Source: Spheniscus humboldti
Taxonomy: Eukaryota
Assembly: GCA_027474245.1 (NCBI GenBank)
Contig: CM049887.1
Coordinates: forward strand, 20,751,762 to 20,815,761
Direction: 5' to 3'
Length of the DNA: 64,000 nucleotides
In this document: piece after piece, positions 1 to 64,000 of the stretch
How the letters are laid out: each line of letters begins with the position of its first letter
Numbering within the stretch: the stretch's first letter is position 1
Notes under the pieces: generated by a model
Database searches by the model: none
Told to the model about the DNA's origin: nothing
What the model saw: only the letters and a program-made list of their open reading frames with translations
Program-made: the position numbers and the translations under genes

Positions 1-140
1 TAAGTTGAACCTTTAGAGCCAGGTGTAGTCAGGTGGCCTGTCTCAATGTTCCTGATTGTTTTGCAGAATCTGGCATTTAGTTTGTATGTATCTATGATAT
101 ATTTAGACATCCTTTCTTTACTAGTGTTTATCAAGATAGA

Positions 141-158
141 TTTTTTTTTTTTTTTTTT
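141..158. repeat. poly(T) homopolymer tract (T18)
   Basis: Direct reading of a T run in an intronic, AT-rich region. Confidence 0.9.
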
Positions 159-1136
159 AATCTTAGCAGTACATACTTTCAATGGAAAAGCTGTTTTTTC
201 CTAGTTAAGTCTAAGGAACATAATGGTTTTTTGTACTGTATCCTATGTCAGATCATGCAGGGGGAAGAAAGGGTCAGAATTTATTGTTTTATTTTGCAGT
301 TATATATATCTGGTTGCTTCCACTTTTCTTTCTGTTCTGGGCATAATGAAAACTTCATCAAGTAGATGTATAAAAATAAAATTTATTTTAGAGAAATTGT
401 ACCTTCTGTTATGTATTGTATTAAAGTACAAGAGATAATAGGAGCTGTATTCATGACCTATGATCCAGCTAAGCTATGTGCTATACATCCTTATTATAAA
501 GGCATAATTTAAGGCACCAAGGTTTATTTTGTCATGAACCAAATGAGTTAACGGCCTGTAGAACTCAAACTGTAAAATATGTGGCTCTAGAAGAAGACAC
601 ACTGGAGCATGCTATGCTACTGAGATTATGTATCTGTACTTTGCAAAATCTGTTACCTTTTTGAAGGAGTGATAATTCTGGTGGCTGAGTTAAATTATCC
701 TTTGCCTTTCTCTTAAGGGATAACTTGCTCTGGCAAACTGCAGTAACGTTGGGCGTGGCATTCAGGTTAATCTTTGCCAATTAATTGCTATTATTTTAGT
801 TTTTCTTTCTAAATATTTTCTCTCTTTAAAGGGAATTCCATATTTAATGCATTTCTGAATTAATGGCAATCAAGTTAGCAAGTCAGTATGTTAGGACCAT
901 TTCAAAGATATATTATTTATATTTTAAAAGTGTTAATTAACTAGTTCTGTTATCTTTTAGCTAAAGCTTTTTTAAAAACCTAGTAAGTATTGAAAGGAAA
1001 TGTTGATTAATATTTTTTCCATCAAGGACACACTGTTTACATTATTAGATAACTCCTTTAAACCAGAAATCATACCAAAGCTAGTTTGCATTTTGTTACT
1101 AAATGTGATGCTTGACTGAGGTCTGTCTTGGTCTAG

Positions 1137-1247
1137 GAGCTACTTGAAGGAGACATTCCTGTTCCGCCTTCATACGTGTTGCCACCGCTACCTATTCCAG
1201 GAGATACCTTTCCTGTCAGAGTTACCCATTTGGTGTCCCCTAAGGAG
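1137..1247 (+). CDS. RNF17: RNF17-like Tudor-domain protein, coding exon (ELLEGDIPVPPSYVLPPLPIPGDTFPVRVTHLVSPKE)
   Basis: AG acceptor at 1135-1136 and GTACGT donor at 1248. The peptide ends in the Tudor-flank motif VTHLVSPKE, which joins VYICL in the next exon (the sP.eFyvqL pattern). Gene identity rests on Tudor content plus tail-to-tail synteny with CENPJ, as in human. Confidence 0.55.
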
Positions 1248-1987
1248 GTACGTTTTGTAAACTTCTCATATATGTTGCAGACAGGAAATGTTGCAATCCC
1301 ATCATACTGGTGAAAAGGAAATTATGGCTAATGATTTTAGATAATATAAAAAAGTATTAGTAAGGTTGCAAAATGCTACTGAGTTATTGATACAGATGGT
1401 TGTGCAGTGCAACTATCTGAATGAACTCTTACTTGAAATACCCTCTTGGGTGGGGCAGAGAAATAAATACTGACCATTTCCCTAAAAAAAGAATTTTAAG
1501 AATTACAATACTGCAGTCTGGTACTTGCCTTGTATAATAAGAAAATAGGTCATTGGATTTTAACTTGGCAGAACTATAATGATATATCTCTTCTTTATTC
1601 TCCAAAAATTAAATTACTGGAACATCGTACAGTAATGTGAACACTTTCTGGCTGTTACAGTTTTATATTACTGCCTTTGGTTGATGATTGATCATTGATT
1701 TTTGTGTAAACCCACACAACTTCCCTCTAGTAGTCTCCCAGGCAAAAGGTGGAATGTAATGTTCATTGATCAAATAAAAGATTCTTATGTGGACTTTGAA
1801 TGTTGAATGATGAAATAGGAGACCAGAAAACAGTGAGAAGCTGATTGTGTTACAAAATCTAACATCTTCTATGTGGATTGATTTATACTGAAGTGCTTGT
1901 GTTCGTTGTTTTGGTAAATCTGTAAACCAAATAACAGGTTTTATAGTACTGAAGTGATTGCTTTAAATTCAGCATCATGATCTAATA

Positions 1988-2787
1988 TGAATTCACCCCA
2001 CTGCGTCGATGGTAACTTCCTTCTCCAAGTGGTAGAGGAGCCAACGAGGAGAGGTGCTATGCTGGACCTTGTTCTCACCAACAAGGAAGGGCTGGTGGGG
2101 AATGTGAAGCTCAAGGGCAGCCTGGGCTGCAGTGACCATGAAATGGTGGAGTTCAAGATGCTGAGGGCACCGAGGAGGGCGCACAGCAAGCTCACTACCC
2201 TGGCCTTCAGGAGAGCAGACTTTGGCCTCCTCAGGGATCTGCTTGGTAGAGTGCCATGGGACAAAGCCCTGGAGGGAAGAGGGGCCCAAGAAAGCTGGGT
2301 AATATTCAAGGATCACCTCCTCCAAGCTCAGGAGCGATGCATCCCAACAAAGAGGAAGTCAGGCAAAAATGCCAGGAGGCCTGCATGGATGAACAAGGAG
2401 CTCCTGGACAAACTCCAACACAAAAGGGAAGCCTACAGAGGGTGGAAGCAAGGACAGGTAGCCTGGGAGGAATACAGAGAAATTGTCCGAGCAGCCAGGG
2501 ATCAGGTTAGGAAAGCTAAAGCCCTGCTAGAATTACATCTGGCCAGGGACATCAAGGGCAACAAGAAAAGATTCTATAGGTACTCTGGGGATAAAAGGAA
2601 GACAAGGGAAAATGCAGGCACTCTCCGGAACAAAATGGGAGACCTGGTTACCTGGGATATGGAGAAGGCGGAGGTACTCAATGACTTTTTTGCCTCGGTC
2701 TTCACCGGCCAGTGCTTGAGCCTCACTGCCCAAGCTGCAGAAGGCAAAGGTGGGGACTGGGAGGATGAAGAGCCACGCACTGTGGGA
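1988..2787 (+). mobile_element. CR1 LINE, 5'-truncated older copy, part a. ORF2 endonuclease C-terminus/pre-RT region, interrupted by a nested CR1.
   Basis: ORF 1987-2796 reads ...[44 protein letters not shown]... This is colinear with the full CR1 ORF2 at 59374-61869 ([29 protein letters not shown]...). Confidence 0.85.
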
Positions 2788-3690
2788 GAATCATAGAATC
2801 ATTAAGGTTGGAAGAGACCTCCAAGATCATCGAGTCCAACCGTCAACCCAACACCACCATGTCCACTAAACATGTCCCTAAGCGCCTCATCCACATGTCT
2901 TCTGAATACCTCCAGGGATGGTGACTCAACCACCTCCCTGGGCAGCCTGTTCCAATGTTTAAGCACTCTTTCAGTAAAGAAATTTTTCCTCATGTCCAAT
3001 CTAAACCTCCCCTGGCACAACTTGAGGCCATTTCCTCTCGTCCTATCGCTTGTTACTTGGGAGAAGAGACCAACACCCACCTCGCTACAACCTCCTTTCA
3101 GGTAGTTGTAGAGAGCGATGAGGTCTCCCCTCAGCCTCCTTTTCTCCAGGCTAAACAACCCAAGTTCCCTCAGCCGCTCCTCATAAGACTTGTTCTCCAG
3201 ACCCCTCACCAGCCTCGTTGCCCTTCTCTGGACACGCTCCAGCACCTCGACATCCTTCTTGTAGTGAGGGGCCCAAAACTGAACACAGTATTCGAGGTGT
3301 GGCCTCACCAGTGCCGAGTACAGGGACACGATCACTTCCCTACTCCTGCTGGCCACACTGTTTCTGATACAGGCCAAGATGCCATTGGCTTTCTTGGCCG
3401 CCTGGGCACACTGCCGGCTCATGTTCAGCCGGCTGTCAACCAGCACCCCCAGGTCCTTTTCCGCTGGGCAGCCTTCCAGCCACTCTTCCCCAAGCCTGTA
3501 GCGCTGCATGGGGTTGTTGTGGCCGAAGTGCAGGACCGGGCACTTGGCCTTGTTGAACCTCATACAGTTGGCCTCGGCCCATCGATCCAGCCTGTCCAGG
3601 TCCCTCTGCAGAGCCTTCGTGCCATCATCACAATTGTTGAGCTCTACACAATTGAAACACTCCCTAACATACAGAAGATCAGGTTTGAGA
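2788..3690 (-). mobile_element. CR1 LINE, younger copy nested inside the older CR1. Internally deleted or chimeric: an endonuclease fragment is fused to the ORF2 C-terminus.
   Basis: The minus-strand ORF 2802-3563 reads ...[29 protein letters not shown]...[29 protein letters not shown]. The complement of the (ATTCTATG)n tail lies at about 2788-2802. The 5' end at 3618-3690 reads [24 protein letters not shown], joined directly to [13 protein letters not shown]. That removes about 1.8 kb relative to the copy at 59305. Confidence 0.8.
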
Positions 3691-5266
3691 CCATCTAAGG
3701 CACCTGAAGGTGCACAAGTCCGTGGGACCCGATGAGATCCATCCGTGGGTCCTGAAGGAACTGACGGATGAAGTTGCTAAGCCACTATCCATCGTATTTG
3801 AGAAGTTGTGGCAGTCCACTGAAGTTCCCACTGACTGGAAAAGGGGAAACATAACCCCCATTTTTAAAAAGGGAAAAAAGGAAGACCCGGGGAACTACAG
3901 GCCAGTCAGTCTCACCTCTGTGCCTGGGAAGATCATGGAACAGATCCTTCTGGAAGCTATGCTAAGGCACATGGAGGACAGGGAGGTGATTTGAGACAGC
4001 CAGCATGGCTTCACCAAGGGCAAGTCCTGCCTGACCAACCTTGTGGCCTTCTATGATGGAGTGACTACATCAGTGGACACAGGAAGGGCTACAGATGCCG
4101 TCTGTCTGAACCTCCGTAAGGCCTTTGACATGGTCCCCCCCAACATCCTTCTCTCTAAACTGGAGAGGTATGGATTTGATGGGTGGACTGTCCGGTGGGT
4201 GAGGAATTGGTTAGATGGTCGCATCCAGAGGGTAGTGGTCAACAGCTCAATGTCCAGATGGAGACTGGTGACGAGTGGCATCCCGCAGGGGTCTGTATTG
4301 GGACCGGTACTGTTTAATATCTTCATCAATGACATAGACAGTGGGATCGAGTGCACCCTCAGCAAGTTTGCAGATGACACCAAGCTGAGTGGTGCGGCCG
4401 ACACGCCAGAGGGACGGGATGCCAGCCAGAGGGCCCTGGACAAGCTCGAGAAGTGGACCCGTGTGAACCTCATGAGGCTTAACAAGGCCAAGGGCAAAGT
4501 CCTGCACCTGGGTCAGGGCAACCCCTGGTATCAATACAGGCTGGGGGGATGAAGGGATTGAGACCAACCCTGCCGAGAAGGACTTGGGGGTACTGGGGGA
4601 TGAAAAGCTGGACATGAGCCAGCAATGTGTGCTCACAGCCCAGAAGGCCAATCGTATCCTGGGCTGCATCAAAAGCAGCGTGGCCAGCAGGTCGAGGGAG
4701 GTGATTCTGCCCCTCTACTCTGCTCTGGTGAGACCCCACCTGGAGTACTGTGTCCAGCTCTGGAGCCCTCAGCATAAGAAAGACACGGACCTGTTGGACT
4801 AGGTTCAGAAGAGGGCCACGAAAATGATCAGGGGTCTGGAACACCTCTCCTATGAAGAAAGGCTGAGAGAGTTGGGGTTGTTCAGCCTGGAGAAGAGAAG
4901 CCTTTGGGGAGACCTTATTGCAGCCTCTCAGTACTTAAAGGGGGCTTATCAAAAAGATGGCAGCAGACTTTTTAGCAGGGCCTGTTGCGACAGCACAAGG
5001 GGGAATGGCTTTAAACTAAAGGGGGGTAGATTTAGACTAGATAGAAGGAAGAAATTTTTTACACTGAGGGTGGTGAAACACTGGCACAGGTTGCCCAGAG
5101 AGGTGGTGGATGCCCCATCCCTGGAAACATTCAAGGTCAGGTTGGACGGGGCTCTGAGCAACCTGATTTAGTTGAAAATGTCCCTGCTCATTGCAGGGGG
5201 AGTTGGACTAGGTGAACTTTGAAGGTCCTTTACAACCCAAACTATTCTATGATTCTATGATTCTGT
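3691..5266 (+). mobile_element. CR1 LINE, older copy, part b (RT domain to 3' UTR with (ATTCTRTG)n tail)
   Basis: ORFs 3710-3994, 4043-4552, 4584-4802 and 4824-5171 read [17 protein letters not shown]..., ...[15 protein letters not shown]..., ...[30 protein letters not shown]. The octamer tail attctatgattctatgattctgt sits at 5244-5266. The ORF is broken by stops and frameshifts. Confidence 0.85.
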
Positions 5267-6265
5267 AATTCACTTGAGTATACACATCTTCTGGAAAAAA
5301 AAGGTGTATAGAGTACATACACAACTGTTTTGGCTAAATACAAGATAGAAGTGTTTGCGTGTCTTAGAAAAGGGCTTTTCTTAAATTGTATATTCTGCTT
5401 CCTCTCTTACAGGGGAAACATTATAACGAATATTTTTTGGTTCATTTTGTGCAAATGATTGAACTCTTGCTTTTGAACATGGTATATAATTGTAAACATT
5501 AGATCCTGCTCTGGGCTCCTGTAGATTTAAGTAGCAGTTGCATGATGGAGTTGCGGCTTGATTATATTGTGTACAAATTAGAAAATTAAAATCAGTTTTA
5601 TTCCTGGCTAGTATATTATAATGCTGAGTTTAGAAAAAATAATAACCTACTCATTAATTTGTTTGGACTATCAGTAAAATACCGTAATGTTCTGAAATGG
5701 CTGTTTAAAAAAAAAACCACAACATTTCAGTTAAAAGCTGTTATGTAGATTTTAATTTGCTTGTGCATGTTGTTTAAACTTTCATTTCCTTGACCTACAG
5801 CATTATTCTCATGATCCAGTTAGAAATTAGGTGAATGGAATGTCTTTGCATAGCAAACAAAACACCACTTCAAAAGTTCTTCTTTCATTAAGTTTAAAAT
5901 CAGTCTTTGGTTTGATATTATGAAATGAGATTATTTACCAAGTAGCAGGAGGGAGGAATCCTAATAAGACACAGCTGTGAAATCTTATATGGGTATATTC
6001 TCTAGTATGTGCCTTCCTTTCATTCTTACTTTTTAACATTGAAATGTGGCGTTAATATATCATGTCTCTCCTGCTTTTGGAAAAAAAAAATGTGTAAATG
6101 TGAAATTACTCATAAATTGAGGAAAGAAGAAAGGGGAGCAAGGATGTGCTGAACCTTTCAAAGATGGGAACAAGTAATCTTTCAATAATCCTTGATCACT
6201 GATGGAATTGCAAGGTTCCAAGTCATCCGCAAAAATTGTAATATGAGAGCCTTTTCTCTGAGTAG

Positions 6266-6422
6266 GTATATATTTGCCTTGATCCTTCTACAAACCGTGT
6301 GAAGCAGTCTGCCACAGAGGGAGATGCCAACTGTGACTCAGAGTTGGAGAGCCTTGATGAAGCCCTGAAATGGTGCAACAGAAGTGTGGAGTCTTTTCCT
6401 TTTCTAACACACTTCCGAACAG
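6266..6422 (+). CDS. RNF17: RNF17-like coding exon, Tudor domain N-terminal part (VYICLDPSTNRVKQSATEGDANCDSELESLDEALKWCNRSVESFPFLTHFRT)
   Basis: The AG acceptor at 6264-6265 is in phase with the previous exon. Donor CAG|GTATAT falls at 6422/6423. The peptide fits the Tudor-domain leader pattern and is phase-consistent with the next exon (G+AA = E). Confidence 0.5.
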
Positions 6423-6607
6423 GTATATTAGTGTGTTTATTTTCCCTGTTGTTTCATGCGGATGTACAAAAAGCCTGAAATAATTTATTTCTGAAGAATA
6501 GGAATAATTATATTTCTATGTATTTTTAAATAAAACTTCTGGAGAGTAAGGAATAACACTACACTATAACCATACGATACACTATAATCAGGAGTGTAAA
6601 AAAAGGG

Positions 6608-6961
6608 GGCTGAGGGGAGAGCTTATCGCTCTCTACAACTACCTGAAAGGAGGTTGTAGCGGAGTAGGTGTTGGTCTCTTCTCCCAAGTAACAAGCGATA
6701 GGATGAGAGGAAATGGCCTCAAGTTGCGCCAGGGGAGGTTTAGATTGGACATGAGGAAAAATTTCCTTACTGAAAGAGTGGTTAAACATTGGAACAGGCT
6801 GCCCAGGGAAGTGGTTGAGTCCCCATCCCTGGACGTATTTAAAAGACGTGTAGATGAGGCGCTCAGGGACATGGTTTAGTGGGCATGGTGGTGTTGGGTT
6901 GACGGTTGGACTCGATGATCTTGGAGGTCTTTTCCAACCTTAATGATTCTATGATTCTATG
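6608..6961 (+). mobile_element. CR1 LINE 3' fragment (ORF2 C-terminus, 3' UTR and (ATTCTATG)2 tail)
   Basis: Translation [16 protein letters not shown]...[30 protein letters not shown] matches the end of CR1 ORF2. The sequence ends ttaatgattctatgattctatg at 6961. Confidence 0.85.
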
Positions 6962-7699
6962 CCTGTTAAAGTTGATGAACTGAGTTTAGATTGCATATGG
7001 CAAAACCAAAACTTTTCCCTTAAGGTGACTCTTACTGAAGCTGTAACAGAAAATGTTGCTATTAAATATTCAAAAGACACAAGTTATGTACAGAAAATCA
7101 TGTTACCAAGAGTTAGAAATTATGTGAACCCTAAAGAGCATCACTTCACTTTAATGCTGGATTTCTCTGTTTAGGCAAAAGATGGGCTTTAATTATCTTG
7201 TCCACAGCTGTTGGGCCTAAAATAACATAAAGTATGCGGGTCTAGAACTTTGTGAAGAAACCAGTTACTGCTAGTACTTGGTTTTGCCAACTAGTAAAAT
7301 TCTGGTTGAGATTTCAGGCAGCATCTGCCTTGTGTCCTCCAGACTATTGTCTATTCTCTTACAGATCGATCTCTTTACTAACGGAAATGTGCAAATGAGT
7401 CGAAGTTGAAAAGTTTAAACAGTTTGGATCACTATCTTTACCAAGCAATTTTCTGTTAATTCTCATGATTAGCATGTGAGGTAGAGAAACTTGACTTTAA
7501 TTGCATACTGATGATTGTAAACTGGAGTTCAGAGAGAACTGGAGGATGCATAGAACAAAATAGGAGCATGAATTAGAGAAGGAAGAAAAAAATCTTAATC
7601 TTGGTCACGAAGTAAAATGGATTTTCAAATTCAGTTAGTTTGTGCTGCACTGTGAGTATATTTTGGGGTGTTTTGTTGTGTTTGTTTTTCTTTTCACAG

Positions 7700-7835
7700 A
7701 AATGCCTTGCCTTGTAGAATACCAGGATGGTTTATGGTATAGAGCAAAGCTCCTCTCCGTTGAAGAATTTGACCCTGTTAAGATCCTGGTTCAGTTTGTT
7801 GACTATGGTAGTTTTTCAGTTGTCCCAACAAGCAG
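7700..7835 (+). CDS. RNF17: RNF17-like coding exon, Tudor domain core ([45 protein letters not shown])
   Basis: Acceptor ttcacag at 7698-7699 and donor AG|GTAAAC at 7835/7836. It carries the canonical Tudor core motif (xDGxWYRAxI...V.F.DYGn.e.V). Confidence 0.7.
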
Positions 7836-9169
7836 GTAAACACATAAGAAAAAAATGCATGTAAAATGACTATGTGTGTATGTATGTATACACTTACATT
7901 ATAAAACAGGTACTTACAAATAAGTGTATGTATTTTTACATTTATTATTATTTATTTTTATATAACTATAGATACATTATTTATAATATCTTAGCATTAG
8001 ATTTCAGTTGGAGAGAAAGTTGGTTGGGTGGTTAAATAATTTCTGTCTGCAGGGTATGGGGTTGTGCACCTGCTTCTCTTTCTCGGGTTGTTCTGAGAAG
8101 CCCATTATTATAATATCAGATTTCTCCATCATCTTCAGGTTGCTCAACCTGTGAAGTAGGCTCAGGCTTATAATTTGCTTTTGCACCCAAGAAGCTTACA
8201 CAAAATAAGGACTGAGCCCTCCAGGTGTACAAACAAACCCTCTGATCCTGTTCAACTGCAGTCTGCATAGAAGACAGCTGGGGAGTAAGATAAGGGAGTA
8301 TCTGAGTGGTTTTTACACTACTTGTGTGGAAATTGGAAGTTCAAATCCCTGTTCTGCCTGGTGCTGAGCCGCTCTAGGAACTGCTCCTGTGCTGACACAC
8401 AGATGTCGGATAAGTGTCTCAAACACCCCAGGCTTTTAGGGTCCCCTAAGCTTGCCTGAATTTTCTCTCTTGAAGCACTTTCATTTTATATATATACTGC
8501 TTAATCACATTGACTTGCTCTTGAGCTCATTGAGGGATCTACAGGTCCTTGGTGAAGATGGGGCAAAATGGGGATTTGAAGAGATTTCCTGCTTCACGGA
8601 CTGTTATGGGAGAGATTGCGTGTTTTATTTCAGGGTTGCGCTTCCTGCTCTGCTTCCCCACTCCCTTGCTTCTGGGATAGAAAGATAGAAGAATGGGGAG
8701 ATGATAATATAAAACTAAGGTACCTATTTCCAGTAGTTTATCTAGATCACATCCAGGTGGGAAGCACTTGTACCACGAAGGTCTACGTCATTCTCCAGGC
8801 GCACCAGATTTGGAGCCCGCATTGTGATGACTTAACACTTGCATTCCTGTGCTCAAATCTGTATTAGGCACTTGAGACTCCTCCCCAAGCAGTGTAATGG
8901 GGAGCCAGTGTGCCTGGCGGGCTGAGGGTTCTGTACGATACTGGCCTGCTTTTTGATAGTTACTGTGCTGAAGTATGTTAGGGGGCCTCGCCCTACCCGA
9001 CGAATTGTTCCATGTGACACCGGCATGTTACTGTAGAGCAGGGACTCTGATCCCAGTTTCCACACTGTACATCTACTGCATGAACCTTTAAGCTATCCTT
9101 ATGTGCATACTGACAGTTTAGCTTGACAGGTGGATTGTTGCAGGCAAACATTTTTCATTTTTGTTTTAG

Positions 9170-9359
9170 ATTGCGTCACATACCTTATCATCTGCTGAAG
9201 TACCCTGTTCAGGCAGTACGAGCTCTGTTGGCTGGATTTAAACCTGCTTTATACGACAAAAACGTGAAAAGAATACCGTATTGCCCAGAATGGAGTGTGG
9301 AAGCGTTGTGGGCTATGATGGAGTGCGTTGAAGGAAAACAGCTCTCTGCTTCCATACTT
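9170..9359 (+). CDS. RNF17: RNF17-like coding exon, Tudor domain C-terminal/extended region ([63 protein letters not shown])
   Basis: Acceptor ttttag at 9168-9169 and donor CTT|GTGAGA at 9359/9360. The motif L..iP....P.QA..C.LAG.KP...W is typical just downstream of a Tudor core. Phases chain with the neighbouring exons. Confidence 0.7.
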
Positions 9360-9726
9360 GTGAGAAACACTTTTTTTTTCCCCCTCTTAGTTCTTGCTCA
9401 GCCTAAAATGCTTATTAGCACTCTAATTTCTGAGTATTTGTTTTACTGTGAATCCTCATAATTTAAAATTGTGAACCATTTACCGTGAAGGAATGCTGAT
9501 GAAGAGAGAAAATCATGTGGCGCTCTTATTAATCCTGCAAACAAAAGGTTTCTGAGCATTCCTGTCATTTTAAAACAAGTTTCCTTTACTTAAAAACAGA
9601 AATATTCTTTTTATACTCACAGTTCCATTTAGGCAGTGAGTATAGCCAGTAAAATAACTTTTACTATGGGTTAGCTTGAGATTTCAATCTGTTATTGTCA
9701 GAACTCTGTCAACTTCTGGTTTTCAG

Positions 9727-9995
9727 GCTCTTTCACCAGAGGTCACCATTTCTTTGTATGAAGATGACCAAAACCTAGTTCATATGAAACTGATAGAAAT
9801 GGGACTTGCAGAGTTGGATGAGTGACGTGTAAGTACAGTGAATATGAACTACAAAATCATACCATTACAAAGGTATGACTTCAGAAGTTTTAAGCAGTCT
9901 TAACTGTCAGTAATGTTGACAACTAGAGTTTATTTAAAAAAAAAAATCCCTTCTCTCCACTCTTTTAATAAAATAAAATGCTGTTAAGAAAAATG
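9727..9995 (+). CDS. RNF17: RNF17-like terminal exon: CDS 9727-9825 (ALSPEVTISLYEDDQNLVHMKLIEMGLAELDE, stop TGA 9823-9825) plus about 170 nt of putative 3' UTR
   Basis: Acceptor tttcag at 9725-9726, in frame from the previous exon. TGA sits at 9823-9825. Tandem AATAAA hexamers at 9968-9979 make a 3' end near 9995 plausible. The extent of the 3' UTR is inferred. Confidence 0.5.
9968..9979 (+). promoter_or_regulatory. RNF17: Putative RNF17 polyadenylation signals (AATAAAATAAAA)
   Basis: Two overlapping AATAAA hexamers lie about 145 nt downstream of the stop codon. Confidence 0.35.
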
Positions 9996-12389
9996 AATTT
10001 CTTTACATACACATTACTGAAGCCCACAGTATAGCTTTAAGAACTAACAGGTACTGAAACAAAGAGCCCTAAGGAGATGTAACAGAGCTTTTGCTGCTTG
10101 TAACTGAAGAAGGTAACTTGCAGATGTGTGGCAGTGTACTCTGCCCAAACAATCAAAATTAATTGTTTTTCTTAATTTTCAGCATTTGATCTCAATGATG
10201 TCCTGTGCCGGAGGTTCTCAGACAGATCCATGATAACATGTGGATGTCCATACATCTAGTCAAACATGGAATATTTTAAATGAAAAGCTTTATAGTATGT
10301 GTTGTCTACAGAGAATACTGGAGACTTGAATTTTCAAATTTCTTGGCCAACTCTGTGTTAAGTAGTCCTTTTCCCTCCCATTTAATAAGCATTCTTCTAA
10401 TCTATGTTTATAGATAATGTTCCCAACACTTTCGGATCTTGAACTAGTGAAACTGTATATTCACACCTCAATCTCTTGACCTTAGGACCTTAAGTATTAT
10501 TCTGTGATAATCCTTTTCATAAGAGTAGGTGGAATTAATGAATAGTAGTAAAGAAATAGATAAAAAGCTGATGCTGGGCACACTTGTTCTAGTGTCTTGT
10601 TAGAATACTTGGAGGGAAGATGATAGTTTTATTACTGTGATGTGACTCTTGTTTATGTTTGAGGCATATTTGGTGACAGACTTCTCCAGTACCAGAGTCT
10701 GGGATCAGGAATGAACAGTTGTGGGTGGGGGAGTGTTACTGTCTTCATTCTGGAACATGTTTGCATTGCTGCCGTGTTTTCTGTTTTCAGTCATGATGAG
10801 ATGGATGTGTTTGTTTTGGGTGTCCTTGCACCTCCTTCCTACTCCTGGAGCTGCAGTGTTCATTTGAAAGCGTTGGAATAAATAGGAGCTTGCTCAGCAT
10901 GCATTGAAAAGCTTGTTTTCCTTTACTGCTATAGTATGTAAGGTTTCTTTGGATGTTTCTTCATTGTACTAGTGTAGCATATTCTTTACATTTAAAGTTC
11001 AACCCCTTTCAATTCTCCCCATGGAGAATTTTGTCTAGATTATCAAGGAAAAGACACGATGAAGACTCCACACCCTCTCTGGGCTACCTGTGCCAGTGCC
11101 TAGTCACCCTCACAGCAAAAAAGTGTTTCTTAATGTTCAGAGGGAACCTCCTGTGGTTCTGTTTGTTCCCATGTTTGTGCACATACACACATAACCTTCT
11201 GCATGTCTCTTCCCTCAGGATGACAAGAAAGCAAGTGTACAAAACTGCTCTCAGTAGTGTTGCTCAGGCATGCTACAAGGGTGGCTTGCCCATTTATACT
11301 AGCAGTGGAAGGATTCTTTCACAGTTTTAGTACATATTCTGGTATTAAGCAGACGTGCTATATGCTGTTGCAAATACCCTATAGAGCTGTTGCGTGCTCA
11401 TCTTCAAAATGTGTTTCTGGTTTGCTTGGTTTTTTTAATGAAAATAAGGAAAGTTGTTTATCAACCATCTTGAAAGGGACTAGCTCTGAATTACCTAAGA
11501 GCTGCTGTTTAAGATTGCCAGAAAGGCCAGGACGTGCCTATCCACCCACCCAAGCAACTTACTTAATTGTGAGTGAGCATAGTTCCCACTACTGCAAGTT
11601 GATTTACCCCTTGAGTAAAAAAGGGCGCAGGCACAGTAACTACAGAGCTTGCTTTCACTGAAGAGAAAGGGGGGCAGGGGGGACAAGGGGAAGAAAGTGA
11701 GTAAAATGGGTATCTTCTGCTGTGCAAGAGAACGAAACAAATTTTTCAGCATCCACTACAATGGAGAGTTAGAGCAGACACGCCAGCAGTACCACTTTGC
11801 TTGTAGATACTGCAGAATTTTAGAAGACAAGTCCACTTAAAAATGCCTGTTAGGTGGAAGAATTGGGTGAGATGACCTTTGTGGATTACTGGTGTTTCCT
11901 CCCACATGCCTGAGTAGACTGGAGAATTAACCTGTCCCACAGTCTCATCTGTCCTAGTCTTACAAATATAGAAGAGCAGTTTACAGAACAGAGTTTGGGG
12001 TCTGCTAATGCTATTGCCTCCTAGCTGTGAGATTAAGGAAGAAAAAAATATTATGAAGGAAAAAGAATAGCCTAAGGCTAACCAAAAAGGAATGCTGCCA
12101 TTCATTTACTCTTTGAAGTCAAGCAATAAGTAAACTGATACCCAGACTCTTAAATCTGGCCGCCTGCTGTATTTCACCACAGCAGGGGTTCCAACAGCAC
12201 AACCTTTTACCTTGGATTGAGGAATCTTCTCTTAGACGTCTAAAATAAGGTAATCTACAGCTGTTTGATGAATTTTCACTGATGGCTGATTTAAAAAACA
12301 CCCTTTAAACCACACATGACAGAATACTGAATCAATAAACTGCTTCTTAAAAGTAGAAATAGGAAAAAATTAGAAAAAGCTCTCATGTA

Positions 12390-12724
12390 GTAACAACCAC
12401 TGAAAAATAAATTTATTTCAGGAAAACTATAAACAATATATACACAAGCTTAAAGGGGTTTCTTTTCTTGTTTACAGGAATGTACATTACTTTTGCTAAT
12501 GTGCTAACACTTCCAACGGTTTTGACATTACCTACAACTTGGTGTCCATGATAATATTACCATCCTTGTCCTTTACTCTTACTCTCCCAGAGACGTACTT
12601 TGTTTCCTGCTGTCCATTCACGTACACAGTCTTGACAGTACCATCTGGATACTCCCGTCTCTTGAACTGTGATGTGTGTAGTTCTCTCTGGCCATTATTA
12701 AACTCTATAGTTTTGCTTCCATCT
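12390..12724 (-). CDS. CENPJ: CENPJ terminal exon: CDS 12532-12724 (…[63 protein letters not shown]) plus 3' UTR
   Basis: Acceptor cag at 12725-12727 on the minus strand; stop TAG at 12532-12534. The peptide is nearly identical to the human CENPJ C-terminus ([63 protein letters not shown]). A minus-strand AATAAA (TTTATT on the plus strand, 12413-12418) sits about 115 nt past the stop. Confidence 0.85.
12406..12418 (-). promoter_or_regulatory. CENPJ: CENPJ polyadenylation signal (AATAAA on the minus strand; palindromic AAATAAATTTATT)
   Basis: The complement of AATAAA lies at 12413-12418, about 115 nt downstream of the CENPJ stop on the minus strand. Confidence 0.45.
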
Positions 12725-13344
12725 CTGCATTAAATAAGCGTATATAAGTGTTTAAAAAAAACAAACAAAAACATTGTAAGGACTATACATAGGCTTAAGC
12801 TTAATCTCAGAACAAACTTTAAATATGCAAGCCTAAATGAAGGAAGAACTTAAAAAAGACAGTGTTTGTGAAAAGCCTGTTTTGTTAAATGTCATCCCAG
12901 CTGGTTGGTACTCAAAAAATCTGTTTCTGCAAAACTGACATAACTTCTTTAGACTTGAGAGCCTCTACCGCACTTTCTTTGCACTAAATCTACTACTGCA
13001 ACAGTCCAAGAAAAGTTTCAAACAATGTTTTGAGCACTGTCAGTTTGGATGTCAGACCTGCTTGCCGCACCAGCTAGGTTCTTGCATGTTCTCTAGAATT
13101 ATGCACAAATCTGAAAAATATCTCAGGTTAGGGTATGAGAAAATACACAGGCTTTACGTCTCCTTCAAGCTACAGGAAAAAAAACCAAACCAAAATTTCA
13201 AGCAGTAAATACATGTTGACAGTACAGTATGTTCAAATGTAAACTTCTAGAAATAGATGTGTCACCCTATACTGCCTCTATCAGTGAGCCCTAACTGCTA
13301 CTTTCCCATCAACAGTCTAAGGTACCTGAAAAGGTAAAGCTTAC

Positions 13345-13465
13345 CGCTGAATACGAACAATAGTACCATCTGGAAAGATACTTTCTTCTTGCCCGTCCGT
13401 AAACAAGTTTTTGATAGTTTGATCAGGGAAAGTAATTTCTTTCTTGCCATCAGGATAATGCTTCT
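13345..13465 (-). CDS. CENPJ: CENPJ coding exon, G-box/TCP10 C-terminal domain ([41 protein letters not shown])
   Basis: Minus-strand acceptor cag (13466-13468) and donor GTAAGC (13343-13344). The peptide matches human [41 protein letters not shown]. Confidence 0.9.
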
Positions 13466-13562
13466 CTGAAATGTATTTTGAGGCGATATGCTTATTACAT
13501 AAATACAGGTATACATATGGGCAGCAATTTTGAGGGTTGGTTGGGTTGGATGATTTCTTTAC

Positions 13563-13647
13563 CTATTTGTCCATTTGAAAAATGCAAGACCTCTAAGCCA
13601 TCAGAGTATGTAGTATGTGTAGTCTTAGCATCAGCATAATAATAAAT
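13563..13647 (-). CDS. CENPJ: CENPJ coding exon, G-box ([28 protein letters not shown])
   Basis: Acceptor cag (13648-13650) and donor GTAAAG (13561-13562) on the minus strand. Matches human [29 protein letters not shown]. Confidence 0.9.
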
Positions 13648-13685
13648 CTGCAGAAAACAGTTGAGATTTAACTAGTGAGAAATTT

Positions 13686-13700
13686 TGTGTGTGTGTGTGT
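13686..13700. repeat. (TG)n dinucleotide microsatellite
   Basis: Direct reading: tgtgtgtgtgtgtgt, inside a CENPJ intron. Confidence 0.9.
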
Positions 13701-13753
13701 ACACGTGCGCATAAATAAGTATTTCTAGAAAAGCGCAGATGTAGGATACATAC

Positions 13754-13894
13754 CACTGTTTGATCGGGCATAACCTGCTTCACATCGCCATTGAAGAAGG
13801 TTATAGTTACAGTCTTCCCATCAGAACCCACTTTTTTCCATGTCCCATTGGGGAAAAATATGAGGTGACAGCCATTTTTCAAAACCTTTTCAAC
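13754..13894 (-). CDS. CENPJ: CENPJ coding exon, G-box ([47 protein letters not shown])
   Basis: Acceptor tag (13895-13896) and donor GTATGT (13752-13753) on the minus strand. Matches human [47 protein letters not shown]. Confidence 0.9.
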
Positions 13895-13987
13895 CTAATG
13901 AATACGTTACAGAGGGGTCAGTATTGAGCCATCACACTCTCATATACTCGGTCCTCTTTCACAACAGCTGTCTTGTGGAATTTCAGA

Positions 13988-14086
13988 GTGCCGAGCTCTC
14001 ATTTTACCTTTCCATCAGGATAAGCGGTTTCTCTCTGTATCTCTTCACTGTCTGTATACGCAGGTCCAGATGGTAGTGACACATGA
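13988..14086 (-). CDS. CENPJ: CENPJ coding exon (DSSPNEAHVSLPSGPAYTDSEEIQRETAYPDGK)
   Basis: Acceptor cag (14087-14089) and donor GTAAAA (13986-13987) on the minus strand. Corresponds to human ...[32 protein letters not shown]. Confidence 0.8.
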
Positions 14087-16018
14087 GCTTCATTAGGAGA
14101 GCTGTCCTGAAGTGACAACAATAATCTAAGCATAAACTGAAATCAAGCTTTGTCTTTATACATGTTTTTTTCCTAGGCTGACAGGTATTTTAGAAAACAA
14201 GGAGCATCAGGGGAGGAAGAGTAGTATAGGAAGGCATAAACACAACCTGGGTTTTATGCAACTCCTAGTATAATTCAAGTGGTAAGACAGACTGAGACTC
14301 AGTAGTAATTGGTTGTCTGTGGTCCACTGTAGCCTGGACTAGAGTGGAATTCAGCGGTGTGTTCTAGCATGGTGCTCAACTGCCTTAAGTCATCCATATC
14401 AAGGTATGAAACAGCTGATGAAGTTTCATAAAACCTGAATGCTACCTACAGCAATTAATGTAAGAATTAATTCATCTGTTTACAAGATTCTTGCACGGTT
14501 GCCCTACATGGAGCATATAGACATCCATCTTTTTCCCCTCTCTCAAAAGGGAAAACATTTTGCAAAATCCAAGGGAACGGGATATTACTATTTTATTTTC
14601 TTTCCTCAGTCAAAAAATGTTGCAACTACTAGACACAGGTAAAACACCCTGCATTGACTACTACATAGCCATTTTCTGATATGACAATAAAATTGCTGTT
14701 CAACGTAAGAAGGTGAGTCAACAGCTTCACCAGTCACCCTCCAGATACTCATTTAAGTACAAGTAACTATTGTTTTATTTTAGGCTTTCTCCTCTCCCTT
14801 AAAAATCAAATCAGGATACAGGACTTACTACCATAAAAGTCCTAGAAGAATCTTCCAGTGCCGTCATTGTCTCAGAGTTGCTTCTGTCATTAGCAGCTGC
14901 TGATGCGAGTGTTCTAGAAAGCTTTCCTACTCAGATACATGTAATTAATTTTACTGTTCAAATTAACTTTGTCAGTTTAAGTGTTACAATCATAATTATA
15001 TACAAGGTCAAAGCGTACAAGACACCCACATTTAAGTGCAATAGAAACTGAAAGCAGTATATTTATGAAAAGAATCAGCATAAACCAGATCCTTCAGGTA
15101 TGTCATTGCTTCATGTGTCCGCACGAAGCTACAACTGAAGAATCATTGCAACAGGCACAATACTTGCCCTTTCTCTCCTATTTCATTTCTGTAGATTTAC
15201 AAAGGATTCCCACCACCCCACCACCCCCCCCGGGAATCTAGGCAACATTTTTAGTTATGCCTTACAATGAACAAAGGAAGGCTGATGTAACCTTTTAACA
15301 GGACCTGATTGGCAGACTTTGCCCATGTCTCTCCTAGCACACCAGCCAAAATAAAACTGGCAAGGGCTTCAATTCTGGAACGCACTCCCCTAACAGGTAA
15401 CATGATGGTTGCTTGAGCTGTCAGAGGTGTCAAAAAAGTACCCTCCAGTTACTTTCTGTCTGTGATTATTCATTAGGAAGGGGTATAGTCTGCCAACAGC
15501 ATTTGCTCATAACTGTGAACAAGGAACACCTGGCACTGCCCATACAGTTACAGCTCCTGGTAACAGAAGGTTCTGAAGAGACACAGCAGTTCCGATGCTA
15601 TCAACATAGTCATCTAATCAACATCTGCAGCTTGGAGAACATCAATGATGAATGCCATTTTGGATTACAGAACGCAGCTTCTGGTATGTTCCAGATCACC
15701 AAACATGACCAGAAGCATCTTCGCTCTGAGAACAGTCTCACCGCAGCTTTCTCCAGACTCTTACCCTGGGAGGTATTTTTCCATACGCTCAAGTCCATTA
15801 CAACTATTCTCTATCTGCTCTTTAGGTGCTGATGCACTCTTTTTAATAAAAGCAAAAATCCATGTCAATTTTCTTTTAAAGAGTTAACAGAATTCTCTGA
15901 TTAGACCAACATTTATACCTTTTGCCTGTGAATAACTTTTGCCATTTATCTTGCTGCACTTCTGTACTGGAAGAAGCAGAGACGCGGTTTGACTTTTTGG
16001 GCCTCTATTTGGTAGACA

Positions 16019-16041
16019 CTAAAAGAAAGAAAGAAAGAAAG
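16019..16041. repeat. (AAAG)n tetranucleotide microsatellite
   Basis: Direct reading: aaagaaagaaagaaagaaag. Confidence 0.85.
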
Positions 16042-16639
16042 TTATTTGTGGTTTACATGACATTTATTCACAACTGTTCATAGAGCAGCAACAAGATTTA
16101 TACACCATGTGACATGAAATTTACTGGAAGCTTTCTGCACAAACTACATTTTTGAGATTTAGTCAGCGACGGGCTTGTGTGATGTAGCCCAAGCTATACT
16201 TTAGAACTCTTCCTCTGTCTGCTGCCTCGCTACCAACAACTACAGAATGTTAATGTGGTGCAAGCAATCTAGAAAAATAGTTACAGTTTCAAAACTAAAT
16301 ATAAGTAGACAATGGTGAACTGCCTGGTATGCCTGGCTGATTCTTAAGGTGCAGAGGTTCCCAGGTTAGATCCCATCAACGATTTTTCTCTTATAATTGT
16401 TTCATTTTGAATTTCTAAGGTGAGTTCCTCAACAGAATGGATGCTGCACGTTGCAAACATTCACACTTGGAGAGAATGTGACATTAACAAAATTCTGTGT
16501 CTGTCACCACTAGTGGAGTCCCAAGATTAGTAAATTAAAAGTAAACATCTAAGTTGTAGCTATTGGATTCCAAGTTTATGATCCAAAACGCAAGAGTATT
16601 CACACAGCTGAATTTAAAACACCAAGATTAATAACTTAC

Positions 16640-16879
16640 AGATTCTGCTCTTTTCAGAGTCATCCCAGAAGTTTCTATTTTCCTCCTGCTTCCAGCAGCT
16701 TCTACTTTCTTCCAGGCTTCCAGACGAAACCTCTCCATAATTTTGACTTCCTCTTTTAGCTCCATATTCTCATTTACTAAAGCTTCTATTTGATCTTTCA
16801 GGCGTCGATGGGTGGTTGACCATTTTGCCTCTTTTCGTTTTAAATCCTCCTGTAACTCTGCAATCTGCTGTTTTAAAGC
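16640..16879 (-). CDS. CENPJ: CENPJ coding exon, coiled coil ([80 protein letters not shown])
   Basis: Acceptor aag (16880-16881) and donor GTAAGT (16638-16639) on the minus strand. Matches human [61 protein letters not shown]. Confidence 0.9.
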
Positions 16880-17891
16880 CTTAGAAAAATGCATGTTTAT
16901 AAATTGAAGAGCTTTCATTTTTTAATATATTAAAAGATTTTAATGTTCTAATAGAAATACAAACACACAAAAAAGCACAAGAGCGGCAAAAAAACCAAGA
17001 TCAGCTTAATGGGGCAGAGGGTGAAAGGTAGAAGTTTTCTTCCTGAAAGAGATATTATTTACTTTAGACTACCAACTTAAAGCTCAACTTCAATCACAGG
17101 AAGTGTCTTTATTGCCCTCTTGGCATCCTTTACAGTTCATAGATTGGCCAGTACAAATACACTTGAGACAGAAACATGAAATCTTTAAGGCTGCCCTTGA
17201 GAGGACCCTTCAAAAATCTCCCCTTCCTTTATACAGGAAAACAGGGAGGACACAATCACATAACACACGTGTGAGTCTGCCTAGCCAGTTTAGCAAGTGT
17301 TACTTCAATCTGTTGAAGTTTTGTAAGGAAAATTTGTAGGGAAGGAGGAGGGAAATCCATGTGTGATGTTTAATACAACTTGTCTGTACATCTCATGTAC
17401 CGTACATCCTGACAATGAAGGAACAAACAGATCTTGTTTCTTACATCTCTGATACATTTTGTTCTTACTTGTAGGTCTTTAGGTAACTTTGAAAATTGTA
17501 AAAGACTACTACGTTTACTGTACAACAGTTATAGAATAAAACTCAAGTACAGTTCTAGATTGCATTTTGATCTACTGCCATGAATAAAAACTTACAACTT
17601 AATATTAACTACAGTAATTTTGTATCAAAGTTGAAGATCATTCTACCATAGTTATGAGCAGTTTAGTACGGAAACGTGACAAAAAGATTTGCTCATCAGT
17701 GGTTTTTGCCTTAAAACCATTCAACAACATTGTGAAGACTGCAGTTCCTTCCTCAATTAGGCCATGTCTACTAAAAGTTTCCATCTTGAAATTACTTGCA
17801 GCCTTTCAACTAAGTTAGAATTTAGTTCTCCACTGCCTTTAAATTAATTTAAGTTTCCTGTGTGGACCAGAAGAATAATATATTTTTATAC

Positions 17892-18057
17892 CTGAATTTC
17901 ATCACGTTCTTTTTTATCTGGAATTGCTCTAGCTTCTGTGGTATATTTTTCAAAAACTTTACGCTCCTTTTGCAGTTTTTTCATTTCCTTTTTTTTATAT
18001 TCTTCTATTTCAGCCAGTTCTTGGGCCTTCTGCTGTTGAAAGTCTGCAATTTCTTTC
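17892..18057 (-). CDS. CENPJ: CENPJ coding exon ([56 protein letters not shown])
   Basis: Acceptor tatag (18058-18059) and donor GTATAA (17890-17891) on the minus strand. Near-identical to human [56 protein letters not shown]. Confidence 0.9.
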
Positions 18058-18888
18058 CTATAATTATGAAACAAAGTTGTTGTTTTAACCCAAAACTACT
18101 TCAAATCTGGATTTTAAGGAAGAAAATGAAGACACCGAATTTTGTGGTCATTGATTCCAATCCAGCACTGTTACCCCCAGGAAGACTTACCTGTAAATGG
18201 GATTACTTATTTAAGGAGTAAGAATTGTCACACAGCTAGTGTCTGAAGTCCAACGATTTCTATTTTATATCTTCCAGTCACAGAAGTTATCCTGAATTTA
18301 ACAAAGCTTTGGCTAAAATCTTACAACATTCTTCAAAGCAGTAGAACACCATTCCCCCAAAAGCACAGGGGGAAAGAATCTGCTAACAGCAGGAGGTCAC
18401 AAATCAAACATTAGCCAACAACACGATGCTGTTTCCAAACAAAACAAAAGTGACTTTGGTAGTAATAGGTGTGCCACATTTAAGTCACCAGAGATAATTA
18501 TTCTGCTCTGTATGTCGCTTGTAAGTCCCCCAGTTCAAATGAAAATATTCTCAGCTTGTACTCACAAACATTCAATCCAAAAGATCAATTTTGCAAGCCC
18601 AATTTAAGGACTGTGTTATCACTCAGAACAAAAGTATACAAATTCTCCCAAGTATAGCCTTTAAGGATATCATATTAAACTAGCAGGGGTTCTTAATGTT
18701 GTAATTTGTGTGTGAGTAATAATTACAGTTTACTGTATACATAGAGCAACAACCAGTTTCTTGACCTATGTCTCCACCGTAGCTGAAACACACCAATTAT
18801 TTATCTGTGCTGTTGGTAACTGGACATTATGATTGCCTGGAACATACTATGTAAGTGAATGCACCAAAATGTTTCAATTAAAAATTAC

Positions 18889-19021
18889 CTGATACTTGCC
18901 AAGGCATGCTCTCTTTCTTCACGGAGTTTAGTTAGAGTTGTGTTTTCAGCTCTGAATCTCTCTATTTCAGTTTCCAATTCAGTGAGTCTCTCTCTCAGGA
19001 CCTGGGAAGGAACAGTGTTTC
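18889..19021 (-). CDS. CENPJ: CENPJ coding exon ([44 protein letters not shown])
   Basis: Acceptor cag (19022-19024) and donor GTAATT (18887-18888) on the minus strand. Matches human [43 protein letters not shown]. Phases link cleanly to the neighbouring exons. Confidence 0.85.
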
Positions 19022-20479
19022 CTGTCAAAGAACAACCAGATGCAAGTTATCTGAGCAGCATCCATAAGACTGAAGTAAACAATTATCACACACCAGTTAA
19101 AAAAAAGAAAAATTAAAAAATATCAAGTGATACTATTTGAGAGATAGTAGGTGCAAAAAATTTCTACTATTCAAATAACACAGAAGTGACATTTTAAAGC
19201 ACTCTGCACTACTTACTCAAGTACCTCAAATATTGAGGTATATATCTATCATCTTTGTAGAACTAAGTATATATTAGGAATTGGAATGTGAAGGACTTCA
19301 CATCAAGCTAGAGAAATGAAATGAAGGTATAAGGGCCAAGCATCAAACAGGAAAGTTTATGGTTGTAAGTTTTTCCAAATTTCATTAACAACAAAGTCTG
19401 CTCACACCCATCACCGATGTGAAATCTATTGCAGAGGCCAATAACAGGATTTGTGAGCTTTTTTGCCATCCCAGTTGCCTGTTCAGTCACTACTTAACAT
19501 TCCCAGGGTTTTAATAGTCCACTTCTGAGTATGCAAGAGAAGAGCCTAAATACTGATGTTGCAGTGTAGGTAGTTGCCTCATTCACCCTTAAATGCTCTG
19601 AGATTCAGTAAAAAACCCTACCCCTCTTCCCAAGAACATCATCTAGCAGGCACCGTTAGACAACCCTACAAGATCAATTCTCCACAAAACAATAAGCAGA
19701 AGTAGCAGCTTTCACATGAACTTCTCATAAAAACCTGAACAAAATCCTAAACGCTCATTGGAGCAGAGTTTGAAATCAAGATCTCACTGCCTTACAGAGA
19801 AGAGATTTAAATGCCAGGCTATGCCATCATGCTTTCACTGAAAAAGTGCATTTTTAATGATCTCACATAAATGCAACAGCTTCAACAGGAGCTTTTAGGG
19901 GCAGTCCTTCCCCAGACTATAACCATATGGTCAAAATCAACTTGGGCAAAGCAGAAAAATGAATCCATGTTTCCCATATTCCACGTGAATTCTCTAGATA
20001 CTATACTACTGTCAGAAAATACAGGCAGGGCTGCTGCCTCCTTATAAGAGGAACAAGCTAACCTAACAGTGCATAGCATTACCCTACCACGGTGTAAACG
20101 CACACTGTCACTGGGAAGGGAGGTACCACTTCATTTTTGGCATGCCTTTGACACTCTCCTTGATTTGGAAACAGTGATCATGTTTAGTTCAATGAACTGG
20201 TCTGACAGAAAACTAGCCTCCAGGAAAAGAAAAAAATTTAAAAAAAATAGATGAAGTTTTCACTGATCGTACTCATACTGCAAGCTGCGTAACTGTTAGA
20301 TCTGACATCAGACATGCAACCAGGAGAGGAGATGAAAGGTGAGAATAGGGCCATTCCCTGCAGCAGAAGTCTGTACTTACACCCTTTGGTGTAATGTCAG
20401 GTTGCGGCTTAAGTGTTAGGAGGAAAGACTTGTAATATATGTAGTCTTCAACATTTCTTACCAGTTGCTGTTCTCTCAC

Positions 20480-22102
20480 CTCCTGGCTCCTGTTCCACAT
20501 TTGATTTGGTTTCACGCTCTGAATGACAGCCCACCTTCTGTTTCGGTTTCAGTGAAGGAAATAGTTTCATCATCAGGTTTGATACAGGAGGTCCATTTGA
20601 ATCACTGTCCACTGCAGACTCTTTGGACATTTCATCTCCCCTCTTTGAGGCAACTTTTCTCTTTATTGCTTTATCTGGGACAGTTGTATCATTCTTATTG
20701 GAAAAGTCCGTCTGTAAAGGTATTTTAGTATATTTTTCAGGTAAATCACTGTTAACATAATTTTCATCAAGATCACTCCATGTTCTTTCATCATCAAACT
20801 CAAACTTACTCCTACTTATACAAGACATGCTTCTCTGACGGTCTGAAGCTTTTCTAATCTTTTGCTTTGACAGTGCACTGCCATCTTTGTCTGACAAGCC
20901 AAGGTCAGCATCTCCATTTTTGCTTTCTTTGCTGGTGTCTGTAACAGAACCTCTATAATCAAAAAATTCTGGATCACTTTCTCTATGGCTCATAAAGGAT
21001 GTCTTAGCATCTTCATTTTCATGCTTTAATGTGGTCTCAAATTCACTCTCAGAATCTGTAGTAGTATCACCATTGCCCTCACTCTCATCTTCATTTATAA
21101 TCCATTGATTACTTTTTAAAGCAGGAGCTGCTGTCATTGAAGAAGCTGAAAACATTACACTGTCTGTTTTATTCAGTGGATCCTTCATTATAAAAGCTGC
21201 TCCTGAATTTGAGACTGTATGCATAACTGCTCTATCATTTATATTTTCCTGTGTCATACAGTCTGCCTTTTTATTTTTCTTATTTATAAGTTCAACAGCC
21301 AGCGCCTTTACTTGCTCCTGTTTTGCCTTGATAGGGGTAGAAGACATTCTACGGCCTTTTAAAGTTTGCTGATCTTGATCTAAGATCCTTTGCACAAATG
21401 AGGAATTACTTGAGAAAGATATTTCATCTGCAGCTTGTTCTAGAAACAAAAATTCATCTAATTCTAGATTCTCTTTTTCTTTTTCTTTTTCCCAGTTTTC
21501 CAGCTTATTCTGAAATGAAACTTCAAAAGACAGTTCTGGATCTTTTACAGGGTGACCTATAGGACATTTAGAATTAGAAAAGGCACTGGCCAGCTCATGA
21601 GACAACCGAGGCTTTTCTGTGCCAGGTAATTTGTTTCCAATTTTGCCAGTGTTAGACTTAGCAAATTCTACTACGTTCTCTTTATTTTCTATTTTGTTGT
21701 TAGTTTCTGATGGGAAAGAATCTCTCATCTGTCCATCATGATTTTTTCCTGGTTGCATTCTTGTTTCTAATGGCGAGATATTTTTTCCATTGTGATTCCT
21801 GAGTACCAGGTTCTTCTGAACAGGGCAATGTTTTGCTTTATCAGGGTGGTTATATTTTTTACATGGTGCAAAAGGGTTCTCAGAAACCCGTTCTTTGCCA
21901 GGAGGCATAGTTTTCTTTTGTATTTGTGATCTGTCCACTTTAATAACATTTCTGTCATCTGAAGTCCTTTGTTGAAGTTTTGCGGTGTTTCCTCCAAGTT
22001 TTGTAATTTTAGATTTGGCATTACTAAATCTTGTTAAGCCTTCTCCTCTTTTCAGGAAGGGTCGTTTGATCACTGGTTTTTGAATGGCTGATCCATTTGT
22101 CT
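20480..22102 (-). CDS. CENPJ: CENPJ giant central coding exon (1,623 nt). Contains PFLKRGEGLTRFSNAKSK and ENLELDEFLFLEQAADEISFSSNSSF, homologous to human CENPJ exon 7.
   Basis: ORF 20448-22133 on the minus strand. Acceptor ttttcag at 22103-22105 and donor GG|GTGAGA at 20478-20479. Conserved blocks include PFLKRGEGL(T/A)RF(S/T)NAKSK, ENLELDEFLFLEQAADEISFSSNSSF, FDDERTW, and MMK(L/F)FPSLKPK. Confidence 0.9.
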
Positions 22103-22403
22103 CCTGAAAAGGGGCAAACAAAAACACAAACACACAATGTTAAAAAGCCCCTTACACAGTTTGAAGATTTCTTCAAATGAACCCCACATATGAGTAGGAA
22201 TTTATACAGTACATTTCTACTGGATTTCTAAAGACATCTTAAACAAGTGAAATATTTGGGGCTTATTGTTTTATTTTTTAAAACGTGAATATTGCATTCA
22301 GCGTTATCTTTTGCTGCTAGAATCTTCCTTGTACGTTTTTAAAGCACCTATTGCATCTTGGCACTATATATAAAGAACAATAAAGTTTAAAAAAGTAAAT
22401 AAC

Positions 22404-22509
22404 CTGTAACTTCTGGTTGTGCTCCAGACGCTGCTCTTCTAGTTGTATCTGTTCTTCCAGGAATTCTTCAAATGTCTGTTTCTTTTCCTGAATCGCAGCT
22501 TTAATAGGT
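22404..22509 (-). CDS. CENPJ: CENPJ coding exon ([36 protein letters not shown])
   Basis: Acceptor ctag (22510-22511) and donor GTTATT (22402-22403) on the minus strand. Matches human [35 protein letters not shown]. Confidence 0.9.
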
Positions 22510-22921
22510 CTAGCGTAATTTAAAAAAAAAAAAATCAAGTCTTACATTCCTATAACTATGTTTAAGATCACTGCCATTCAAAGACCTAAGGTGTAATTAC
22601 ATAAAAGATGACACATTATGAGGTAATTTGGTCATTAAATGTAAAAGTTAATCTGAGAAATATAACACTAGCTGTTTATCTTTTGAGAAATGGTTTATCA
22701 AATCCCTGCTATAGTTAATACACATATCTAAAAGATACTGTATGCAGGTTTTGCTGTTTCTTCTTTCATTGCTTTTCTCAATGACCCTTTCTTCTGCCCA
22801 GACCACCAAACTTTCATTCGTATTTTAGTCATACTGCCAATTTCTACAGTATCACCTTCCCACTCAGTAATGCTGCTGAGATTGTGTTCCTTATCTCCCC
22901 CTTTGATACTCCTCCTCCTCC

Positions 22922-23473
22922 TTCACAACCCTGTACTGGGTCTGGCTGGGATGGAATGAGCTTTCTTCATCACAGTTCATATGGTGCTCTGTTTTGGATT
23001 TGTGACTACAACAGTGTTGATAACACACCAATGTTTTAGCTATTACTGAACAGTGCCTGCACAGCATCAAAGCTTTCTTTGGTTTTTCATGCTGCTCCCC
23101 CAGCCCCAGCAAGTGGGCTGGGGTGGGCAAGAGGCTGAGAGGGGACACAGCCAGTACAGCTGACCCGAACTGACCAAAGGGATATTCCATGCCGTATAAC
23201 ATCATGTCCAGCAGTAAAAACTGGGGGCTTGGTCTTCCAAAAGTAGCTGTTGCTCAAAGACCAAGTAGGCATCAGTCTGCTTGTGGGAGGTGGAGAGTGA
23301 CAGCCTTTGCATCACTTGGGTTTTTTTTCCCCTCCCTCCTTTACTTATTAAACTGCTTTTATCTCAATCCACAAGTTTTCTCGAGTTTTCTCCTCTGATA
23401 CCCTCTCCCATTCTGCTATGGGGGACAGAGTGAGCAAGCGACTGGGTGGGTGCTTAGTCGCTGGCTGGGCTCA
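22922..23473 (+). mobile_element. Solo LTR-like element (ERV-derived), copy A
   Basis: About 550 bp, TG...CA-bounded. Shares blocks with the element at 49738-50357: tgt(a/c)ctgg(g/t)t..gct(g/a)gg, tgttttggattt, acacac(c/t)(a/g)atgttttag, cagctgacc(c/g)aa(c/a)tg(a/g)ccaa(a/g)gg(g/a)tattccat(g/a)cc(g/a)tat(a/g)ac(a/g)tcatg, ccacaagttttct, gtgagcaa(g/c)cg(a/g)ctg. No clear target-site duplication; presumably the older copy. Confidence 0.55.
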
Positions 23474-24035
23474 ACACACCACAGCCTGGAACAAGTATTT
23501 CTTGTCTTTGTGATGACTCGGCAGACAGGGCAGAGCTTTATAACAATGCCAACCACTACTTTTATTCTATCAACTCCATAAACAAAGCTTTTACCATACA
23601 TGAGAAAGAAGGCTTCTGCCACAAGCACTATTATTACTTCTCAGCCATATACAGATGTTTAAACAAACATAGCTCCTGGTAATAAACTAAAAAGTCACAG
23701 ACTTACACTCATCCTTCACATTACTACTTTCACCACATAACAGTGGATAGGAGGTTGTAAATAAATCAAATTGGGAACAGTAATTATAACTGCTTATATA
23801 CTAAGCCTATACTAAAATGTGCTTCTAAACTATCATTACCCCAGGCTGCACACACCTCTTAGCCAATACACATCATCACATCTTTCACAGCATAAACAAT
23901 TTCAAGCCAGAGCCTTTCTTACTACAGGTCTCCACAGTACCTAGCAAAATGGAAACCTTGGTTGAGAAAGCTATACAAATTGAGAATATCAGACTCTTTC
24001 AATCAGGACTCAGAATTCAACCAAACTCATGTGGG

Positions 24036-24988
24036 ATCCAACAGTGGGATCGAGTGCACCCTCAGCAAGTTTGCAGATGACACCAAGCTGAGTGGTGCAG
24101 CCGACACGCCAGAGGGACGGGATGCCAGCCAGAGGGACCTGGACAAGCTTGAGAAGTGGGCCCATGTGAACCTCATGAGGTTTAACAAGGCCAAGTGCAA
24201 GGTCCTGCACCTGGGTCAGGGCAACCCCTGGTATCAATACAGGCTGGGGGGATGAAGGGATTGAGAGCAGCCCTGCCAAGAAGGACTTGGGGGTACTGGG
24301 GGATGAAAAGCTGGACGTGAGCCAGCAATGTGCGCTCGCAGCCCAGAAGGCCAATCGTATCCTGGGCTGCATCAAAAGCAGCGTGGCCAGCAGGTCGAGG
24401 GAGGTGATTCTGCCCCTCTACTCTGCTCTGGTGAGACCCCACCTGGAGTACTGTGTCCAGCTCTGGAGCCCTCAGCATAAGAAAGACACGGACCTGTTGG
24501 AGCGAGTCCAGAAGAGGGCCACAAAAATCAGCAGGGGGCTGGAACACCTCTCCTATGAAGAGAGGTGGAAGATCTCTCCTATGAAGAAAGGCTGAGAGAG
24601 TTGGGGTTGTTCAGCCTGGAGAAGAGAAGCCTTCGGGGAAGACCTTATTGCAGCCTCTCAGTACTTAAAGAGGGCTTATCAAAAAGATGGCGGCAAACTT
24701 TTTAGCAGGACCTGTTGCAACAGGACAACGGGGAATGGCTTTAAACTAAAGGGCGGTAGATTTAGACTAGATAGAAGGAAGAAATTTTTTACGCTGAGGG
24801 TGGTGAAACACTGGCACAGGTTGCCCAGAGAGGTGGTGGATGCCCCATCCCTGGAAACATTCAAGGTCAGGTTGGACGGGGCTCTGAGCAACCTGATCTA
24901 GTTGAAGATGTCCCTGCCCATGGCAGGTGGGTTGGACTAGATGACCTTTAGAGGTCCCTTCCAACCCAAACTATTCTATGATTCTATG
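24036..24988 (+). mobile_element. CR1 LINE 3' fragment (RT C-terminus, 3' UTR and (ATTCTATG)2 tail), antisense within a CENPJ intron
   Basis: ORFs read [68 protein letters not shown]... and ...[30 protein letters not shown]. The tail attctatgattctatg lies at 24973-24988. A small internal tandem duplication is present near 24548-24590. Confidence 0.85.
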
Positions 24989-25030
24989 TTATCTATTTGA
25001 TAAAAACTGCCTAATAATGGTCTGAATTAC

Positions 25031-25175
25031 CTTTCCTCTGTATTAGTCCATAAATGTTTTTCTCCACTGGAATTTTCAGAGAGATCTGAGCTTTCCACAC
25101 ATAAAGGATCAATGTGATGATCTTCACTCTCCGTTAATACTTCCATCTTTTGTTCTGGACACCGCATGTTTTTTC
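25031..25175 (-). CDS. CENPJ: CENPJ coding exon (KNMRCPEQKMEVLTESEDHHIDPLCVESSDLSENSSGEKHLWTNTEE)
   Basis: Acceptor atag (25176-25177) and donor GTAATT (25029-25030) on the minus strand. Phase joins ...TEE+R|PIKAAI with the next exon. Corresponds to human ...[35 protein letters not shown]. Confidence 0.75.
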
Positions 25176-26408
25176 CTATGAAATGAATAGACTTTTTTTT
25201 TCCTCCCAACAACAAATCAGTTTTCAGTTCATACTTTAAGCAGCATTCAGGTCAGATTAAAACCAGAAGGGAGCTTCATGATAAAGTAGCCTGAATTTCT
25301 ACATAAAATAGTCCCAAGATTTCCCCAAGTTGATTATTATTTGAATTTGAGCTTTCTTTTTAAAGGAACATCCAATTATGTATTAAAAATTTTCCACAGA
25401 CCTTAAATAACCCATTCTGATTGTTCTTCATCTTTGCTATTGTTAATTTATAGCTTAAAAATAAAATAACTGAACAAATTTGGATTTCTGCTTTACTGAA
25501 GAGCTCTCTTATCAAGATTCTGTTTCCCATCTATATATGTATAAATTAAGATAAATTTATCCTTTCACATCCTCTTAGACCAAGCCCTCTGATTAAAAGC
25601 TTTAAAGCTGATATGAAGTATGATGAAATGCAATCTCATACCTTTTCCCCAAAACCTCTACAGGTTTTCAGCAACCTTTAGTTGCTAGATTAAAACCAAA
25701 ACCGCTATTCCAGTCATAGCAGTGCAGTAGTCATGCTAGTGCCAATGGTAAAACTGAGAAGAGGAGGAAGGATAAAGAACTCCAGTGCATTCCTTCTGAT
25801 GTACAAATAATTTTTAGTTATATGATGGGATCTCTTTGTCAACCCATCTTGACTCCTAATTCCAGTTCAGTTACTAATCCTCACAATAGAGCTGGTCTGA
25901 AGACATTCTGTATCCCTGGATAGATTGTTATTTTCCATTTGCCACATGAAAATGTGGGTACAGTTCAGCCCAAACAAATCAGCTATCATTATTTAAACAA
26001 TTCAGCTGTCATTATTTGCTATTTTCCCAGTCTTTATCATATATAAGCTTTAGCAGTAAAGATTATATCTTTTTCCTAAGAGACAAACATTTCATCCAGA
26101 TAGAAGAACTTGATGTTTTCCTCATGCTGCTTTTAACAAAACTCACACGGACATCAACAGGAACACTCTGAGGTCTGCAAGCTGTCAGTAAATCAACCAA
26201 CAAATCACGTAAACCAACACTTGTATAAAATCTTCACGATAAGTAGTAGAAAAATTACGTTCAATAACTACAAAGGGAAAAAACCCCACCACAAACCAAG
26301 TTATCTTTCTATAAATGACTAACCAGTAATACATTTGTCTTCCTCATTTTTCAAACAATTCTGCATTTTCAGAGGCACACCCAGACCTTGTTTCTCACAG
26401 GCAGACAC

Positions 26409-26621
26409 TCCTGAAAGTGTCTGCATTCAAAGATGAGGTGCATTCTTTGTTGTTTAACTTTTGTAAAAAATCACTGTCTTGTGTATGTGGAGAAACAATT
26501 GGAGCATAAGTTCTGTCTTCAAAGATATTCTGATACCCAGATGATGGCAATTGGTATAAAATTGTTAAGCCCGCTGAACGCCCAGGTCTTAGCTTTTGAC
26601 TTTCAGCCATTAGAGTATAGC
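26409..26621 (-). CDS. CENPJ: CENPJ coding exon (GYTLMAESQKLRPGRSAGLTILYQLPSSGYQNIFEDRTYAPIVSPHTQDSDFLQKLNNKECTSSLNADTFR)
   Basis: Acceptor caag (26622-26623) on the minus strand. The phase-consistent donor is a weak GTGTCT at 26407-26408; the stronger GTGAGA 11 nt further on would break phase. Corresponds to human [55 protein letters not shown]... The 3' boundary is uncertain. Confidence 0.6.
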
Positions 26622-27440
26622 CTTGAAATTAAAAGAAAAAAAATGGCTGTGTCATTGTATTTGTATTACACCACCACTGTTCCACAGGAGAAAAGAAATG
26701 GTACTGAAGGGCAAGGCTGATCACCCAGCCTCCATCCTTATGTTACTGATCAAGAATAACTGATTAGGCAATCTGGATTTTGTTCTCCTAAGGCTAAGCC
26801 CTAAATTCATTTTCTCAGGTAGGCAGAGTAAAAGAAAGATAATCATTTAAGTCAGGCTGGACTGATACTGCCAACAGGAGAAAATACCCCTGCTCAACTC
26901 TAAAAGCTCTTTCCAGCCCCCCACCGTCCCCTCCCTTTGCACACAGCAAATGAGACTGGAAAACTGATACAGGTTACAAGCGTTTGTTTTTCAATACAGA
27001 TCAGCTCCCTCGTCTAGTTCAGTTCATTATCCGAACAAATCTGTGCTGCGTGAGCACAAACAAGGAGGGACTACTTCATTTGAATACAGTGATAGCTTAA
27101 AGCAATCAAAAGTACTGTGAGAAACAGCTAATCAGAAAGGAAAGCAACTGGTTTTTTACAGTCTTTTGTATTTAAAATATGTTCTACGAAACAAGGGCTC
27201 CCATCATAGCACATATTGATCAAGTTACAATGACAGTTGGCGTTTTATAAAAACAGGATAGTGTTCCTTCTACAGCAGCACTCAACTTTCAGGCACTGAA
27301 GCGATGCAGCATTTATCTTTGACTAGTTGAGTAGTCTTAAGATGAAGAACACTGAATACACTTTCAGATTTTAACTGGAAAGTGAGATTAAATTCTTCAG
27401 TTTACTCGAAGTATGTCATACGCTTGCTTTCTCAACGTAC

Positions 27441-27564
27441 CAAGAACTGCTGTCTGGCCAGATACCATGTTAAGTAGTTTCTGCTGCTCTTCCATTAGCC
27501 TTTGAAGTTGCTTCATCTGCTGTTTCTTTAGCTGTTCCTGTTTCTGTTGTTGCAATTCCTTCAG
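27441..27564 (-). CDS. CENPJ: CENPJ coding exon ([41 protein letters not shown])
   Basis: Acceptor aaaag (27565-27566) and donor GTACGT (27439-27440) on the minus strand. Matches human [37 protein letters not shown]. Confidence 0.85.
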
Positions 27565-29625
27565 CTTTTCAAACAAAAAAATAAATGTATTAGAGGCTAG
27601 GTTTACTTAGAATGTACCACAGGATTAGTGTCATCAAGACAACAGATATTTCTTGTTTTAAAGATGTTCCATTAGGTAAATGTAACATGAAGGAAATTAT
27701 GAATATGAAATGCTATGCTAAATGAAATTTTTGTTTTTCTATCTATGAATGCACATGCTATTTCCAGTTTGCCCAATTAACAGTTCCACTAGTCTTTAAT
27801 TGACCAATCTGCAAACAATAGGGATCAGAACACTCATATCTACTGCACAGGAAAAACATTCAAATTCTGCTCTTTTAACATTAACTTCTACTACGCCATG
27901 TTTTTATTAAAATGTGAAATACTTCATAATAATCAATGCTTTAGAAAAAGTGTGGGTTTTTTTTTTTTTTTGCTTTCCAAGATCTCAGTTACAGTGAACA
28001 GTACTGATACAAAGGACCAAGAGAGGGCAAGAAGAGCATCGGAGAACATTAAGACTCGTGAAGCTGCCTGAAAAAAAGAATTAAAATACTGATTAAATTC
28101 AGTAATCCAGTCTTCATTTTCTTCTGTAGCAGGAGTCCCTGACCCTGCCTCAAGACCAGCCTCGAGGGCCATATGAAGGCAGGGCATTCTGTACCCTACC
28201 AAACCACAGCAATACCATGCCCATCTCTGCATCTCCAACACATACGTATGTGCTAGTTTCAGCTCCTCCAACGGAAAGACAGGAGGCCTGATGAAATCCT
28301 TCCATAGATCAACAATAGGACTGCACCTGTCATCCAGCAAGTAAGAAAAATTTCCCTTGAATTCTCCTTGTAGTCCCTTAAAATTCCAGTGAAAACAGAA
28401 GTAAGGCACTATGCAAGTAGAAGCTGTGAGCTAATGATAGAGATCCAAAGATCACCTAAAGTCTCATCTCCAACCCCTTCCCTTAATTTATTAAAGAAAT
28501 CATACTTCTACCTGTTCAGATAATATCCTCAGAAAGCCAAACTGAAAAAATCTCATGCATCCAAAACTACATTCGTCACTGCAAGCATCAGATTTATTTT
28601 TTTATAATATATTAGATTGTCAATAACTGTCTAAGACAGGAGACTTAACAATTCCGCTTAAGATACCATTAAAGCAGCTAATATCTGTTATTTAGCCACT
28701 GTTTGATACTGCTGACAATACTGAAAAAGTGAATAAATATTTTCCTATCATGTAAAATAGAGGAGAAAATTTTTGTAGCACCACATAAGTTATGGAATTC
28801 TACTCTAGAGACTCACACACACATCCCCACGCACCCCACTTGAGTGAATAGACATAGGGATTTGTGCTGAGGTAGCTGCCAGCAGAGTGGACAAGGAGGT
28901 GAGTGACTTTTTAATCCTTAACAGCAAGATCTATTGAAGTGCCTATGAACACTTTCAGCTAATGCAATTTATATCTAGTAATTAGGAAGAGCTACGAGCA
29001 AACATATAGCCAGTTACAGTGGATTAACTGACATGCTTGCATTGGAAAAAAAAACAATAACATCACAGCATTGTAATTCCAGGCCTTTTTGTCCCAATGT
29101 CATGGATACTTCATCACATTCAACACTAACATCATTCTTCATCTAAACAGAACCAGGTATTGGATGTGCATAGCTGCTTTGAGAACTAACAGAAGATGTT
29201 GCTATAGATACAAGAACATACAACTTCACCACGTTGTGAATATCTGTGGTGAAGTACTACCACTGTAATGACCAGCAGCCCATTTTCACAGCTTCAAGTG
29301 AAGAAACAACGGAACATTGTAAAACTGTGTGGACCTTTCCAGGTAAAACGATTTCGAGAACAAGTACACTGCCACTGAATGCAATTTCATTTTAAACTGG
29401 AACCTGTGCCAGCTGGAAACAACAGAAGTTAGACTCTCAATAAATGCACATGATGATGAGGACACCAATTTTTATGCACGCGTAACTGTGACTTCAGACT
29501 TGCTCTTTAAGCTTGCTGTGTTCTATATGTTGCAAAGAGTTTGCTTAGTTCCAGGTATGACAAATCATATGCAGAAACAAAATAAATCTTAATTGATGTA
29601 TGTCAAGGAATTCTAGAACTTTTAC

Positions 29626-30014
29626 CTGTTCAAGCTTTTGTAAGAGTGGATCGCTGTGATCGTATTTATTCTGACCATCCACTTCACCATGGACAAAGTC
29701 TGTTTTAGAGGCTTCTACGTTATATGCTGCTGCTGGAAAAGATGTTTCAGTGGTATATTGCTGAAGTGTACAAGAGCTGCCAGGCTCTTCTTCACACAAG
29801 GAGTCATCACTTACAGAACAGCTGTCTGAAAGATGCAACACTTCAGCAGGGAAAGCTGTGATGTTTTCAGGTCCGGATAATAAATTTCCTTTGTTGATTT
29901 TCAAACTGGTAAAACTAGGATCTAATAAGACTCCAGCACGGGAAGTATCGGACATCCAATGTGCAATGAAGTTTTGTTCGCTACTCAGATCTTCAACAGT
30001 TGACATCTTGTAAA
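29626..30014 (-). CDS. CENPJ: CENPJ first coding exon. ATG at 30004-30006: MSTVEDLSSEQNFIAHWMSDTSRAGVLLDPSF...PLLQKLEQ
   Basis: Minus-strand acceptor cag at 30015-17; start codon ATG at 30006; donor GTAAAA at 29624-29625. The N-terminus matches human [35 protein letters not shown]...PLFKKLEQ. Confidence 0.85.
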
Positions 30015-31294
30015 CTGTATTCCCATTTATTTGCTGATACAGCATTAGCATAACAGTATTACGTTATGTAGCATTAGGACACTAAAACTTTCAAAGTTCC
30101 AGGTACTTGGTATGGACGGTTACCTACTTTTAGCACCTAGAAATTAAGCAGATAAACACAATAAGACACCTACAATAACAGACTTTCAGTAAAAGACAGT
30201 TAACTCTCTTATAATCAACCCAGTGTGTTTACAAAAATAAGTCACAATCTACTTTTCCCTATGCAATAGAAACAATTTGGACAATTAGTAACAAACACTT
30301 TCTGTGCAGGAAGTCAACATAATCCTTTTATTTGAGTGCAGCTAATATTATCTCAAATATTATAAAGCTGTGTATAATATTGTCTTCAGTACAGAGAGGG
30401 ATTCAGAATTTTTTTGAAGTGCCTGCAACAAAAGAAGTGATTTGAGGAGTTGAAAGAGAGACTTCCCTCACAGAACCTGCATATCAACGCAAAGTTTCAA
30501 ATATGTCCATCTAAATACAAACATTTTACTGCACATATTTCAATGCAGCACTTATCATTTTCGTGTCTTCCTTAGTTGCTCATGGAAACTCTACAACCAT
30601 GATGCCTGTTAGCTTCTTCCTCCCAACCAGCTTCTTTTTTTATATCCATCAAAAAAAAAGTTTGAAGAGTGCAAAAGTTTCAGCGATAACCAAATGCCTA
30701 CAAGTGTCATAAATCATGAATGAATTCAGGTAGATAGGAGACCCAAAGTGATTTCCTCACTTAAGAAGGAAAAGAGACAGAACTGCTGCCAATGACGATG
30801 TGGCAGCAAGAGCCTGACCACTCAGCCCTGCTACCTCAAACTAGTCCCAGGGCAATTAACTTTCTGCCTGTGCATATGGTGTGTCACAGGGAATACAGAG
30901 GAAAGAAGGGGCCAGGAGACAAAGGACAGACAACCACAGCAGCCCAGGCTCAACAGTCCTGCTGATCAGGAAACAACTTCTTAAAGCTTCCTTGTTCCCA
31001 AGGGATCAGTTCATGCCAGCTCTCACTTAATTTCCACGCTGTAAAAGGGCTTATGCTTTCAACCAAAGTTTGAAACCGTGACTAGGTGAAACAGCAAAAT
31101 TCCCTTAAGAAAATGTTTTTCAACTGCCTTCTGTTTTGAGACACCGCTGGAAGTTCCCAGCGAGGTACAGATTCCTGCATAGGCAAATTCAAGGCTACAG
31201 GGCTCACACGCTGTTTTTCCTGTCACCTTTTGGAGACCCTTTCGTGGCAGCCTGCCAGTTTAAAGCTTCCCCTAAAGTCTAAGTGAAGCAGTAC

Positions 31295-31450
31295 CTGCGA
31301 GCCAACCAAAAGAGCTGGCAGGGCTGAAGCTGACCCGTCCCGGGGAGGCGAGGAAGGACGAAGGGATTCCCCCAAAGGTCGCCGGTGGGGAGACGAGCAC
31401 AGCCACGCTCCTCAGCCGAGCCGAGCGGCCAGGCCCAGCGCCTCCCTTCC
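31295..31450 (-). other. CENPJ: Putative CENPJ non-coding exon 1 (5' UTR)
   Basis: Minus-strand donor CGCAG|GTACTG at 31295/31294, inside the CpG island upstream of the coding exon. The TSS position is a guess. Confidence 0.3.
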
Positions 31451-31999
31451 CCCACGGACACGGACACTGCCCCAGCCCGCGGCACCGCGACACCCTCACA
31501 GAGGACGCCCTAAGTGCGCCGCCGGGTCCCACCGCTCCCCGGGCCCCAGGCACCCGCACCACGACAGCTCCGACCCGCAGCCCCTCACAGGTACCGGGGC
31601 GGCAGCACCGGAACCGCTCCTCAGGCCGCTTCCGCAGCAACACTGCGCTCTGGCCGCTACCCCTCTATTACAAACCTGCCGCCATCGCACAGCCTCCCGG
31701 CGCCGCAGGCTGGGCACCGCCCCAGCGCCGAGCATGCTGGGAGTGGTAGTCCCAAGCCGCCGCCTTCCCCGCCCAGCTGCGAGGCGGTTCTTCGGCGCTC
31801 GAACTACAGCTCCCAAGAGCCTCAGCGGCGAAAAGACCGTTGGTGGGCCTCAACAGTGAAGTACTACACCTACAGTAGCCGCTGCCCCGGTTCCTGCCCG
31901 GGGCTGTCAGGAGCGGGAAGAGGTGGCGGGGATCCTTTCAGGCTCCTGGGCCTGCCCCTCGCTCCTGAGGACGGCCCGCAGGTGGCGGCGGCTTCCGGG

Positions 32000-32188
32000 T
32001 CCTCCCCGCGTCGCCGCTGGTGGCCCTTCTGGGAGACGGGGTTTCTCTTCGGGCGGCGCTGCTCCCGGAGAGGCAGAAGGCCGTATGTGCGCAGTGTTCT
32101 TCAGCGGCTGTCCCGGCATGGTGTGTGAGGAGATTCTCGTCTAGTGAGCTGTCCGCAAGCCTTTCGAGGTGTAGTGTTTTCTGCAGGG
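32000..32188 (+). other. PARP4: Putative PARP4 non-coding exon 1 (5' UTR)
   Basis: Candidate donors GAG|GTGTAG at 32168 and GGG|GTGAGG at 32188, at the 3' edge of the CpG island. The first coding exon (38907) begins at an AG acceptor, so an upstream 5' UTR exon is required. TSS unknown. Confidence 0.3.
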
Positions 32189-35100
32189 GTGAGGCTTTGG
32201 ACTTTTCGTGCGCTTTTATTGCGGCTACTTGCACTCTTTTAATCTTTAAATAGCTGCAGTAAGGGAGGAGCAGAAAGATAAATGGGCAAAAAGCATCACC
32301 TGGCTTTCTGACGTTTTGTGCTTTAGGCACGCTCTATCTTACTGAGCGAAGTTAGTGTTTTCCTCTAAACCCCACTCAGTGGCAGAGCATCACGCTCCAA
32401 AAACTTGTGGTACGTCGCAGCCTGTGACCTGTTTTTGCAGCTGTTGTGGGCAAGTACAAAACCGAGCTCTAGGTTGTATAAACCCAGGACAGCCCTTTCA
32501 GTCGCCTACTACTAGTTTTAATTTCCGCTGTTACTTTCTGTAGTTCCACAGGGCTGTTTCTGCTAAACTTTCTACCATCTTTCCTGCACTTTGGTTTTGC
32601 CAGTTATGAATATATTGTCCACATGATTGTCCTCGGACTGGATTCTGCATTAACAGTGAGAAGCTACTGTGCTAGAAAATGCAAGGATTTGTACTTGTGC
32701 TTTTTTAAAGCACAGCATCACATTCAGTCCCTTTGACATCTCTAGTAGGAAAATACAGTTGAGGTTTGTTTTCAGTTTACCTTCACACTGAAGGCCTTAC
32801 AAGACTACAGATTATTCATGGTCTATTGTTGGATGATAAAAATTGATTTTTTGGGTCCCTCTCTGTGCTAAAAATATAATCCATTGCTAATGATGGTGTT
32901 GAATTTGTGGTTTGATCATGAAGTACAAGCTCGTGTGCTTGTGTGAAATCCTTTTGAGGCTATTGGGGCCTTATGGATCTCCACCAACACAAATTAAAAT
33001 TGTGAGAATTAAACCAGTGATAATTGTCAGCAGTTCCACTTTGCATAACTTCCTTATCTGGTGCTGCAACAACACAGTATTCCAGTTATAAAAGTGTTTA
33101 TCAGCAGTTAATTAATTCTCAACACACAGATTAAATACAATAGTTTTATATTCTGATTTTGAATTTTGGAAATTTTGCCATTCAAAAAGAGTAAAACCAA
33201 ACACTGCTAAAATTCCTTGAGAAGTTTGGTTCTCTAGGGAAATAGGAGAAGAGAAGCTACTATTCAGTGGTAGCATTCATCAACAGTGAAAGAGAATAAA
33301 ATCTTCACTGAGGGGAGAGAAAAGTTGGTGGGGACAGACTTTAAACAGGTTTAACTCAATTTCCTGCTCTCTGTCGGGTATTCCAAAGTTCACTTATGCT
33401 TTAACAGTGACAATTTCCTCCTGCTCCCAAGTACAGCGAGGGTTACCGCCCCTTATTGTGCAGTAGACTGCACTTCGCTCGGTTTATTTCTTTGTCTGGG
33501 TTCCTGTCCCTTCGGGCATTTTGCAGAGACATACGAGTGTGTCCTAGCCCTTCCTACCTACAACACCCAGGCTCTCCAGTTGTACCTCACGCTGTTGGGG
33601 AAGGAGGAAGATCCTTCAGGGAGGGCAGCTGCCTGAACAGGTGAGTGTAAACGATTTGGCTCTCTCAAAATCTAAAGAGAAGAGTGGGATCAGGGGTCAC
33701 TTAATACCTCTTGTGCTGAGAACAGAGAAGGGGGTGTGTCTCTGCAGACAGACTTGGAGACAATGAATCCCTCAAGTTTATGTGCATACCTTTCTGCTTA
33801 CTGGCTGATCTACGGCTTATTTAATGATCAGTTCTCAGAAGAATTTTTTTCTCAGTTCTTAGCAGCTTGATTTTCATAAGCAAATGTAATATGAAATACT
33901 TCTGTGGAGTTTTGCACCACACGTAGCTACCAATCTCAGTTGCTTCTGGTGTGTTCTGGATGACATATGGATGTATAGGTAGGGCTGATGCTTGCAATTG
34001 CTTGTATGTATTTCATTGCCTTCTAATAAACTTTTTGTTTTGGCTGTGCAAATAGAGTTCATTATTTCCTGAGGAGACAACTTCTGGTGATACTTAGCAG
34101 TATCCAGAATCTGCTTTAGAGAATATATTGAGAAAACTAGTGCACACAGAGCTCTAGTGAAGAGGAAGGCAGTGCCCAGATCTATACTATGGTTATTAAA
34201 GGAAGCCTTTAGCAGTGGCACGTTTGCCCTTATATATGCCTCAAATTTATCTGTCTTGTTTGTGACAAGAGTCAAAATAAAGTTGATAAAAGCAGCTTAA
34301 AATAAGACTTTATACCACAAAGTACAGCTTCTTAAAGGTACAGTTTCCCACATAGCCAAGTTATAACAAGGTTGCATCATAAAAGATTCTTATCACCTCA
34401 GATAACATAGTATATTGTGAAAACCTCTTAGTTAAAATATGGAGAGTTGTTTTTTGTGTGAGCAGAGAGTACTTCTATGCCAAAAGCACTGCTAATGACA
34501 TAGAAAACAAAAACAGGAGCCCCAAAATATAGGTATATAATGACATCATATGCCCTTTGATCCGCTATCTGCCTGATATGCACGTATTACCATTACAGAG
34601 TTGCCAGTTCTATCAGGTGTATAGTGCAGTAGATGATTTGGGCCCTTCCTATAGATTACCTTTCTGAGATAAAATTACACAGATGTGTATAAAATTGTGT
34701 CTGATAGCATTTCCAGGTTATCATGAAACCCCAAATTCAAATTAATTATGTTGCTCTCTCTCCTTGACTACTTATATTTTAGCTAATAATTTAAGTTCTT
34801 CCATGGTAGCTGGCCATCTGATTCCTTTTTTACTGCACTGAAGAACAACTTTACTTGCATACATTGAAAATCAAATAGGCCACATTCCTTAAATGTAGTA
34901 TGGGTAACATACTCTAAATCTCACCCTAAAATTACCTCTGGCTAACGTGTTTCCATTTTTTTATCTGAAGCCTTATCCTAATCATCTGCTCTAAACTTGG
35001 GTCCTTGTTAAATTGATCACACAATAATCTTATATTAGATTGTGAAGTGCTGTATACTAATTGTTAAGGCAGCAGAACCAATTGGGTAATTAAATTATTT

Positions 35101-35758
35101 GTTACTAGTCCTAAGAAACTAGTAAAGAAACTGTTCTAATAAATGTTTCCTCATTTGCACATACATAGTGCAGAAAAATGTGAATTGGTAAATGAACGCA
35201 AGTAGTTCAAACAGCATCTGCTTTCCTTTTTGCAGTCTTCAATGTAGGTGTTGTTTACTTATAGAAGTAGGAGGATAGAAGCTTAATCAGAATTTGCGGT
35301 CTATGTGGGAGCTCTCATTAAGTTGGAGAAAGGTCATTTTTGCTCCGAATGGCTTCCCCAAGAGAGAGGGCACTTAATATCAGACATTTTTGGCTAACAG
35401 AAGAACTGCTTTCCTTTCACATTATCTTTACTTTCGAACAAGCAATTTCTTATTTGTTCTGCCTCTGTGAGTCCAGGATGAATTTGGAGAGGCCAAGTAT
35501 TCTAGAGTGTCAGTTTTGTCCAGTTATCTCACAAATAAAATTATTTGGCCTTAAGTCACTGTGGAAAACTTACATCATCAAGTAACTTTTCCAGAAATAC
35601 AAATAGATAGAGTAAAAACAAAGTCTTTACCAGTGACACCAATACTAACCATGTGGATGCGATATGGACATGGTGTACTGGGATCCAAAGAGTCATTGGT
35701 AAAAAGAATTTATGTTCTCTTCATGCTAGTTACTGTAGTGTTAGCAGTGTGTCTGCAT

Positions 35759-37625
35759 TATCATAGAATCATAGAATAGTTTGGGTTGGAAGGGACCTCT
35801 AAAGGTCATCTAGTCCAACCCACCTGCCATGGGCAGGGACATCTTCAACTAGATCAGGTTGCTCAGAACTCCGTCCAACCTGACCTTGAATGTTTCCAGG
35901 GACGAGGCATCCACCACCTCTCTGGGCAACCTGTGCCAGCGTTTCACCACCCTCAGCGTAAAACATTTCTTCCTTCTATCTAGTCTGAATCTACCACCCT
36001 TTAGTTTAAAGCCATTCCACGTTGTCCTGTCGCAACAGGCCCTGCTAAAAAGTCTGCTGCCATCTTTTTGATAACCCCCTTTAAGTACTGAGAGGCTGCA
36101 ATAAGGTCTCCCCAAAGGCTTCTCTTCTCCAGGCTGAACAACCCCAACTCTCTCAGCCTTTCTTCATAGGAGAGGTCTTCCATCCTCCTGATCATTTTCG
36201 TGGCCCTCTTCTGGACTCGCTCCAACAGGTCTGTGTCTTTCTTATGCTGAGGGCTCCAGAGCTGCATACAGTACTCCAGGTGGGGTCTCACCAGAGCAGA
36301 GCAGAGGGGCAGAATCACCTCCCTCGACCTGCTGGCCACGCTGCTTTTGATGCAGCCCAGGATACGATTGGCCTTCTGGGCTGCGAGCACACATTGCTGG
36401 CTCATGTCCAGCTTTTCATCCCCCAGTACTCCCAAGTCCTTCTCGGCAGGGCTGCTCTCAATCCCTTCATCCCCCAGCCTGCATTGATATTGGGGGTTGC
36501 CCTGACCCAGGTGCAGGACTTTGCCCTTGGCCTTGTTAAACCTCATGAGGTTCACATGGGCCCACTTCTCGAGCTTGTCCAGGGCCCTCTGGATGGCATC
36601 CCGTCCCTCTGGCGTGTCGACCGCACCACTCAGCTTGGTGTCATCTGCAAGCTCGCTGAGGGTGCACTTGATCCCACTGTCTATGTCCTTGATGAAGATA
36701 TTAAACAGTACCGGTCCCAATACGGACCCCTGCAGGACGCCACTCATCACCAGTCTCCATCTGGACATTGAGCTGTTGACCACTACCCTCTGGATGCGAC
36801 CATCTAACCAATTCCTCACCCACCGGACAGTCCACCCATCAAATCCACACCTCTCCAGTTTAGAGAGAAGGATGTTGTGGGGGACCGTGTCAAAGGCCTT
36901 ACGGAGGTCCAGATAGATGACATCTGTAGCCCTTCCCGTGCCCACTGATGTAGTCACTCCATCACAGAAGGCCACTAGGTTAGTCAGGCAGGACTTGCCC
37001 TTGGTGAAGCCATGCTGGCTGTCTCAAATCACCTCCCTGTCCTCCATGTGCCTTAGCATAGCTTCCAGGAGGATCTGTTCCATGATCTTCCCAGGCACAG
37101 AGGTGAGACTGACTGGCCTGTAGTTCCCCGGGTCTTCCTTTTTTCCCTTTTTAAAAATGGGGGTTATGTTTCCCCTTTTCCAGTCAGTGGGAACTTCAGT
37201 GGACTGCCACAACTTCTCAAATACGATGGGTAGTGGCTTAGCAACTTCATCCGCCAGTTCCTTCAGGACCTGCGCATGGATCTCATTGGGTCCCATGGAC
37301 TTGTGCACCTTCAGGTGCCTTAGATGGACTCAAACTTGATCTTCTCCCACAGTGGGTGGCTCTTCATTCTCCCAGTCCCCGCCTTTGCCTTCTGTGGCTT
37401 GGGCGGTGAGGCTCAAGCACTTGCCAGTGAAGACTGAGGCAAAAAAGTCATTGAGTACCTCCGCCTTCTCCATGTCCTGGGTAACCAGGTCTCCTGTTTT
37501 GTTCTGGGGACATTTTTTTTGTCCACGTTTTCCCTCATCTTCCTTTTATCCCCGACGTACCTATAGAATCTTTTCTTGTTGCCTTTGATGTCCCTGGCCA
37601 ACTGCCATTAGCGGTTTGGCTTGGA
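35759..37625 (-). mobile_element. CR1 LINE, 5'-truncated, about 1.9 kb, antisense in PARP4 intron 1
   Basis: The complement of the (ATTCTATG)n tail lies at 35761-35778. Minus-strand ORFs 36001-36975 ([69 protein letters not shown]..., RT), 37024-37308 ([25 protein letters not shown]...) and 37413-37601 ([14 protein letters not shown]). Confidence 0.85.
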
Positions 37626-38373
37626 GCAGCGATGCAATTTTAAACCAAATCTTTTGGTTGTTGAGAGCTGCCTTCTGTTGATTAAGTTCCCGAAGTGGTT
37701 TTGAGGTGTACCCTCTGAATGCCTTTCAGACAAAACTAAACTGGGCACTGTGCTTCAAATAAGCTTAGTGGAGGCATTGGTTTTGGCTTCTGTCTGAACC
37801 CCCCCAGTCATAAGGCCCTCTAGCTTGCACTTACCACTCAGTTACCACTGAAGGGCTCCGAAACCCTAGAAAGCCCGTGACATGCTGAGGAGCTCATGTG
37901 CTATATAAAGAGCTCAGTGCTCTGTATAGTGTTCTCATTTACACTGATAATTATCATTCTCATCAGTTTTTAAAATAACTTTACACTCATAGGCATCCAA
38001 GAAAGTAAATATACATTGATGACATTTTAATTGCTTAAACCAGATGCTGCTGTTATATTTTGTTGTCATAAATTCTACTCCTGTTTAAATAAAACTTTTC
38101 CAGTCTCTCTTATCTTAGCATAGTTTGTCACAAATGACATGCAGATGATTTTCATTCCGGTTGTTTTACAGACAATTTAGGTTGACACTGCTGAGAAGAG
38201 AAGCAGTCCCCCTACTTCCATCTCTTCCCTACCTCTCCATCACTTCCACTGCTACACTACTCCTTTTTGTAAATCTTTGTCATAGGCCAGAGGGTGAATT
38301 CAATCAGAAAACAGATCTGGATTAAAACTAGCCTCTTGGGTTTGCGAATTTTGGGGTTGTTTAGGGTGTTTGG

Positions 38374-38396
38374 TTTTTTTTTTGGGGGGGGGGGGG
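38374..38396. repeat. T10 G13 homopolymer junction
   Basis: Direct reading: tttttttttt followed by ggggggggggggg, about 500 bp upstream of the PARP4 first coding exon. Confidence 0.8.
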
Positions 38397-38906
38397 AGCA
38401 TTGCTGTGTTGGGTTTAATCTGGATCAGTTTTCCAAAGTTCTTTTGAAATGTTGTGAGATGGGGTTTTTTACATTTACAGATTATAAATCAGTGAGTGGA
38501 AACATGAAGAGCAGTTTACATTCTTGAAAAAGAGAGTTATTTTATAATGGTACTGTGTGAAAGGGGAACTGAAAGAGAGGTTGTTACAGTTTAAATTAAG
38601 ATAATTCCACATTACTAACAGTGGGTGTTAGCAGCAAGAGATCAAGACGAGTTTGGCAGTTAGTTCAAGCCATGACTTCACTGGAAAGATAGGTCACACT
38701 AAATTTTCCACATAATTAAAAAAAATGAATAAAACTGATTAAGAAATGTTCTGAGTGGATTTGATTACCATGCTAATAAAATGGGATTTGTTTTGGAAGT
38801 TAAGAGTTGCAAAGAATATATTTGGTGAGAGACTGCTTAGGTGGGTAGCGGGAATGAAAGTTTTCTCAGCCAAAAAACTCAGTAAAATTCTTTTCTCTTT
38901 TAACAG

Positions 38907-39039
38907 GAGGGCAATGGCAATCTTTGCAAACTGTGTGTTCTTTATTAAAGTTAAATACTTAGCCATTCAGGAAAAGAGCAGGCTGAAAGCATGCATAAAA
39001 GAAAATGGTGGAGTAGTTAATTTTGTGCTTAATCACAAG
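38907..39039 (+). CDS. PARP4: PARP4 first coding exon. ATG at 38914: MAIFANCVFFIKVKYLAIQEKSRLKACIKENGGVVNFVLNHK (BRCT domain)
   Basis: Acceptor aacag at 38905-06 and donor AAG|GTAAGT at 39039/40. Matches the human PARP4 N-terminus MVMGIFANCIFCLKVKYLPQQQKKKLQTDIKENGGKFSFSLNPQ. Confidence 0.85.
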
Positions 39040-41685
39040 GTAAGTTCCAGATTTATTTCTGAGATCTCAGTAGGAAAATATCAAGTGGTGCAAGTGTTGT
39101 AGAGTGTTCATCTTGCCACATGTAGAGAAATAAGAACTGTAGAGATGATGTCTGTTCAATATTTAAATGGAAATACTCGGTTTATGTTTTTAATGCATCT
39201 GGCTCTGTAGTACTGAAATGTCACATAAAAAATCAAGAGTAATATTCTCCCTCCACAGAAGAACCAGGGAGTTTTTTTCCCTGGATAAAATTGCCATGCT
39301 GCTTTTCTTCTCTTATTGTCAGAGAGAGGAGACTGAATAAGGAGATGCATCACTGAATTGGGTTTTGGTTATGTTATTGTTAATGCAAGCATTTGATTGC
39401 AGAGTGAGGAAAAGATGGTTGTAGACTTAGAAGTCTGTGATATTGCAGGTTTTTATTTAAATACAGCTTTTTATTTTGAATATATACTGAACACACAGCG
39501 TGGATAAATCAAGAAGCCTGTTTGCATGACACGCACAGCAATGAAATCAGTGGGCTGCATCTACAGTGGTACGTTACATGCCTAGGAGTGTTTGCAGGGG
39601 CTGTGGCCAGCTGGCATGGCTTGGCCGACACCTATGCTACTGAACTCTCTTTGTCCTCAGGACTGACTGTTCATATCCAGACTGCCTAATGGGAATGGTC
39701 ATGGTGATGATCTGTCTCCCAAACCATGCCTGGAAACTGGGAGGATATGAGTTGGCAGAAGCTAGAAGTGTGCCAAGGAACATGCTAATGCCTTAATAAG
39801 TATTCACATGCCAGTGACAGGGAATTATCTAACATTATCTAACTTAATAGTGAAGGCATAATACCTTGTTACTTCTGCCAGTTGAAAGTGACATTTTGTC
39901 CTTCCCATAGCTAGTAATTACAGCAAGCTCATAAATATTGTCATATTAGAGTGCTTACTTCTAATCCACCTTGGGGAGAAGGTAATGCATGGTATTATGA
40001 TTTCAATTTTTTGTTTTCTCTGTATACAGTTTTTTAATTTCGAGAAGAGTATGATTAAGTGAGTTAATTTCTCCCTCTCTCTCTTGTGTAGTGTTTCCTA
40101 ATGTAACATTGGGTGAATTACTTTAAATCCTACTGTTATGTATAGCTCCCATAGGTGATTGTCATTCTACAAACAGCAAAAATTGTATATGCTGTCCTCA
40201 AGAGTCTGCAGTTTAAATTGTGCATAATATAAGGTGTTGACATTGAAGGAAAAAGAAAGGAATGTGTGAAGAAAAGGAATATTGCAGGTACATTATCATC
40301 TTGTTCAGAGCCCAATAGTTTCCTGGTGACTCTGACAATGCAGATCTGTTTAGGAGAGAAAGTGAAGAATTGAAGAATAACATATCAAGGTCTAGCAAGA
40401 GTATTCCAAAGATATGATAGATTTCTTTGTGCTGTAAATTCAGGATCTTCCGAGATGTGTTGACGCATCTCTTTGTGGTGGCTATGATCTTGTAAAGAAG
40501 CAATGGGTGGACAATAATTAAGGCTCACATTTATCCCATCAAACTGCTCATCTCTAGATATGATTTGGGGAAAAAAGTCAAGGAAATTGTCCCATAAAAA
40601 CAATAAGCTTTAAAAAAAGTTTTGCTAAAAAAATTAATTATTGAAAATAGCAAATGAACTAAGAGTTAATGCAGTACAAATATGTATTAATTGAAATCTG
40701 TATTTTGAATCATCTTTATAAATACAGTGGGAAGAGAGATATTCCAATACCTAAAATTTGTGAGCTCTAGGATGCTGAGAACAGCTAACAAGTGGCCAAC
40801 CTGTTCAGGGTACATCTTACCCAAGCTTCAGAAGTTACGTTACGATTAAGGATTAAAAAGAACCTCAGAACAGATCTGGGCTCAGTGCTTCTGTATCAGG
40901 GAAGAGCTCTTATTTTTAAAGCTGTACTTTTGTCATATGTGACAAATAAAAGTACATGCATTTATCATCCTGTTTCCAAGTAAAGTTGATCTAATTTCAT
41001 TCTGATGCAATAACTTTTCATTTATCTGTGTCAATCAGTTCTTGCATGCTTAATGTTAACTGTTTGAAGTACAAAATCTGCTGCCTCTTACTTATGACCA
41101 TTTTATTTGATTTGACTTCTCTAAACATTTTTATTTTGTCCTAACTATGCAGAAGGTTTTCACTTTCAGCATATATATATATCATTCCAGTAAAACAATA
41201 TATGATTCTTTATAAGGCTACTAAAGCATATTATGATTATTCAGCATTCTGCCCAGCTTTTTTTTTAACACTCTTACCCCAAATAGCTTTGGGTTTGTAC
41301 CATGTTGGCCACAACAGAACTGGGCCCATTATTGGACCTCCTATGTGCTGCTAAAAGCTCTACAGAACATTAGGCACTTGGTCACCTTCATATCTTTGTA
41401 GTTACTGTAGAAAAGTGGACACAGTCTGAAGATATCCGTATTTTAGTTGAGCTGAACTGTCACCTGAGAAAGTCCTGCTCTCTCTGCTGTCTATGGATGA
41501 AGTGCTGAATACCATGTTTCTAAATTAGATGTTTCAATTAAAATATGGTCCAAAAAGGTAGTCTGTTTTTTAAATGTTTCCTTTGGACTCTAGGATTGTA
41601 CCACTATGAATTGCAGATAAACAGTATTTGGATTAATATTGTAGTTATGTGTGCATAGCAACTGTAATTGTAACCTGTCTTTCAG

Positions 41686-41881
41686 AGTACACATGTTCTT
41701 GTGGATACTGCTGATGTCCTCAGCTGTCATGATCTAAAAAATAGTCAGAAGTATCAGCTCCCTGTTTTCTATGCAGATTTCATTTGGAAATCAGTTGAAA
41801 AGGGGAAGCTTTTACAGATTGATGCATATAAGGTTAATAAATCGCAAGATGACACTTCTGACCAAAGGCCAGACAGACAGG
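41686..41881 (+). CDS. PARP4: PARP4 coding exon (STHVLVDTADVLSCHDLKNSQKYQLPVFYADFIWKSVEKGKLLQIDAYKVNKSQDDTSDQRPDRQ)
   Basis: Acceptor tttcag at 41684-85 and donor G|GTAGGT at 41881/82. Matches human CTHIILDNADVLSQYQLNSIQKNHVHIANPDFIWKSIREKRLLDVKNYDPYKPLDITPPPDQ. Confidence 0.85.
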
Positions 41882-43364
41882 GTAGGTATATTTGACATAT
41901 CTGATTCATCTATCAGTTACTTCGGGAAAGAATGTTTTAGAAGATGAATATTTAGAATCAGCTTTTAAGAAATCAGCAACCATGGAAACTGGCAATAAAG
42001 TTGATTAAAAAACCCCAGATTTTTTCAGAAAAGAAATATTAGTTCCATTCTGTGGAGTCTTTCCAATGATTTTTTTTTTTTCCTTTTAATGAAACTTCAA
42101 ATAAGACTTCAAGTTGGAAATGTGGACGAAATATCAAAAATAGCAAAAAAAGCTACTCCAATGACTGTCTTTATTTGACTCCACTGGAAAAAAATTACAG
42201 TAACCTGGAAGTTTTAGTTAATTTCAACAGAATGCAGTGGGTTTTCAGTGCCTTTGTATGTGGAAGTGTTATGTTTTGAAGTCAAAATTATGAGAAAATA
42301 AGATAGCTAGAGAACAGGTTAACATGGGTTAGAAATATTTAATGCAACATAATTAACACAGAAGAACTTCAAGCATTCCAATACGTAACATGGTTCACAT
42401 GCAAACAACTATAACCCTGTGTAGAAGGAAAAAAGCCAAATGTTCATTTTAATGCTGTGAGACAAGCCAAAGAACGTGAAAGAGATGAGAAAGATAATTC
42501 TTTTTAATGTGTACAGTCAGCAAAGAAGTTATCATCCTGAAAGTTATTAGTGTTTTAATTCTCTTTTTTTCTTCGCAGTAACTACGCTTTTTATTTCCTT
42601 TTACTTTCGCATCTCTTGCATTTTGCTGGGTGCTAGTCCTTCCTTTAAGTATTTTTAAAAGTAATTACTTTTGACATAATACATTTTATTTTATGAACTT
42701 TCTCATGTCATGAATCAGTACAATTTTCAGAACTATATATAAGAATGAGAGTCAGGACCCGTGCATTTGTACGTTTGCTGTGTCATTGAGTCGGTTAGAC
42801 AAATCTGATTTTGCACAGCAGAGGCCATGGGCATGCATGGCTGAAGCTGGGTAGATCCATTCAGTAGCACTCCTAAAAAATAGTTTTAAGCTAAAAGTAA
42901 AACTGCATTCATACACTTTATCTATACAACTTTAAAAAAAAAAAAAAGGCAAACGAACCAAAGAAACAAAACCCCCCAAAACTAGTGTGAGCCATGGAGG
43001 AATAGTTCTCAGGCTCTGTGGTCAAGTGGCACAGTGTAGCTCTCAGCTATGTGCCCTAATTCTTTTTCCCCTTCCTGTCACAGAAGTCAGGGTGGCAAAG
43101 TGCCTGGAGGGAATAAGCACTGGCACAGCTCAGGGAGGTACTAATTCTAGCAGTGAGGCAGTTGGGGCAGTTGCCCTTCAATACTTGACTCTGTATCCTG
43201 CCAGTTATATGGCTGAATGAAATGAGACCTTAGAAGTTGTTAACTTGTTTCAACGTGTAAAATATTTATGAATATTAAATGGTAGTATTGTTTTTATTAA
43301 CTATTCATAAGTTAAATTAGAGAAACCAGATATTATACCAAGATATTATATGTTTTGACTGCAG

Positions 43365-43485
43365 ATGTGGAAGACCTGTCATCTGCTGAAAATAAACATG
43401 CCACAAAGAAAAATCAAAACGATTCCAACCTTACTGTTATTGAAGACAGTGGGAGAAGAATTGAGTCCAAAGTGGGGACTCTTAG
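43365..43485 (+). CDS. PARP4: PARP4 coding exon (DVEDLSSAENKHATKKNQNDSNLTVIEDSGRRIESKVGTL)
   Basis: Acceptor ctgcag at 43363-64 and donor AG|GTAAAA at 43485/86. Phases link both neighbours (G+AT=D; AG+A=R). This is a low-conservation linker region. Confidence 0.6.
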
Positions 43486-44604
43486 GTAAAATAAAATAAA
43501 AGATACGTTTTGCTACATCTATGTTGATGTTTCTGTAAATTGGGGGGGGGGACGACACACACCCAAACCCCCCAAAAAACCCACTTCCCAATGTGTTATA
43601 GTGACTTCTGGAGATGGCTCTTATTATCTTAATAATATAGTGGAAGATAAAATTCTTTTTTCTTAATTTTCTGTATTCTGTGTGTATGAATTTATAATGG
43701 CTTCTTTTTCTTTTTTTTTTTTACCTTTGGACCTGCCTGTGTAAATTGATTTTATATTTTTCCATCTCAGTGTACACCTACAGTCCAGCTCCCTAATACA
43801 TGCAAAGCTTCTACCAACTCAGCAGGTGTTAGTATGGCTCAAGCTTTACGATTTTCTAATTGGAGCTCTGTTTATCATCACAATTTTTTTCTTTTCTTGG
43901 TTCACATGGGTCTTTGCAATCCAGTCCAATTCATTGTTTCTAGAAGTGCTGAGCATCTCTTCCTCCCATGAAAATTCCTGGGAGAGCTGAAAATCAAGAT
44001 GACTGAGACTGCTCTTATTTGATAGGGAAGCAGTATTGTTATAACTGTTTCTAATTATTGAGTTAAAGGAACAAAACCAGCCCTAACATTCTTAAATCTA
44101 TTAACAAAATGCAGCTTTCACTTTTAGAGACTGCCGTTCAGTCATAGGGTAGGTATTTAGTTACTCTGTGGGAATGTACTAGAAGTTACACTTGGTCTAA
44201 AAGTCCTGATGCTGAAGGATATGACTACACCTATATATTCTAATGTGAAAGTCAGGAATAAGGAAGGAATTGGCCTCAGACAGTACAGGTAGCTGACCAA
44301 GCTATTAAAAAATTAACATGTAACCAGGCAATGAAAATACATTTATCGTGTTGCTTCCATAGTTTTTCTAAAGAATGAAGATTGAAATCTAGTCTTCAGG
44401 TTCACACTAGACATTCTGGCCTGTTAGTGCAGCAGCTTGTCCGGGTGGGATTTCATTTCTCAAAACTTCTTTTGTTGTTATTTTGCCGCTGAAAAATAGA
44501 TTTATCTTCTTATCTTAGTTCCTACTTTAGTATGAAGTTGCAGCCTATTACAGTACAGTATTTACTGGGCATATGTGATTTTAATTACTCCGATTCTATT
44601 CCAG

Positions 44605-44683
44605 ATTTTACAGTGAAAATGGTCAAGATATTCCTTTTTTCCCCCAAGATTTTGAAGTTGCAAAATACAGTGTCCTTGAAAAA
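44605..44683 (+). CDS. PARP4: PARP4 coding exon (RFYSENGQDIPFFPQDFEVAKYSVLEK)
   Basis: Acceptor ttccag at 44603-04 and donor AAA|GTAAGC at 44683/84. Matches human EFGMQNVEIPHLPQDFEVAKYNTLEK. Confidence 0.85.
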
Positions 44684-45254
44684 GTAAGCCTTTCTGTTAT
44701 TGTGAGAAAATGTAGGAGGATCAGTAGATGAATAAAAAGTTTACAGTTTTATACACATCAACAGTAACTCTTCTATGTTACCATGTGCTGCAATGCAAAG
44801 AGGAGTATTGAAAAGTACTTTAATGCTTTCTGTCTTTCAGTGCAGCCTAATTTTACCCAAATAAAACTTTTCGATTACCGCTGTAGTGTTCTCACCAAAG
44901 TATTGCAGTAGAATAATATGTTTGCTTCTGACAAGATATATATTATCATGGCTGTTACGTGTTAAATCTAATTTAAATTTTAAACTTTTTTTATTAAAAA
45001 TCTTTCAAAACACAAAAATGATGGAAATGTACAGCAATCAGTACAGTGAAGCCCTGAGAGGAGCTTCTGCTTGTTACTATGATACAAATAATAAATAATT
45101 CTGCTTCTTTTCTTAGCCAGTCATAGTGTGTGATTCTAAATGGGGTGAAAAAATAAGTAGGACAAGGGGAAGTACTTGGTGCAATATCATGTGAATGAAA
45201 CATACTTAAGCAATAAATTGGGGGTTGGGGGGCTTCATTTATCTCTCCATTTAG

Positions 45255-45368
45255 GTTAACTCCAAGGGAACCAAAGATTTTGTAGTTATTGAATTACAGT
45301 GTTCCCAAAAGCATTACAAGTTTCCGTTTCGACTGTATGCACACTTCAGTGCATCAAATGGCACAAAG
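45255..45368 (+). CDS. PARP4: PARP4 coding exon (VNSKGTKDFVVIELQCSQKHYKFPFRLYAHFSASNGTK)
   Basis: Acceptor catttag at 45253-54 and donor AAG|GTATGA at 45368/69. Matches human VGMEGGQEAVVVELQCSRDSRDCPFLISSHFLLDDGMET. Confidence 0.8.
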
Positions 45369-46119
45369 GTATGAACCACTCATTGATTTTTTGTTTCTTT
45401 ATACACGTTGAACGTACCTGTTCCAGAGACCTTCAGATGCTTTTCGTTCTTATTTGCAGGCTAATCCTTAGATATAGATAATAGGAGGTCATTCTGTTAA
45501 GCTTTATCATAAAAAGTTTGATTTATAGTTGGCTCCTCTACTCTGTGTGTTTGCTTACAGCTTGTTCAAAAGAACTGTTTTGGGACACAGCATGATCCTG
45601 GATGCACCTGCCTCATACTCACATATATTTTCCTGGCAATAACTAAACTGTATAGTGACATGTTTACATGCTGAAATGCTATAGCATGTGATATTCTGGA
45701 CATACTTTTGAGAGACAGAAAAGCTTGTCTTGAGGGCAGCCTAAATGTATTTCTCAGCATACAAGTTATATATGCAGTCTGGTATAGTGCTTGCAGTCTA
45801 TGTCATTGTAATAACATTAGATTCAAGTCAACGGAGCTGTATCCAGGGTGAATTTTGAATAGTTTGATTGATAGAACAAGTTATTCCAGCACACATTTAG
45901 ATGAACCTATCTTGTCACTGTGGGGTTTGTACATGGAGCCCTGTGCTTGTTCTTCCTGTCCCATGAACCGTCATGAAAGCACTGCCTTGCTGAAAGCCTG
46001 TTAAATCACAACCCAGAAGTTAAGTGTGGAGTGTCAGCTGTTAGAGCAGTGTCTGGTAAAATTGATTCTTTAAGTCTCTATATAGTTTCTTTGACTAACT
46101 TCACTCTTTCAATTTACAG

Positions 46120-46264
46120 AATAATAAACAATTCGTAACTAACTGCTGAAGAAGTAAGAGAAAAGTACGAGACTTTTATTGCAGACTTGAAGAGCCAGGA
46201 TTTCCTGCTCAAAGAAACTTTTCCACCAGAAGCAGAATCTTTAGCTTCTACAAAATTGCAAAAG
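46120..46264 (+). CDS. PARP4: PARP4 coding exon with an apparent +1 frameshift: NNKQFVTN / AEEVREKYETFIADLKSQDFLLKETFPPEAESLASTKLQK
   Basis: Acceptor ttacag at 46118-19. The first 8 codons are in the expected phase (NNKQFVTN, human RRQFAIKK). The rest matches human only in the +1 frame (EEVREKYETFIADLKSQDFLLKETFPPEAESLASTKLQK vs ...EYFENYIEELKKQGFLLREHFTPEATQLASEQLQ). The shift coincides with a tandem AACTAACT at 46137-46144. The phase-0 join to the next exon requires a GC donor (AAG|GCTTGT at 46264/65). Confidence 0.6.
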
Positions 46265-47604
46265 GCTTGTACAACTTGCATGTTTACACTTTTCTGTCCT
46301 TAATGATTTGTTTTAGTTTCCAATTTTCTGAATGTGGTAAACATTGTCTTGATTATAGTGATACAGCCATAGGTTAAGGGAAACTGTTTATATGTAAATG
46401 TTTTGAAATTTTTTTTTTCAGAATATTGTTTGAATGTTCCCAGTACTTCAACACATTAAAAGCAAACGTAGTCATATTCATTATAGTTTTTTTTTCTCAG
46501 TAGATGCATTATCAACTAATGTGATACCTAAAAAGTTATGTGCTGACATAGCAAACAGAATTGTTGTGTGATGTATGACTTTAATCGTCAAATTATTCTG
46601 CACACTATACAGATGTCACAGGCTTGATGTAGAGCATATTGGAATCAGTAACAGGATTTCCCCCAATGGCAATAGCAGTTGGATTCTGCCCCCTTAAATA
46701 CTCTTCAGACAATGTTTTACTGCTATTTAAAATGGTTGTAGTGTGACAGAAATTTTTTCCCATTTACGTTCTCACTGTACTTTATCTACTTCTCTCTTTC
46801 ACCATGGTTAGCTTCTATTATAGGGCACAACTGGCACATAGATTATATCCAGCAATGTTGAAAGGCCCACATATGTCCTCTAGTGATCTCAGAAGCTGTG
46901 TGGTTGATGCCCTATAAACAAGTAATGTAGAATGTCCAAACTTGTGTGAGAATTGTTTAATGGCATCAAGTTTAATGGCAGCTTGTGCAGTTGTAGAACA
47001 GTGAGAAAAAGCTCCAGTAAATGTTTTAACAATGTTCCTCAGAAGAACATGAGAAAATCTGTTTTCACAACTCTCTCTGCTGTATTGATTTTCATGGCCT
47101 CTCTATTCTCCTGTAGCTTTGCTGCTCCAATTTTTTATTTTCACAGTAATAATGTCTTTCCCACCAGAGCTTTCTGAACTAGAGATCTAGTGTAATTTGT
47201 TAGAGATGTTATAAAACTGGCCATTTTGAACCATCTGTTCTTTTACCAGCTGTGCAAAAAAGGAAATGGCTGGGGTGTGCAGACTATTATGTCCATGTAT
47301 CTGATAGTACAATATACTGATAAAGGTATCAAGTAAATCAACTTCTGTCTTCTCCAAGACTTTATGTCTCTGTTTTCAAGAGAGGTCGTGGCCATGCAGC
47401 CTGCCGTGCTCTCCACTTGAAAGAATTTATAAAAGCAAACCTTCCCTTCAGTTTGATGAGACTGAAGAAGTTACACTAAGCATGAATGAGCATTGTGCAC
47501 TTTATTGTTTATGGGAATAGGAAAGTTTAATTATCTGTGTAAGAACTTCACTGCCATGACTTGCATCTTTGTCTTTTCACTGAACTGTGTTTATTTTACT
47601 ACAG

Positions 47605-47742
47605 TTACTTCTAGAAGAAGCCATCCATTCAAGTGCTATATGTCAGGAAGTTAGTGATTTTGTGGAACTGATCTGGGCAGAAGCTATCGGCCACCTGCAT
47701 AGTTTACTACTTGAATCAGTAAACAACATAAGCCTAAATGAT
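47605..47742 (+). CDS. PARP4: PARP4 coding exon (LLLEEAIHSSAICQEVSDFVELIWAEAIGHLHSLLLESVNNISLND)
   Basis: Acceptor tactacag at 47603-04 and donor GAT|GTAAGT at 47742/43. Matches human LLLEEVMNSSTLSQEVSDLVEMIWAEALGHLEHMLLKPVNRISLND. Confidence 0.85.
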
Positions 47743-49737
47743 GTAAGTTAATTCTTTTTAATCTGTGAGGATGAATACATAAATGCTGTTAGAAGTAATT
47801 TTTTCCCAGCAAACATGTCTGTTGTGTTTCAGATTGGGATTGGTAATTACACTTTTGATACTCTTGTACTTCAAGAAATCCATGCTTCAGAAATTTTTGT
47901 CTCAAATTTTGCTTTAGAATCATGACACTAAAATCATGCTGTACTCCCTAGGACAGATGGCTGTCTTTTCCATTTCATAGCAATTTACACAATTCTTATG
48001 GGAGGATCCCTTGCATGAGATAAGTCAAGTCACATAAGAAGATAGGCATAGAAGGCAGTGCATAATAGCAGGTTACTGTCTCCTGCCAGTGTGCTTCAGC
48101 CATACTTTAGTCAGCCATTCTCTTTTAATGGAAAAATAGTTTTAATTATAGTCCCTGTCTGCATTATCAGATGACACATGTAATTAACACACAGCTACTG
48201 TTCAAGGCCTTTGGATATTACAGCTGTTACTCTTAATAACTGCCTATCCACCCCTTTGTTAAGTCTATGGTTTATTTAATCCCGCTTGCCCACATACCTC
48301 AATTCTTTTGCTTTGCTCCGTTGGAGCAAACCAGGACAGCATTTAAGAGGATAATGTTTATTCATGTAATTTAAGTTCATATAACTTAACAAATGGCCAA
48401 CTGTTTAAGATGAGAGTTTTGTTCATCTCTGTTATCACTGAAGGCAAAATTACCTGAAGATTATGTTGGTTTTAAATTGGAAGAGCTTTGCCAGTAGAAG
48501 GTCCCCAATTTTGGAATTACTTTGCCCTAAATCTTATTACATGAAACTCACTGTTGATGCTCTTCAACTGATCTATGGTAGAAGAGTATTCCTTTCACTT
48601 TTTGATGTGGAAATAATACACAGTTATGTAGGTTCTGGTGAGTAAGTAGTACATTAGTAATATTGTATATGTGAACGTGGAGACGTAGTGAGTGCATCGC
48701 GTAAATCAGCAAAGACATAAGGAAATGCTGTTTGTGGTAAATGCTTTTTATGAGGTGCAATTGTTTGGATATTAAGATTCCTAACATATTTCAGGTAGGT
48801 GAAATTTGATAAAATTTGATAAATAATGTTCAATCATTGGTAGCTTTTGCAAGAGCTGAACCATAGACCTAAAAGACTCTGTATCTCAATGCATCGATCT
48901 GTAAGAATATGATAAAACTGTTTTCGCTAACTCTTCCCACTTATAATTAATTTGCAAGAGAAATAGCATTTGTATTGAAAGAAAAAAAACCTCTGGATTT
49001 TTGAAACACAGTAATTAAGAAGTGGGTTGCTGTTCAGTTAGATTAACCCTCTATTTTTTTCCCAAAGGCATTTGTGAGACAGAGACCAGTCTTGGATCAA
49101 TGATGAACTGCAGTAAGACGTTGCTATGCAGCCTCTAATGTCAACATTTTACTAGCTGTTGCCTGTGGTTCATGTAAATTAAAAAGCATTTTGCCTTTTT
49201 CCTCCTGCCTTGAGAAGACAAAATAATATAGAGCATTCTGTGAAAAATTTCCAATTGAGAAGGAATATACAGATACAAGCAAATCTATATCCTGTCTGTC
49301 TGGACAAACTGTCTAAAATTAATCATTGCTTTCATTTCATTTGTAGGTTGCACTTTATAAATAGGACTTCTCTATGTATTTTAGGATGAACTTGTGCACT
49401 TAGACATTTAGTAAGAAATTTCTTATCTTCTACTTTCTGTTATTGCGTTAATGCATTAAAGCTGACAATATGAATCAACAAGATGTTAAGGAACATTATC
49501 TGTCAATCTGATTCATATTCAATTTTATTTCAGGGAGGTTATTTTACTGTCTCTTAACTCTGCTTGAGGTACTTTGCAAGTAGCCCAGTATAAGGGCTGA
49601 CTAATATCAAACTTTTAAATACTGTTTTCATATCCTAGCTGCAAGAAAATATTTTGTGGGTATTACACTAACAAGAGTTAGTTTTATTTCAGTGTGGAAT
49701 TAAATGATCTATTTTCAGTATTTACTGCTTTGCGCTC

Positions 49738-50357
49738 TGTCCTGGTTTCAGCTAGGTTAGAGTTAATTGTCTTCCTAGTAGTTAGTATAGTGCTGTGTTT
49801 TGGATTTAGCATGAGAACAATGTGATAACACACTGATGTTTTAGTTGTTGCTAAGCAGTGTTTGTACTAAGTCAAGGACTTGTCAGCTTCCCATGCTCTG
49901 CCAGAGAGGAGGTGCACAAGAAGCTGGGAGGAAGTATAGCCAGGACAGCTGACCCAAACTGGCCAAGGGGTATTCCATACCATATGACGTCATGCTCAGT
50001 ATATAATCTGGGGGGAGTTGGCCGGGGGGCAGTGGTCACTGCTTGGGGACCGACTGAGCATCAGTCGGCAGGTGGTGAGCAATTGCGTCACTTGTTTGGC
50101 TTTTTCCCCCCGGGTTTTTGTTTCTCTCTCTTTTGTTTTACTTTCCATTACTGCTGCTGCTGCTGCTACTACTACTACTATTATTATTATCATCATCATC
50201 ATTATTATTATTAATATTTCAAGTATTAAGCTGTTCTTATCCCAACCCACAAGTTTTCTTACTTTTGCTCTTCCGATTCTCTCCCCCATCCCACCAGAGG
50301 CAGGGGGGGAGGGTGAGCAACCGGCTGTGTGGTGCCAACTGGGATTAAACCATGACA
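49738..50357 (+). mobile_element. Solo LTR-like element (ERV-derived), copy B, flanked by a CGCTC target-site duplication
   Basis: TGT...ACA-bounded, about 620 bp, homologous to 22922-23473 (see copy A). The 5-bp direct repeat cgctc sits at 49733-49737 and 50358-50362. It contains a compound trinucleotide microsatellite. The six-frame ORFs at 49858-50410 are artefacts of the repeat. Confidence 0.6.
50151..50213. repeat. Compound trinucleotide microsatellite (CTG)5(CTA)4(TTA)3(TCA)4(TTA)n
   Basis: Direct reading: ctgctgctgctgctgctactactactactattattattatcatcatcatcattattattatta, inside LTR copy B. Confidence 0.9.
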
Positions 50358-50412
50358 CGCTCTTTCTGCAATTTTGCGATAGCTTTCAGTTTAATAATCT
50401 CTTCTTTTAAAG

Positions 50413-50586
50413 GTGAGCAAAGCAGAAGGTATTTTACTCCAAGTAAAGAATGCAATGGATGAGGGAGCTGTGGAGGTGGCACTACAAGAGATGATGATGG
50501 AATTCTATCAAGTTATACGTCACAAAACTGAAGTAGACTGTAAAGTTTCCAAAAAGCTGTTATCTAGAAAACAGGACCTGTGTCAG
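50413..50586 (+). CDS. PARP4: PARP4 coding exon (VSKAEGILLQVKNAMDEGAVEVALQEMMMEFYQVIRHKTEVDCKVSKKLLSRKQDLCQ)
   Basis: Acceptor ttaaag at 50411-12 and donor CAG|GTAACT at 50586/87. Matches human VSKAEGILLLVKAALKNGETAEQLQKMMTEFYRLIPHKGTMPKEVNLGLLAKKADLCQ. Confidence 0.85.
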
Positions 50587-52650
50587 GTAACTTTTCCAGA
50601 TTGCTAATAAGCCCTGATCTGCACTGTGCTACACCAGTTTTGAAAGTACTCACTAGATAAATTGACAGGATACTTTGCACAGCTAGTCACAGGCTATCAG
50701 TTTAAAAAAATAATGTATTGGAATCTTATGAATAGAGTAACGCTTATGGGGGGAATTCAGTGTTTTGAACAGGAAGACCAGTTGCTGTCCAGATGGTGAC
50801 AGGAGTTTCCATTGCAATCATTGTTGTGATGACATCTTCAGCTGGATCAAATGAGAACCATGGAACTGTTGTTATCATCCAGCTGACCCTAGCAACTACT
50901 CCAGCATATACATAATCAGTTTCTATTGATTATCTTAAACGATATACAAAATACATCTAAGCCATTTTAACTATATGCAAAGACCGTTCTGTGTACCCTT
51001 TCCTTTCCTGCATATGCAGGAACAGTTTCTAGAGACTATTTAGAATTACCAATCTATGTATGGCTTCGTCTGTTCCTACTTCTACAGCACAAACTGCTTG
51101 GGGGAGTTCCCTGGACTGCCTGGATTGTTAGTGCAAGAAGTTAGTCAGCACATCTAAACAGATAACATCTTTCAGTTGGTCTAAGCACAGCTGGCCTGCC
51201 TAGGGGAATCTCCAAGGATCTCTCCCATAGGTCCCCCTCAGCTCCTGTGTTACTTCATTTTTAAGCTGGCTAGGAGTTCAGTCAATTGGGAGTTCAGTTA
51301 CTCTGCTGCAAGCCAGTCCATTGTCTCATCTTTGCAGAAACTAGCTGGGAAATGCTCAGCCTGCCAGGGGGATTGCGAACGAGGTGTGCTGAGTGCCCAC
51401 ACAGATGCAGCGCTTGCACCCAGCAGCAAGGGCTGGCTGCTTCATAAGGGCAGGCAGATGGGGTGGGGGTGGAAGTGAGCAAGGCCAGGGCACTTACACC
51501 ACTGGCAGCGGCTCTAGTCCCATGGTACCCAAATAGGAAGAGCAGAGCAGGTGACAGTGACTGCTGGTGATAGTAGCCAGGGTCAGTCCAGCTTGCCTCC
51601 TCATTAGGGCTTGTCTGGCAGGTCCAAGGTCAAACCGGGAACTTGAGTCCACAGGATCTGTGTCAGAATCAGGGAGGTGGGAGGCTGGATGCAGGCATAT
51701 TGGCAACATAGCTCAGTCGAGAGACCAAAGGCAAGAGCCTAAGCTCAAAGGCATGTCTTGAGCAGGGGCAGGAATCTGCTGAGTCTTCTCACAGCTCTCT
51801 TTCAAGGCTCCACAGCTGCCCTGTCAAAGCTGGCCCTGAGCCCAAGCAGCCAGGCCCTCTGGAGAGGCAAGAGGCAGTCAGAGCTCTGACAGCTACTTCA
51901 CTCTTCTAACTGTAGAGCAAACTCAGATTTCCTCCTTTTATTGTGATTATAATGTATATTCCATAGATTCTGCCAGAGATACCTCTTTCTTTTGGCAAAG
52001 GATATCCAGAAGTCAGTCTTCTGTAAGTTACAAAATATAAAGGGGGAGAGGTAAAGGGAACGAAGCTCCTTACTGTTCTAAAAGAACAAATGTTAATAGT
52101 GCATTTAACCTTGGAAATCTTTTGATAATTAAAACCTTTTGACATTTCTGGTATCAAAAAATTACTAAGTCTCAAAGCTTTCCCATGGCTTAGTGAAGTG
52201 TAGCATTACAATCTTTTCAAAGTTAGATGTCCTTCTTTCTCCTGATCTGAGAAAATTACATGGGTACCTTGTGCTACTGCCCTAGCTGGATAGTGGCCTT
52301 GGGGACAAAATGACAGATTCTAACAAGTAAGAATTGCCTCATAAGCAAAATCAAAATGGTAACCAAGCACAAATACTGGTTTGTGGAGCTGTTACAAGCA
52401 GGCTCCATCCAAAGCTTGATTTGGAGTTGTACAGAAGCACTTTAACACTGTTTTTCATATACCTTGTTCTTCTGAATTGTTTTCATGGGATTCTACAGCT
52501 GTTTGCTCTTGTTCCAAACTGTATCTAACAAGTGGAAATGTTGAGTATTCCATTTCATTGTTACTACACTGTAACTTTATATGTCTGGTTTGCATGTTTC
52601 CTTAATTAAAATGTAACAAGTATTCATAAATTTCTGTCTGTATTTTCTAG

Positions 52651-52811
52651 CTAATCAGAGACATGCTTACTATACGTGAAACAAATATGTCATACCCAAA
52701 CCCATCATCTTTGGCCAAATACTGGGCTCTGAGGTGCAAGATTGAAGCTGTTGACTCAACGAGTTATGAATTTCTCAGTGTTGAACAACAAGTGTTAAAA
52801 AACAATTACAA
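52651..52811 (+). CDS. PARP4: PARP4 coding exon (LIRDMLTIRETNMSYPNPSSLAKYWALRCKIEAVDSTSYEFLSVEQQVLKNNY)
   Basis: Acceptor ttctag at 52649-50 and donor AA|GTGAGT at 52811/12. Matches human LIRDMVNVCETNLSKPNPPSLAKYRALRCKIEHVEQNTEEFLRVRKEVLQNH. Confidence 0.85.
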
Positions 52812-53694
52812 GTGAGTGTTTAATAGTTATGCAATGATTCCAGTAAAATTGTGCACCAAGGTATGGTGCACAAAATCCTCTAAAGAGGACTGAATTAACA
52901 GGTTCTGTTACTGTGCAGCGTTGATTGTGCTAATGGGATTGCAGAGCTGGCATATTTACCATAACCTATACTAGAACAAAATGGAAGTAAATTTTAAAAA
53001 ACCTGAAAATTATAATATTGTCAATAAATATTGAGATAATCTGAATCTTTTGTGTAATTACAAGAAGGACAGGACAAGAATCTTGGTGACAGCTCTGTCC
53101 TGTAGCTACTGTAGGTAAAATGCATAAATCTTGCTGGAGGTGGGATTGCAACCCGAGTTTTCCTCCTCTCAAGTGTATTTGTTAACTGGGAAGTCTTTCT
53201 TAATTGGGAATTACTACCTCCAGATAGCCTGAACTGTGATGCTAAGATATTTGTAGTTCAGCCAAGACAGTGAGGTCTCTGAGTATTCTCAGTAAAATAA
53301 TTTTTAGTACAAGATAAATTTGCTGGCAATAATTTATATACTTACAGATTCTGAGCTGCATAGAGTTAGATGAGGTTTTATATGTCACATCTTTGAATTT
53401 TGATCCCAAAATGTCAAATAAGATAATTTCATATGACTTTAAGCACGAAAACACATTTTCAGTTTCTCCCTAAAAGTCTAAATAGGTCTTGAACTTAGTC
53501 ATTAAGTTTTTTATGTCTCTGGTGATTGTTCTCTTATGCTATTTTTTTCTTTAACAATTGCCACCCAAATTGCTAACAAAAAAAAGAAAAAGTTGAATGT
53601 TACTTTGAGATTTAGAATAAGACGTTATCTTTTAGCAGTGTATTGATCTTAAATGCACTTTCTAAGTCATGAGATCTCAAAGATCATTTCAAAT

Positions 53695-53841
53695 TTCTTG
53701 CAGTGACTGTCCAGTGAGAATTTTACAAGTGTATAGGATTGGCAGAATAACTGAAACAGCAGAATTTCTGAGCAGTCTTGGAAACATTCGATCCTTATTC
53801 CATGCATCGTCTGTGCGCAACTTCATGGGAATTCTTTCCAG
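53695..53841 (+). CDS. PARP4: PARP4 coding exon, start of the PARP catalytic domain (NDCPVRILQVYRIGRITETAEFLSSLGNIRSLFHASSVRNFMGILS)
   Basis: Acceptor cttgcag at 53693-94 and donor AG|GTAAAA at 53841/42. Matches human SPVDVLQIFRVGRVNETTEFLSKLGNVRPLLHGSPVQNIVGILC. Confidence 0.85.
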
Positions 53842-55123
53842 GTAAAAATTTACATTCCCTTTTTTGTGACACTGAATCGGGCTTAACTGTATTCTTAAAT
53901 GTATTTTGACTTTTTTTTTTTTTAATGAAGCTCTTTTGCATTATATTTAACCTGATTTTTACTGTTAACATTTATATGAACATACATATACTTCTACAGA
54001 TCTCTGGAAGGAAAACCAATCTTTTGTAATGATAAATTTAATTATTTTCCAGGTAGATTAGACTTAAGATATCCAAGTTATTTGGATATGATGGTGAGGA
54101 CTGTGGTTTAAATCCAGATGAAAGATGACAAAATGGAGAGAGTAGGAGAGTAATGGCTGTGTGGAAAATTTATTCTGTTTTAGGAAAGAATTGCATTGAC
54201 AATGTCCTCCTTCCACTTCTATACATTATTTCCCCACAACTACTGTATTTGACATATTTTTAGATTATCATAATTTCCTGGAATAACAGAATATCTAGTT
54301 CTATGACTGAATACCATGGATTCACTCAGGCATGGTAATAATGCTAAAATAATATAACTTCTAGTAGCCTGACATATTTAAATCCTCATCATAGCATGTA
54401 TGCAATGAATACCAACCACTGAAAATTTAAGGATATTTTAAAAAAACATATCTGATACATAACACGATCAGAATGAAAGTACCTCAAAAGTCATATTAGC
54501 ATTCTGTTTTCCTTATACTGCAGATTTTAATTGTAAGTTACAAAACTGTTGAACTTATTTAAATATCGTACATTCTTTATATATAAAATGTTTTCTGTGG
54601 GCATCAATCGGTAGTAAATCAAATGTCTCATAAACAGTGTAAGGATGGTATCTCTACACTTAATAGGTTTGCAAACCAAACATTGGAAAAGTTTCCAAGT
54701 ATCCATTCCACAGCATTCTACCTTTAAAACTCATACTTTCTTTTTCTTAGCTACAAAAATTTCATACAGTTTTTTGAAATTGAATACAGCACAGTTGCTA
54801 GAAATGTAGAACTACTCATCTAATAACCAAAAAATTATTTTGAATGTTTGGCAATTAATCTGGAAAACACATTGTTTTTCTGCTAAATGAAGAAAAGCTA
54901 AGTCTTCATTGCTTATGTAATCAGTGTCTTGGTGATTAATATGACTGGGATTTTTTTTTTTATGAATAGACTTTATTTTCCTTGCGTGTCTATGGATGGT
55001 TTCTGTAAAGTGTATTTTGTTTTAATCCTCCGTGGTTCGTAATTGCACCATGTGTATGAGCCTACATGCTATATGCAAAAGTATTTTGTACTTTATTCAT
55101 TGTGTGACCTTCTTTTTCTCTAG

Positions 55124-55222
55124 AGGACTCCTAATGCCAAAAGTGGTTGTTGAAGATCACGGCCTGGAAAGAACTGACGTTGGGAATCTGGGCAGTGGCA
55201 TTTACTTCAGTGATTCTGTTAG
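55124..55222 (+). CDS. PARP4: PARP4 coding exon, PARP catalytic core (RGLLMPKVVVEDHGLERTDVGNLGSGIYFSDSV)
   Basis: Acceptor ctctag at 55122-23 and donor AG|GTCTGA at 55222/23. Matches human RGLLLPKVVEDRGVQRTDVGNLGSGIYFSDSL, the PARP signature G-S-G-I-Y-F. Confidence 0.9.
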
Positions 55223-55428
55223 GTCTGAATAACAACAGTATCTTTGTTCTTTGTGTATTCTTTTTACTTTTCAAATTAAGTAGATATGTTTAATACTTTT
55301 AAAGTAATTTAATTATAAAGTTTATTCCTATCCATCTGTTCAGAAGTACTTGTGTATCCTTAAACTCCTATGATGTTTACATTAACAAAAATTTTAATAA
55401 AATGTCTATGATCTTTCTTTACATATAG

Positions 55429-55612
55429 TGCCAGTATTAAGTATTCTTCACCCAGTGAAATGGATGGAACCCGACTCCTGGCAGTTTGTGACGTGGCGCT
55501 GGGATCCTGCTTAGATTTGTATGAACGAGATTATTTGTTAAGTAATGCACCATCAGGTTATGACAGTGTGCATGGAGTCCGTAAAACAGCAGACATCTCT
55601 TCAGATTTTGAG
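55429..55612 (+). CDS. PARP4: PARP4 coding exon, PARP catalytic (SASIKYSSPSEMDGTRLLAVCDVALGSCLDLYERDYLLSNAPSGYDSVHGVRKTADISSDFE)
   Basis: Acceptor atatag at 55427-28 and donor GAG|GTACTG at 55612/13. Matches human STSIKYSHPGETDGTRLLLICDVALGKCMDLHEKDFSLTEAPPGYDSVHGVSQTASVTTDFE. Confidence 0.9.
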
Positions 55613-56354
55613 GTACTGATCCTGCAGTATGGGGCACTTGAAAAGGCACCAAATTTTGGATTTATTATACCACTGATAGATAACAGAATACATGTAACCT
55701 GCATTTCAGTTCAGACACTAAGTCACTAGACAGTAATGCGTAAAATCACTTTTGTCTGTCTTGTAGCCTGTAAAGTGCGTATAAAACTTCTAAGCCTCTA
55801 AATTGCTATTTGTAAAGAATGCTTGCAAGAAAACAATACTTAAAAGAAAGATGTAAATATTATATGATATCATAACTAAATCATCATATAAATATCTGGT
55901 CTGTGATACTTAAATTGTTATTTGGAAGGAATATTCTACTTTGTATGGAATAAGAAATCATTACTATGGAAGGTTCATTGTTTTGTAAATTAATCCAGCT
56001 GATAAAAATCCATCCTTATAGGTTGGTACTCTAAGGCAGGGATGATAGCTACAGTTGCTCTCTAGATATCCACCAGTTTTTTACTTTTTTTGTTCTTAGT
56101 TATTTTGAGGAATGATTGTGCTTTATGGGGAAGAGGAAATATAAGGAGTGTGGAGAATACAAAGTGAGAAGATAAGAGATGCAAGTGGTAGTGATACAGA
56201 GAGATTAGGAGAGTGAAAATAAAAGCTGTCAGATTCTTACTATTTTTCAGAAATGGTGTGTCATTTAGGTTCACCTCTTAATCAGTTTGCATTGTTTTAG
56301 ATATTATCTACAACTTTGTTTTTATTGTAAAATACCTTTCTTTGTTTCTACCAG

Positions 56355-56512
56355 GATGATGAATTTGTTGTGTATAAAACCTGTCAGGTTAAAATTAGAT
56401 ATGTTGTTAAGTTTTGCCTTGCTGAAGATCAAATAAAAACATTTCAGCCTGCGATTGGGGTGGACCTGGAGCATGATAACAGTGAGCCAAAGTCGCAATG
56501 TCATTTACAGCG
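56355..56512 (+). CDS. PARP4: PARP4 coding exon with an apparent +1 frameshift in a G5 run: DDEFVVYKTCQVKIRYVVKFCLAEDQIKTFQPAIG / VDLEHDNSEPKSQCHLQ
   Basis: Acceptor ctaccag at 56353-54. The first 35 codons are in phase (human DDEFVVYKTNQVKMKYIIKFSMPGDQIKDFHP). After ggggg at 56457-56461 the conserved reading continues only in the +1 frame; in phase it hits TGA at 56475. The phase-consistent donor is CAG C|GTGAAG at 56512/13. Confidence 0.6.
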
Positions 56513-57042
56513 TGAAGTAAGAAATGTTTTCTGTTTATATAGTGACTTGCTTCCAGAATTTCCTAAATACTTCTCAGAACCCTTTTTAGAGTACTTGTAT
56601 GAAGATAACATAATAAAAAATAATTTTTAGTTTATTTGCAGATGTTACCGAACTAGTGATTACCATGTGGCATCTGTGTAGCATCTGTTTAACAGATTTC
56701 CTATAGGCATAATTACCAACAGCAGTTGCAACTCTTCCTGTCACAGTGTGTTTCAAGAGAAGCACAGGAAGCACTTTTGCATAAAACATCAGATGGTCTT
56801 TAAATAATACAAATGCAAGGTTCTAAACAAAGACCTTGTAAGACCTTAAAGAACTATCATGAACTCATGATCCCTTAGACAGATGGCAACACAAGTATTC
56901 ATAACAGAAACTGAGTGTTACTTTTGTGTTGTGAATTGCATAAACAAACGTGGGCCATTGATATAGGATTAGATTCAATCATCTTTCCCAAATGTATATT
57001 TCAAAAAATATCTTTTTAATCTTCCGTAAACTCTTTGTTTAG

Positions 57043-57167
57043 GCTATGCATTACCAAATGCAAATCTTTCGAATCCTGTAAAAACTGGTCTTCAGGACAG
57101 ATTGGGAAATCTTGTCCCTCTGGGAGGTGTTTATATCAAGGCAAGGATAATAGACTTTGTAGCACAG
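57043..57167 (+). CDS. PARP4: PARP4 coding exon (RYALPNANLSNPVKTGLQDRLGNLVPLGGVYIKARIIDFVAQ)
   Basis: Acceptor tttgtttag at 57041-42 and donor CAG|GTAGAG at 57167/68. Matches human YQLPDAKTSSSTKAGLQDASGNLVPLEDVHIKGRIIDTVAQ. Confidence 0.85.
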
Positions 57168-58923
57168 GTAGAGTATGCTATTTATTGTCCTTTTCTGTAA
57201 CTCATCCCTGAAAAATTAATCTATTTATTAAATAGTGTTTTAGTCAAAATGCTGTTTAGTGTTTAGTTAATTGCAAAAAAAAAAAAAAGGCAATTCAATC
57301 TCTAAATGAAGGAAAGTCCTGAAACTGAGTGGAAACAGTTTTTATTCTTAGAGATGTATAGTCAAACAAATGCCAAAAGCTCTTTGGACAGTGAAAGGCT
57401 TGGCTTTATTTTTAAGTCTGTTTTCTGCCTATGTGTAATCAAGTCACCATTGTAGAGAAAGTTTCTGCAGTAGTGTACGCATTCTGTTCCCTTTAAAAGA
57501 CCTTTTTGGCCATCTGTTTGCCAGCTGAATTATAAACCAGTGAGAAATACCTAGGATGATTAAAGGTTTATGGAAATGTATTTGTGTTTTGTTTTTGACT
57601 TTGGTTAGACAACCTAAATTAGCTGTTACAAGTAAAATATCAATCAATGCAAAAAAGATCTTGCTATTCTAACCTGAAAATTAGCTAATAAAAGTTAGCT
57701 AAGCAGGCTAAAATAAGGGCCCACCTTGGTTTTTAGTACATATTGCCCTAAGAACACATTCTGTCAAGTCACAGGTCTTTTCCAATCCTGGGGCATAAGT
57801 CCGCAATCTCCTCCCCCTTCAACTGCATCCTGCCTGAAGCAGTCGATGATGCTAAAGCTATGGTTTTACAGAGTTCTGTCACATGTGTGTCTCTTCACAA
57901 GAGTCTGTATTCAGGGGTTTCCAGTGTAGCTTCATAAAAGTAAATAATGTTTTTTATATGTTGTTGCTAAAGCCTTAAAAAAGAAAGCAGGGGAAAACAG
58001 GAGAGAAAAGGATTTGAAAGAATTGTCTGCAAATGAGCCTGTGCTTAAACTATTCTGACACTCACAACTGTTGTCTGATCAGTCTGATTCCTTTGAACAA
58101 CTGTTCTTCTCATGAGGGATTCATGGGGGGGTTTTTTGTTTGTTTTTCATTTTGGTTTTGTTTCATTTTTGTCTAGTTTCCTATGGAATGAATTGCATCC
58201 AGTGGCATCTGTTCTGTGACCCAGTCCATCAAAGCAGAAAACAGTCTATAAGGCTGAGGTACAGAGCATAAACCAGAAATGATCAGATGGCAAGGGACAA
58301 TAAGAATGGCAGCAAAGGGGAATAAGGAATTGCTAGAGTTTTGACACACGGGAAGTAAACAGAAGAACAGATGTGAGAAGAAAGTCAGATGCAGTCTGCC
58401 ACCTCAGAGACAGAAATTCTGTCATTAGAAGATGGATACCATACATAGAGAAGTAACAGGCTTTTCCAAACATCCCTTTTAGTATATCGTAAAAATAGAC
58501 CGATTTTTTGTGGAGGTTTACTCTTCCTTCTTCTTTAGTCCTTACTGAACTTTAAACTATTATAGACATATTGCAGTGGTGACTTCTTTTTGTAGGCAAT
58601 AGCTTGACAGCTCCAGCTCTGACAGTATATCAGATAACCTTTAGAAGGTCATGGTTTAGTCGTCTTCTGGAAGAGATGTGATTAATGATTTAGAGATTAA
58701 ATGTTCTACAGCTCCTTGCATGTTTCTGGAGATACCTATCTGTTATTGTAACATTCCATTGTAAGGAATGTTATACTTTCATTTCTAAGGTACAAATAGA
58801 AGTTCCAGTTGTGGCATGCCTATTGACGTTTTGTGGTGCAAAGCAGTTATGCTGTTACACTTAAAGTATTGATGTTTTAATCACATTTTAACATTACAGT
58901 TATGCAAAAAATATTCATTTCAG

Positions 58924-59055
58924 GTAGTAATGTTTCAGACCTACACCAATCAAAACAATAAACCAATTGAAGCTAAATATGTCTTTCCTTTGGATGATAA
59001 AGCTGCTGTTTGTGGATTTGAAGCTTTTATCAATGGAAAACATGTCATTGGAGAG
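58924..59055 (+). CDS. PARP4: PARP4 coding exon, VIT domain start (VVMFQTYTNQNNKPIEAKYVFPLDDKAAVCGFEAFINGKHVIGE)
   Basis: Acceptor tcatttcag at 58922-23 and donor GAG|GTAAAA at 59055/56. Matches human VIVFQTYTNKSHVPIEAKYIFPLDDKAAVCGFEAFINGKHIVGE. Confidence 0.9.
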
Positions 59056-59278
59056 GTAAAATGTTATTGTACTTTGCCTTTGATGTAGCTCCTTCAATCT
59101 CAAGATCTGAAAGCACTTAATTAATAATGAAGATGTGAACACTAATTTTGATTTCTTTCATGTCCTTTGTTGTTGCCACTTGACTGGATTTCAAGGTAGT
59201 CATGTTATTTAAGAGAATATTGGTTAAGTTTTCTGTCTATAGAGATGAAATTACTTACTTTGGAACAGTCTTTCATAG

Positions 59279-59304
59279 GTTAAAGAAAAGAAACAAGCAC
59301 AATC
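59279..59304 (+). CDS. PARP4: PARP4 26-nt micro-exon (VKEKKQAQS, last codon split). Its donor GTTGAG lies at the first bases of the CR1 insertion.
   Basis: Acceptor ttcatag at 59277-78. The frame continues human IKEKEEAQQ. The only join that preserves colinearity with human ...AQQEYLEAVTQGHGAYLMSQDAP is 59304|61953 (TC|G = S). Confidence 0.65.
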
Positions 59305-61950
59305 GTTGAGTGTTTCGATTGTATAGAGCTCAACGATTGTGATGATGATACGGTCGAGTGTTTATGGGTAAGGATGAGGGGGAAGGCCAACGAGGCAGAT
59401 ATCCTGCTGGGAGTCTGTTATAGACCACCCAACCAGGAGGAAGGGGCGGATGAAGCGTTCTACAAGCGGCTGGCAGAAGTCTCTCGATCGCTAGCCCTTG
59501 TTCTCGTGGGGGACTTCAACTTCCCAGACATCTGCTGGAAATACAACATGGCAGAGAGGAAGCAGTCTAGGAGGTTCCTGGAGTGTGTGGAAGACAACTT
59601 CCTGACGCAGCTGGTAAGGGAGCCTACCAGGGGAGGTGCCTCGCTTGACCTGCTGTTTACAAACAGAGAAGGACTGGTGGGAGACGTGGTGGTCGGAGGC
59701 CGTCTTGGGCTTAGCGACCATGAAATGGTAGAATTCTCGATTCTCAGTGAAGTAAAGAGGGGGGGCAGCAAAACTGCAACCATGGACTTCCGGAGGGCGG
59801 ACTTTGGCCTGTTCAGGACGCTGGTTGAGAGAGTCCTTTGGGAGACGGTCCTGAAGGGCAAAGGGGTCCAGGAAGGCTGGACGATCTTCAAGAAGGAAGT
59901 CTTAAAGGCGCAGGAGCAGGCTGTCCCTGTATGCCGTAAAAAGAACGGGTGGGGAAGGCGACCGGCCTGGCTGAACGGGGAGCTTTTGCAGGGACTCAGG
60001 AAAAAAAGGAGAGTTTACCGCTTGTGGAAGAAGGGGCAGGCGACCCAAGGAGAGTACAGGGATCTCGTTAGGTCGTGCAGAGAGGAAATGAGAAAGGCAA
60101 AAGCCCAGCTGGAACGCAATCTGGCCGCTGTCGTTAAAGACAACAAAAAAAGTTTTTACAAATATATTAATGACAAGAAGAGAGCCAAGGAGACTCTCCA
60201 TCCTTTATTGGATGCGGGGGGGAACATTGTCACCGAGGATAAGGAAAAGGCTGAGGTACTCAATGCCTTCTTTGCCTCAGTCTTTAACAGCCAGACCGGT
60301 TATCCTCAGGGTACTCGGCCTCCCGAGCTGGAAGACAGGGATGGCAAGCAGGATGAACCCCCCATAATCCAAGAGGAAGCAGTCAACGACCTGCTACGCC
60401 ACCTGGATGCTCACAAGTCTATGGGGCCGGATGGGATCCACCCGAGAGTGCTGAGGGAGCTGGCGGAGGAGCTCGCCAAGCCACTCTCCATCATTTATCA
60501 GCAGTCCTGGTTAACGGGGGAGGTCCCGGACGACTGGAGGCTTGCCAATGTGACGCCCATCTACAAGAAGGGCCGGAAGGAGGATCCGGGGAACTACAGG
60601 CCTGTCAGCTTGACCTCGGTGCCGGGGAAGATTATGGAGCGGTTCATCTTGAGGGCGCTCACAAGGCATGAGCGGGACAACCAGGGGATCAGGCCCAGCC
60701 AGCACGGGTTCACGAGAGGCAGGTCCTGCTTGACCAACCTGATCTCCTTCTATGACCAGGTGACCCGCCTAGTGGATGAGGGAAAGGCTGTGGATGTGGT
60801 CTACCTGGACTTCAGTAAGGCCTTTGACACCGTCTCCCACAGCATTCTCCTGGAGAAGCTGGCGGCTCACGGCTTAGACAGGTGGACTCTGCGCTGGGTC
60901 AAAAACTGGCTGGACGGCCGGGCCCAGAGAGTTGTGGTGAATGGAGTGAAATCCAGTTGGCGGCCGGTCACGAGCGGTGTTCCACAGGGCTCAGTTTTGG
61001 GGCCGGTCTTGTTCAATATCTTTATCAATGATCTGGATGAGGGGATTGAGTGCACCCTCAGCAAGTTTGCAGACGACACCAAGTTGGGCGGGAGTGTTGA
61101 TCTGCTCGAGGGTAGGAAGGCTCTGCAGAGGGACCTGGACAGGCTGGATCGATGGGCCGAGGCCAACTGTATGAGGTTCAACAAGGCCAAGTGCCGGGTC
61201 CTGCACTTTGGCCACAACAACCCCATGCAGCGCTACAGGCTTGGGGAAGAGTGGCTGGAAAGCTGCCTGGCAGAAAAGGACCTGGGGGTGTTGGTCGACA
61301 GCCGGCTGAACATGAGCCGGCAGTGTGCCCAGGCGGCCAAGAAGGCCAATGGCATTCTGGCCTGTATCAGAAACAGTGTGGCCAGCAGGAGTAGGGAAGT
61401 GATCGTGCCCCTGTACTCGGCACTGGTGAGGCCGCACCTCGAATACTGTGTTCAGTTTTGGGCCCCTCACTACAAGAAGGACATCGAGGTGCTGGAGCGT
61501 GTCCAGAGAAGGGCAACGAGGCTGGTGAAGGGTCTAGAGAACAAGTCTTACGAAGAGCGGCTGAGGGAACTGGGGTTGTTTAGTCTGGAGAAAAGGAGGT
61601 TGAGGGGAGACCTCATCGCTCTCTACAACTACCTGAAAGGAGGTTGTAGCGAGGTGGGTGTTGGTCTCTTCTCCCAGGTAACAAGCGATAGGACGAGAGG
61701 CAATGGCCTCAAGTTGCGCCAGGGGAGGTTTAGATTGGACGTGAGGAAAAATTTCTTTACGGAGAGAGTGGTTAAACATTGGAACAGGCTGCCCAGGGTA
61801 GTGGTGGAGTCACCATCCCTGGAGGTATTTAAAAGACGTGTTGATGAGGCGCTTAGGGACATGGTTTAGTGGGCATGGGGTTGTTGGGTTGACGGTTGGA
61901 CTCGATGATCTTAGAGGTCTTTTCCAACCTTAATGATTCTATGATTCTAT
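59305..61950 (+). mobile_element. CR1 LINE, 5'-truncated within the endonuclease domain, 2.65 kb, with an uninterrupted ORF2 remnant. It exactly fills a PARP4 intron.
   Basis: The 5' end ([44 protein letters not shown]...) matches the CR1 endonuclease region and the inner nested copy at 3618-3690. The RT motifs [24 protein letters not shown] and FADDTKL are present. The ORF ends ...[30 protein letters not shown]. The 3' UTR ends ttaatgattctatgattctatag at 61950. Confidence 0.9.
59374..61869 (+). CDS. CR1 ORF2 remnant (C-terminal endonuclease plus complete reverse transcriptase), 831-aa intact ORF
   Basis: A six-frame ORF of 2,496 nt with no stop. The frame is in fact open from 59305. Starts [36 protein letters not shown]...[16 protein letters not shown] (APE-type endonuclease C-terminus), then continues through the RT domain. 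An ORF this long in a CR1 copy implies a recent insertion. Confidence 0.85.
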
Positions 61951-61952
61951 AG

Positions 61953-62013
61953 GGAATATCGGAAAGCTATCAGTCAGGGTGATGGAGCTTATCTAATGGA
62001 CCAGGATGCACCG
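61953..62013 (+). CDS. PARP4: PARP4 coding exon, VIT domain (SEYRKAISQGDGAYLMDQDAP), starting immediately after the CR1 3' microsatellite
   Basis: The AG acceptor at 61951-52 is the last two bases of the CR1 tail (gattctatAG). Donor CCG|GTATGT at 62013/14. Matches human QEYLEAVTQGHGAYLMSQDAP. Confidence 0.8.
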
Positions 62014-62489
62014 GTATGTTGAATATTGTGGTTTAGTACCTACTTGAAAATTTTGCAGTTGTCCAATTACAGATTCTTTGCTGAATCATGTCTTTGTTAG
62101 GAAACTCCTTTTTACTCCTTTTTATTTTGACCATACATTTGATAATTTTTAAAAACAACTATTGTTTCTTCAAATATGTGCTATGGCTTCAGTAAAACAG
62201 CTATTTGTCTTTCAGGTGGTTTTCTTTTTTTTTTTTTTTGTAAAAGATTGATTTATTCAGTTACTATTGATCAGTTTTTGCCAGAAATTAAGGAATTATT
62301 GAAAGTTTGACATTTCATATCATAGTTCCATTTTTCCTTACACTTTATCAAAACCAAATAGTAGTTTCTGTGTTAGCGTTTGGTTTCAGTGTGCCTAAAC
62401 ACCAGTTAAATTATTGTTTTGGAAAACATAGGCTTTAATGATGTCACTAAAGCTAGTTTGTGGTTTTTCTGGTTTTGGGGTTTTTTTAG

Positions 62490-62654
62490 GATATTTTTGT
62501 AATAAGTGTTGGAAACTTACCTCCGAATTCTACAGTTGTGATCAAAATCACCTATATCACTGAACTGAGTTTTCAGCATGGTTGTATCACCTTTCATATG
62601 CCTGCTTCTGTGTCACCATGGCAACAGGATAAAGCCTTAAATGAAAACACGCAG
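62490..62654 (+). CDS. PARP4: PARP4 coding exon, VIT domain (DIFVISVGNLPPNSTVVIKITYITELSFQHGCITFHMPASVSPWQQDKALNENTQ)
   Basis: Acceptor ttttttag at 62488-89 and donor CAG|GTTTGT at 62654/55. Matches human DVFTVSVGNLPPKAKVLIKITYITELSILGTVGVFFMPATVAPWQQDKALNENLQ. Confidence 0.9.
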
Positions 62655-63494
62655 GTTTGTTAAAATACAATCTTAAAACAGCATCTTCTTATTTTGAAGC
62701 AAAAGTTCTGTGCCTAGGGGATTGTAGTTATACAAGAGGTTTCAGTAAGTTTATGATTGTTTTCCTTTTCATTTCTTCTCTTTTGTTAGAAGATAATTGT
62801 TTGTAACCATTCTTGTCATAAAGCAACATGAACACAAACTTAGGAACGCTGTGATTGGTAGAAAGCCTCTAACTGTCTCTGAGGATGTATTTGCTCCTGC
62901 AGGACGTAGAAAGTTGACTTGAATTGGCATATTAGATCTCATCTTTTGAGTGATCTGCTAGTTTTGTGCTGCTGTTCCTCCTTTGGCTTGCAAACACATT
63001 GTATTATCTCAATCATGAAACAGCAGCTGAGCATCTGCTGAACACTCTGCTATTATCCTTCTATGCTTCAGGGACAAGGTTGCCCATCTGTTTCTTTGGA
63101 TGCCCTTGATGGCTCCTGAATTCTCCAAGTGGAATGGGAGGTCAGCTCTGTGTTTAAATGCTGGCAAAGAACCAGAGATGGTCCTTGTGATCCTAGTCCC
63201 TGTGAGATACTCTATACCATATAGCGCTATTGTATGTCTGACGGTTCAACAATCACGCCTTCTACTCCATAGCTGTATTATACTGAGTTCTGAAGTTCAC
63301 TGTGTCATTGGGAGAGAAACATGCACACGTTCATCTGAATTTTAGCTACTATGATGCTCAGATTATGAGCTCTATGATTAAATGAAGTAGAGGCTTCCAT
63401 GCAATCCCAACTTAGTGATATAGTAAGAGAAAGATGCTCCAGGGTGATAAAAGTGTCAGGAATTACATACACTGAAGAGGCAGATGAAATATTG

Positions 63495-64000
63495 AAGAGG
63501 TAAACAAACTATTCTATAAGCAGCTGGGAGAAGTCTCACGATCACTAGCCCGTGTTCTCATGGGGGACTCCAACTTACCAGATGTCTGCTGGAAATACAA
63601 TACAGCGGAGAGGAAACAGTCTAGGAAGTTCCTGCAGTGTGTGGAAGATAACTTCCTGACACAGTTGGTGAGTGAGCCAACTAGGGAAGGTGCCCTGCTA
63701 GACCTGTTGTTTATGAACAGAGAAGGACTTGCGGGTGATGTGATGGTTGGAGGCCGTCTTGGGCATAGCAATCACGAAATGATAGAGTTTTTGATTCTTG
63801 GAGAAGTAAGGAGGGTGGTCAGCAGAAGTGCCACCTTGGACTTCCAGAGGGCAGACTTTGGCCTGTTTAGGAGCCTGGTTGACAGAGTCCCTTGGGAGGC
63901 AGTCCTGAAGGGCAAAGGAGTCCAGGAAGGCTGGACATTCTTCAAGAAGGAAATCTTAAAGGTGCAGGAGCAGGCCGTCCCTATGTGCCGAAAGATGAGC
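63495..64000 (+). mobile_element. CR1 LINE, 5'-truncated copy running off the window end, sense orientation in a PARP4 intron
   Basis: Reads ...[161 protein letters not shown]. This is colinear with 59440-59950 of the intact copy. Confidence 0.85.

What the first reader, a model, noticed from the sequence alone, without database searches (positions are those of the whole stretch)
29626..38914. CENPJ and PARP4 are head-to-head around one CpG island. The gene order RNF17>CENPJ<|>PARP4 implies an inversion relative to human.
The only CpG island in the window (31.27-32.23 kb) lies between the CENPJ first coding exon (minus, ATG at 30006) and the PARP4 first coding exon (plus, ATG at 38914). It is best read as a bidirectional promoter. 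In human 13q12 the order, as I recall it, is PARP4(-) ... ATP12A(+) RNF17(+) CENPJ(-). PARP4 and CENPJ are hundreds of kb apart there and do not share a promoter. The arrangement here (RNF17 tail-to-tail with CENPJ; CENPJ head-to-head with PARP4) is what an inversion of the ATP12A-RNF17-CENPJ block would produce. It places a centriole-duplication gene and the vault PARP under a shared bidirectional promoter in this lineage.
Basis: partly seen in the sequence, partly recalled or inferred. Interest (0 to 1): 0.5.

Follow-up and report, generated by a model that had tools for sequence, protein, structure and literature searches.

The report
Ancestral CENPJ–PARP4 head-to-head gene pair
In this bird sequence CENPJ and PARP4 do point away from each other across one CpG island, but chicken, emu, squirrel and goat share that layout, so it is the old arrangement and the human one is the rearranged one.

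Summary
The CENPJ start codon is at 30006 (-) and the PARP4 start codon at 38914 (+). The only substantial CpG island is at 31251-32250. RNF17 lies tail-to-tail with CENPJ.

The evolutionary reading is backwards. The same head-to-head pair is present in emu and squirrel loci, and penguin keeps the CENPJ side and the island. Published gene orders show it in chicken (MPHOSPH8-PARP4-CENPJ-RNF17) and goat (ATP12A-RNF17-CENPJ-PARP4-MPHOSPH8). Human gene lists show PARP4 separated from CENPJ. So the arrangement is ancestral for amniotes and the human order is derived. It is not an assembly misjoin.

"Shared bidirectional promoter" is only partly supported. The island core (31659-31852) carries two oppositely oriented THAP11/ZNF143-type motifs. 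Emu, penguin and squirrel keep this pair with the same spacing. However, a spliced galliform PARP4 mRNA places a 5'UTR exon at 33318-33640, about 1.1 kb outside the island. In squirrel, PARP4 has its own island about 8.5 kb from the CENPJ-proximal one. No transcription start site was mapped for either gene.

This is ordinary conserved synteny. Interest is low.

The parts
7693..9822 (+). 3' exons of the Tudor-domain gene RNF17 (7693-7836, 9174-9362, 9727-9822), tail-to-tail with CENPJ
   Evidence: Pfam TUDOR hit. The three exons are colinear, at about 62% amino-acid identity, with the TUDOR gene downstream of camel CENPJ. RNF17 is listed next to CENPJ in the chicken and goat gene lists.
12535..30006 (-). 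CENPJ coding region. First coding exon 30006-29626 (ATG at 30006); large exon 22109-20481; last coding exon about 12726-12535.
   Evidence: Translation. Bird CENPJ homologues. tblastn exon map with P0001 and P0014. Pfam Tcp10_C on 12538-12726 and 13751-13894.
31251..32250 (.). CpG island, the only one 400 bp or longer in the window
   Evidence: GC 0.66, CpG obs/exp 0.79, 86 CpG, against 0.28 for the whole window. Equivalent islands lie between the two genes in emu (6351-7400) and upstream of CENPJ in penguin (301-1300).
31659..31852 (.). Conserved promoter core: a YY1-like GCCGCCATC (31678-31686) plus the two THAP11/ZNF143-type motifs
   Evidence: 80-87% identity to emu in 60-column windows, against a mean of 63% across the aligned interval.
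31738..31750 (-). ACTACCACTCCCA, continuing as ...GCATGCTCGGCG: an SBS2-like ZNF143/THAP11 site on the minus strand
   Evidence: only 2 matches to ACTACNNNTCCCA in 64 kb, 0.13 expected. The same minus/plus pair, 63-65 bp apart, occurs in penguin, emu and squirrel. The motif is defined in PMC3627581.
31803..31815 (+). ACTACAGCTCCCA: an exact THAP11-binding-site / M4 motif on the plus strand
   Evidence: Motif definitions are in PMC3627581 and PMC5006282.
32237..32263 (+). 27-nt block TTTTAATCTTTAAATAGCTGCAGTAAG, identical in emu. It could be a weak conserved donor (GCA|GTAAG, last exon base 32258) or a TATA-like element. Its function is unknown.
   Evidence: Alignment A2. Donor scan: 4.9 bits here and 6.0 bits at the emu equivalent.
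33318..33640 (+). Non-coding PARP4 5'UTR exon. The 5' limit is a minimum. The donor is CAG|GTGAGT, with the GT at 33641.
   Evidence: Bases 1-239 of the spliced galliform PARP4 mRNA contig L008 align here and then continue directly at 38907. This is the only strong plus-strand donor between 31.7 and 33.7 kb: 12.4 bits, next best 8.0. It lies in a 2.06-kb stretch (33189-35253) that emu lacks.
36001..37308 (-). CR1 retrotransposon fragment inside the PARP4 5'UTR intron. It helps explain the 8.9 kb ATG-to-ATG distance here, against 5.1 kb in emu.
   Evidence: ORFs. Pfam RVT_1. Window 35665-37605 has no aligned counterpart in emu.
38907..39039 (+). PARP4 first coding exon: acceptor ttttaacAG|GAGGGCA, ATG at 38914, donor AAG|GTAAGT
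   Evidence: Sequence. Splice junction confirmed by L008. Start of the BRCT domain.
41683..62655 (+). Further PARP4 coding exons (BRCT, WGR-like, PARP catalytic, VIT). The gene runs off the end of the window.
   Evidence: tblastn with bird PARP4 P0128 and blastn with the mRNA L008. Pfam PARP and VIT hits.

Best explanation
The window is the bird version of the conserved segment RNF17> <CENPJ | PARP4>. It is closest to gentoo penguin among the sequences I fetched. CENPJ and PARP4 are divergent neighbours, and this layout predates the bird-mammal split. It was not created by an inversion in this lineage. The human order (PARP4 ... ATP12A RNF17 CENPJ) is the derived one.

The CpG island is orthologous to the CENPJ-proximal island of squirrel. 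I read it first of all as the CENPJ promoter. Its conserved 190-bp core carries a YY1-like box and two oppositely oriented THAP11/ZNF143-type (M4/SBS2) sites. That motif class is tied experimentally to bidirectional initiation, so the core probably fires in both directions. This step is inferred.

PARP4 mRNA includes a non-coding exon at 33318 or earlier to 33640, spliced to the ATG exon at 38907. This is shown by homology to a galliform mRNA. Whether PARP4 transcripts start in the island or about 1.1-1.5 kb to its right is unresolved. I put about 50-55% on the island contributing to PARP4 transcription. Emu lacks the 33.3-kb exon region altogether, which favours an island start there.
For: Gene identities.

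Ancestral arrangement:
- Emu L002 has CENPJ exon 1 (-) at 4856-4464, an island at 6351-7400 and the PARP4 ATG (+) at 10001.
- Penguin L001 has CENPJ exon 1 with the island upstream.
- Squirrel L004 has CENPJ exon 1 (-) at 5390-4941, island A at 9851-10600 and the true PARP4 ATG exon (+) at 33986.
- The sequence upstream of camel CENPJ is colinear with the squirrel intergenic region, and a TUDOR gene lies tail-to-tail.
- Goat order is ATP12A, RNF17, CENPJ, PARP4, MPHOSPH8. Chicken order is MPHOSPH8, PARP4, CENPJ, RNF17.

Human differs. Human also has an inverted PARP4/PARP4P pair 5 Mb apart and a PARP4/TPTE2 duplicon.

Promoter core: the motif pair is unique in the window (2 found, 0.13 expected). 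It is conserved with the same spacing in penguin, emu and squirrel. Motif biology comes from PMC3627581, PMC3082894 and PMC5006282.

PARP4 5'UTR exon.
Against: No transcription start site was mapped for either gene. The CENPJ non-coding exon 1 was not located: minus-strand donors in the island score 6.7 bits or less, and I found no CENPJ 5' transcript.

The galliform contig may be incomplete at its 5' end. A possible acceptor (ttctctAG|G at 33237) lies 80 nt upstream of where the contig starts.

The human order rests on gene lists in papers plus my own recall, not on sequence I could read. The langur locus reaches only 3.1 kb beyond its PARP4 island, so it cannot show whether CENPJ is absent there. 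The fish and frog loci were uninformative, so I claim 'ancestral' for amniotes only.
Confidence: 0.85

Rival explanations
1. One reading: an inversion of the ATP12A-RNF17-CENPJ block in the bird lineage newly placed CENPJ next to PARP4 under a shared promoter.
For: The order does differ from human. Within the four-gene block, the formal difference is equivalent to flipping RNF17-CENPJ relative to PARP4.
Against: Emu, chicken, squirrel and goat have the same head-to-head pair, camel is consistent with it, and penguin keeps the CENPJ side. The island's motif pair is shared between birds and squirrel. In goat and chicken PARP4 is flanked by MPHOSPH8, which lies about 5 Mb from PARP4 in human by my recall and is absent from the human duplication that contains PARP4. 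So the change is on the human side and involves more than one breakpoint.
Confidence: 0.02
2. The adjacency is an assembly misjoin.
For: None was found.
Against: The window has no N runs. The interval aligns colinearly with independent emu and penguin assemblies across the junction. A spliced mRNA bridges 33640 to 38907. Chicken and goat chromosome-level gene lists agree.
Confidence: 0.01
3. There is a strict shared bidirectional promoter. Both genes start inside the island less than 1 kb apart. PARP4 exon 1 lies in the island and splices, directly or through the 33.3-kb exon, to the ATG exon.
For: It is the only island in the interval. There is a plus-oriented exact THAP11/M4 site at 31803 and a conserved core. 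A 27-nt block identical in emu holds a GCA|GTAAG donor at 32258. Emu lacks the 33.3-kb exon region, so its PARP4 must start elsewhere. ZNF143 sites drive bidirectional transcription (PMC3082894). A candidate acceptor sits at 33237, upstream of the start of the galliform contig.
Against: The galliform mRNA contig shows no island-derived sequence. A 400-nt internal UTR exon would be unusually long. Plus-strand donors within or just after the island are weak, at 8 bits or less. In squirrel the PARP4 island is separate and about 8.5 kb from the CENPJ-proximal island.
Confidence: 0.4
4. The two promoters are separate but close. The island serves CENPJ, with at most unstable antisense transcripts on the other side. 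PARP4 starts at a non-CpG promoter near 33.2-33.3 kb.
For: The 5' end of the mRNA contig maps to 33318, with an AT-rich upstream stretch and an AATAAAA at 33296. The length of the exon suits a first exon. Mammals have separate islands for the two genes.
Against: The contig's 5' end is not a mapped cap site. This region is absent from emu, so it cannot be the universal bird PARP4 promoter. The spacing of the TATA-like element to 33318 is not canonical.
Confidence: 0.45

Closest known systems
Conserved amniote synteny block ATP12A-RNF17-CENPJ-PARP4-MPHOSPH8-PSPC1 (goat chr12, chicken chr1)
   Same: Same gene order and orientations for RNF17>, <CENPJ and PARP4>. The intergenic CpG island lies at the same relative place in emu and penguin.
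   Different: The distances differ: 8.9 kb ATG-to-ATG here, 5.1 kb in emu and 28.6 kb in squirrel. Here a CR1 insertion and a 2-kb stretch absent from emu lengthen the interval. Chicken's list has ARHGAP20 after RNF17 and does not list ATP12A. The window itself does not reach that far.
ZNF143/THAP11 (SBS2 / M4 motif) CpG-island bidirectional promoters, as described for human divergent gene pairs (PMC3082894, PMC3627581, PMC5006282)
   Same: A head-to-head protein-coding pair with a CpG island between them. There is an exact ACTACANNTCCCA site and an SBS2-like site (ACTACCACTCCCAGCATGCTCGGCG). Both are deeply conserved.
   Different: The defining start-site spacing of less than 1 kb is not shown. 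The one mapped PARP4 UTR exon begins at least 1.07 kb beyond the island edge. No ChIP, CAGE or reporter data exist for this locus.
Human 13q12 arrangement (PARP4 ... ATP12A, RNF17, CENPJ, PABPC3, AMER2)
   Same: The RNF17/CENPJ tail-to-tail pair is kept.
   Different: PARP4 is not CENPJ's 5' neighbour in human. A PARP4 pseudogene fragment lies about 5 Mb away in inverted orientation at chr13:19.39 Mb, and PARP4 shares a duplicon with TPTE2. By my recall that site is next to MPHOSPH8, which is the ancestral PARP4 position.

Membership tests
CpG island (Gardiner-Garden & Frommer / Takai-Jones criteria) | Length at least 200 bp (500 bp in the stricter version), GC at least 0.5-0.55, CpG obs/exp at least 0.6-0.65 | tested here: met
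   31251-32250: 1000 bp, GC 0.66, o/e 0.79.
Bidirectional promoter (divergent gene pair) | Two genes on opposite strands with adjacent 5' ends and no gene between them | tested here: met
   CENPJ ATG at 30006 (-) and PARP4 ATG at 38914 (+). Between them I found only CR1 fragments and GC-rich or unsupported ORFs. No Rfam or Pfam hit.
Bidirectional promoter (divergent gene pair) | Transcription start sites less than 1 kb apart (definition in PMC3082894) | tested here: inconclusive
   No start-site data. The PARP4 UTR exon mapped by a galliform mRNA starts at or upstream of 33318. That is 1.07 kb from the island edge and about 1.5 kb from the motif core. The CENPJ exon 1 was not located.
Bidirectional promoter (divergent gene pair) | Enrichment of ZNF143 SBS / M4 (ACTAYRNNNCCCR) / YY1-type motifs in the shared region | tested here: met
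   Two oppositely oriented ACTACNNNTCCCA sites 65 bp apart (2 found, 0.13 expected). They are conserved in penguin, emu and squirrel. A GCCGCCATC box lies at 31678.
Bidirectional promoter (divergent gene pair) | Both genes depend on the shared element (co-expression, dual reporter, deletion) | not testable with these tools
   Needs expression or reporter experiments.
Lineage-specific (bird) inversion | Outgroups and basal members of the lineage carry the alternative, human-like order | tested here: not met
   Emu (a palaeognath), chicken, squirrel and goat all show CENPJ next to PARP4, and camel is consistent with it.
CENPJ / PARP4 / RNF17 orthologues | Characteristic domains plus colinear exon matches to named orthologues | tested here: met
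   Tcp10_C for CENPJ, BRCT+PARP+VIT for PARP4, TUDOR for RNF17. Named bird CENPJ and PARP4 hits. Exon maps. Camel synteny.

The most novel reading that the evidence does not exclude
The roughly 190-bp core with two inverted THAP11/ZNF143 sites has been kept for more than 300 million years because it co-regulates CENPJ (centriole duplication) and PARP4 (vault PARP) as one divergent unit in most amniotes. On this reading, the rearrangement on the human lineage, which carries PARP4/TPTE2 duplications, uncoupled the two genes. The PARP4 pseudogene fragment at chr13:19.39 Mb would then be a relic of the ancestral site.
Probability: 0.15. Interest if true: 0.3.

Novelty: already known. Interest (0 to 1): 0.1.

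Why it matters
It matters mainly as a correction. Comparing any genome with human alone can make an ancestral arrangement look like a lineage-specific event. Here the human 13q12 region is the rearranged one.

There is one small positive result. The CENPJ-side promoter core, with its paired inverted THAP11/ZNF143-type motifs, is conserved from birds to a rodent. That gives a defined element to test for divergent transcription. None of this changes what is known about CENPJ or PARP4 function.

Tried and rejected
1. Synteny look-ups for lizard (P0139), sloth (P0123), lemur (P0121) and dromedary (P0126) PARP4 returned 'not on record'. At least three of these were shorter isoforms, and only the longest product of a gene is indexed. 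I therefore could not date the primate rearrangement or add a reptile.

2. The langur locus L003 first looked like evidence that CENPJ is absent upstream of PARP4. I withdrew that. In squirrel the CENPJ ATG is 13.5 kb from the PARP4 island, and L003 reaches only 3.1 kb beyond its island.

3. The tarpon and frog loci show no CENPJ within 10 kb of PARP4. But the CENPJ N-terminus is too divergent to detect there, and the frog has overlapping PARP4 gene models. I treat both as uninformative.

4. An apparent second PARP4 exon-1 copy in squirrel at 10001 was an artefact of my own making. L004.fa also holds the tarpon locus L005, and my BLAST output lacked subject names.

5. The third protein search, with a chimeric CENPJ-N plus PARP4-N query, found no close bird transcripts carrying 5'UTRs.

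6. Two scans of JGI metagenome contigs for conserved PARP4 and CENPJ start-exon strings found nothing.

7. No bird-mammal nucleotide alignment of the intergenic region is detectable beyond the motif pair.

8. The 204-aa ORF inside the island (31514-32128) has no Pfam hit. I treat it as a GC-rich artefact.

9. No paper in the library mentions CENPJ and PARP4 together with 'bidirectional'.
Full report
**What is in the sequence**

The window is vertebrate DNA with CR1 (chicken-repeat-1) retrotransposon ORFs. It is 95.8% identical over 21 kb to a gentoo penguin contig. So it comes from a bird, probably a penguin or a close relative.

My CpG scan finds one large island at 31251-32250: GC 0.66, obs/exp 0.79, 86 CpG. 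The window-wide obs/exp is 0.28. The other qualifying stretches are 200-300 bp, most of them inside CR1 copies.

The minus-strand exon 30006-29626 starts with ATG and encodes the CENPJ N-terminus. The 1.6-kb exon at 20481-22109 hits about 120 proteins, almost all named CENPJ; the best is gentoo penguin at 97%. The 3' exons hit Pfam Tcp10_C.

The plus-strand exon 38907-39039 has its ATG at 38914 and opens the PARP4 reading frame. Sixteen or more colinear exons follow up to 62655. They give Pfam BRCT, PARP and VIT hits.

Tudor-domain exons lie on the plus strand at 7.7-9.8 kb. They are colinear with the TUDOR gene that sits tail-to-tail with CENPJ in camel. This is RNF17.

**Is the arrangement special to this lineage? 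No.**

I fetched loci around PARP4 or CENPJ from other genomes.

- **Emu**, a palaeognath and so the deepest split among living birds. CENPJ exon 1 is at 4856-4464 (-), a CpG island at 6351-7400 and the PARP4 ATG at 10001 (+).
- **Gentoo penguin.** CENPJ exon 1 has the island upstream.
- **Grey squirrel.** CENPJ exon 1 is at 5390-4941 (-) and a CpG island at 9851-10600. The true PARP4 ATG exon is at 33986 (+).
- **Camel.** CENPJ is followed tail-to-tail by a TUDOR gene. Its upstream 9 kb is colinear with the squirrel CENPJ-PARP4 intergenic region. The PARP4 model P0145 is reported on a contig of the same length (3,008,865 bp) as the scaffold that carries CENPJ.

Published positional gene lists agree:

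- goat chr12: ATP12A, RNF17, CENPJ, PARP4, MPHOSPH8, PSPC1, ZMYM5, ZMYM2, GJA3 (PMC11874128);
- chicken chr1...PSPC1, MPHOSPH8, PARP4, CENPJ, RNF17, ARHGAP20... (PMC10976558).

Human differs. A human duplication at chr13:22.15-24.20 Mb (hg18) contains SGCG...SPATA13, C1QTNF9, PARP4 and ATP12A, but not RNF17, CENPJ or MPHOSPH8 (PMC3279563). That is impossible under the goat order. A positional human list reads RNF17, CENPJ..., PABPC3, AMER2, MTMR6 (PMC5017670).

The head-to-head pair is therefore ancestral for amniotes, and the human order is derived. The change is also more than a single local inversion, because PARP4's other neighbour differs as well. It is MPHOSPH8 in goat and chicken, and the SPATA13/C1QTNF9 side in human.

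Two further facts fit a duplication-associated rearrangement on the human lineage. Human carries an inverted PARP4/PARP4P pair about 5 Mb apart, at chr13:24.44 and 19.39 Mb. PARP4 also shares a duplicon with TPTE2. By my recall, the 19.39-Mb site is beside MPHOSPH8, the ancestral PARP4 position. That last link is inference. I could not date the event, because the lemur look-up failed and the langur locus is too short.

An assembly misjoin is excluded. The interval aligns colinearly with independent assemblies, and an mRNA bridges part of it.

**Is the island a shared bidirectional promoter? Partly supported.**

*For.* Within the island, the stretch 31659-31852 is 80-87% identical to emu, against a mean of 63% for the interval. 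It contains GCCGCCATC, which is YY1-like. It also contains two oppositely oriented copies of ACTACNNNTCCCA, at 31738-31750 (-) and 31803-31815 (+). These are the only two matches in 64 kb, where 0.13 are expected.

The same minus/plus pair, 63-65 bp apart, occurs in penguin and emu. It also occurs in the squirrel island next to CENPJ, at 10291 and 10354.

ACTACANNTCCCA is the THAP11/HCF-1 binding site. It is also the 5' part of the 25-bp ZNF143 SBS2 motif (PMC3627581) and corresponds to the promoter motif M4 (PMC5006282). The minus-strand copy continues as CCCAGCATGCTCGGCG, a good ZNF143 site. ZNF143 sites are over-represented in bidirectional promoters and can drive transcription both ways (PMC3082894).

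Both first coding exons are preceded by AG dinucleotides, so each gene should have a non-coding exon upstream. The PARP4 acceptor is confirmed below. The CENPJ acceptor is weak and unconfirmed.

*Against, or unresolved.* The only transcript I could recover is a 3168-nt spliced PARP4 mRNA contig from an ENA assembly (L008). Its protein is 92.8% identical to turkey PARP4, so it comes from a galliform.

Its 5'UTR (nt 1-239) aligns to window 33318-33640 and then jumps exactly to 38907. This uses the donor CAG|GTGAGT. At 12.4 bits it is the only strong plus-strand donor between 31.7 and 33.7 kb. So a PARP4 non-coding exon lies about 1.07 kb to the right of the island and about 1.5 kb from the motif core. 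The contig contains no island sequence.

The contig could be incomplete at its 5' end. A possible acceptor lies at 33237. A 27-nt block identical in emu (32237-32263) holds a weak donor, GCA|GTAAG.

The exon sits in a 2.06-kb stretch (33189-35253) that emu lacks entirely. Emu PARP4 must therefore start elsewhere, most simply in the island.

In squirrel there are two islands. Island A carries the motif pair next to CENPJ. Island B (18851-19450) is homologous to the langur PARP4 island. So in mammals the two promoters are separate, about 8.5 kb apart.

I could not locate CENPJ exon 1. Minus-strand donors in the island are weak, and I found no CENPJ 5' transcript.

**Mechanism I commit to**

The island is the CENPJ promoter, by orthology with squirrel island A. 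This is shown by the motif pair. Its core is probably a ZNF143/THAP11-dependent element that initiates in both directions. This is inferred from motif biology.

PARP4 mRNA in neognath birds includes the 33.3-kb UTR exon. This is shown by homology. I put about 50-55% on the island feeding PARP4 transcription and about 45% on a separate start near 33.2-33.3 kb.

**Comparison with what is known, and novelty**

The gene order is visible in published gene lists and in any genome browser. The motif class and its link to divergent promoters are well described. Nothing here is a new kind of element. The finding is ordinary conserved synteny read with the wrong polarity.

The deep conservation of the paired motifs is a minor but clean observation. 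So is the association of the human rearrangement with PARP4/TPTE2 duplications.

**What led nowhere**

- Four synteny look-ups failed.
- The fish and frog loci were uninformative.
- Both metagenome scans were empty.
- Rfam found nothing in 29.0-39.5 kb.
- No bird-mammal alignment is detectable beyond the motifs.
- One apparent duplicated exon was my own file-handling artefact.

Noticed in passing
window 59374-61869 (+): A CR1 retrotransposon copy with an uninterrupted 831-aa ORF (endonuclease plus reverse transcriptase; Pfam Exo_endo_phos_2 and RVT_1). It sits in a PARP4 intron between the exons at about 59277-59301 and 61949-62014. An ORF this long suggests a fairly recent insertion.
   Followed up: partly
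window 33189-35253: A 2.06-kb stretch of unique sequence that is absent from emu, where the flanks abut at L002 8236/8240. It contains the PARP4 5'UTR exon used in a galliform mRNA. The exon is therefore either a neognath gain or an emu loss.
   Followed up: partly
window 32237-32263: A 27-nt block (TTTTAATCTTTAAATAGCTGCAGTAAG) that is 100% identical between this bird and emu, while the surrounding sequence is about 65% identical. It could be a TATA-like element or a conserved weak splice donor. It is unexplained.
   Followed up: partly
L004 10001-31883 (squirrel, GCA_020004445.1): The first roughly 330 residues of the deposited squirrel 'PARP4' protein P0127 are GC-rich ORFs taken from CpG islands and intergenic DNA (MKPLHCERPVPS...). 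The true ATG exon at 33986-34117 is missing from the model. This is an annotation artefact.
   Followed up: yes
L004 9851-10600 and 18851-19450; L003 3151-3950: Squirrel has two CpG islands between CENPJ and PARP4. The distal one is homologous to the langur PARP4 island. The proximal one carries the bird-like motif pair. In camel, an assembly gap (L007 5374-6371) lies where the proximal island is expected.
   Followed up: partly
human chr13:19,387,189-19,387,646 versus 24,442,070-24,442,526 (from PMC12632684): Human has a PARP4 pseudogene fragment in inverted orientation about 5 Mb from PARP4. By my recall it is near TPTE2 and MPHOSPH8, where PARP4 sits in goat and chicken. It may be a relic of the rearrangement that separated PARP4 from CENPJ.
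   Followed up: no
L006 (frog Dendropsophus ebraccatus, CM051060.1): Two overlapping same-strand PARP4 gene models: one of 1774 aa spanning the whole locus and one of 873 aa inside it. The PARP4 start exon is at 16140 rather than at the start of the model. This may be a tandem duplication or redundant annotation.
   Followed up: no
window 1987-5171, 23962-24595, 36001-37308: Several further CR1 fragments in both orientations, including nested or adjacent copies at 2-5 kb within the RNF17 region. They account for all the GC-rich 1-kb bins outside the CpG island.
   Followed up: partly
protein database behaviour: No hit longer than about 1004 aa was returned for CENPJ (about 1300 aa) or PARP4 (about 1700 aa). 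The searchable collection seems to lack long proteins, which limited the synteny look-ups to partial models.
   Followed up: no

Follow-up and report, generated by a model that had tools for sequence, protein, structure and literature searches.

In the 64,000-nt stretch of Spheniscus humboldti DNA analysed here (the window), PARP4 has probably been caught early in pseudogenisation. Three independent lesions lie within its first 18 exons: exon 6 lacks 2 bp, exon 13 lacks 1 bp from its last codon, and an 87-nt coding exon is interrupted by a CR1 retrotransposon. None of these lesions was found in the orthologous copy of six to eight other birds. Judged from the DNA, a recent, real inactivation resulting in a young pseudogene is the most likely explanation. 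The original prediction had left a choice between early inactivation and a pair of indel errors, while leaning towards the former; inactivation proved to be the better supported, mostly through evidence which that prediction had not cited.

The window contains the 5′ half of a syntenic PARP4 gene

The gene is the syntenic orthologue of bird PARP4 (vault poly-ADP-ribose polymerase) in a bird of the penguin and petrel clade, its closest available relatives being a penguin and a storm-petrel. CENPJ lies upstream in head-to-head orientation, an arrangement shared with kagu, macaw and jay. Exon 1 was located with loon, Phaethon and gull PARP4 as tblastn queries; it has the same length as in loon and occupies 38914-39039 of the forward strand, on which all features below lie unless stated otherwise. 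The ATG is at 38914 and the BRCT domain begins in this exon. PARP4 proteins are organized as BRCT, WGR-like, PARP catalytic and VIT domains, followed by vWA and MVP-interaction domains. On the frame-repaired translation, Pfam identified BRCT (3-90), PARP (403-580) and VIT (643-750). The window covers the 5′ half of PARP4 only, up to exon 17 in the VIT domain (62490-62654), and does not reach the vWA and MVP-binding parts. Lengths and phases of the 17 tabulated exons equal those of loon PARP4, apart from the lesions and a 3-bp in-frame deletion in exon 3.

An intronic solo-LTR-like block (49741-50359, strand unassigned), with TG...CA ends and CGCTC on both flanks, lies 54 bp upstream of exon 8; all eight other bird loci lack it, and it is thus lineage-specific.

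A 2-bp deletion breaks the frame of exon 6

Exon 6 (46120-46264) is 145 nt long, compared to 147 nt in other Neoaves and 150 nt in turkey. Since exon 5 (45255-45368; ...SASNGTK|gt) ends and exon 7 (47605-47742; LLLEEAIHSS...) starts in phase 0, an exon of 145 nt truly breaks the frame. The predicted frame break was thereby confirmed: from 46120 the exon reads NNKQFVTNC*, the stop being TGA 46147-46149, and its +1 frame gives TAEEVREKYETF...LQK. Because of this frameshift, translation would end nine codons into exon 6, before reaching the PARP catalytic domain, the VIT domain or any domain further on.

The break had been ascribed to a tandem duplication of AACT. The tandem AACTAACT does sit at 46137-46144, and dropping one AACT would also mend the frame, but alignment to six other birds revealed a 2-bp deletion (∼46141^46143) and no 4-bp gain. 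Where loon and gull have GTAACTAATACTGCT, the window has GTAACTA--ACTGCT; the pattern in the six birds is AACTA[AT]ACTGCT, and the bases lost are AT or TA, out of AACTAATACTG. Loon and gull encode NNKQ..TNTAEE (Phaethon, ..TKTAEE), with AACTAATACTGCT or AACTAAAACTGCT, so the window is short of 2 bp and not 4 bp longer. The tandem is itself statistically weightless, the window containing 401 tandemly repeated 4-mers.

Two further features of this exon were considered. An in-frame rescue by an internal acceptor was rejected: the sole in-frame AG (46164-46165) is set among purines, and no pyrimidine tract precedes it. The exon 6 GC donor (46265-46266; AAG|GCTTGT), previously taken as a weak site indicative of decay, turned out to be ancestral in birds. 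AAAAG|GCTTGTAC is kept in Phaethon, kagu, Piaya, turkey and loon, and gull has GT. Because the intact loon gene, whose annotated protein is full length (1,676 aa), also has a GC donor, this site is no sign of decay.

A 1-bp deletion puts the exon 13 donor out of phase

Exon 13 (56355-56516), which encodes the end of the PARP catalytic domain, is 162 nt long here; in seven other birds that have it intact it measures 163 nt, and in the macaw remnant 161 nt. An extra G in a run of five had been proposed to break its frame. This was a miscount by one G: the run is GGGG (56457-56460) with T at 56461, is the same in gull and turkey, and is no lesion. The in-phase stop reported after the run does not exist either, since the exon, read from 56355 in one frame, gives DDEFVVYKTCQVKIRYVVKFCLAEDQIKTFQPAIGVDLEHDNSEPKSQCHLQRE and stays stop-free and open to 56516. 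With the frame unbroken across GGGG, the literal combination of an AACT duplication in exon 6 with an extra G in exon 13 is already refuted for its G-run part, and taken as a whole we consider it extremely improbable.

The lesion lies ∼55 nt downstream of the run. Exon 13 ends in GAGA|GTAAGA in eight other birds and in GA-A|GTAAGA in the window, where one G has been lost from TGAGAGT, between 56515 and 56516; the undeleted form is GAGAGTAAG. As a result, the strong conserved donor is out of phase with exon 14 (57043-57167), which opens with two bases of a codon, and the out-of-frame reading leads to a TAA at 57079-57081. Use of this donor would be expected to end translation 13 codons on. The exon end previously placed at 56512 had relied on a very weak GT upstream of the conserved donor (56512-56513; AGC|GTGAAG), which keeps the frame by chance.

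A CR1 element splits an 87-nt coding exon

The CR1-in-exon configuration of the original prediction is real, and constitutes the strongest single argument for inactivation because a base-calling error cannot yield a 2.6-kb insertion. The element (2,648 bp, 59302-61949) splits an exon which encodes VKEKKQAHREYRKAISQGDGAYLMDQDAP in other birds, leaving a 5′ piece of 23 nt (59279-59301) and a 3′ piece of 64 nt (61950-62013), the latter 100% identical to loon. It has the hallmarks of a 5′-truncated CR1, with an endonuclease and reverse-transcriptase ORF2 and, as its 3′ tail, 8-nt repeats. The ORF is intact (831 aa, 59374-61869), starts inside the endonuclease domain and matches Pfam RVT_1 (E = 1e-36) and Exo_endo_phos_2 (E = 2e-7); the tail is the CR1-type ATTCTATG and the 3′ end reads ATGATTCTATGATTCTA. 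Other related CR1 copies within the window are 94-95% identical. The insertion is absent from the 87-nt exon of six birds (gull, Phaethon, Piaya, storm-petrel, Atlantisia and loon), and an exact look-up of the CR1 ORF, aimed at an independent assembly of the junction, returned no record. The 16 other exons had all been described as clean; this holds for 15 of them, the split 87-nt exon being the sixteenth.

The exon thus has a young CR1 of 2.65 kb inside it. With the three lesions, any PARP4 transcript would be expected to contain a premature stop and either to undergo nonsense-mediated decay or to yield the N-terminal BRCT part only, and vault PARP activity would thereby be lost.

Rescue by altered splicing is implausible

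For each lesion there is formally a way to stay in frame: exon 6 could be skipped, GT 56512 used (giving HLQ-R-YALPNAN), or CR1 spliced out from 59304|59305 to 61952|61953. Real lesions might therefore still allow a protein to be made, by these joins or from a downstream start giving a VIT-vWA-only protein. The reading frame is kept by all three alternative joins, the CR1 tail supplies a pyrimidine-rich tract ahead of an exonic AG, and downstream exons are well conserved (96-100% identity to loon). We nevertheless consider such rescue very unlikely. On a matrix built from PARP4's own donors, real donors scored 4.9-11.0 (median 8.1) and the conserved exon 13 donor 7.9, against −1.4 for GT 56512 and −5.4 for the GT that would remove CR1; these scores make the rescue sites implausible. 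The strong conserved donor is still present 5 nt from GT 56512. Skipping of exon 6 would cost ∼48 codons, equivalent to 49 residues of the intact orthologue, from the region that separates the BRCT domain from the catalytic domain, a stretch conserved from frog to human.

GT 56512 was also considered as a compensatory new donor and rejected on its score and on its presence in the storm-petrel exon, which lacks the deletion; it thus represents no compensatory change.

Assembly error is unlikely to account for the lesions

Small deletions are a known class of error in long-read consensus sequences. Both could therefore be assembly or consensus errors in a functional gene, with CR1 either misassembled or spliced out. 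Consistent with this, no damage is seen in the other 15 exons, in any splice site or in the motifs of the catalytic domain, and the lineage dN/dS (0.50, from a short branch of 40 substitutions only) is similar to that of intact lineages. Several observations nonetheless make this explanation unlikely. Neither small deletion lies in a homopolymer, so the G-run signature of sequencing error previously invoked does not apply. No frameshift was found in ∼2.7 kb of CENPJ coding exons, including an internal control for indel errors, the large exon of 550 uninterrupted codons at 20460-22109 (reverse strand), nor in the 2.5-kb CR1 ORF. At 2 errors per 2.35 kb, ∼4.4 would be expected in these ∼5.2 kb of other open reading frames (P(0) ∼0.01 under a uniform error model).

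Introns pointed in the same direction. Window-specific small indels per intron substitution amounted to 0.052 (storm-petrel, 0.052; loon, 0.046; Phaethon, 0.071), equal to the ratio in one Illumina and one VGP assembly of relatives, with the proviso that the upper bound this audit sets on assembly indel error is loose, up to ∼0.9 per kb. Only 4 of the 18 such indels were in homopolymers. Finally, base-calling cannot have produced CR1, and the one donor that would remove it in frame scored below 97% of all GT sites of the gene. Taken together, these results indicate that assembly indel error is unlikely, although each small deletion, as read from one assembly, may yet prove to be an error of the consensus, or an allele that is heterozygous or rare.

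Inactivation would be recent

The loss of PARP4 is presumably recent, because the other exons, splice sites and catalytic motifs are intact and the lineage dN/dS is not raised. The branch carries 40 substitutions (26 nonsynonymous and 14 synonymous), too few for an informative test: its ratio of 0.50 does not differ from the 0.34-0.47 of intact lineages (Fisher p = 0.59) and falls marginally short of the neutral value (p = 0.05). No nonsense substitution was present in the PARP4 exons of the window. Selection therefore appears to have acted over the greater part of the branch, in agreement with a very recent loss and, equally, with a functional gene.

Protein searches and cluster listings contained no PARP4 from penguins or from S. 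humboldti. These searches returned no match longer than ∼980 aa, which may be the reason why no full-length PARP4 clusters were seen.

Comparison with PARP4 in other birds and with known PARP losses

Annotated full-length PARP4 proteins exist in loon, a cuckoo, a rail and galliforms, the locus being checked here for loon. The window copy resembles Gavia stellata PARP4 (XP_059681234.1, 1,676 aa) and human PARP4/vPARP in exon-intron structure, phases, GC donor and CENPJ neighbour, and has the BRCT, WGR-like, PARP catalytic and VIT domains of intact bird and human PARP4. Nucleotide identity to loon is 92-100% per exon (88% for exon 3), whereas loon has neither the exon 6 deletion, nor the exon 13 deletion, nor CR1.

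The closest available relative at the locus is the storm-petrel Hydrobates tethys (B10K, GCA_013397025.1), with 90% identity across introns. It shares the 3-bp in-frame exon 3 deletion and, like the window, combines several disabling lesions with good conservation of the rest of the gene. These lesions (exon 1 lacks 1 bp, exons 5-7 are lost to a 4.1-kb deletion without a gap, and the exon 15 acceptor shows CAG>CTG) are independent of those in the window, with none in common. In kagu, blue-and-yellow macaw and blue jay, PARP4 remnants which have lost their coding frame lie between CENPJ and MPHOSPH8, and are annotated as 'LOW QUALITY PROTEIN' by NCBI. They are old and heavily deleted, with most exons gone and a locus of ∼11-17 kb, whereas the window retains every exon and splice site and would represent a much earlier stage. 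The missing catalytic exons 11-12 of gull were discarded as a further loss, as a 1.7-kb stretch of N occupies their position.

The storm-petrel lesions and the kagu, macaw and jay remnants show that PARP4 is demonstrably dispensable in other birds. Whether this catalytic accessory subunit of the vault has been lost many times independently in Neoaves is evenly balanced; the window would then represent the earliest stage, storm-petrel an intermediate, and kagu, parrots (macaw locus) and passerines (blue jay locus) the remnants. A young pseudogene, added to the storm-petrel, kagu, parrot and passerine losses, would show the vault PARP to be dispensable in several bird lineages. If multiple loss is true, birds would provide a natural knockout series for vault PARP, in which to test whether MVP, TEP1 and vault RNA follow, and dated independent losses would allow correlation with ecology, pathogens and the fate of other vault components. 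To our knowledge, vault particles and their PARP subunit are still without an agreed function. Vault RNA has been reported missing from many bird genomes, which its authors attribute to fragmented assemblies. Our results also call for caution in annotation, since a phantom base introduced by manual reading can create a false frameshift, and a gene model which quietly chooses weak splice sites may mask real lesions.

A literature search on PARP4 loss in birds or penguins returned nothing relevant. Daugherty et al. (2014; PMC4038475) found PARP4 to be fast-evolving in mammals, for which a role in antiviral defence was proposed, and described no loss of PARP4 in birds. In their study, PARP15 was lost in five mammalian lineages and PARP10 in carnivores, while other PARP genes, including PARP4, were present in all vertebrate genomes examined. 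The PARP15 and PARP10 losses likewise represent recurrent loss, through inactivating mutations, of a non-essential and probably immunity-related member of the PARP family.

PARP4 lies at its orthologous locus

Searches by tblastn with PARP4 of human, Phaethon, gull and loon as queries located the gene on the + strand as 18 coding exons spanning 38914-62654, and its frame-repaired translation contains BRCT, PARP catalytic and VIT domains. Loon PARP4 has about 16 further exons, whose counterparts would follow 62654 and lie mostly outside the window. CENPJ lies upstream on the - strand, in the head-to-head arrangement likewise found at the PARP4 loci of kagu, blue-and-yellow macaw and blue jay. 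Exon-intron structure, domains and CENPJ synteny together establish that this is the orthologous, intron-containing locus rather than a retrocopy. CENPJ itself (about 16673-30015, - strand) is intact: its large exon (20460-22109) runs for 550 codons without interruption, and its other exons lie at 30015-29629, 27600-27436, 19025-18888, 18065-17889 and 16882-16673. A GC-rich stretch around 31200-32300 with several long GC-rich ORFs, upstream of CENPJ and ~7 kb from the ATG of PARP4, is probably a CpG-island promoter.

The large CENPJ exon shares 96.9% protein identity with Adélie penguin, and the CENPJ locus 95.8% DNA identity with gentoo penguin across 21 kb. PARP4 with introns is 90% identical to storm-petrel (Hydrobates tethys), 87% to Phaethon and 86% to gull. 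Exon 3 (43365-43485) lacks the same 3 bp, in frame, in the window and storm-petrel only, which makes a minor clade marker. These four comparisons place the bird in the clade of penguins and tube-nosed seabirds, closest to penguins.

Three lesions interrupt the PARP4 reading frame

The original prediction was that PARP4 carries an AACT tandem duplication in exon 6 and an extra G in a G5 run of exon 13. The exon 6 sequence (46120-46264) was as described and its frame break is real. Read from 46120, the exon encodes NNKQFVTNC* with TGA at 46147, and the remainder, TAEEVREKYETF...LQK, lies in the +1 frame. Since both neighbouring exons are phase 0 (the upstream one ends at 45368, the downstream one starts at 47605), this 145-nt exon is truly frame-breaking; its length is 147 nt in loon, gull and Phaethon, with other birds in agreement, and 150 nt in turkey. 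The tandem AACTAACT is indeed present at 46137-46144, but duplication is not the mechanism. In DNA alignments the corresponding bases are GTAACTAATACTGCT in loon and gull, GTAACTAAAACTGCT in Phaethon and GTAACTA--ACTGCT in the window, and the gull protein NNKQFVTNTAEE equals both window halves plus one codon. The lesion is therefore a 2-base loss (AT or TA), with the tandem a mere by-product; tandem 4-mers are frequent (401 in the window). The undeleted forms of this and the second small-deletion site are AACTAATACTGCT / GAGAGTAAG. Rescue through an internal acceptor was rejected, as the exon holds no credible in-frame AG, and the sole frame-keeping route is a skip of the entire exon. The GC donor of exon 6, previously read as a sign of decay, is ancestral: it is kept in Phaethon, kagu, Piaya, turkey and loon, the last with an intact 1,676-aa PARP4 (Gavia stellata, XP_059681234.1).

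Exon 13 (56355-56516) is damaged elsewhere than predicted. The run is GGGG (56457-56460) followed by T, as in gull and turkey, so that the fifth G was a phantom and the exon reads as one unbroken frame, DDEFVVYK...QPAIGVDLEHDNSEPKSQCHLQRE. The real damage lies ~55 nt downstream. In seven other birds with intact exon 13, it ends ...GAGA|GTAAGA or GAAA|GTAAGA (163 nt, phase 1), whereas in the window it ends ...GA-A|GTAAGA (162 nt, phase 0). Exon 14 begins with GC in every bird, completing an AGC codon, and use of the conserved donor now puts exon 14 out of frame, with TAA at 57079. The exon end originally proposed matches a GT at 56512-13 (AGC|GTGAAG), which would bring back the frame with the loss of two residues. 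This GT is not compensatory, because storm-petrel carries it without the deletion. With a donor matrix built from 15 donors of window PARP4 itself, it scores -1.4, which 63% of GT sites in the gene equal or better. For the conserved donor, which is still present, the score is 7.9, and the median of real donors is 8.1.

The third lesion, touched on only in passing in the original prediction, is a CR1 retrotransposon inside an exon. Other birds have a single 87-nt exon, GTAAAAGAAAAGAAACAAGCACATAGGGAGTAT...GCACCG; the window copy is split after GCACA by 2,648 bp (59302-61949), an insert missing from gull, Phaethon, Piaya, storm-petrel, Atlantisia and loon. The element lies on the + strand, is 5'-truncated and carries the usual ATTCTATG-type tail; its unbroken 831-aa ORF encodes both an endonuclease and a reverse-transcriptase domain. 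That this 2.5-kb ORF has no stop or frameshift points to a very young insertion, with a divergence that we roughly estimate at under about 1%. Read-through into the CR1 meets a stop after 8 insert codons. On paper, a splice from 59304|59305 to 61952|61953 keeps the frame, and its donor (ATC|GTTGAG) scores -5.4, below 97% of GT sites. Rescue of PARP4 by such unusual splicing is very improbable, given alternative donors at -1.4 (exon 13) and -5.4 (CR1) against the median of real ones.

Further CR1 copies lie at 1987-5257, 6601-6959, 24046-24986, 35764-37485 and 63512-63993, two of them 94-95% and others about 68% identical to the exon-inserted one. This subfamily has therefore been repeatedly active in the lineage, uncommon enough among neoavian genomes to merit attention.

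The other 15 PARP4 exons match orthologue lengths modulo 3 and have canonical splice sites, and no nonsense codon was found in the window's PARP4 exons read in the loon frame. A 619-bp block at 49741-50359, which ends just 54 bp before the acceptor of exon 8 and is missing from all eight other bird loci, holds CTG/CTA/ATT triplet runs; by its TG...CA termini and flanking CGCTC on both sides, it looks like a solo LTR.

PARP4 inactivation is probably real and recent

Indirect controls were used to judge between assembly error and real lesions. Neither small deletion lies in a homopolymer, and no frameshift was found in about 2.7 kb of CENPJ coding exons plus the 2.5-kb CR1 ORF of the same window, where 2 errors per 2.35 kb would predict ~4.4 (P(0) ~0.01, uniform model). 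The ratio of window-specific small indels to substitutions, taken from introns aligned four ways, is 18/346 = 0.052 (4/18 in homopolymers), like the ratios of storm-petrel (Illumina, 0.052) and loon (VGP, 0.046), with Phaethon at 0.071; the upper bound that this sets on the indel error rate is loose, about 0.9 per kb. That the two small deletions are artefacts is, on these controls, unlikely, and a 2.6-kb insertion is not explicable as a base-calling error.

Parsimony counts gave 26 nonsynonymous and 14 synonymous substitutions on the window lineage (dN/dS 0.50, dS 0.029), indistinguishable from intact lineages (0.34-0.47; Fisher p = 0.59) and marginally under neutrality (p = 0.05). This counts against a long-standing pseudogene and fits recent loss, but would also fit a working gene; recent loss is consistent with the young CR1. 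We consider it probable that PARP4 was recently inactivated in this genome, or at least that the sequenced individual carries a null allele. The reading originally favoured, real inactivation, remains the preferred one, on partly different grounds: of the two lesions proposed, the one in exon 6 stands and the one in exon 13 does not as described.

PARP4 decay in other birds

PARP4 is clearly expendable in other birds, which is a further indirect argument for real lesions in the window. In storm-petrel (L006, GCA_013397025.1), the closest relative among the PARP4 loci compared, exon 1 (~3320-3445) has a 1-bp deletion (CCA-TCAGG), exons 5-7 are removed by a 4.1-kb deletion (junction near 9188, no N there), and the exon-15 acceptor is changed from CAG to CTG; the gene looks like an independent pseudogene. 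In chromosome-level assemblies of kagu (L005), macaw (Ara ararauna, L008) and blue jay (Cyanocitta cristata, L011), only PARP4 fragments remain between CENPJ and MPHOSPH8, with most exons gone, and kagu has 5- and 7-bp deletions in exons 6 and 7. NCBI gives the label 'LOW QUALITY PROTEIN' to PARP4 of these three and also of further parrots and passerines (Amazona, Geothlypis, Sylvia borin). These data suggest old losses in kagu and in parrots and passerines. Full-length proteins exist in loon, a cuckoo and a rail. Some bird protein models contain translated intron: in gull PARP4 (P0005) an intronic piece replaces exons 11-12, bridging an N gap; Piaya PARP4 (P0003) reads through the GC donor (QKAFMFILLQLLLEE); and Adélie penguin CENPJ (P0165) includes translated polypyrimidine tracts (LIFFFIFFLNYT).

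We found no description of PARP4 loss in birds in the literature, and the sole survey found reports PARP4 in all vertebrate genomes examined (PMC4038475). The window PARP4 is likely a lineage-specific unitary pseudogene, and the possible repeated loss of PARP4 across Neoaves is a more interesting lead than this single case.

Follow-up and report, generated by a model that had tools for sequence, protein, structure and literature searches.

The analysed stretch of Spheniscus humboldti DNA (GCA_027474245.1, contig CM049887.1, positions 20,751,762–20,815,761 of the forward strand; 64,000 nt, referred to below as the window) carries the part of the PARP4 gene that corresponds to approximately aa 1–766 of the human protein, while the 3' half of the gene lies beyond it. 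The exons were mapped by tblastn using a human PARP4 sequence as the probe, with the translations of the window serving as evidence. Residues 3–766 (human numbering) are colinear at positions 38914–62654, with 37–79% identity per exon, and the exons encode the BRCT, PARP catalytic and VIT regions. A protein search with the exon ORF returned homologues annotated as VIT/VIT_2 and as poly [ADP-ribose] polymerase; these were short single-exon ORF calls, and no avian full-length PARP4 or mRNA-derived protein was among them. One 87-nt exon of the VIT domain, bordered by phase 0 introns on both sides, is divided into two pieces by a 2,648-nt, 5'-truncated CR1 retrotransposon in sense orientation (Table 1). 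The remaining PARP4 exons of the window (human aa 1–766) are open and have GT/AG flanks.

Table 1. Features of the disrupted PARP4 exon and its surroundings (window coordinates; a slash marks an exon border)
Feature	Position	Strand	Evidence or remark
PARP4 exon upstream of the disrupted exon, VIT domain, ending ...GKHVIGE	58924..59055	+	tblastn; Pfam VIT/VIT_2; translation identical in L003
Donor GAG/GTAAAA of the upstream exon	59056	+	
Conserved PARP4 intron, GE/ to /VKEK, 223 nt, natural acceptor tttcatAG	59056..59278	+	position common to L001–L007 and L013
Left-hand remnant (23 nt) of the ancestral 87-nt exon, GTT AAA GAA AAG AAA CAA GCA CA	59279..59301	+	base-for-base alignment to L003 2346–2368, breaking after 59301
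ATCGTT, 5' junction filler of the insert	59302..59307	+	absent from the empty site
5'-truncated CR1 body: C-terminal half of endonuclease, reverse transcriptase, 3' UTR, microsatellite	59308..61949	+	Pfam; other CR1 copies
TAG stop in the PARP4 frame	59324..59326	+	seven codons into the insert
Strong cryptic donor TGG/GTAAGG within CR1	59368..59373	+	PWM 7.6 bits, U1 duplex −9.7 kcal/mol; values fall among those of real PARP4 donors
831-aa ORF starting with ATG, from the truncated CR1 ORF2	59374..61869	+	out of frame with PARP4
Right-hand remnant (64 nt) of the ancestral exon, T AGG GAA TAT ... GCA CCG, natural donor CCG/GTATGT	61950..62013	+	aligns to L003 2369–2432
Following PARP4 exon, DIFVISVGNLPP...NENTQ, intact	62490..62654	+	tblastn probe

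Pfam analysis identified both the endonuclease and the reverse transcriptase of CR1 within the insert. The RVT_1 domain was matched with E = 1.3e-36, and Exo_endo_phos and Exo_endo_phos_2 only in their C-terminal part (positions 111–225 of 225), which fits the 5' truncation. An earlier note on this DNA had described a CR1 element with an intact 831-aa ORF, and this description was confirmed. Clear-cut CR1 homology begins at 59308, inside endonuclease codons. The six nucleotides preceding it (ATCGTT) are replaced in another CR1 copy by tatGTTAGGGAGTGTTTC; GTT alone could belong to CR1, which would require a 3-nt deletion. At its other end the element terminates in an octamer tail (attctatg-attcta, 61936–61949) without poly(A). 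The insert is 94–95% identical to CR1 copies located at 2787–3618 (minus strand) and 6601–6960 (plus strand), and the copies of the window end with the canonical ...gattctatgattctatg (6961) or with ...gattctatgattct (2787, minus strand). All the other copies detected in the 64-kb window (2787–3690, 3673–5261, 6601–6961, 24041–24991, 35759–37609, and from 63512 onward) are embedded in non-coding sequence that extends beyond them. The GC content of the insert is 55%, compared with 34–40% in its flanks.

The empty site was recovered in Logan contig L003 (SRR9860179), which is 98% identical to window positions 56893–63539. In this relative, window position 59301 joins 61950 directly (codons GCA CAT AGG GAA TAT), and the insert is thereby delimited as 59302–61949, with a 1-nt ambiguity (A). 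The comparison was extended to (i) three further bird contigs, L001 (SRR31021156), L002 (ERR14244242) and L004 (ERR15285191), (ii) two loci of other tetrapods (L005, L006), and (iii) mammal-like contigs (L007–L009, L013). At each of these ten loci, L003 included, the 87-nt exon is in one piece, the nine others sharing the same AG/.../GT borders, and more distant taxa likewise have no intron at the insertion point. Compared with the empty site, the insert has the signature of CR1 retrotransposition, i.e. 5' truncation and a target-site duplication of 0–1 nt. Since the site is empty in L003 and the exon is unbroken at the other loci, this comparative evidence shows that PARP4 never had an intron at this position and that the CR1 element landed in coding sequence recently, as the earlier note had proposed when it placed the insertion in a coding exon.

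The proposal that the event is recent, and lineage-specific or polymorphic, was also upheld: the insertion is absent from L003 and the reading frame of the element is still open over 854 codons, counted from 59305. Considering substitutions alone, such a frame would be free of stops with a probability of 0.43 if divergence were 1%, and of 0.014 if it were 5%. The insertion may be specific to one lineage or polymorphic. Exact look-ups for same-species data using the 831-aa CR1 ORF and a window ORF at 62772–62942 (minus strand) gave no match, and the sole match of the 52-aa exon ORF was the 98% identical relative.

The earlier note had interpreted the CR1 element as exactly coextensive with a PARP4 intron at 59305–61952. 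The length of 2,648 nt stood, while the coordinates did not: the proposed intron is the true insert shifted by 3 nt. The start of the left exon piece behind an AG acceptor (59279) and the end of the right piece before GTATGT (62013) were correctly placed, but the supposed 26-nt micro-exon (59279–59304) is, judged by the empty site of L003, an exon remnant of 23 nt. The insert region does contain GT (59305–59306) and AG (61951–61952) at the required positions, but the origins assigned to them need correction. The GT, described as the first bases of the CR1 endonuclease remnant, sits inside the filler (or in a CR1-derived GTT next to a 3-nt deletion), and the AG, described as the last one of the CR1 tail, belongs to the exon codons CAT AGG present in L003. 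Joining 59304 to 61953 yields a stop-free 87-nt exon of ancestral length, but with Gln-Ser (CAA TCG) in place of His-Arg (CAT AGG); of the perfect colinearity claimed for this splice, length and openness were retained and the sequence was not.

The splice sites were scored using a simple position weight matrix (PWM) built from literature consensus frequencies, together with U1 duplex energies; the comparison set for donors comprised 13 real PARP4 donors and all 3,638 GTs of the window. The proposed donor ATC/GTTGAG agrees with the MAG/GTRAGT consensus only at the GT itself. It scored −5.8 bits (6th percentile of all window GTs), compared with 2.4–12.5 for the real donors (n = 13), and its U1 duplex energy was −3.5 kcal/mol, compared with −4.2 to −11.6 for real PARP4 donors. 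The strong cryptic donor at 59368 lies 63 nt further downstream. On the 3' side, taatgattctatgattctatAG/G has a polypyrimidine tract and YAG and scored 3.6 (95th percentile of window AGs; real acceptors from −1.9 to 10.1); the exonic AG behind the pyrimidine-rich CR1 tail forms a plausible new acceptor. Pairing of this acceptor (61952) with the donor at 59368 would produce an exon of 150 nt that contains insert sequence and carries the TAG in frame. Other donors preceding the TAG were also considered as its partners and rejected: the GTs at 59310, 59312 and 59321 shift the frame (scores from −5.4 to −0.7), and only 59305 is in frame.

As a chance control, the same CR1 insert was placed in silico at 1,818 coding positions of PARP4. 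At 18% of them, a GT..AG pair that kept the frame and was free of stops lay within 6 nt of both ends, and at 7% such a pair restored the length exactly. Given these rates, the observed colinearity is not strong evidence for an intron. The idea that the insertion is tolerated because the element's own termini supply GT...AG is therefore not supported, as the AG is exonic, the donor scores −5.8 bits, the ancestral codons are not restored, and comparable arrangements arise by chance at 7–18% of positions. The apparent GT..AG intron is a 3-nt-shifted coincidence and not evidence for intron birth.

We consider it probable (approx. 0.8) that a recent exonic CR1 insertion, of the ordinary kind known for LINEs, abolishes normal PARP4 expression from this allele by truncation or by exon skipping; a disrupting lesion in this haplotype, which the earlier note had mentioned as a fallback, is thus the reading favoured here. 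According to this reading, a dead-on-arrival 5'-truncated CR1 copy of 2,648 nt retrotransposed recently into the 87-nt VIT-domain exon in sense orientation and separated the third base of a conserved His codon from the first two (GCA CA^T AGG), with no target bases lost and at most 1 nt duplicated. The predicted splice signals suggest two routes to loss of expression. In the first, the left exon fragment could be spliced by way of the strong cryptic donor (59368) or CR1 could be retained, and in both cases the in-frame TAG at 59324–59326 would cause truncation and trigger nonsense-mediated decay. In the second, skipping of the split exon would remove 29 conserved VIT residues in frame. On these sequence data, a null or exon-skipped allele is the most likely outcome, and splicing of the element as a new intron is unlikely.

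Several other explanations were weighed against this one. Skipping of short exons is a common consequence of large insertions in them, and with 87 nt and neighbouring introns in phase 0 the frame would be kept. We therefore leave a small chance that the whole exon is skipped, that PARP4 lacking 29 VIT-domain residues functions sufficiently, and that the allele is effectively neutral. Many of these residues, e.g. V44–K47, A50, E53, Y54, G61 and G63–Y65, are, however, invariant or nearly so across vertebrates, and the natural acceptor (59278) and donor (62014) persist; in combination with the cryptic donor (59368) and the new acceptor (61952), these sites could delimit two exons. The reading in which CR1 is removed as a de novo GT-AG intron (59305–61952), giving a tolerated insertion, a full-length protein with Gln-Ser for His-Arg, and intron birth by a LINE, appears very unlikely. 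It can draw on the GT and AG at the right offsets, the stop-free product of ancestral length, the good acceptor (3.6 bits, 95th percentile), the otherwise intact gene in the window, and mammal-like orthologues in which Gln takes the place of His (AQREY in L007). The donor, however, is weaker than 94% of window GTs and forms a poor U1 duplex (−3.5 kcal/mol), a much stronger one lies 63 nt downstream, and a 26-nt micro-exon would require strong signals; in addition, coincidences of this kind are expected at 7–18% of random placements, and the AG is exon sequence that CR1 did not provide. Weak donors can be rescued by enhancers, and there is a still slimmer chance that the element is spliced at 59304/61953, perhaps with the help of an exonic enhancer despite the poor donor, which would make it a LINE-derived intron caught in the act of birth inside a coding exon of a vertebrate. 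In that case, the junction filler would supply one of the splice dinucleotides and the exon the other. Surveys of transposon-derived introns argue against such an origin, as they found no vertebrate gains of introners, which for the most part appear to be DNA transposons (PMC9860276, PMC11282704).

An assembly artefact, i.e. a CR1 read or contig misplaced into the exon, is conceivable in a window rich in similar CR1 copies (93–96% identity), and exact ORF look-ups found no second assembly of the same species. Against this, both junctions look exactly as target-primed reverse transcription would leave them (a canonical microsatellite 3' end abutting the target, a truncated 5' end and a 6-nt filler), target bases are neither lost nor gained there, and the copy is unique in the window, its nearest relatives being only 94–95% identical; we regard such an error as extremely improbable. 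The likelihood that CR1 filled a small pre-existing intron at this codon with deletion of its flanks, offered in the earlier note as an alternative, is practically nil. The exon is continuous at this point in ten orthologous loci, from the 98%-identical relative to mammals, and the two halves in the window abut without gap or overlap when aligned to the empty site of L003, which refutes a former intron.

Exonic disruption by CR1 thus remains the preferred reading, and the divergence from L003 bears on the state of the gene before the event. PARP4 exons differ at 6 of 510 sites (two of the six changes being non-synonymous), compared with 69 of 3,428 intron sites (2.0%), and exons B and C acquired one change on the shared branch. 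The lower divergence of exons than of introns points to PARP4 having been functional in the window lineage until recently. Long-standing relaxed constraint was considered as well and is not supported by these values. An apparent AG>CG acceptor change was observed in L003. PARP4 is dispensable in mice, in which knockouts are viable, and the lesion could consequently persist, either fixed or polymorphic. Such persistence is consistent with the independently decayed PARP4 of bird contig L004, in which an apparent stop and apparent frameshifts were observed. A literature search for PARP4 loss in birds yielded nothing relevant.

The locus represents a clean and datable case in which an avian CR1 element entered coding sequence and a close relative still shows the empty site. 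The insertion can be used as a presence/absence marker and is evidence for very recent activity of this CR1 lineage. It is also a warning for annotation, as gene prediction guided by homology would probably yield the same false GT-AG intron and present PARP4 as intact. Fixation of the allele, if it has occurred, would mean recent loss or impairment of PARP4 and, taken together with the decayed gene in L004, would suggest that birds have lost this vault component repeatedly. The insertion would have a bearing on how new vertebrate introns arise only if it were precisely removed from RNA.

Transposon-derived introns, including introners, have been described in Micromonas, Aureococcus, fungi, dinoflagellates and tunicates (PMC9860276, PMC11282704, PMC12130899). 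Introners form multi-copy families, mostly of short DNA transposons, which repeatedly give rise to spliced introns, with no gain in the vertebrates surveyed (PMC9860276, PMC11282704). The PARP4 insert resembles them in being a transposable element within formerly continuous coding sequence, bounded by GT...AG, with one splice dinucleotide derived from the target. It differs in being a single 2.6-kb LINE copy with a non-functional-looking donor; the 64-kb window contains just one exon-bounded copy, rather than many near-identical ones each coextensive with a spliced intron, and the other CR1 copies lie inside ordinary introns. As a member of the avian CR1 family, the element is typical in its ORF2 (AP-endonuclease and reverse transcriptase), its 3' UTR ending in (ATTCTRTG)n, its heavy 5' truncation, the essential lack of target-site duplication, and the presence of several related copies nearby. 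Only the frame still open over 854 codons and the coding exon as landing site set it apart. The closest parallels are loss-of-function alleles caused by exonic LINEs and other transposable elements, such as de novo L1 insertions in exons of human F8, DMD and APC, and insertion alleles in domestic chickens. In contrast to L1 insertions, the element described here is a CR1 that ends in a microsatellite instead of poly(A), its target-site duplication is 0–1 nt as opposed to the 7–20 nt typical of L1, and it resides in PARP4, a dispensable vault component. What it shares with these alleles is (i) a 5'-truncated non-LTR retrotransposon in sense orientation inside a coding exon, (ii) a premature stop together with new cryptic splice sites, and (iii) presence in one lineage or haplotype and absence in close relatives.

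The window contains part of a PARP4 orthologue, its 5' half, encoded on the + strand: in a tblastn search for which human PARP4 served only as a probe, human residues 3–766 mapped colinearly to 38914–62654. All of the PARP4 exons in the window are open and bordered by AG and GT. Downstream of the acceptor that closes the intron listed in the table, the sequence continues as GTTAAAGAAAAGAAACAAGCACAATCGTTGAG..., and the exon is completed, 3' of a CR1 retrotransposon, by GGAATATCGG...GCACCG followed by GTATGT. The earlier note had described an open CR1 reading frame lying between PARP4 exon pieces, and domain search, ORF calls and exon borders showed this raw observation to be essentially right. 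Within 53702–53842 the catalytic-domain motif is LFHAS (Gly>Ala adjoining the catalytic His) versus LLHGS in human PARP4.

By every feature tested, the sequence of the inserted element identifies it as a CR1 that is truncated at the 5' end and lies in sense orientation. Its frame is open for 854 codons from 59305, and the ORF beginning with ATG (59374–61869, 831 aa) contains an RVT_1 domain (E = 1.3e-36) and only the C-terminal half of the AP-endonuclease domain (profile positions 111–225 of 225). The 3' end reads ...ccttaatgattctatgattcta; two more copies in the window, 94–95% identical, have the identical octamer microsatellite end (at 6961 and, on the minus strand, 2787). The GC content of the element is 55% versus 34–40% for its flanks. 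CR1 fragments are abundant in the window and mutually 93–96% identical, which suggests recent CR1 activity in this genome. The minus-strand fragment has an internal deletion joining endonuclease codons straight to the C-terminal part of the reverse transcriptase, and another 5'-truncated CR1 begins approximately 1.5 kb 3' of the focal element, within the next PARP4 intron.

Coordinates of PARP4 and CR1 features (window positions unless a contig is named)
Feature	Position or length	Strand	Remark
Exon ending ...GKHVIGE	58924–59055	+	
Intron after the GKHVIGE exon	223 nt	+	ends with acceptor tttcatAG
Decayed PARP4	1513–2584 of L004 (Logan ERR15285191)		orthologous to window 58924–62654
CR1 fragment	2787–3690	-	
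CR1 fragment	3673–5261		
CR1 fragment	6601–6961		
CR1 fragment	24041–24991		
CR1 fragment	35759–37609		
CR1 fragment	63512–64000		

A Logan contig from a relative (L003, SRR9860179) carries, unchanged, the 52-aa ORF of the exon upstream. This contig is 98% identical to the window across 56893–63539 and represents the empty site. Its position 2368 aligns with window 59301 and also with 61949, its exon reads ...AAACAAGCA CAT AGG GAA TAT CGG..., and a multiple alignment places the window parts to 59301 and from 61950 side by side against it, without gap or overlap. The insert spans 2,648 nt (59302–61949; ambiguous by one 'A') and splits a His codon after its second base (GCA CA^T AGG). The target-site duplication is 0–1 nt and there is no target loss, as is typical of CR1. 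A 57-nt stretch of the intron 5' of the VIT exon (57824–57880) is also missing in L003.

When orthologues were checked for an intron at this codon, the 87-nt exon proved continuous in L001–L009 and L013. Its AG and GT borders were identical in two birds with ~78–80% identity to the window (L001, L002), one bird with ~84% (L004), two more tetrapods (L005, L006) and the mammal-like contigs L007–L009 and L013. This bears out the proposal that the CR1 entered a coding exon, and the unbroken exon refutes the alternative that it entered a tiny intron already present there; by these orthologues, the interrupted codon never held an intron. In more distant taxa (proteins P0001–P0075) the upstream and 87-nt exons form one uninterrupted ORF and thus lack the GE/VK intron, which every tetrapod locus examined has; this is an intron presence/absence difference within PARP4. 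The matches of a protein search with exon peptides were exclusively short single-ORF calls from genomic contigs, several of which were traced to DNA.

Absence from L003, whose non-coding divergence from the window is 2.0% (69/3428 sites), together with the still-open frame, shows that the insertion is young, in line with the recent, possibly polymorphic or lineage-specific, event envisaged earlier. If only substitutions are considered, this frame would stay free of stops with a probability of 0.43 at 1%, 0.18 at 2% and 0.014 at 5% divergence. Exact look-ups of the 831-aa ORF and of the window ORF 62772–62942(-) found no same-species contig. Only 6/510 exon sites differ between the window and L003, two of them non-synonymously, which indicates that PARP4 was under constraint in the window lineage until recently.

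The intron proposed in the earlier note (59305–61952) has the length of the insert, but is displaced 3 nt rightward. At the corresponding point, the minus-strand CR1 copy with the internal deletion reads ctgtatGTTAGGGAGTGTTTCaattgt, which makes CR1 homology in the focal copy secure from 59308 (GAGTGTTTCGATTGT); ATCGTT (59302–59307) is filler formed at the junction or, alternatively, includes GTT from CR1 with 3 nt deleted after it. The AG at 61951–61952, previously assigned to the end of the CR1 tail, consists of the exon's own bases (CAT AGG in L003). Excision of 59305–61952 keeps the filler ATC and drops the exonic TAG (CA[TAG]G to CA[ATC]G), so that exon length is restored, yet the conserved His-Arg becomes Gln-Ser; the motif A-H-R/K-E-Y is conserved. 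When the same insert was placed at 1,818 PARP4 coding positions, 18% of placements yielded a GT..AG pair that was in frame, free of stops and no more than 6 nt from either end, and 7% one that restored the length exactly. The 'perfect colinearity' is an unremarkable coincidence.

Splice sites were scored with a position weight matrix that used consensus frequencies from the literature (MAG/GTRAGT; pyrimidine tract then YAG) and with ViennaRNA duplex energies against the U1 5' end. The matrix gives the window's 13 real PARP4 donors 2.4–12.5 bits, whereas the proposed donor ATC/GTTGAG scores -5.8 bits (6th percentile among 3,638 window GTs; U1 duplex -3.5 kcal/mol). The acceptor at 61952 is credible by its score (3.6 versus -1.9 to 10.1 for real acceptors; 95th percentile of all window AGs), this exonic AG now being preceded by the pyrimidine-rich CR1 tail. 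Read-through from the exon into the insert would run into a TAG stop (59324–59326). A cryptic donor, TGG/GTAAGG at 59368, is stronger (7.6 bits; -9.7 kcal/mol), and its pairing with 61952 would leave a frame-preserving 150-nt segment that still contains this TAG; of the GTs 5' of the stop, only that of the proposed donor is in frame with 61952. Skipping of the whole split exon would remove 29 conserved residues in frame. From these predicted sites, a null or exon-skipped allele is the most probable result. Tolerance through self-supplied splice sites found no support, given the weak donor and the exonic AG. Two of the properties that define a genuine intron, a donor of good quality and a conserved position, are lacking at the locus, and the birth of a true intron from CR1, which would be of high interest, is very improbable.

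PARP4 is clearly decayed in L004: the 87-nt exon contains a TAA stop (L004 1885–1887), and the next exon no longer has an AG acceptor and shows insertions of 1 nt and 6 nt; on this branch, 13 non-synonymous versus 4 synonymous changes were counted in exons B and C. This looks like independent pseudogenisation, or a decayed paralogous copy. In the single contig L003, the 87-nt exon has CG in place of AG as its acceptor (L003 2344 = window 59277) and the nearly invariant last codon is changed (Pro>Ser; L003 2430 = window 62011), which may reflect a second, independent lesion or a contig error. PARP4 knockout mice are viable. Taken with the L004 decay and the L003 changes, this makes a tolerated loss-of-function allele plausible.

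The geometry of the locus resembles that of introners in that one splice site is taken from the target sequence. Introners, in contrast, are multi-copy, mostly DNA-transposon families, and according to a survey that spanned thousands of genomes from eukaryotes, vertebrates show no pattern of introner gain (PMC9860276, PMC11282704). In view of these differences, the nearest known kind for the PARP4 CR1 locus is an ordinary exonic LINE insertion allele.
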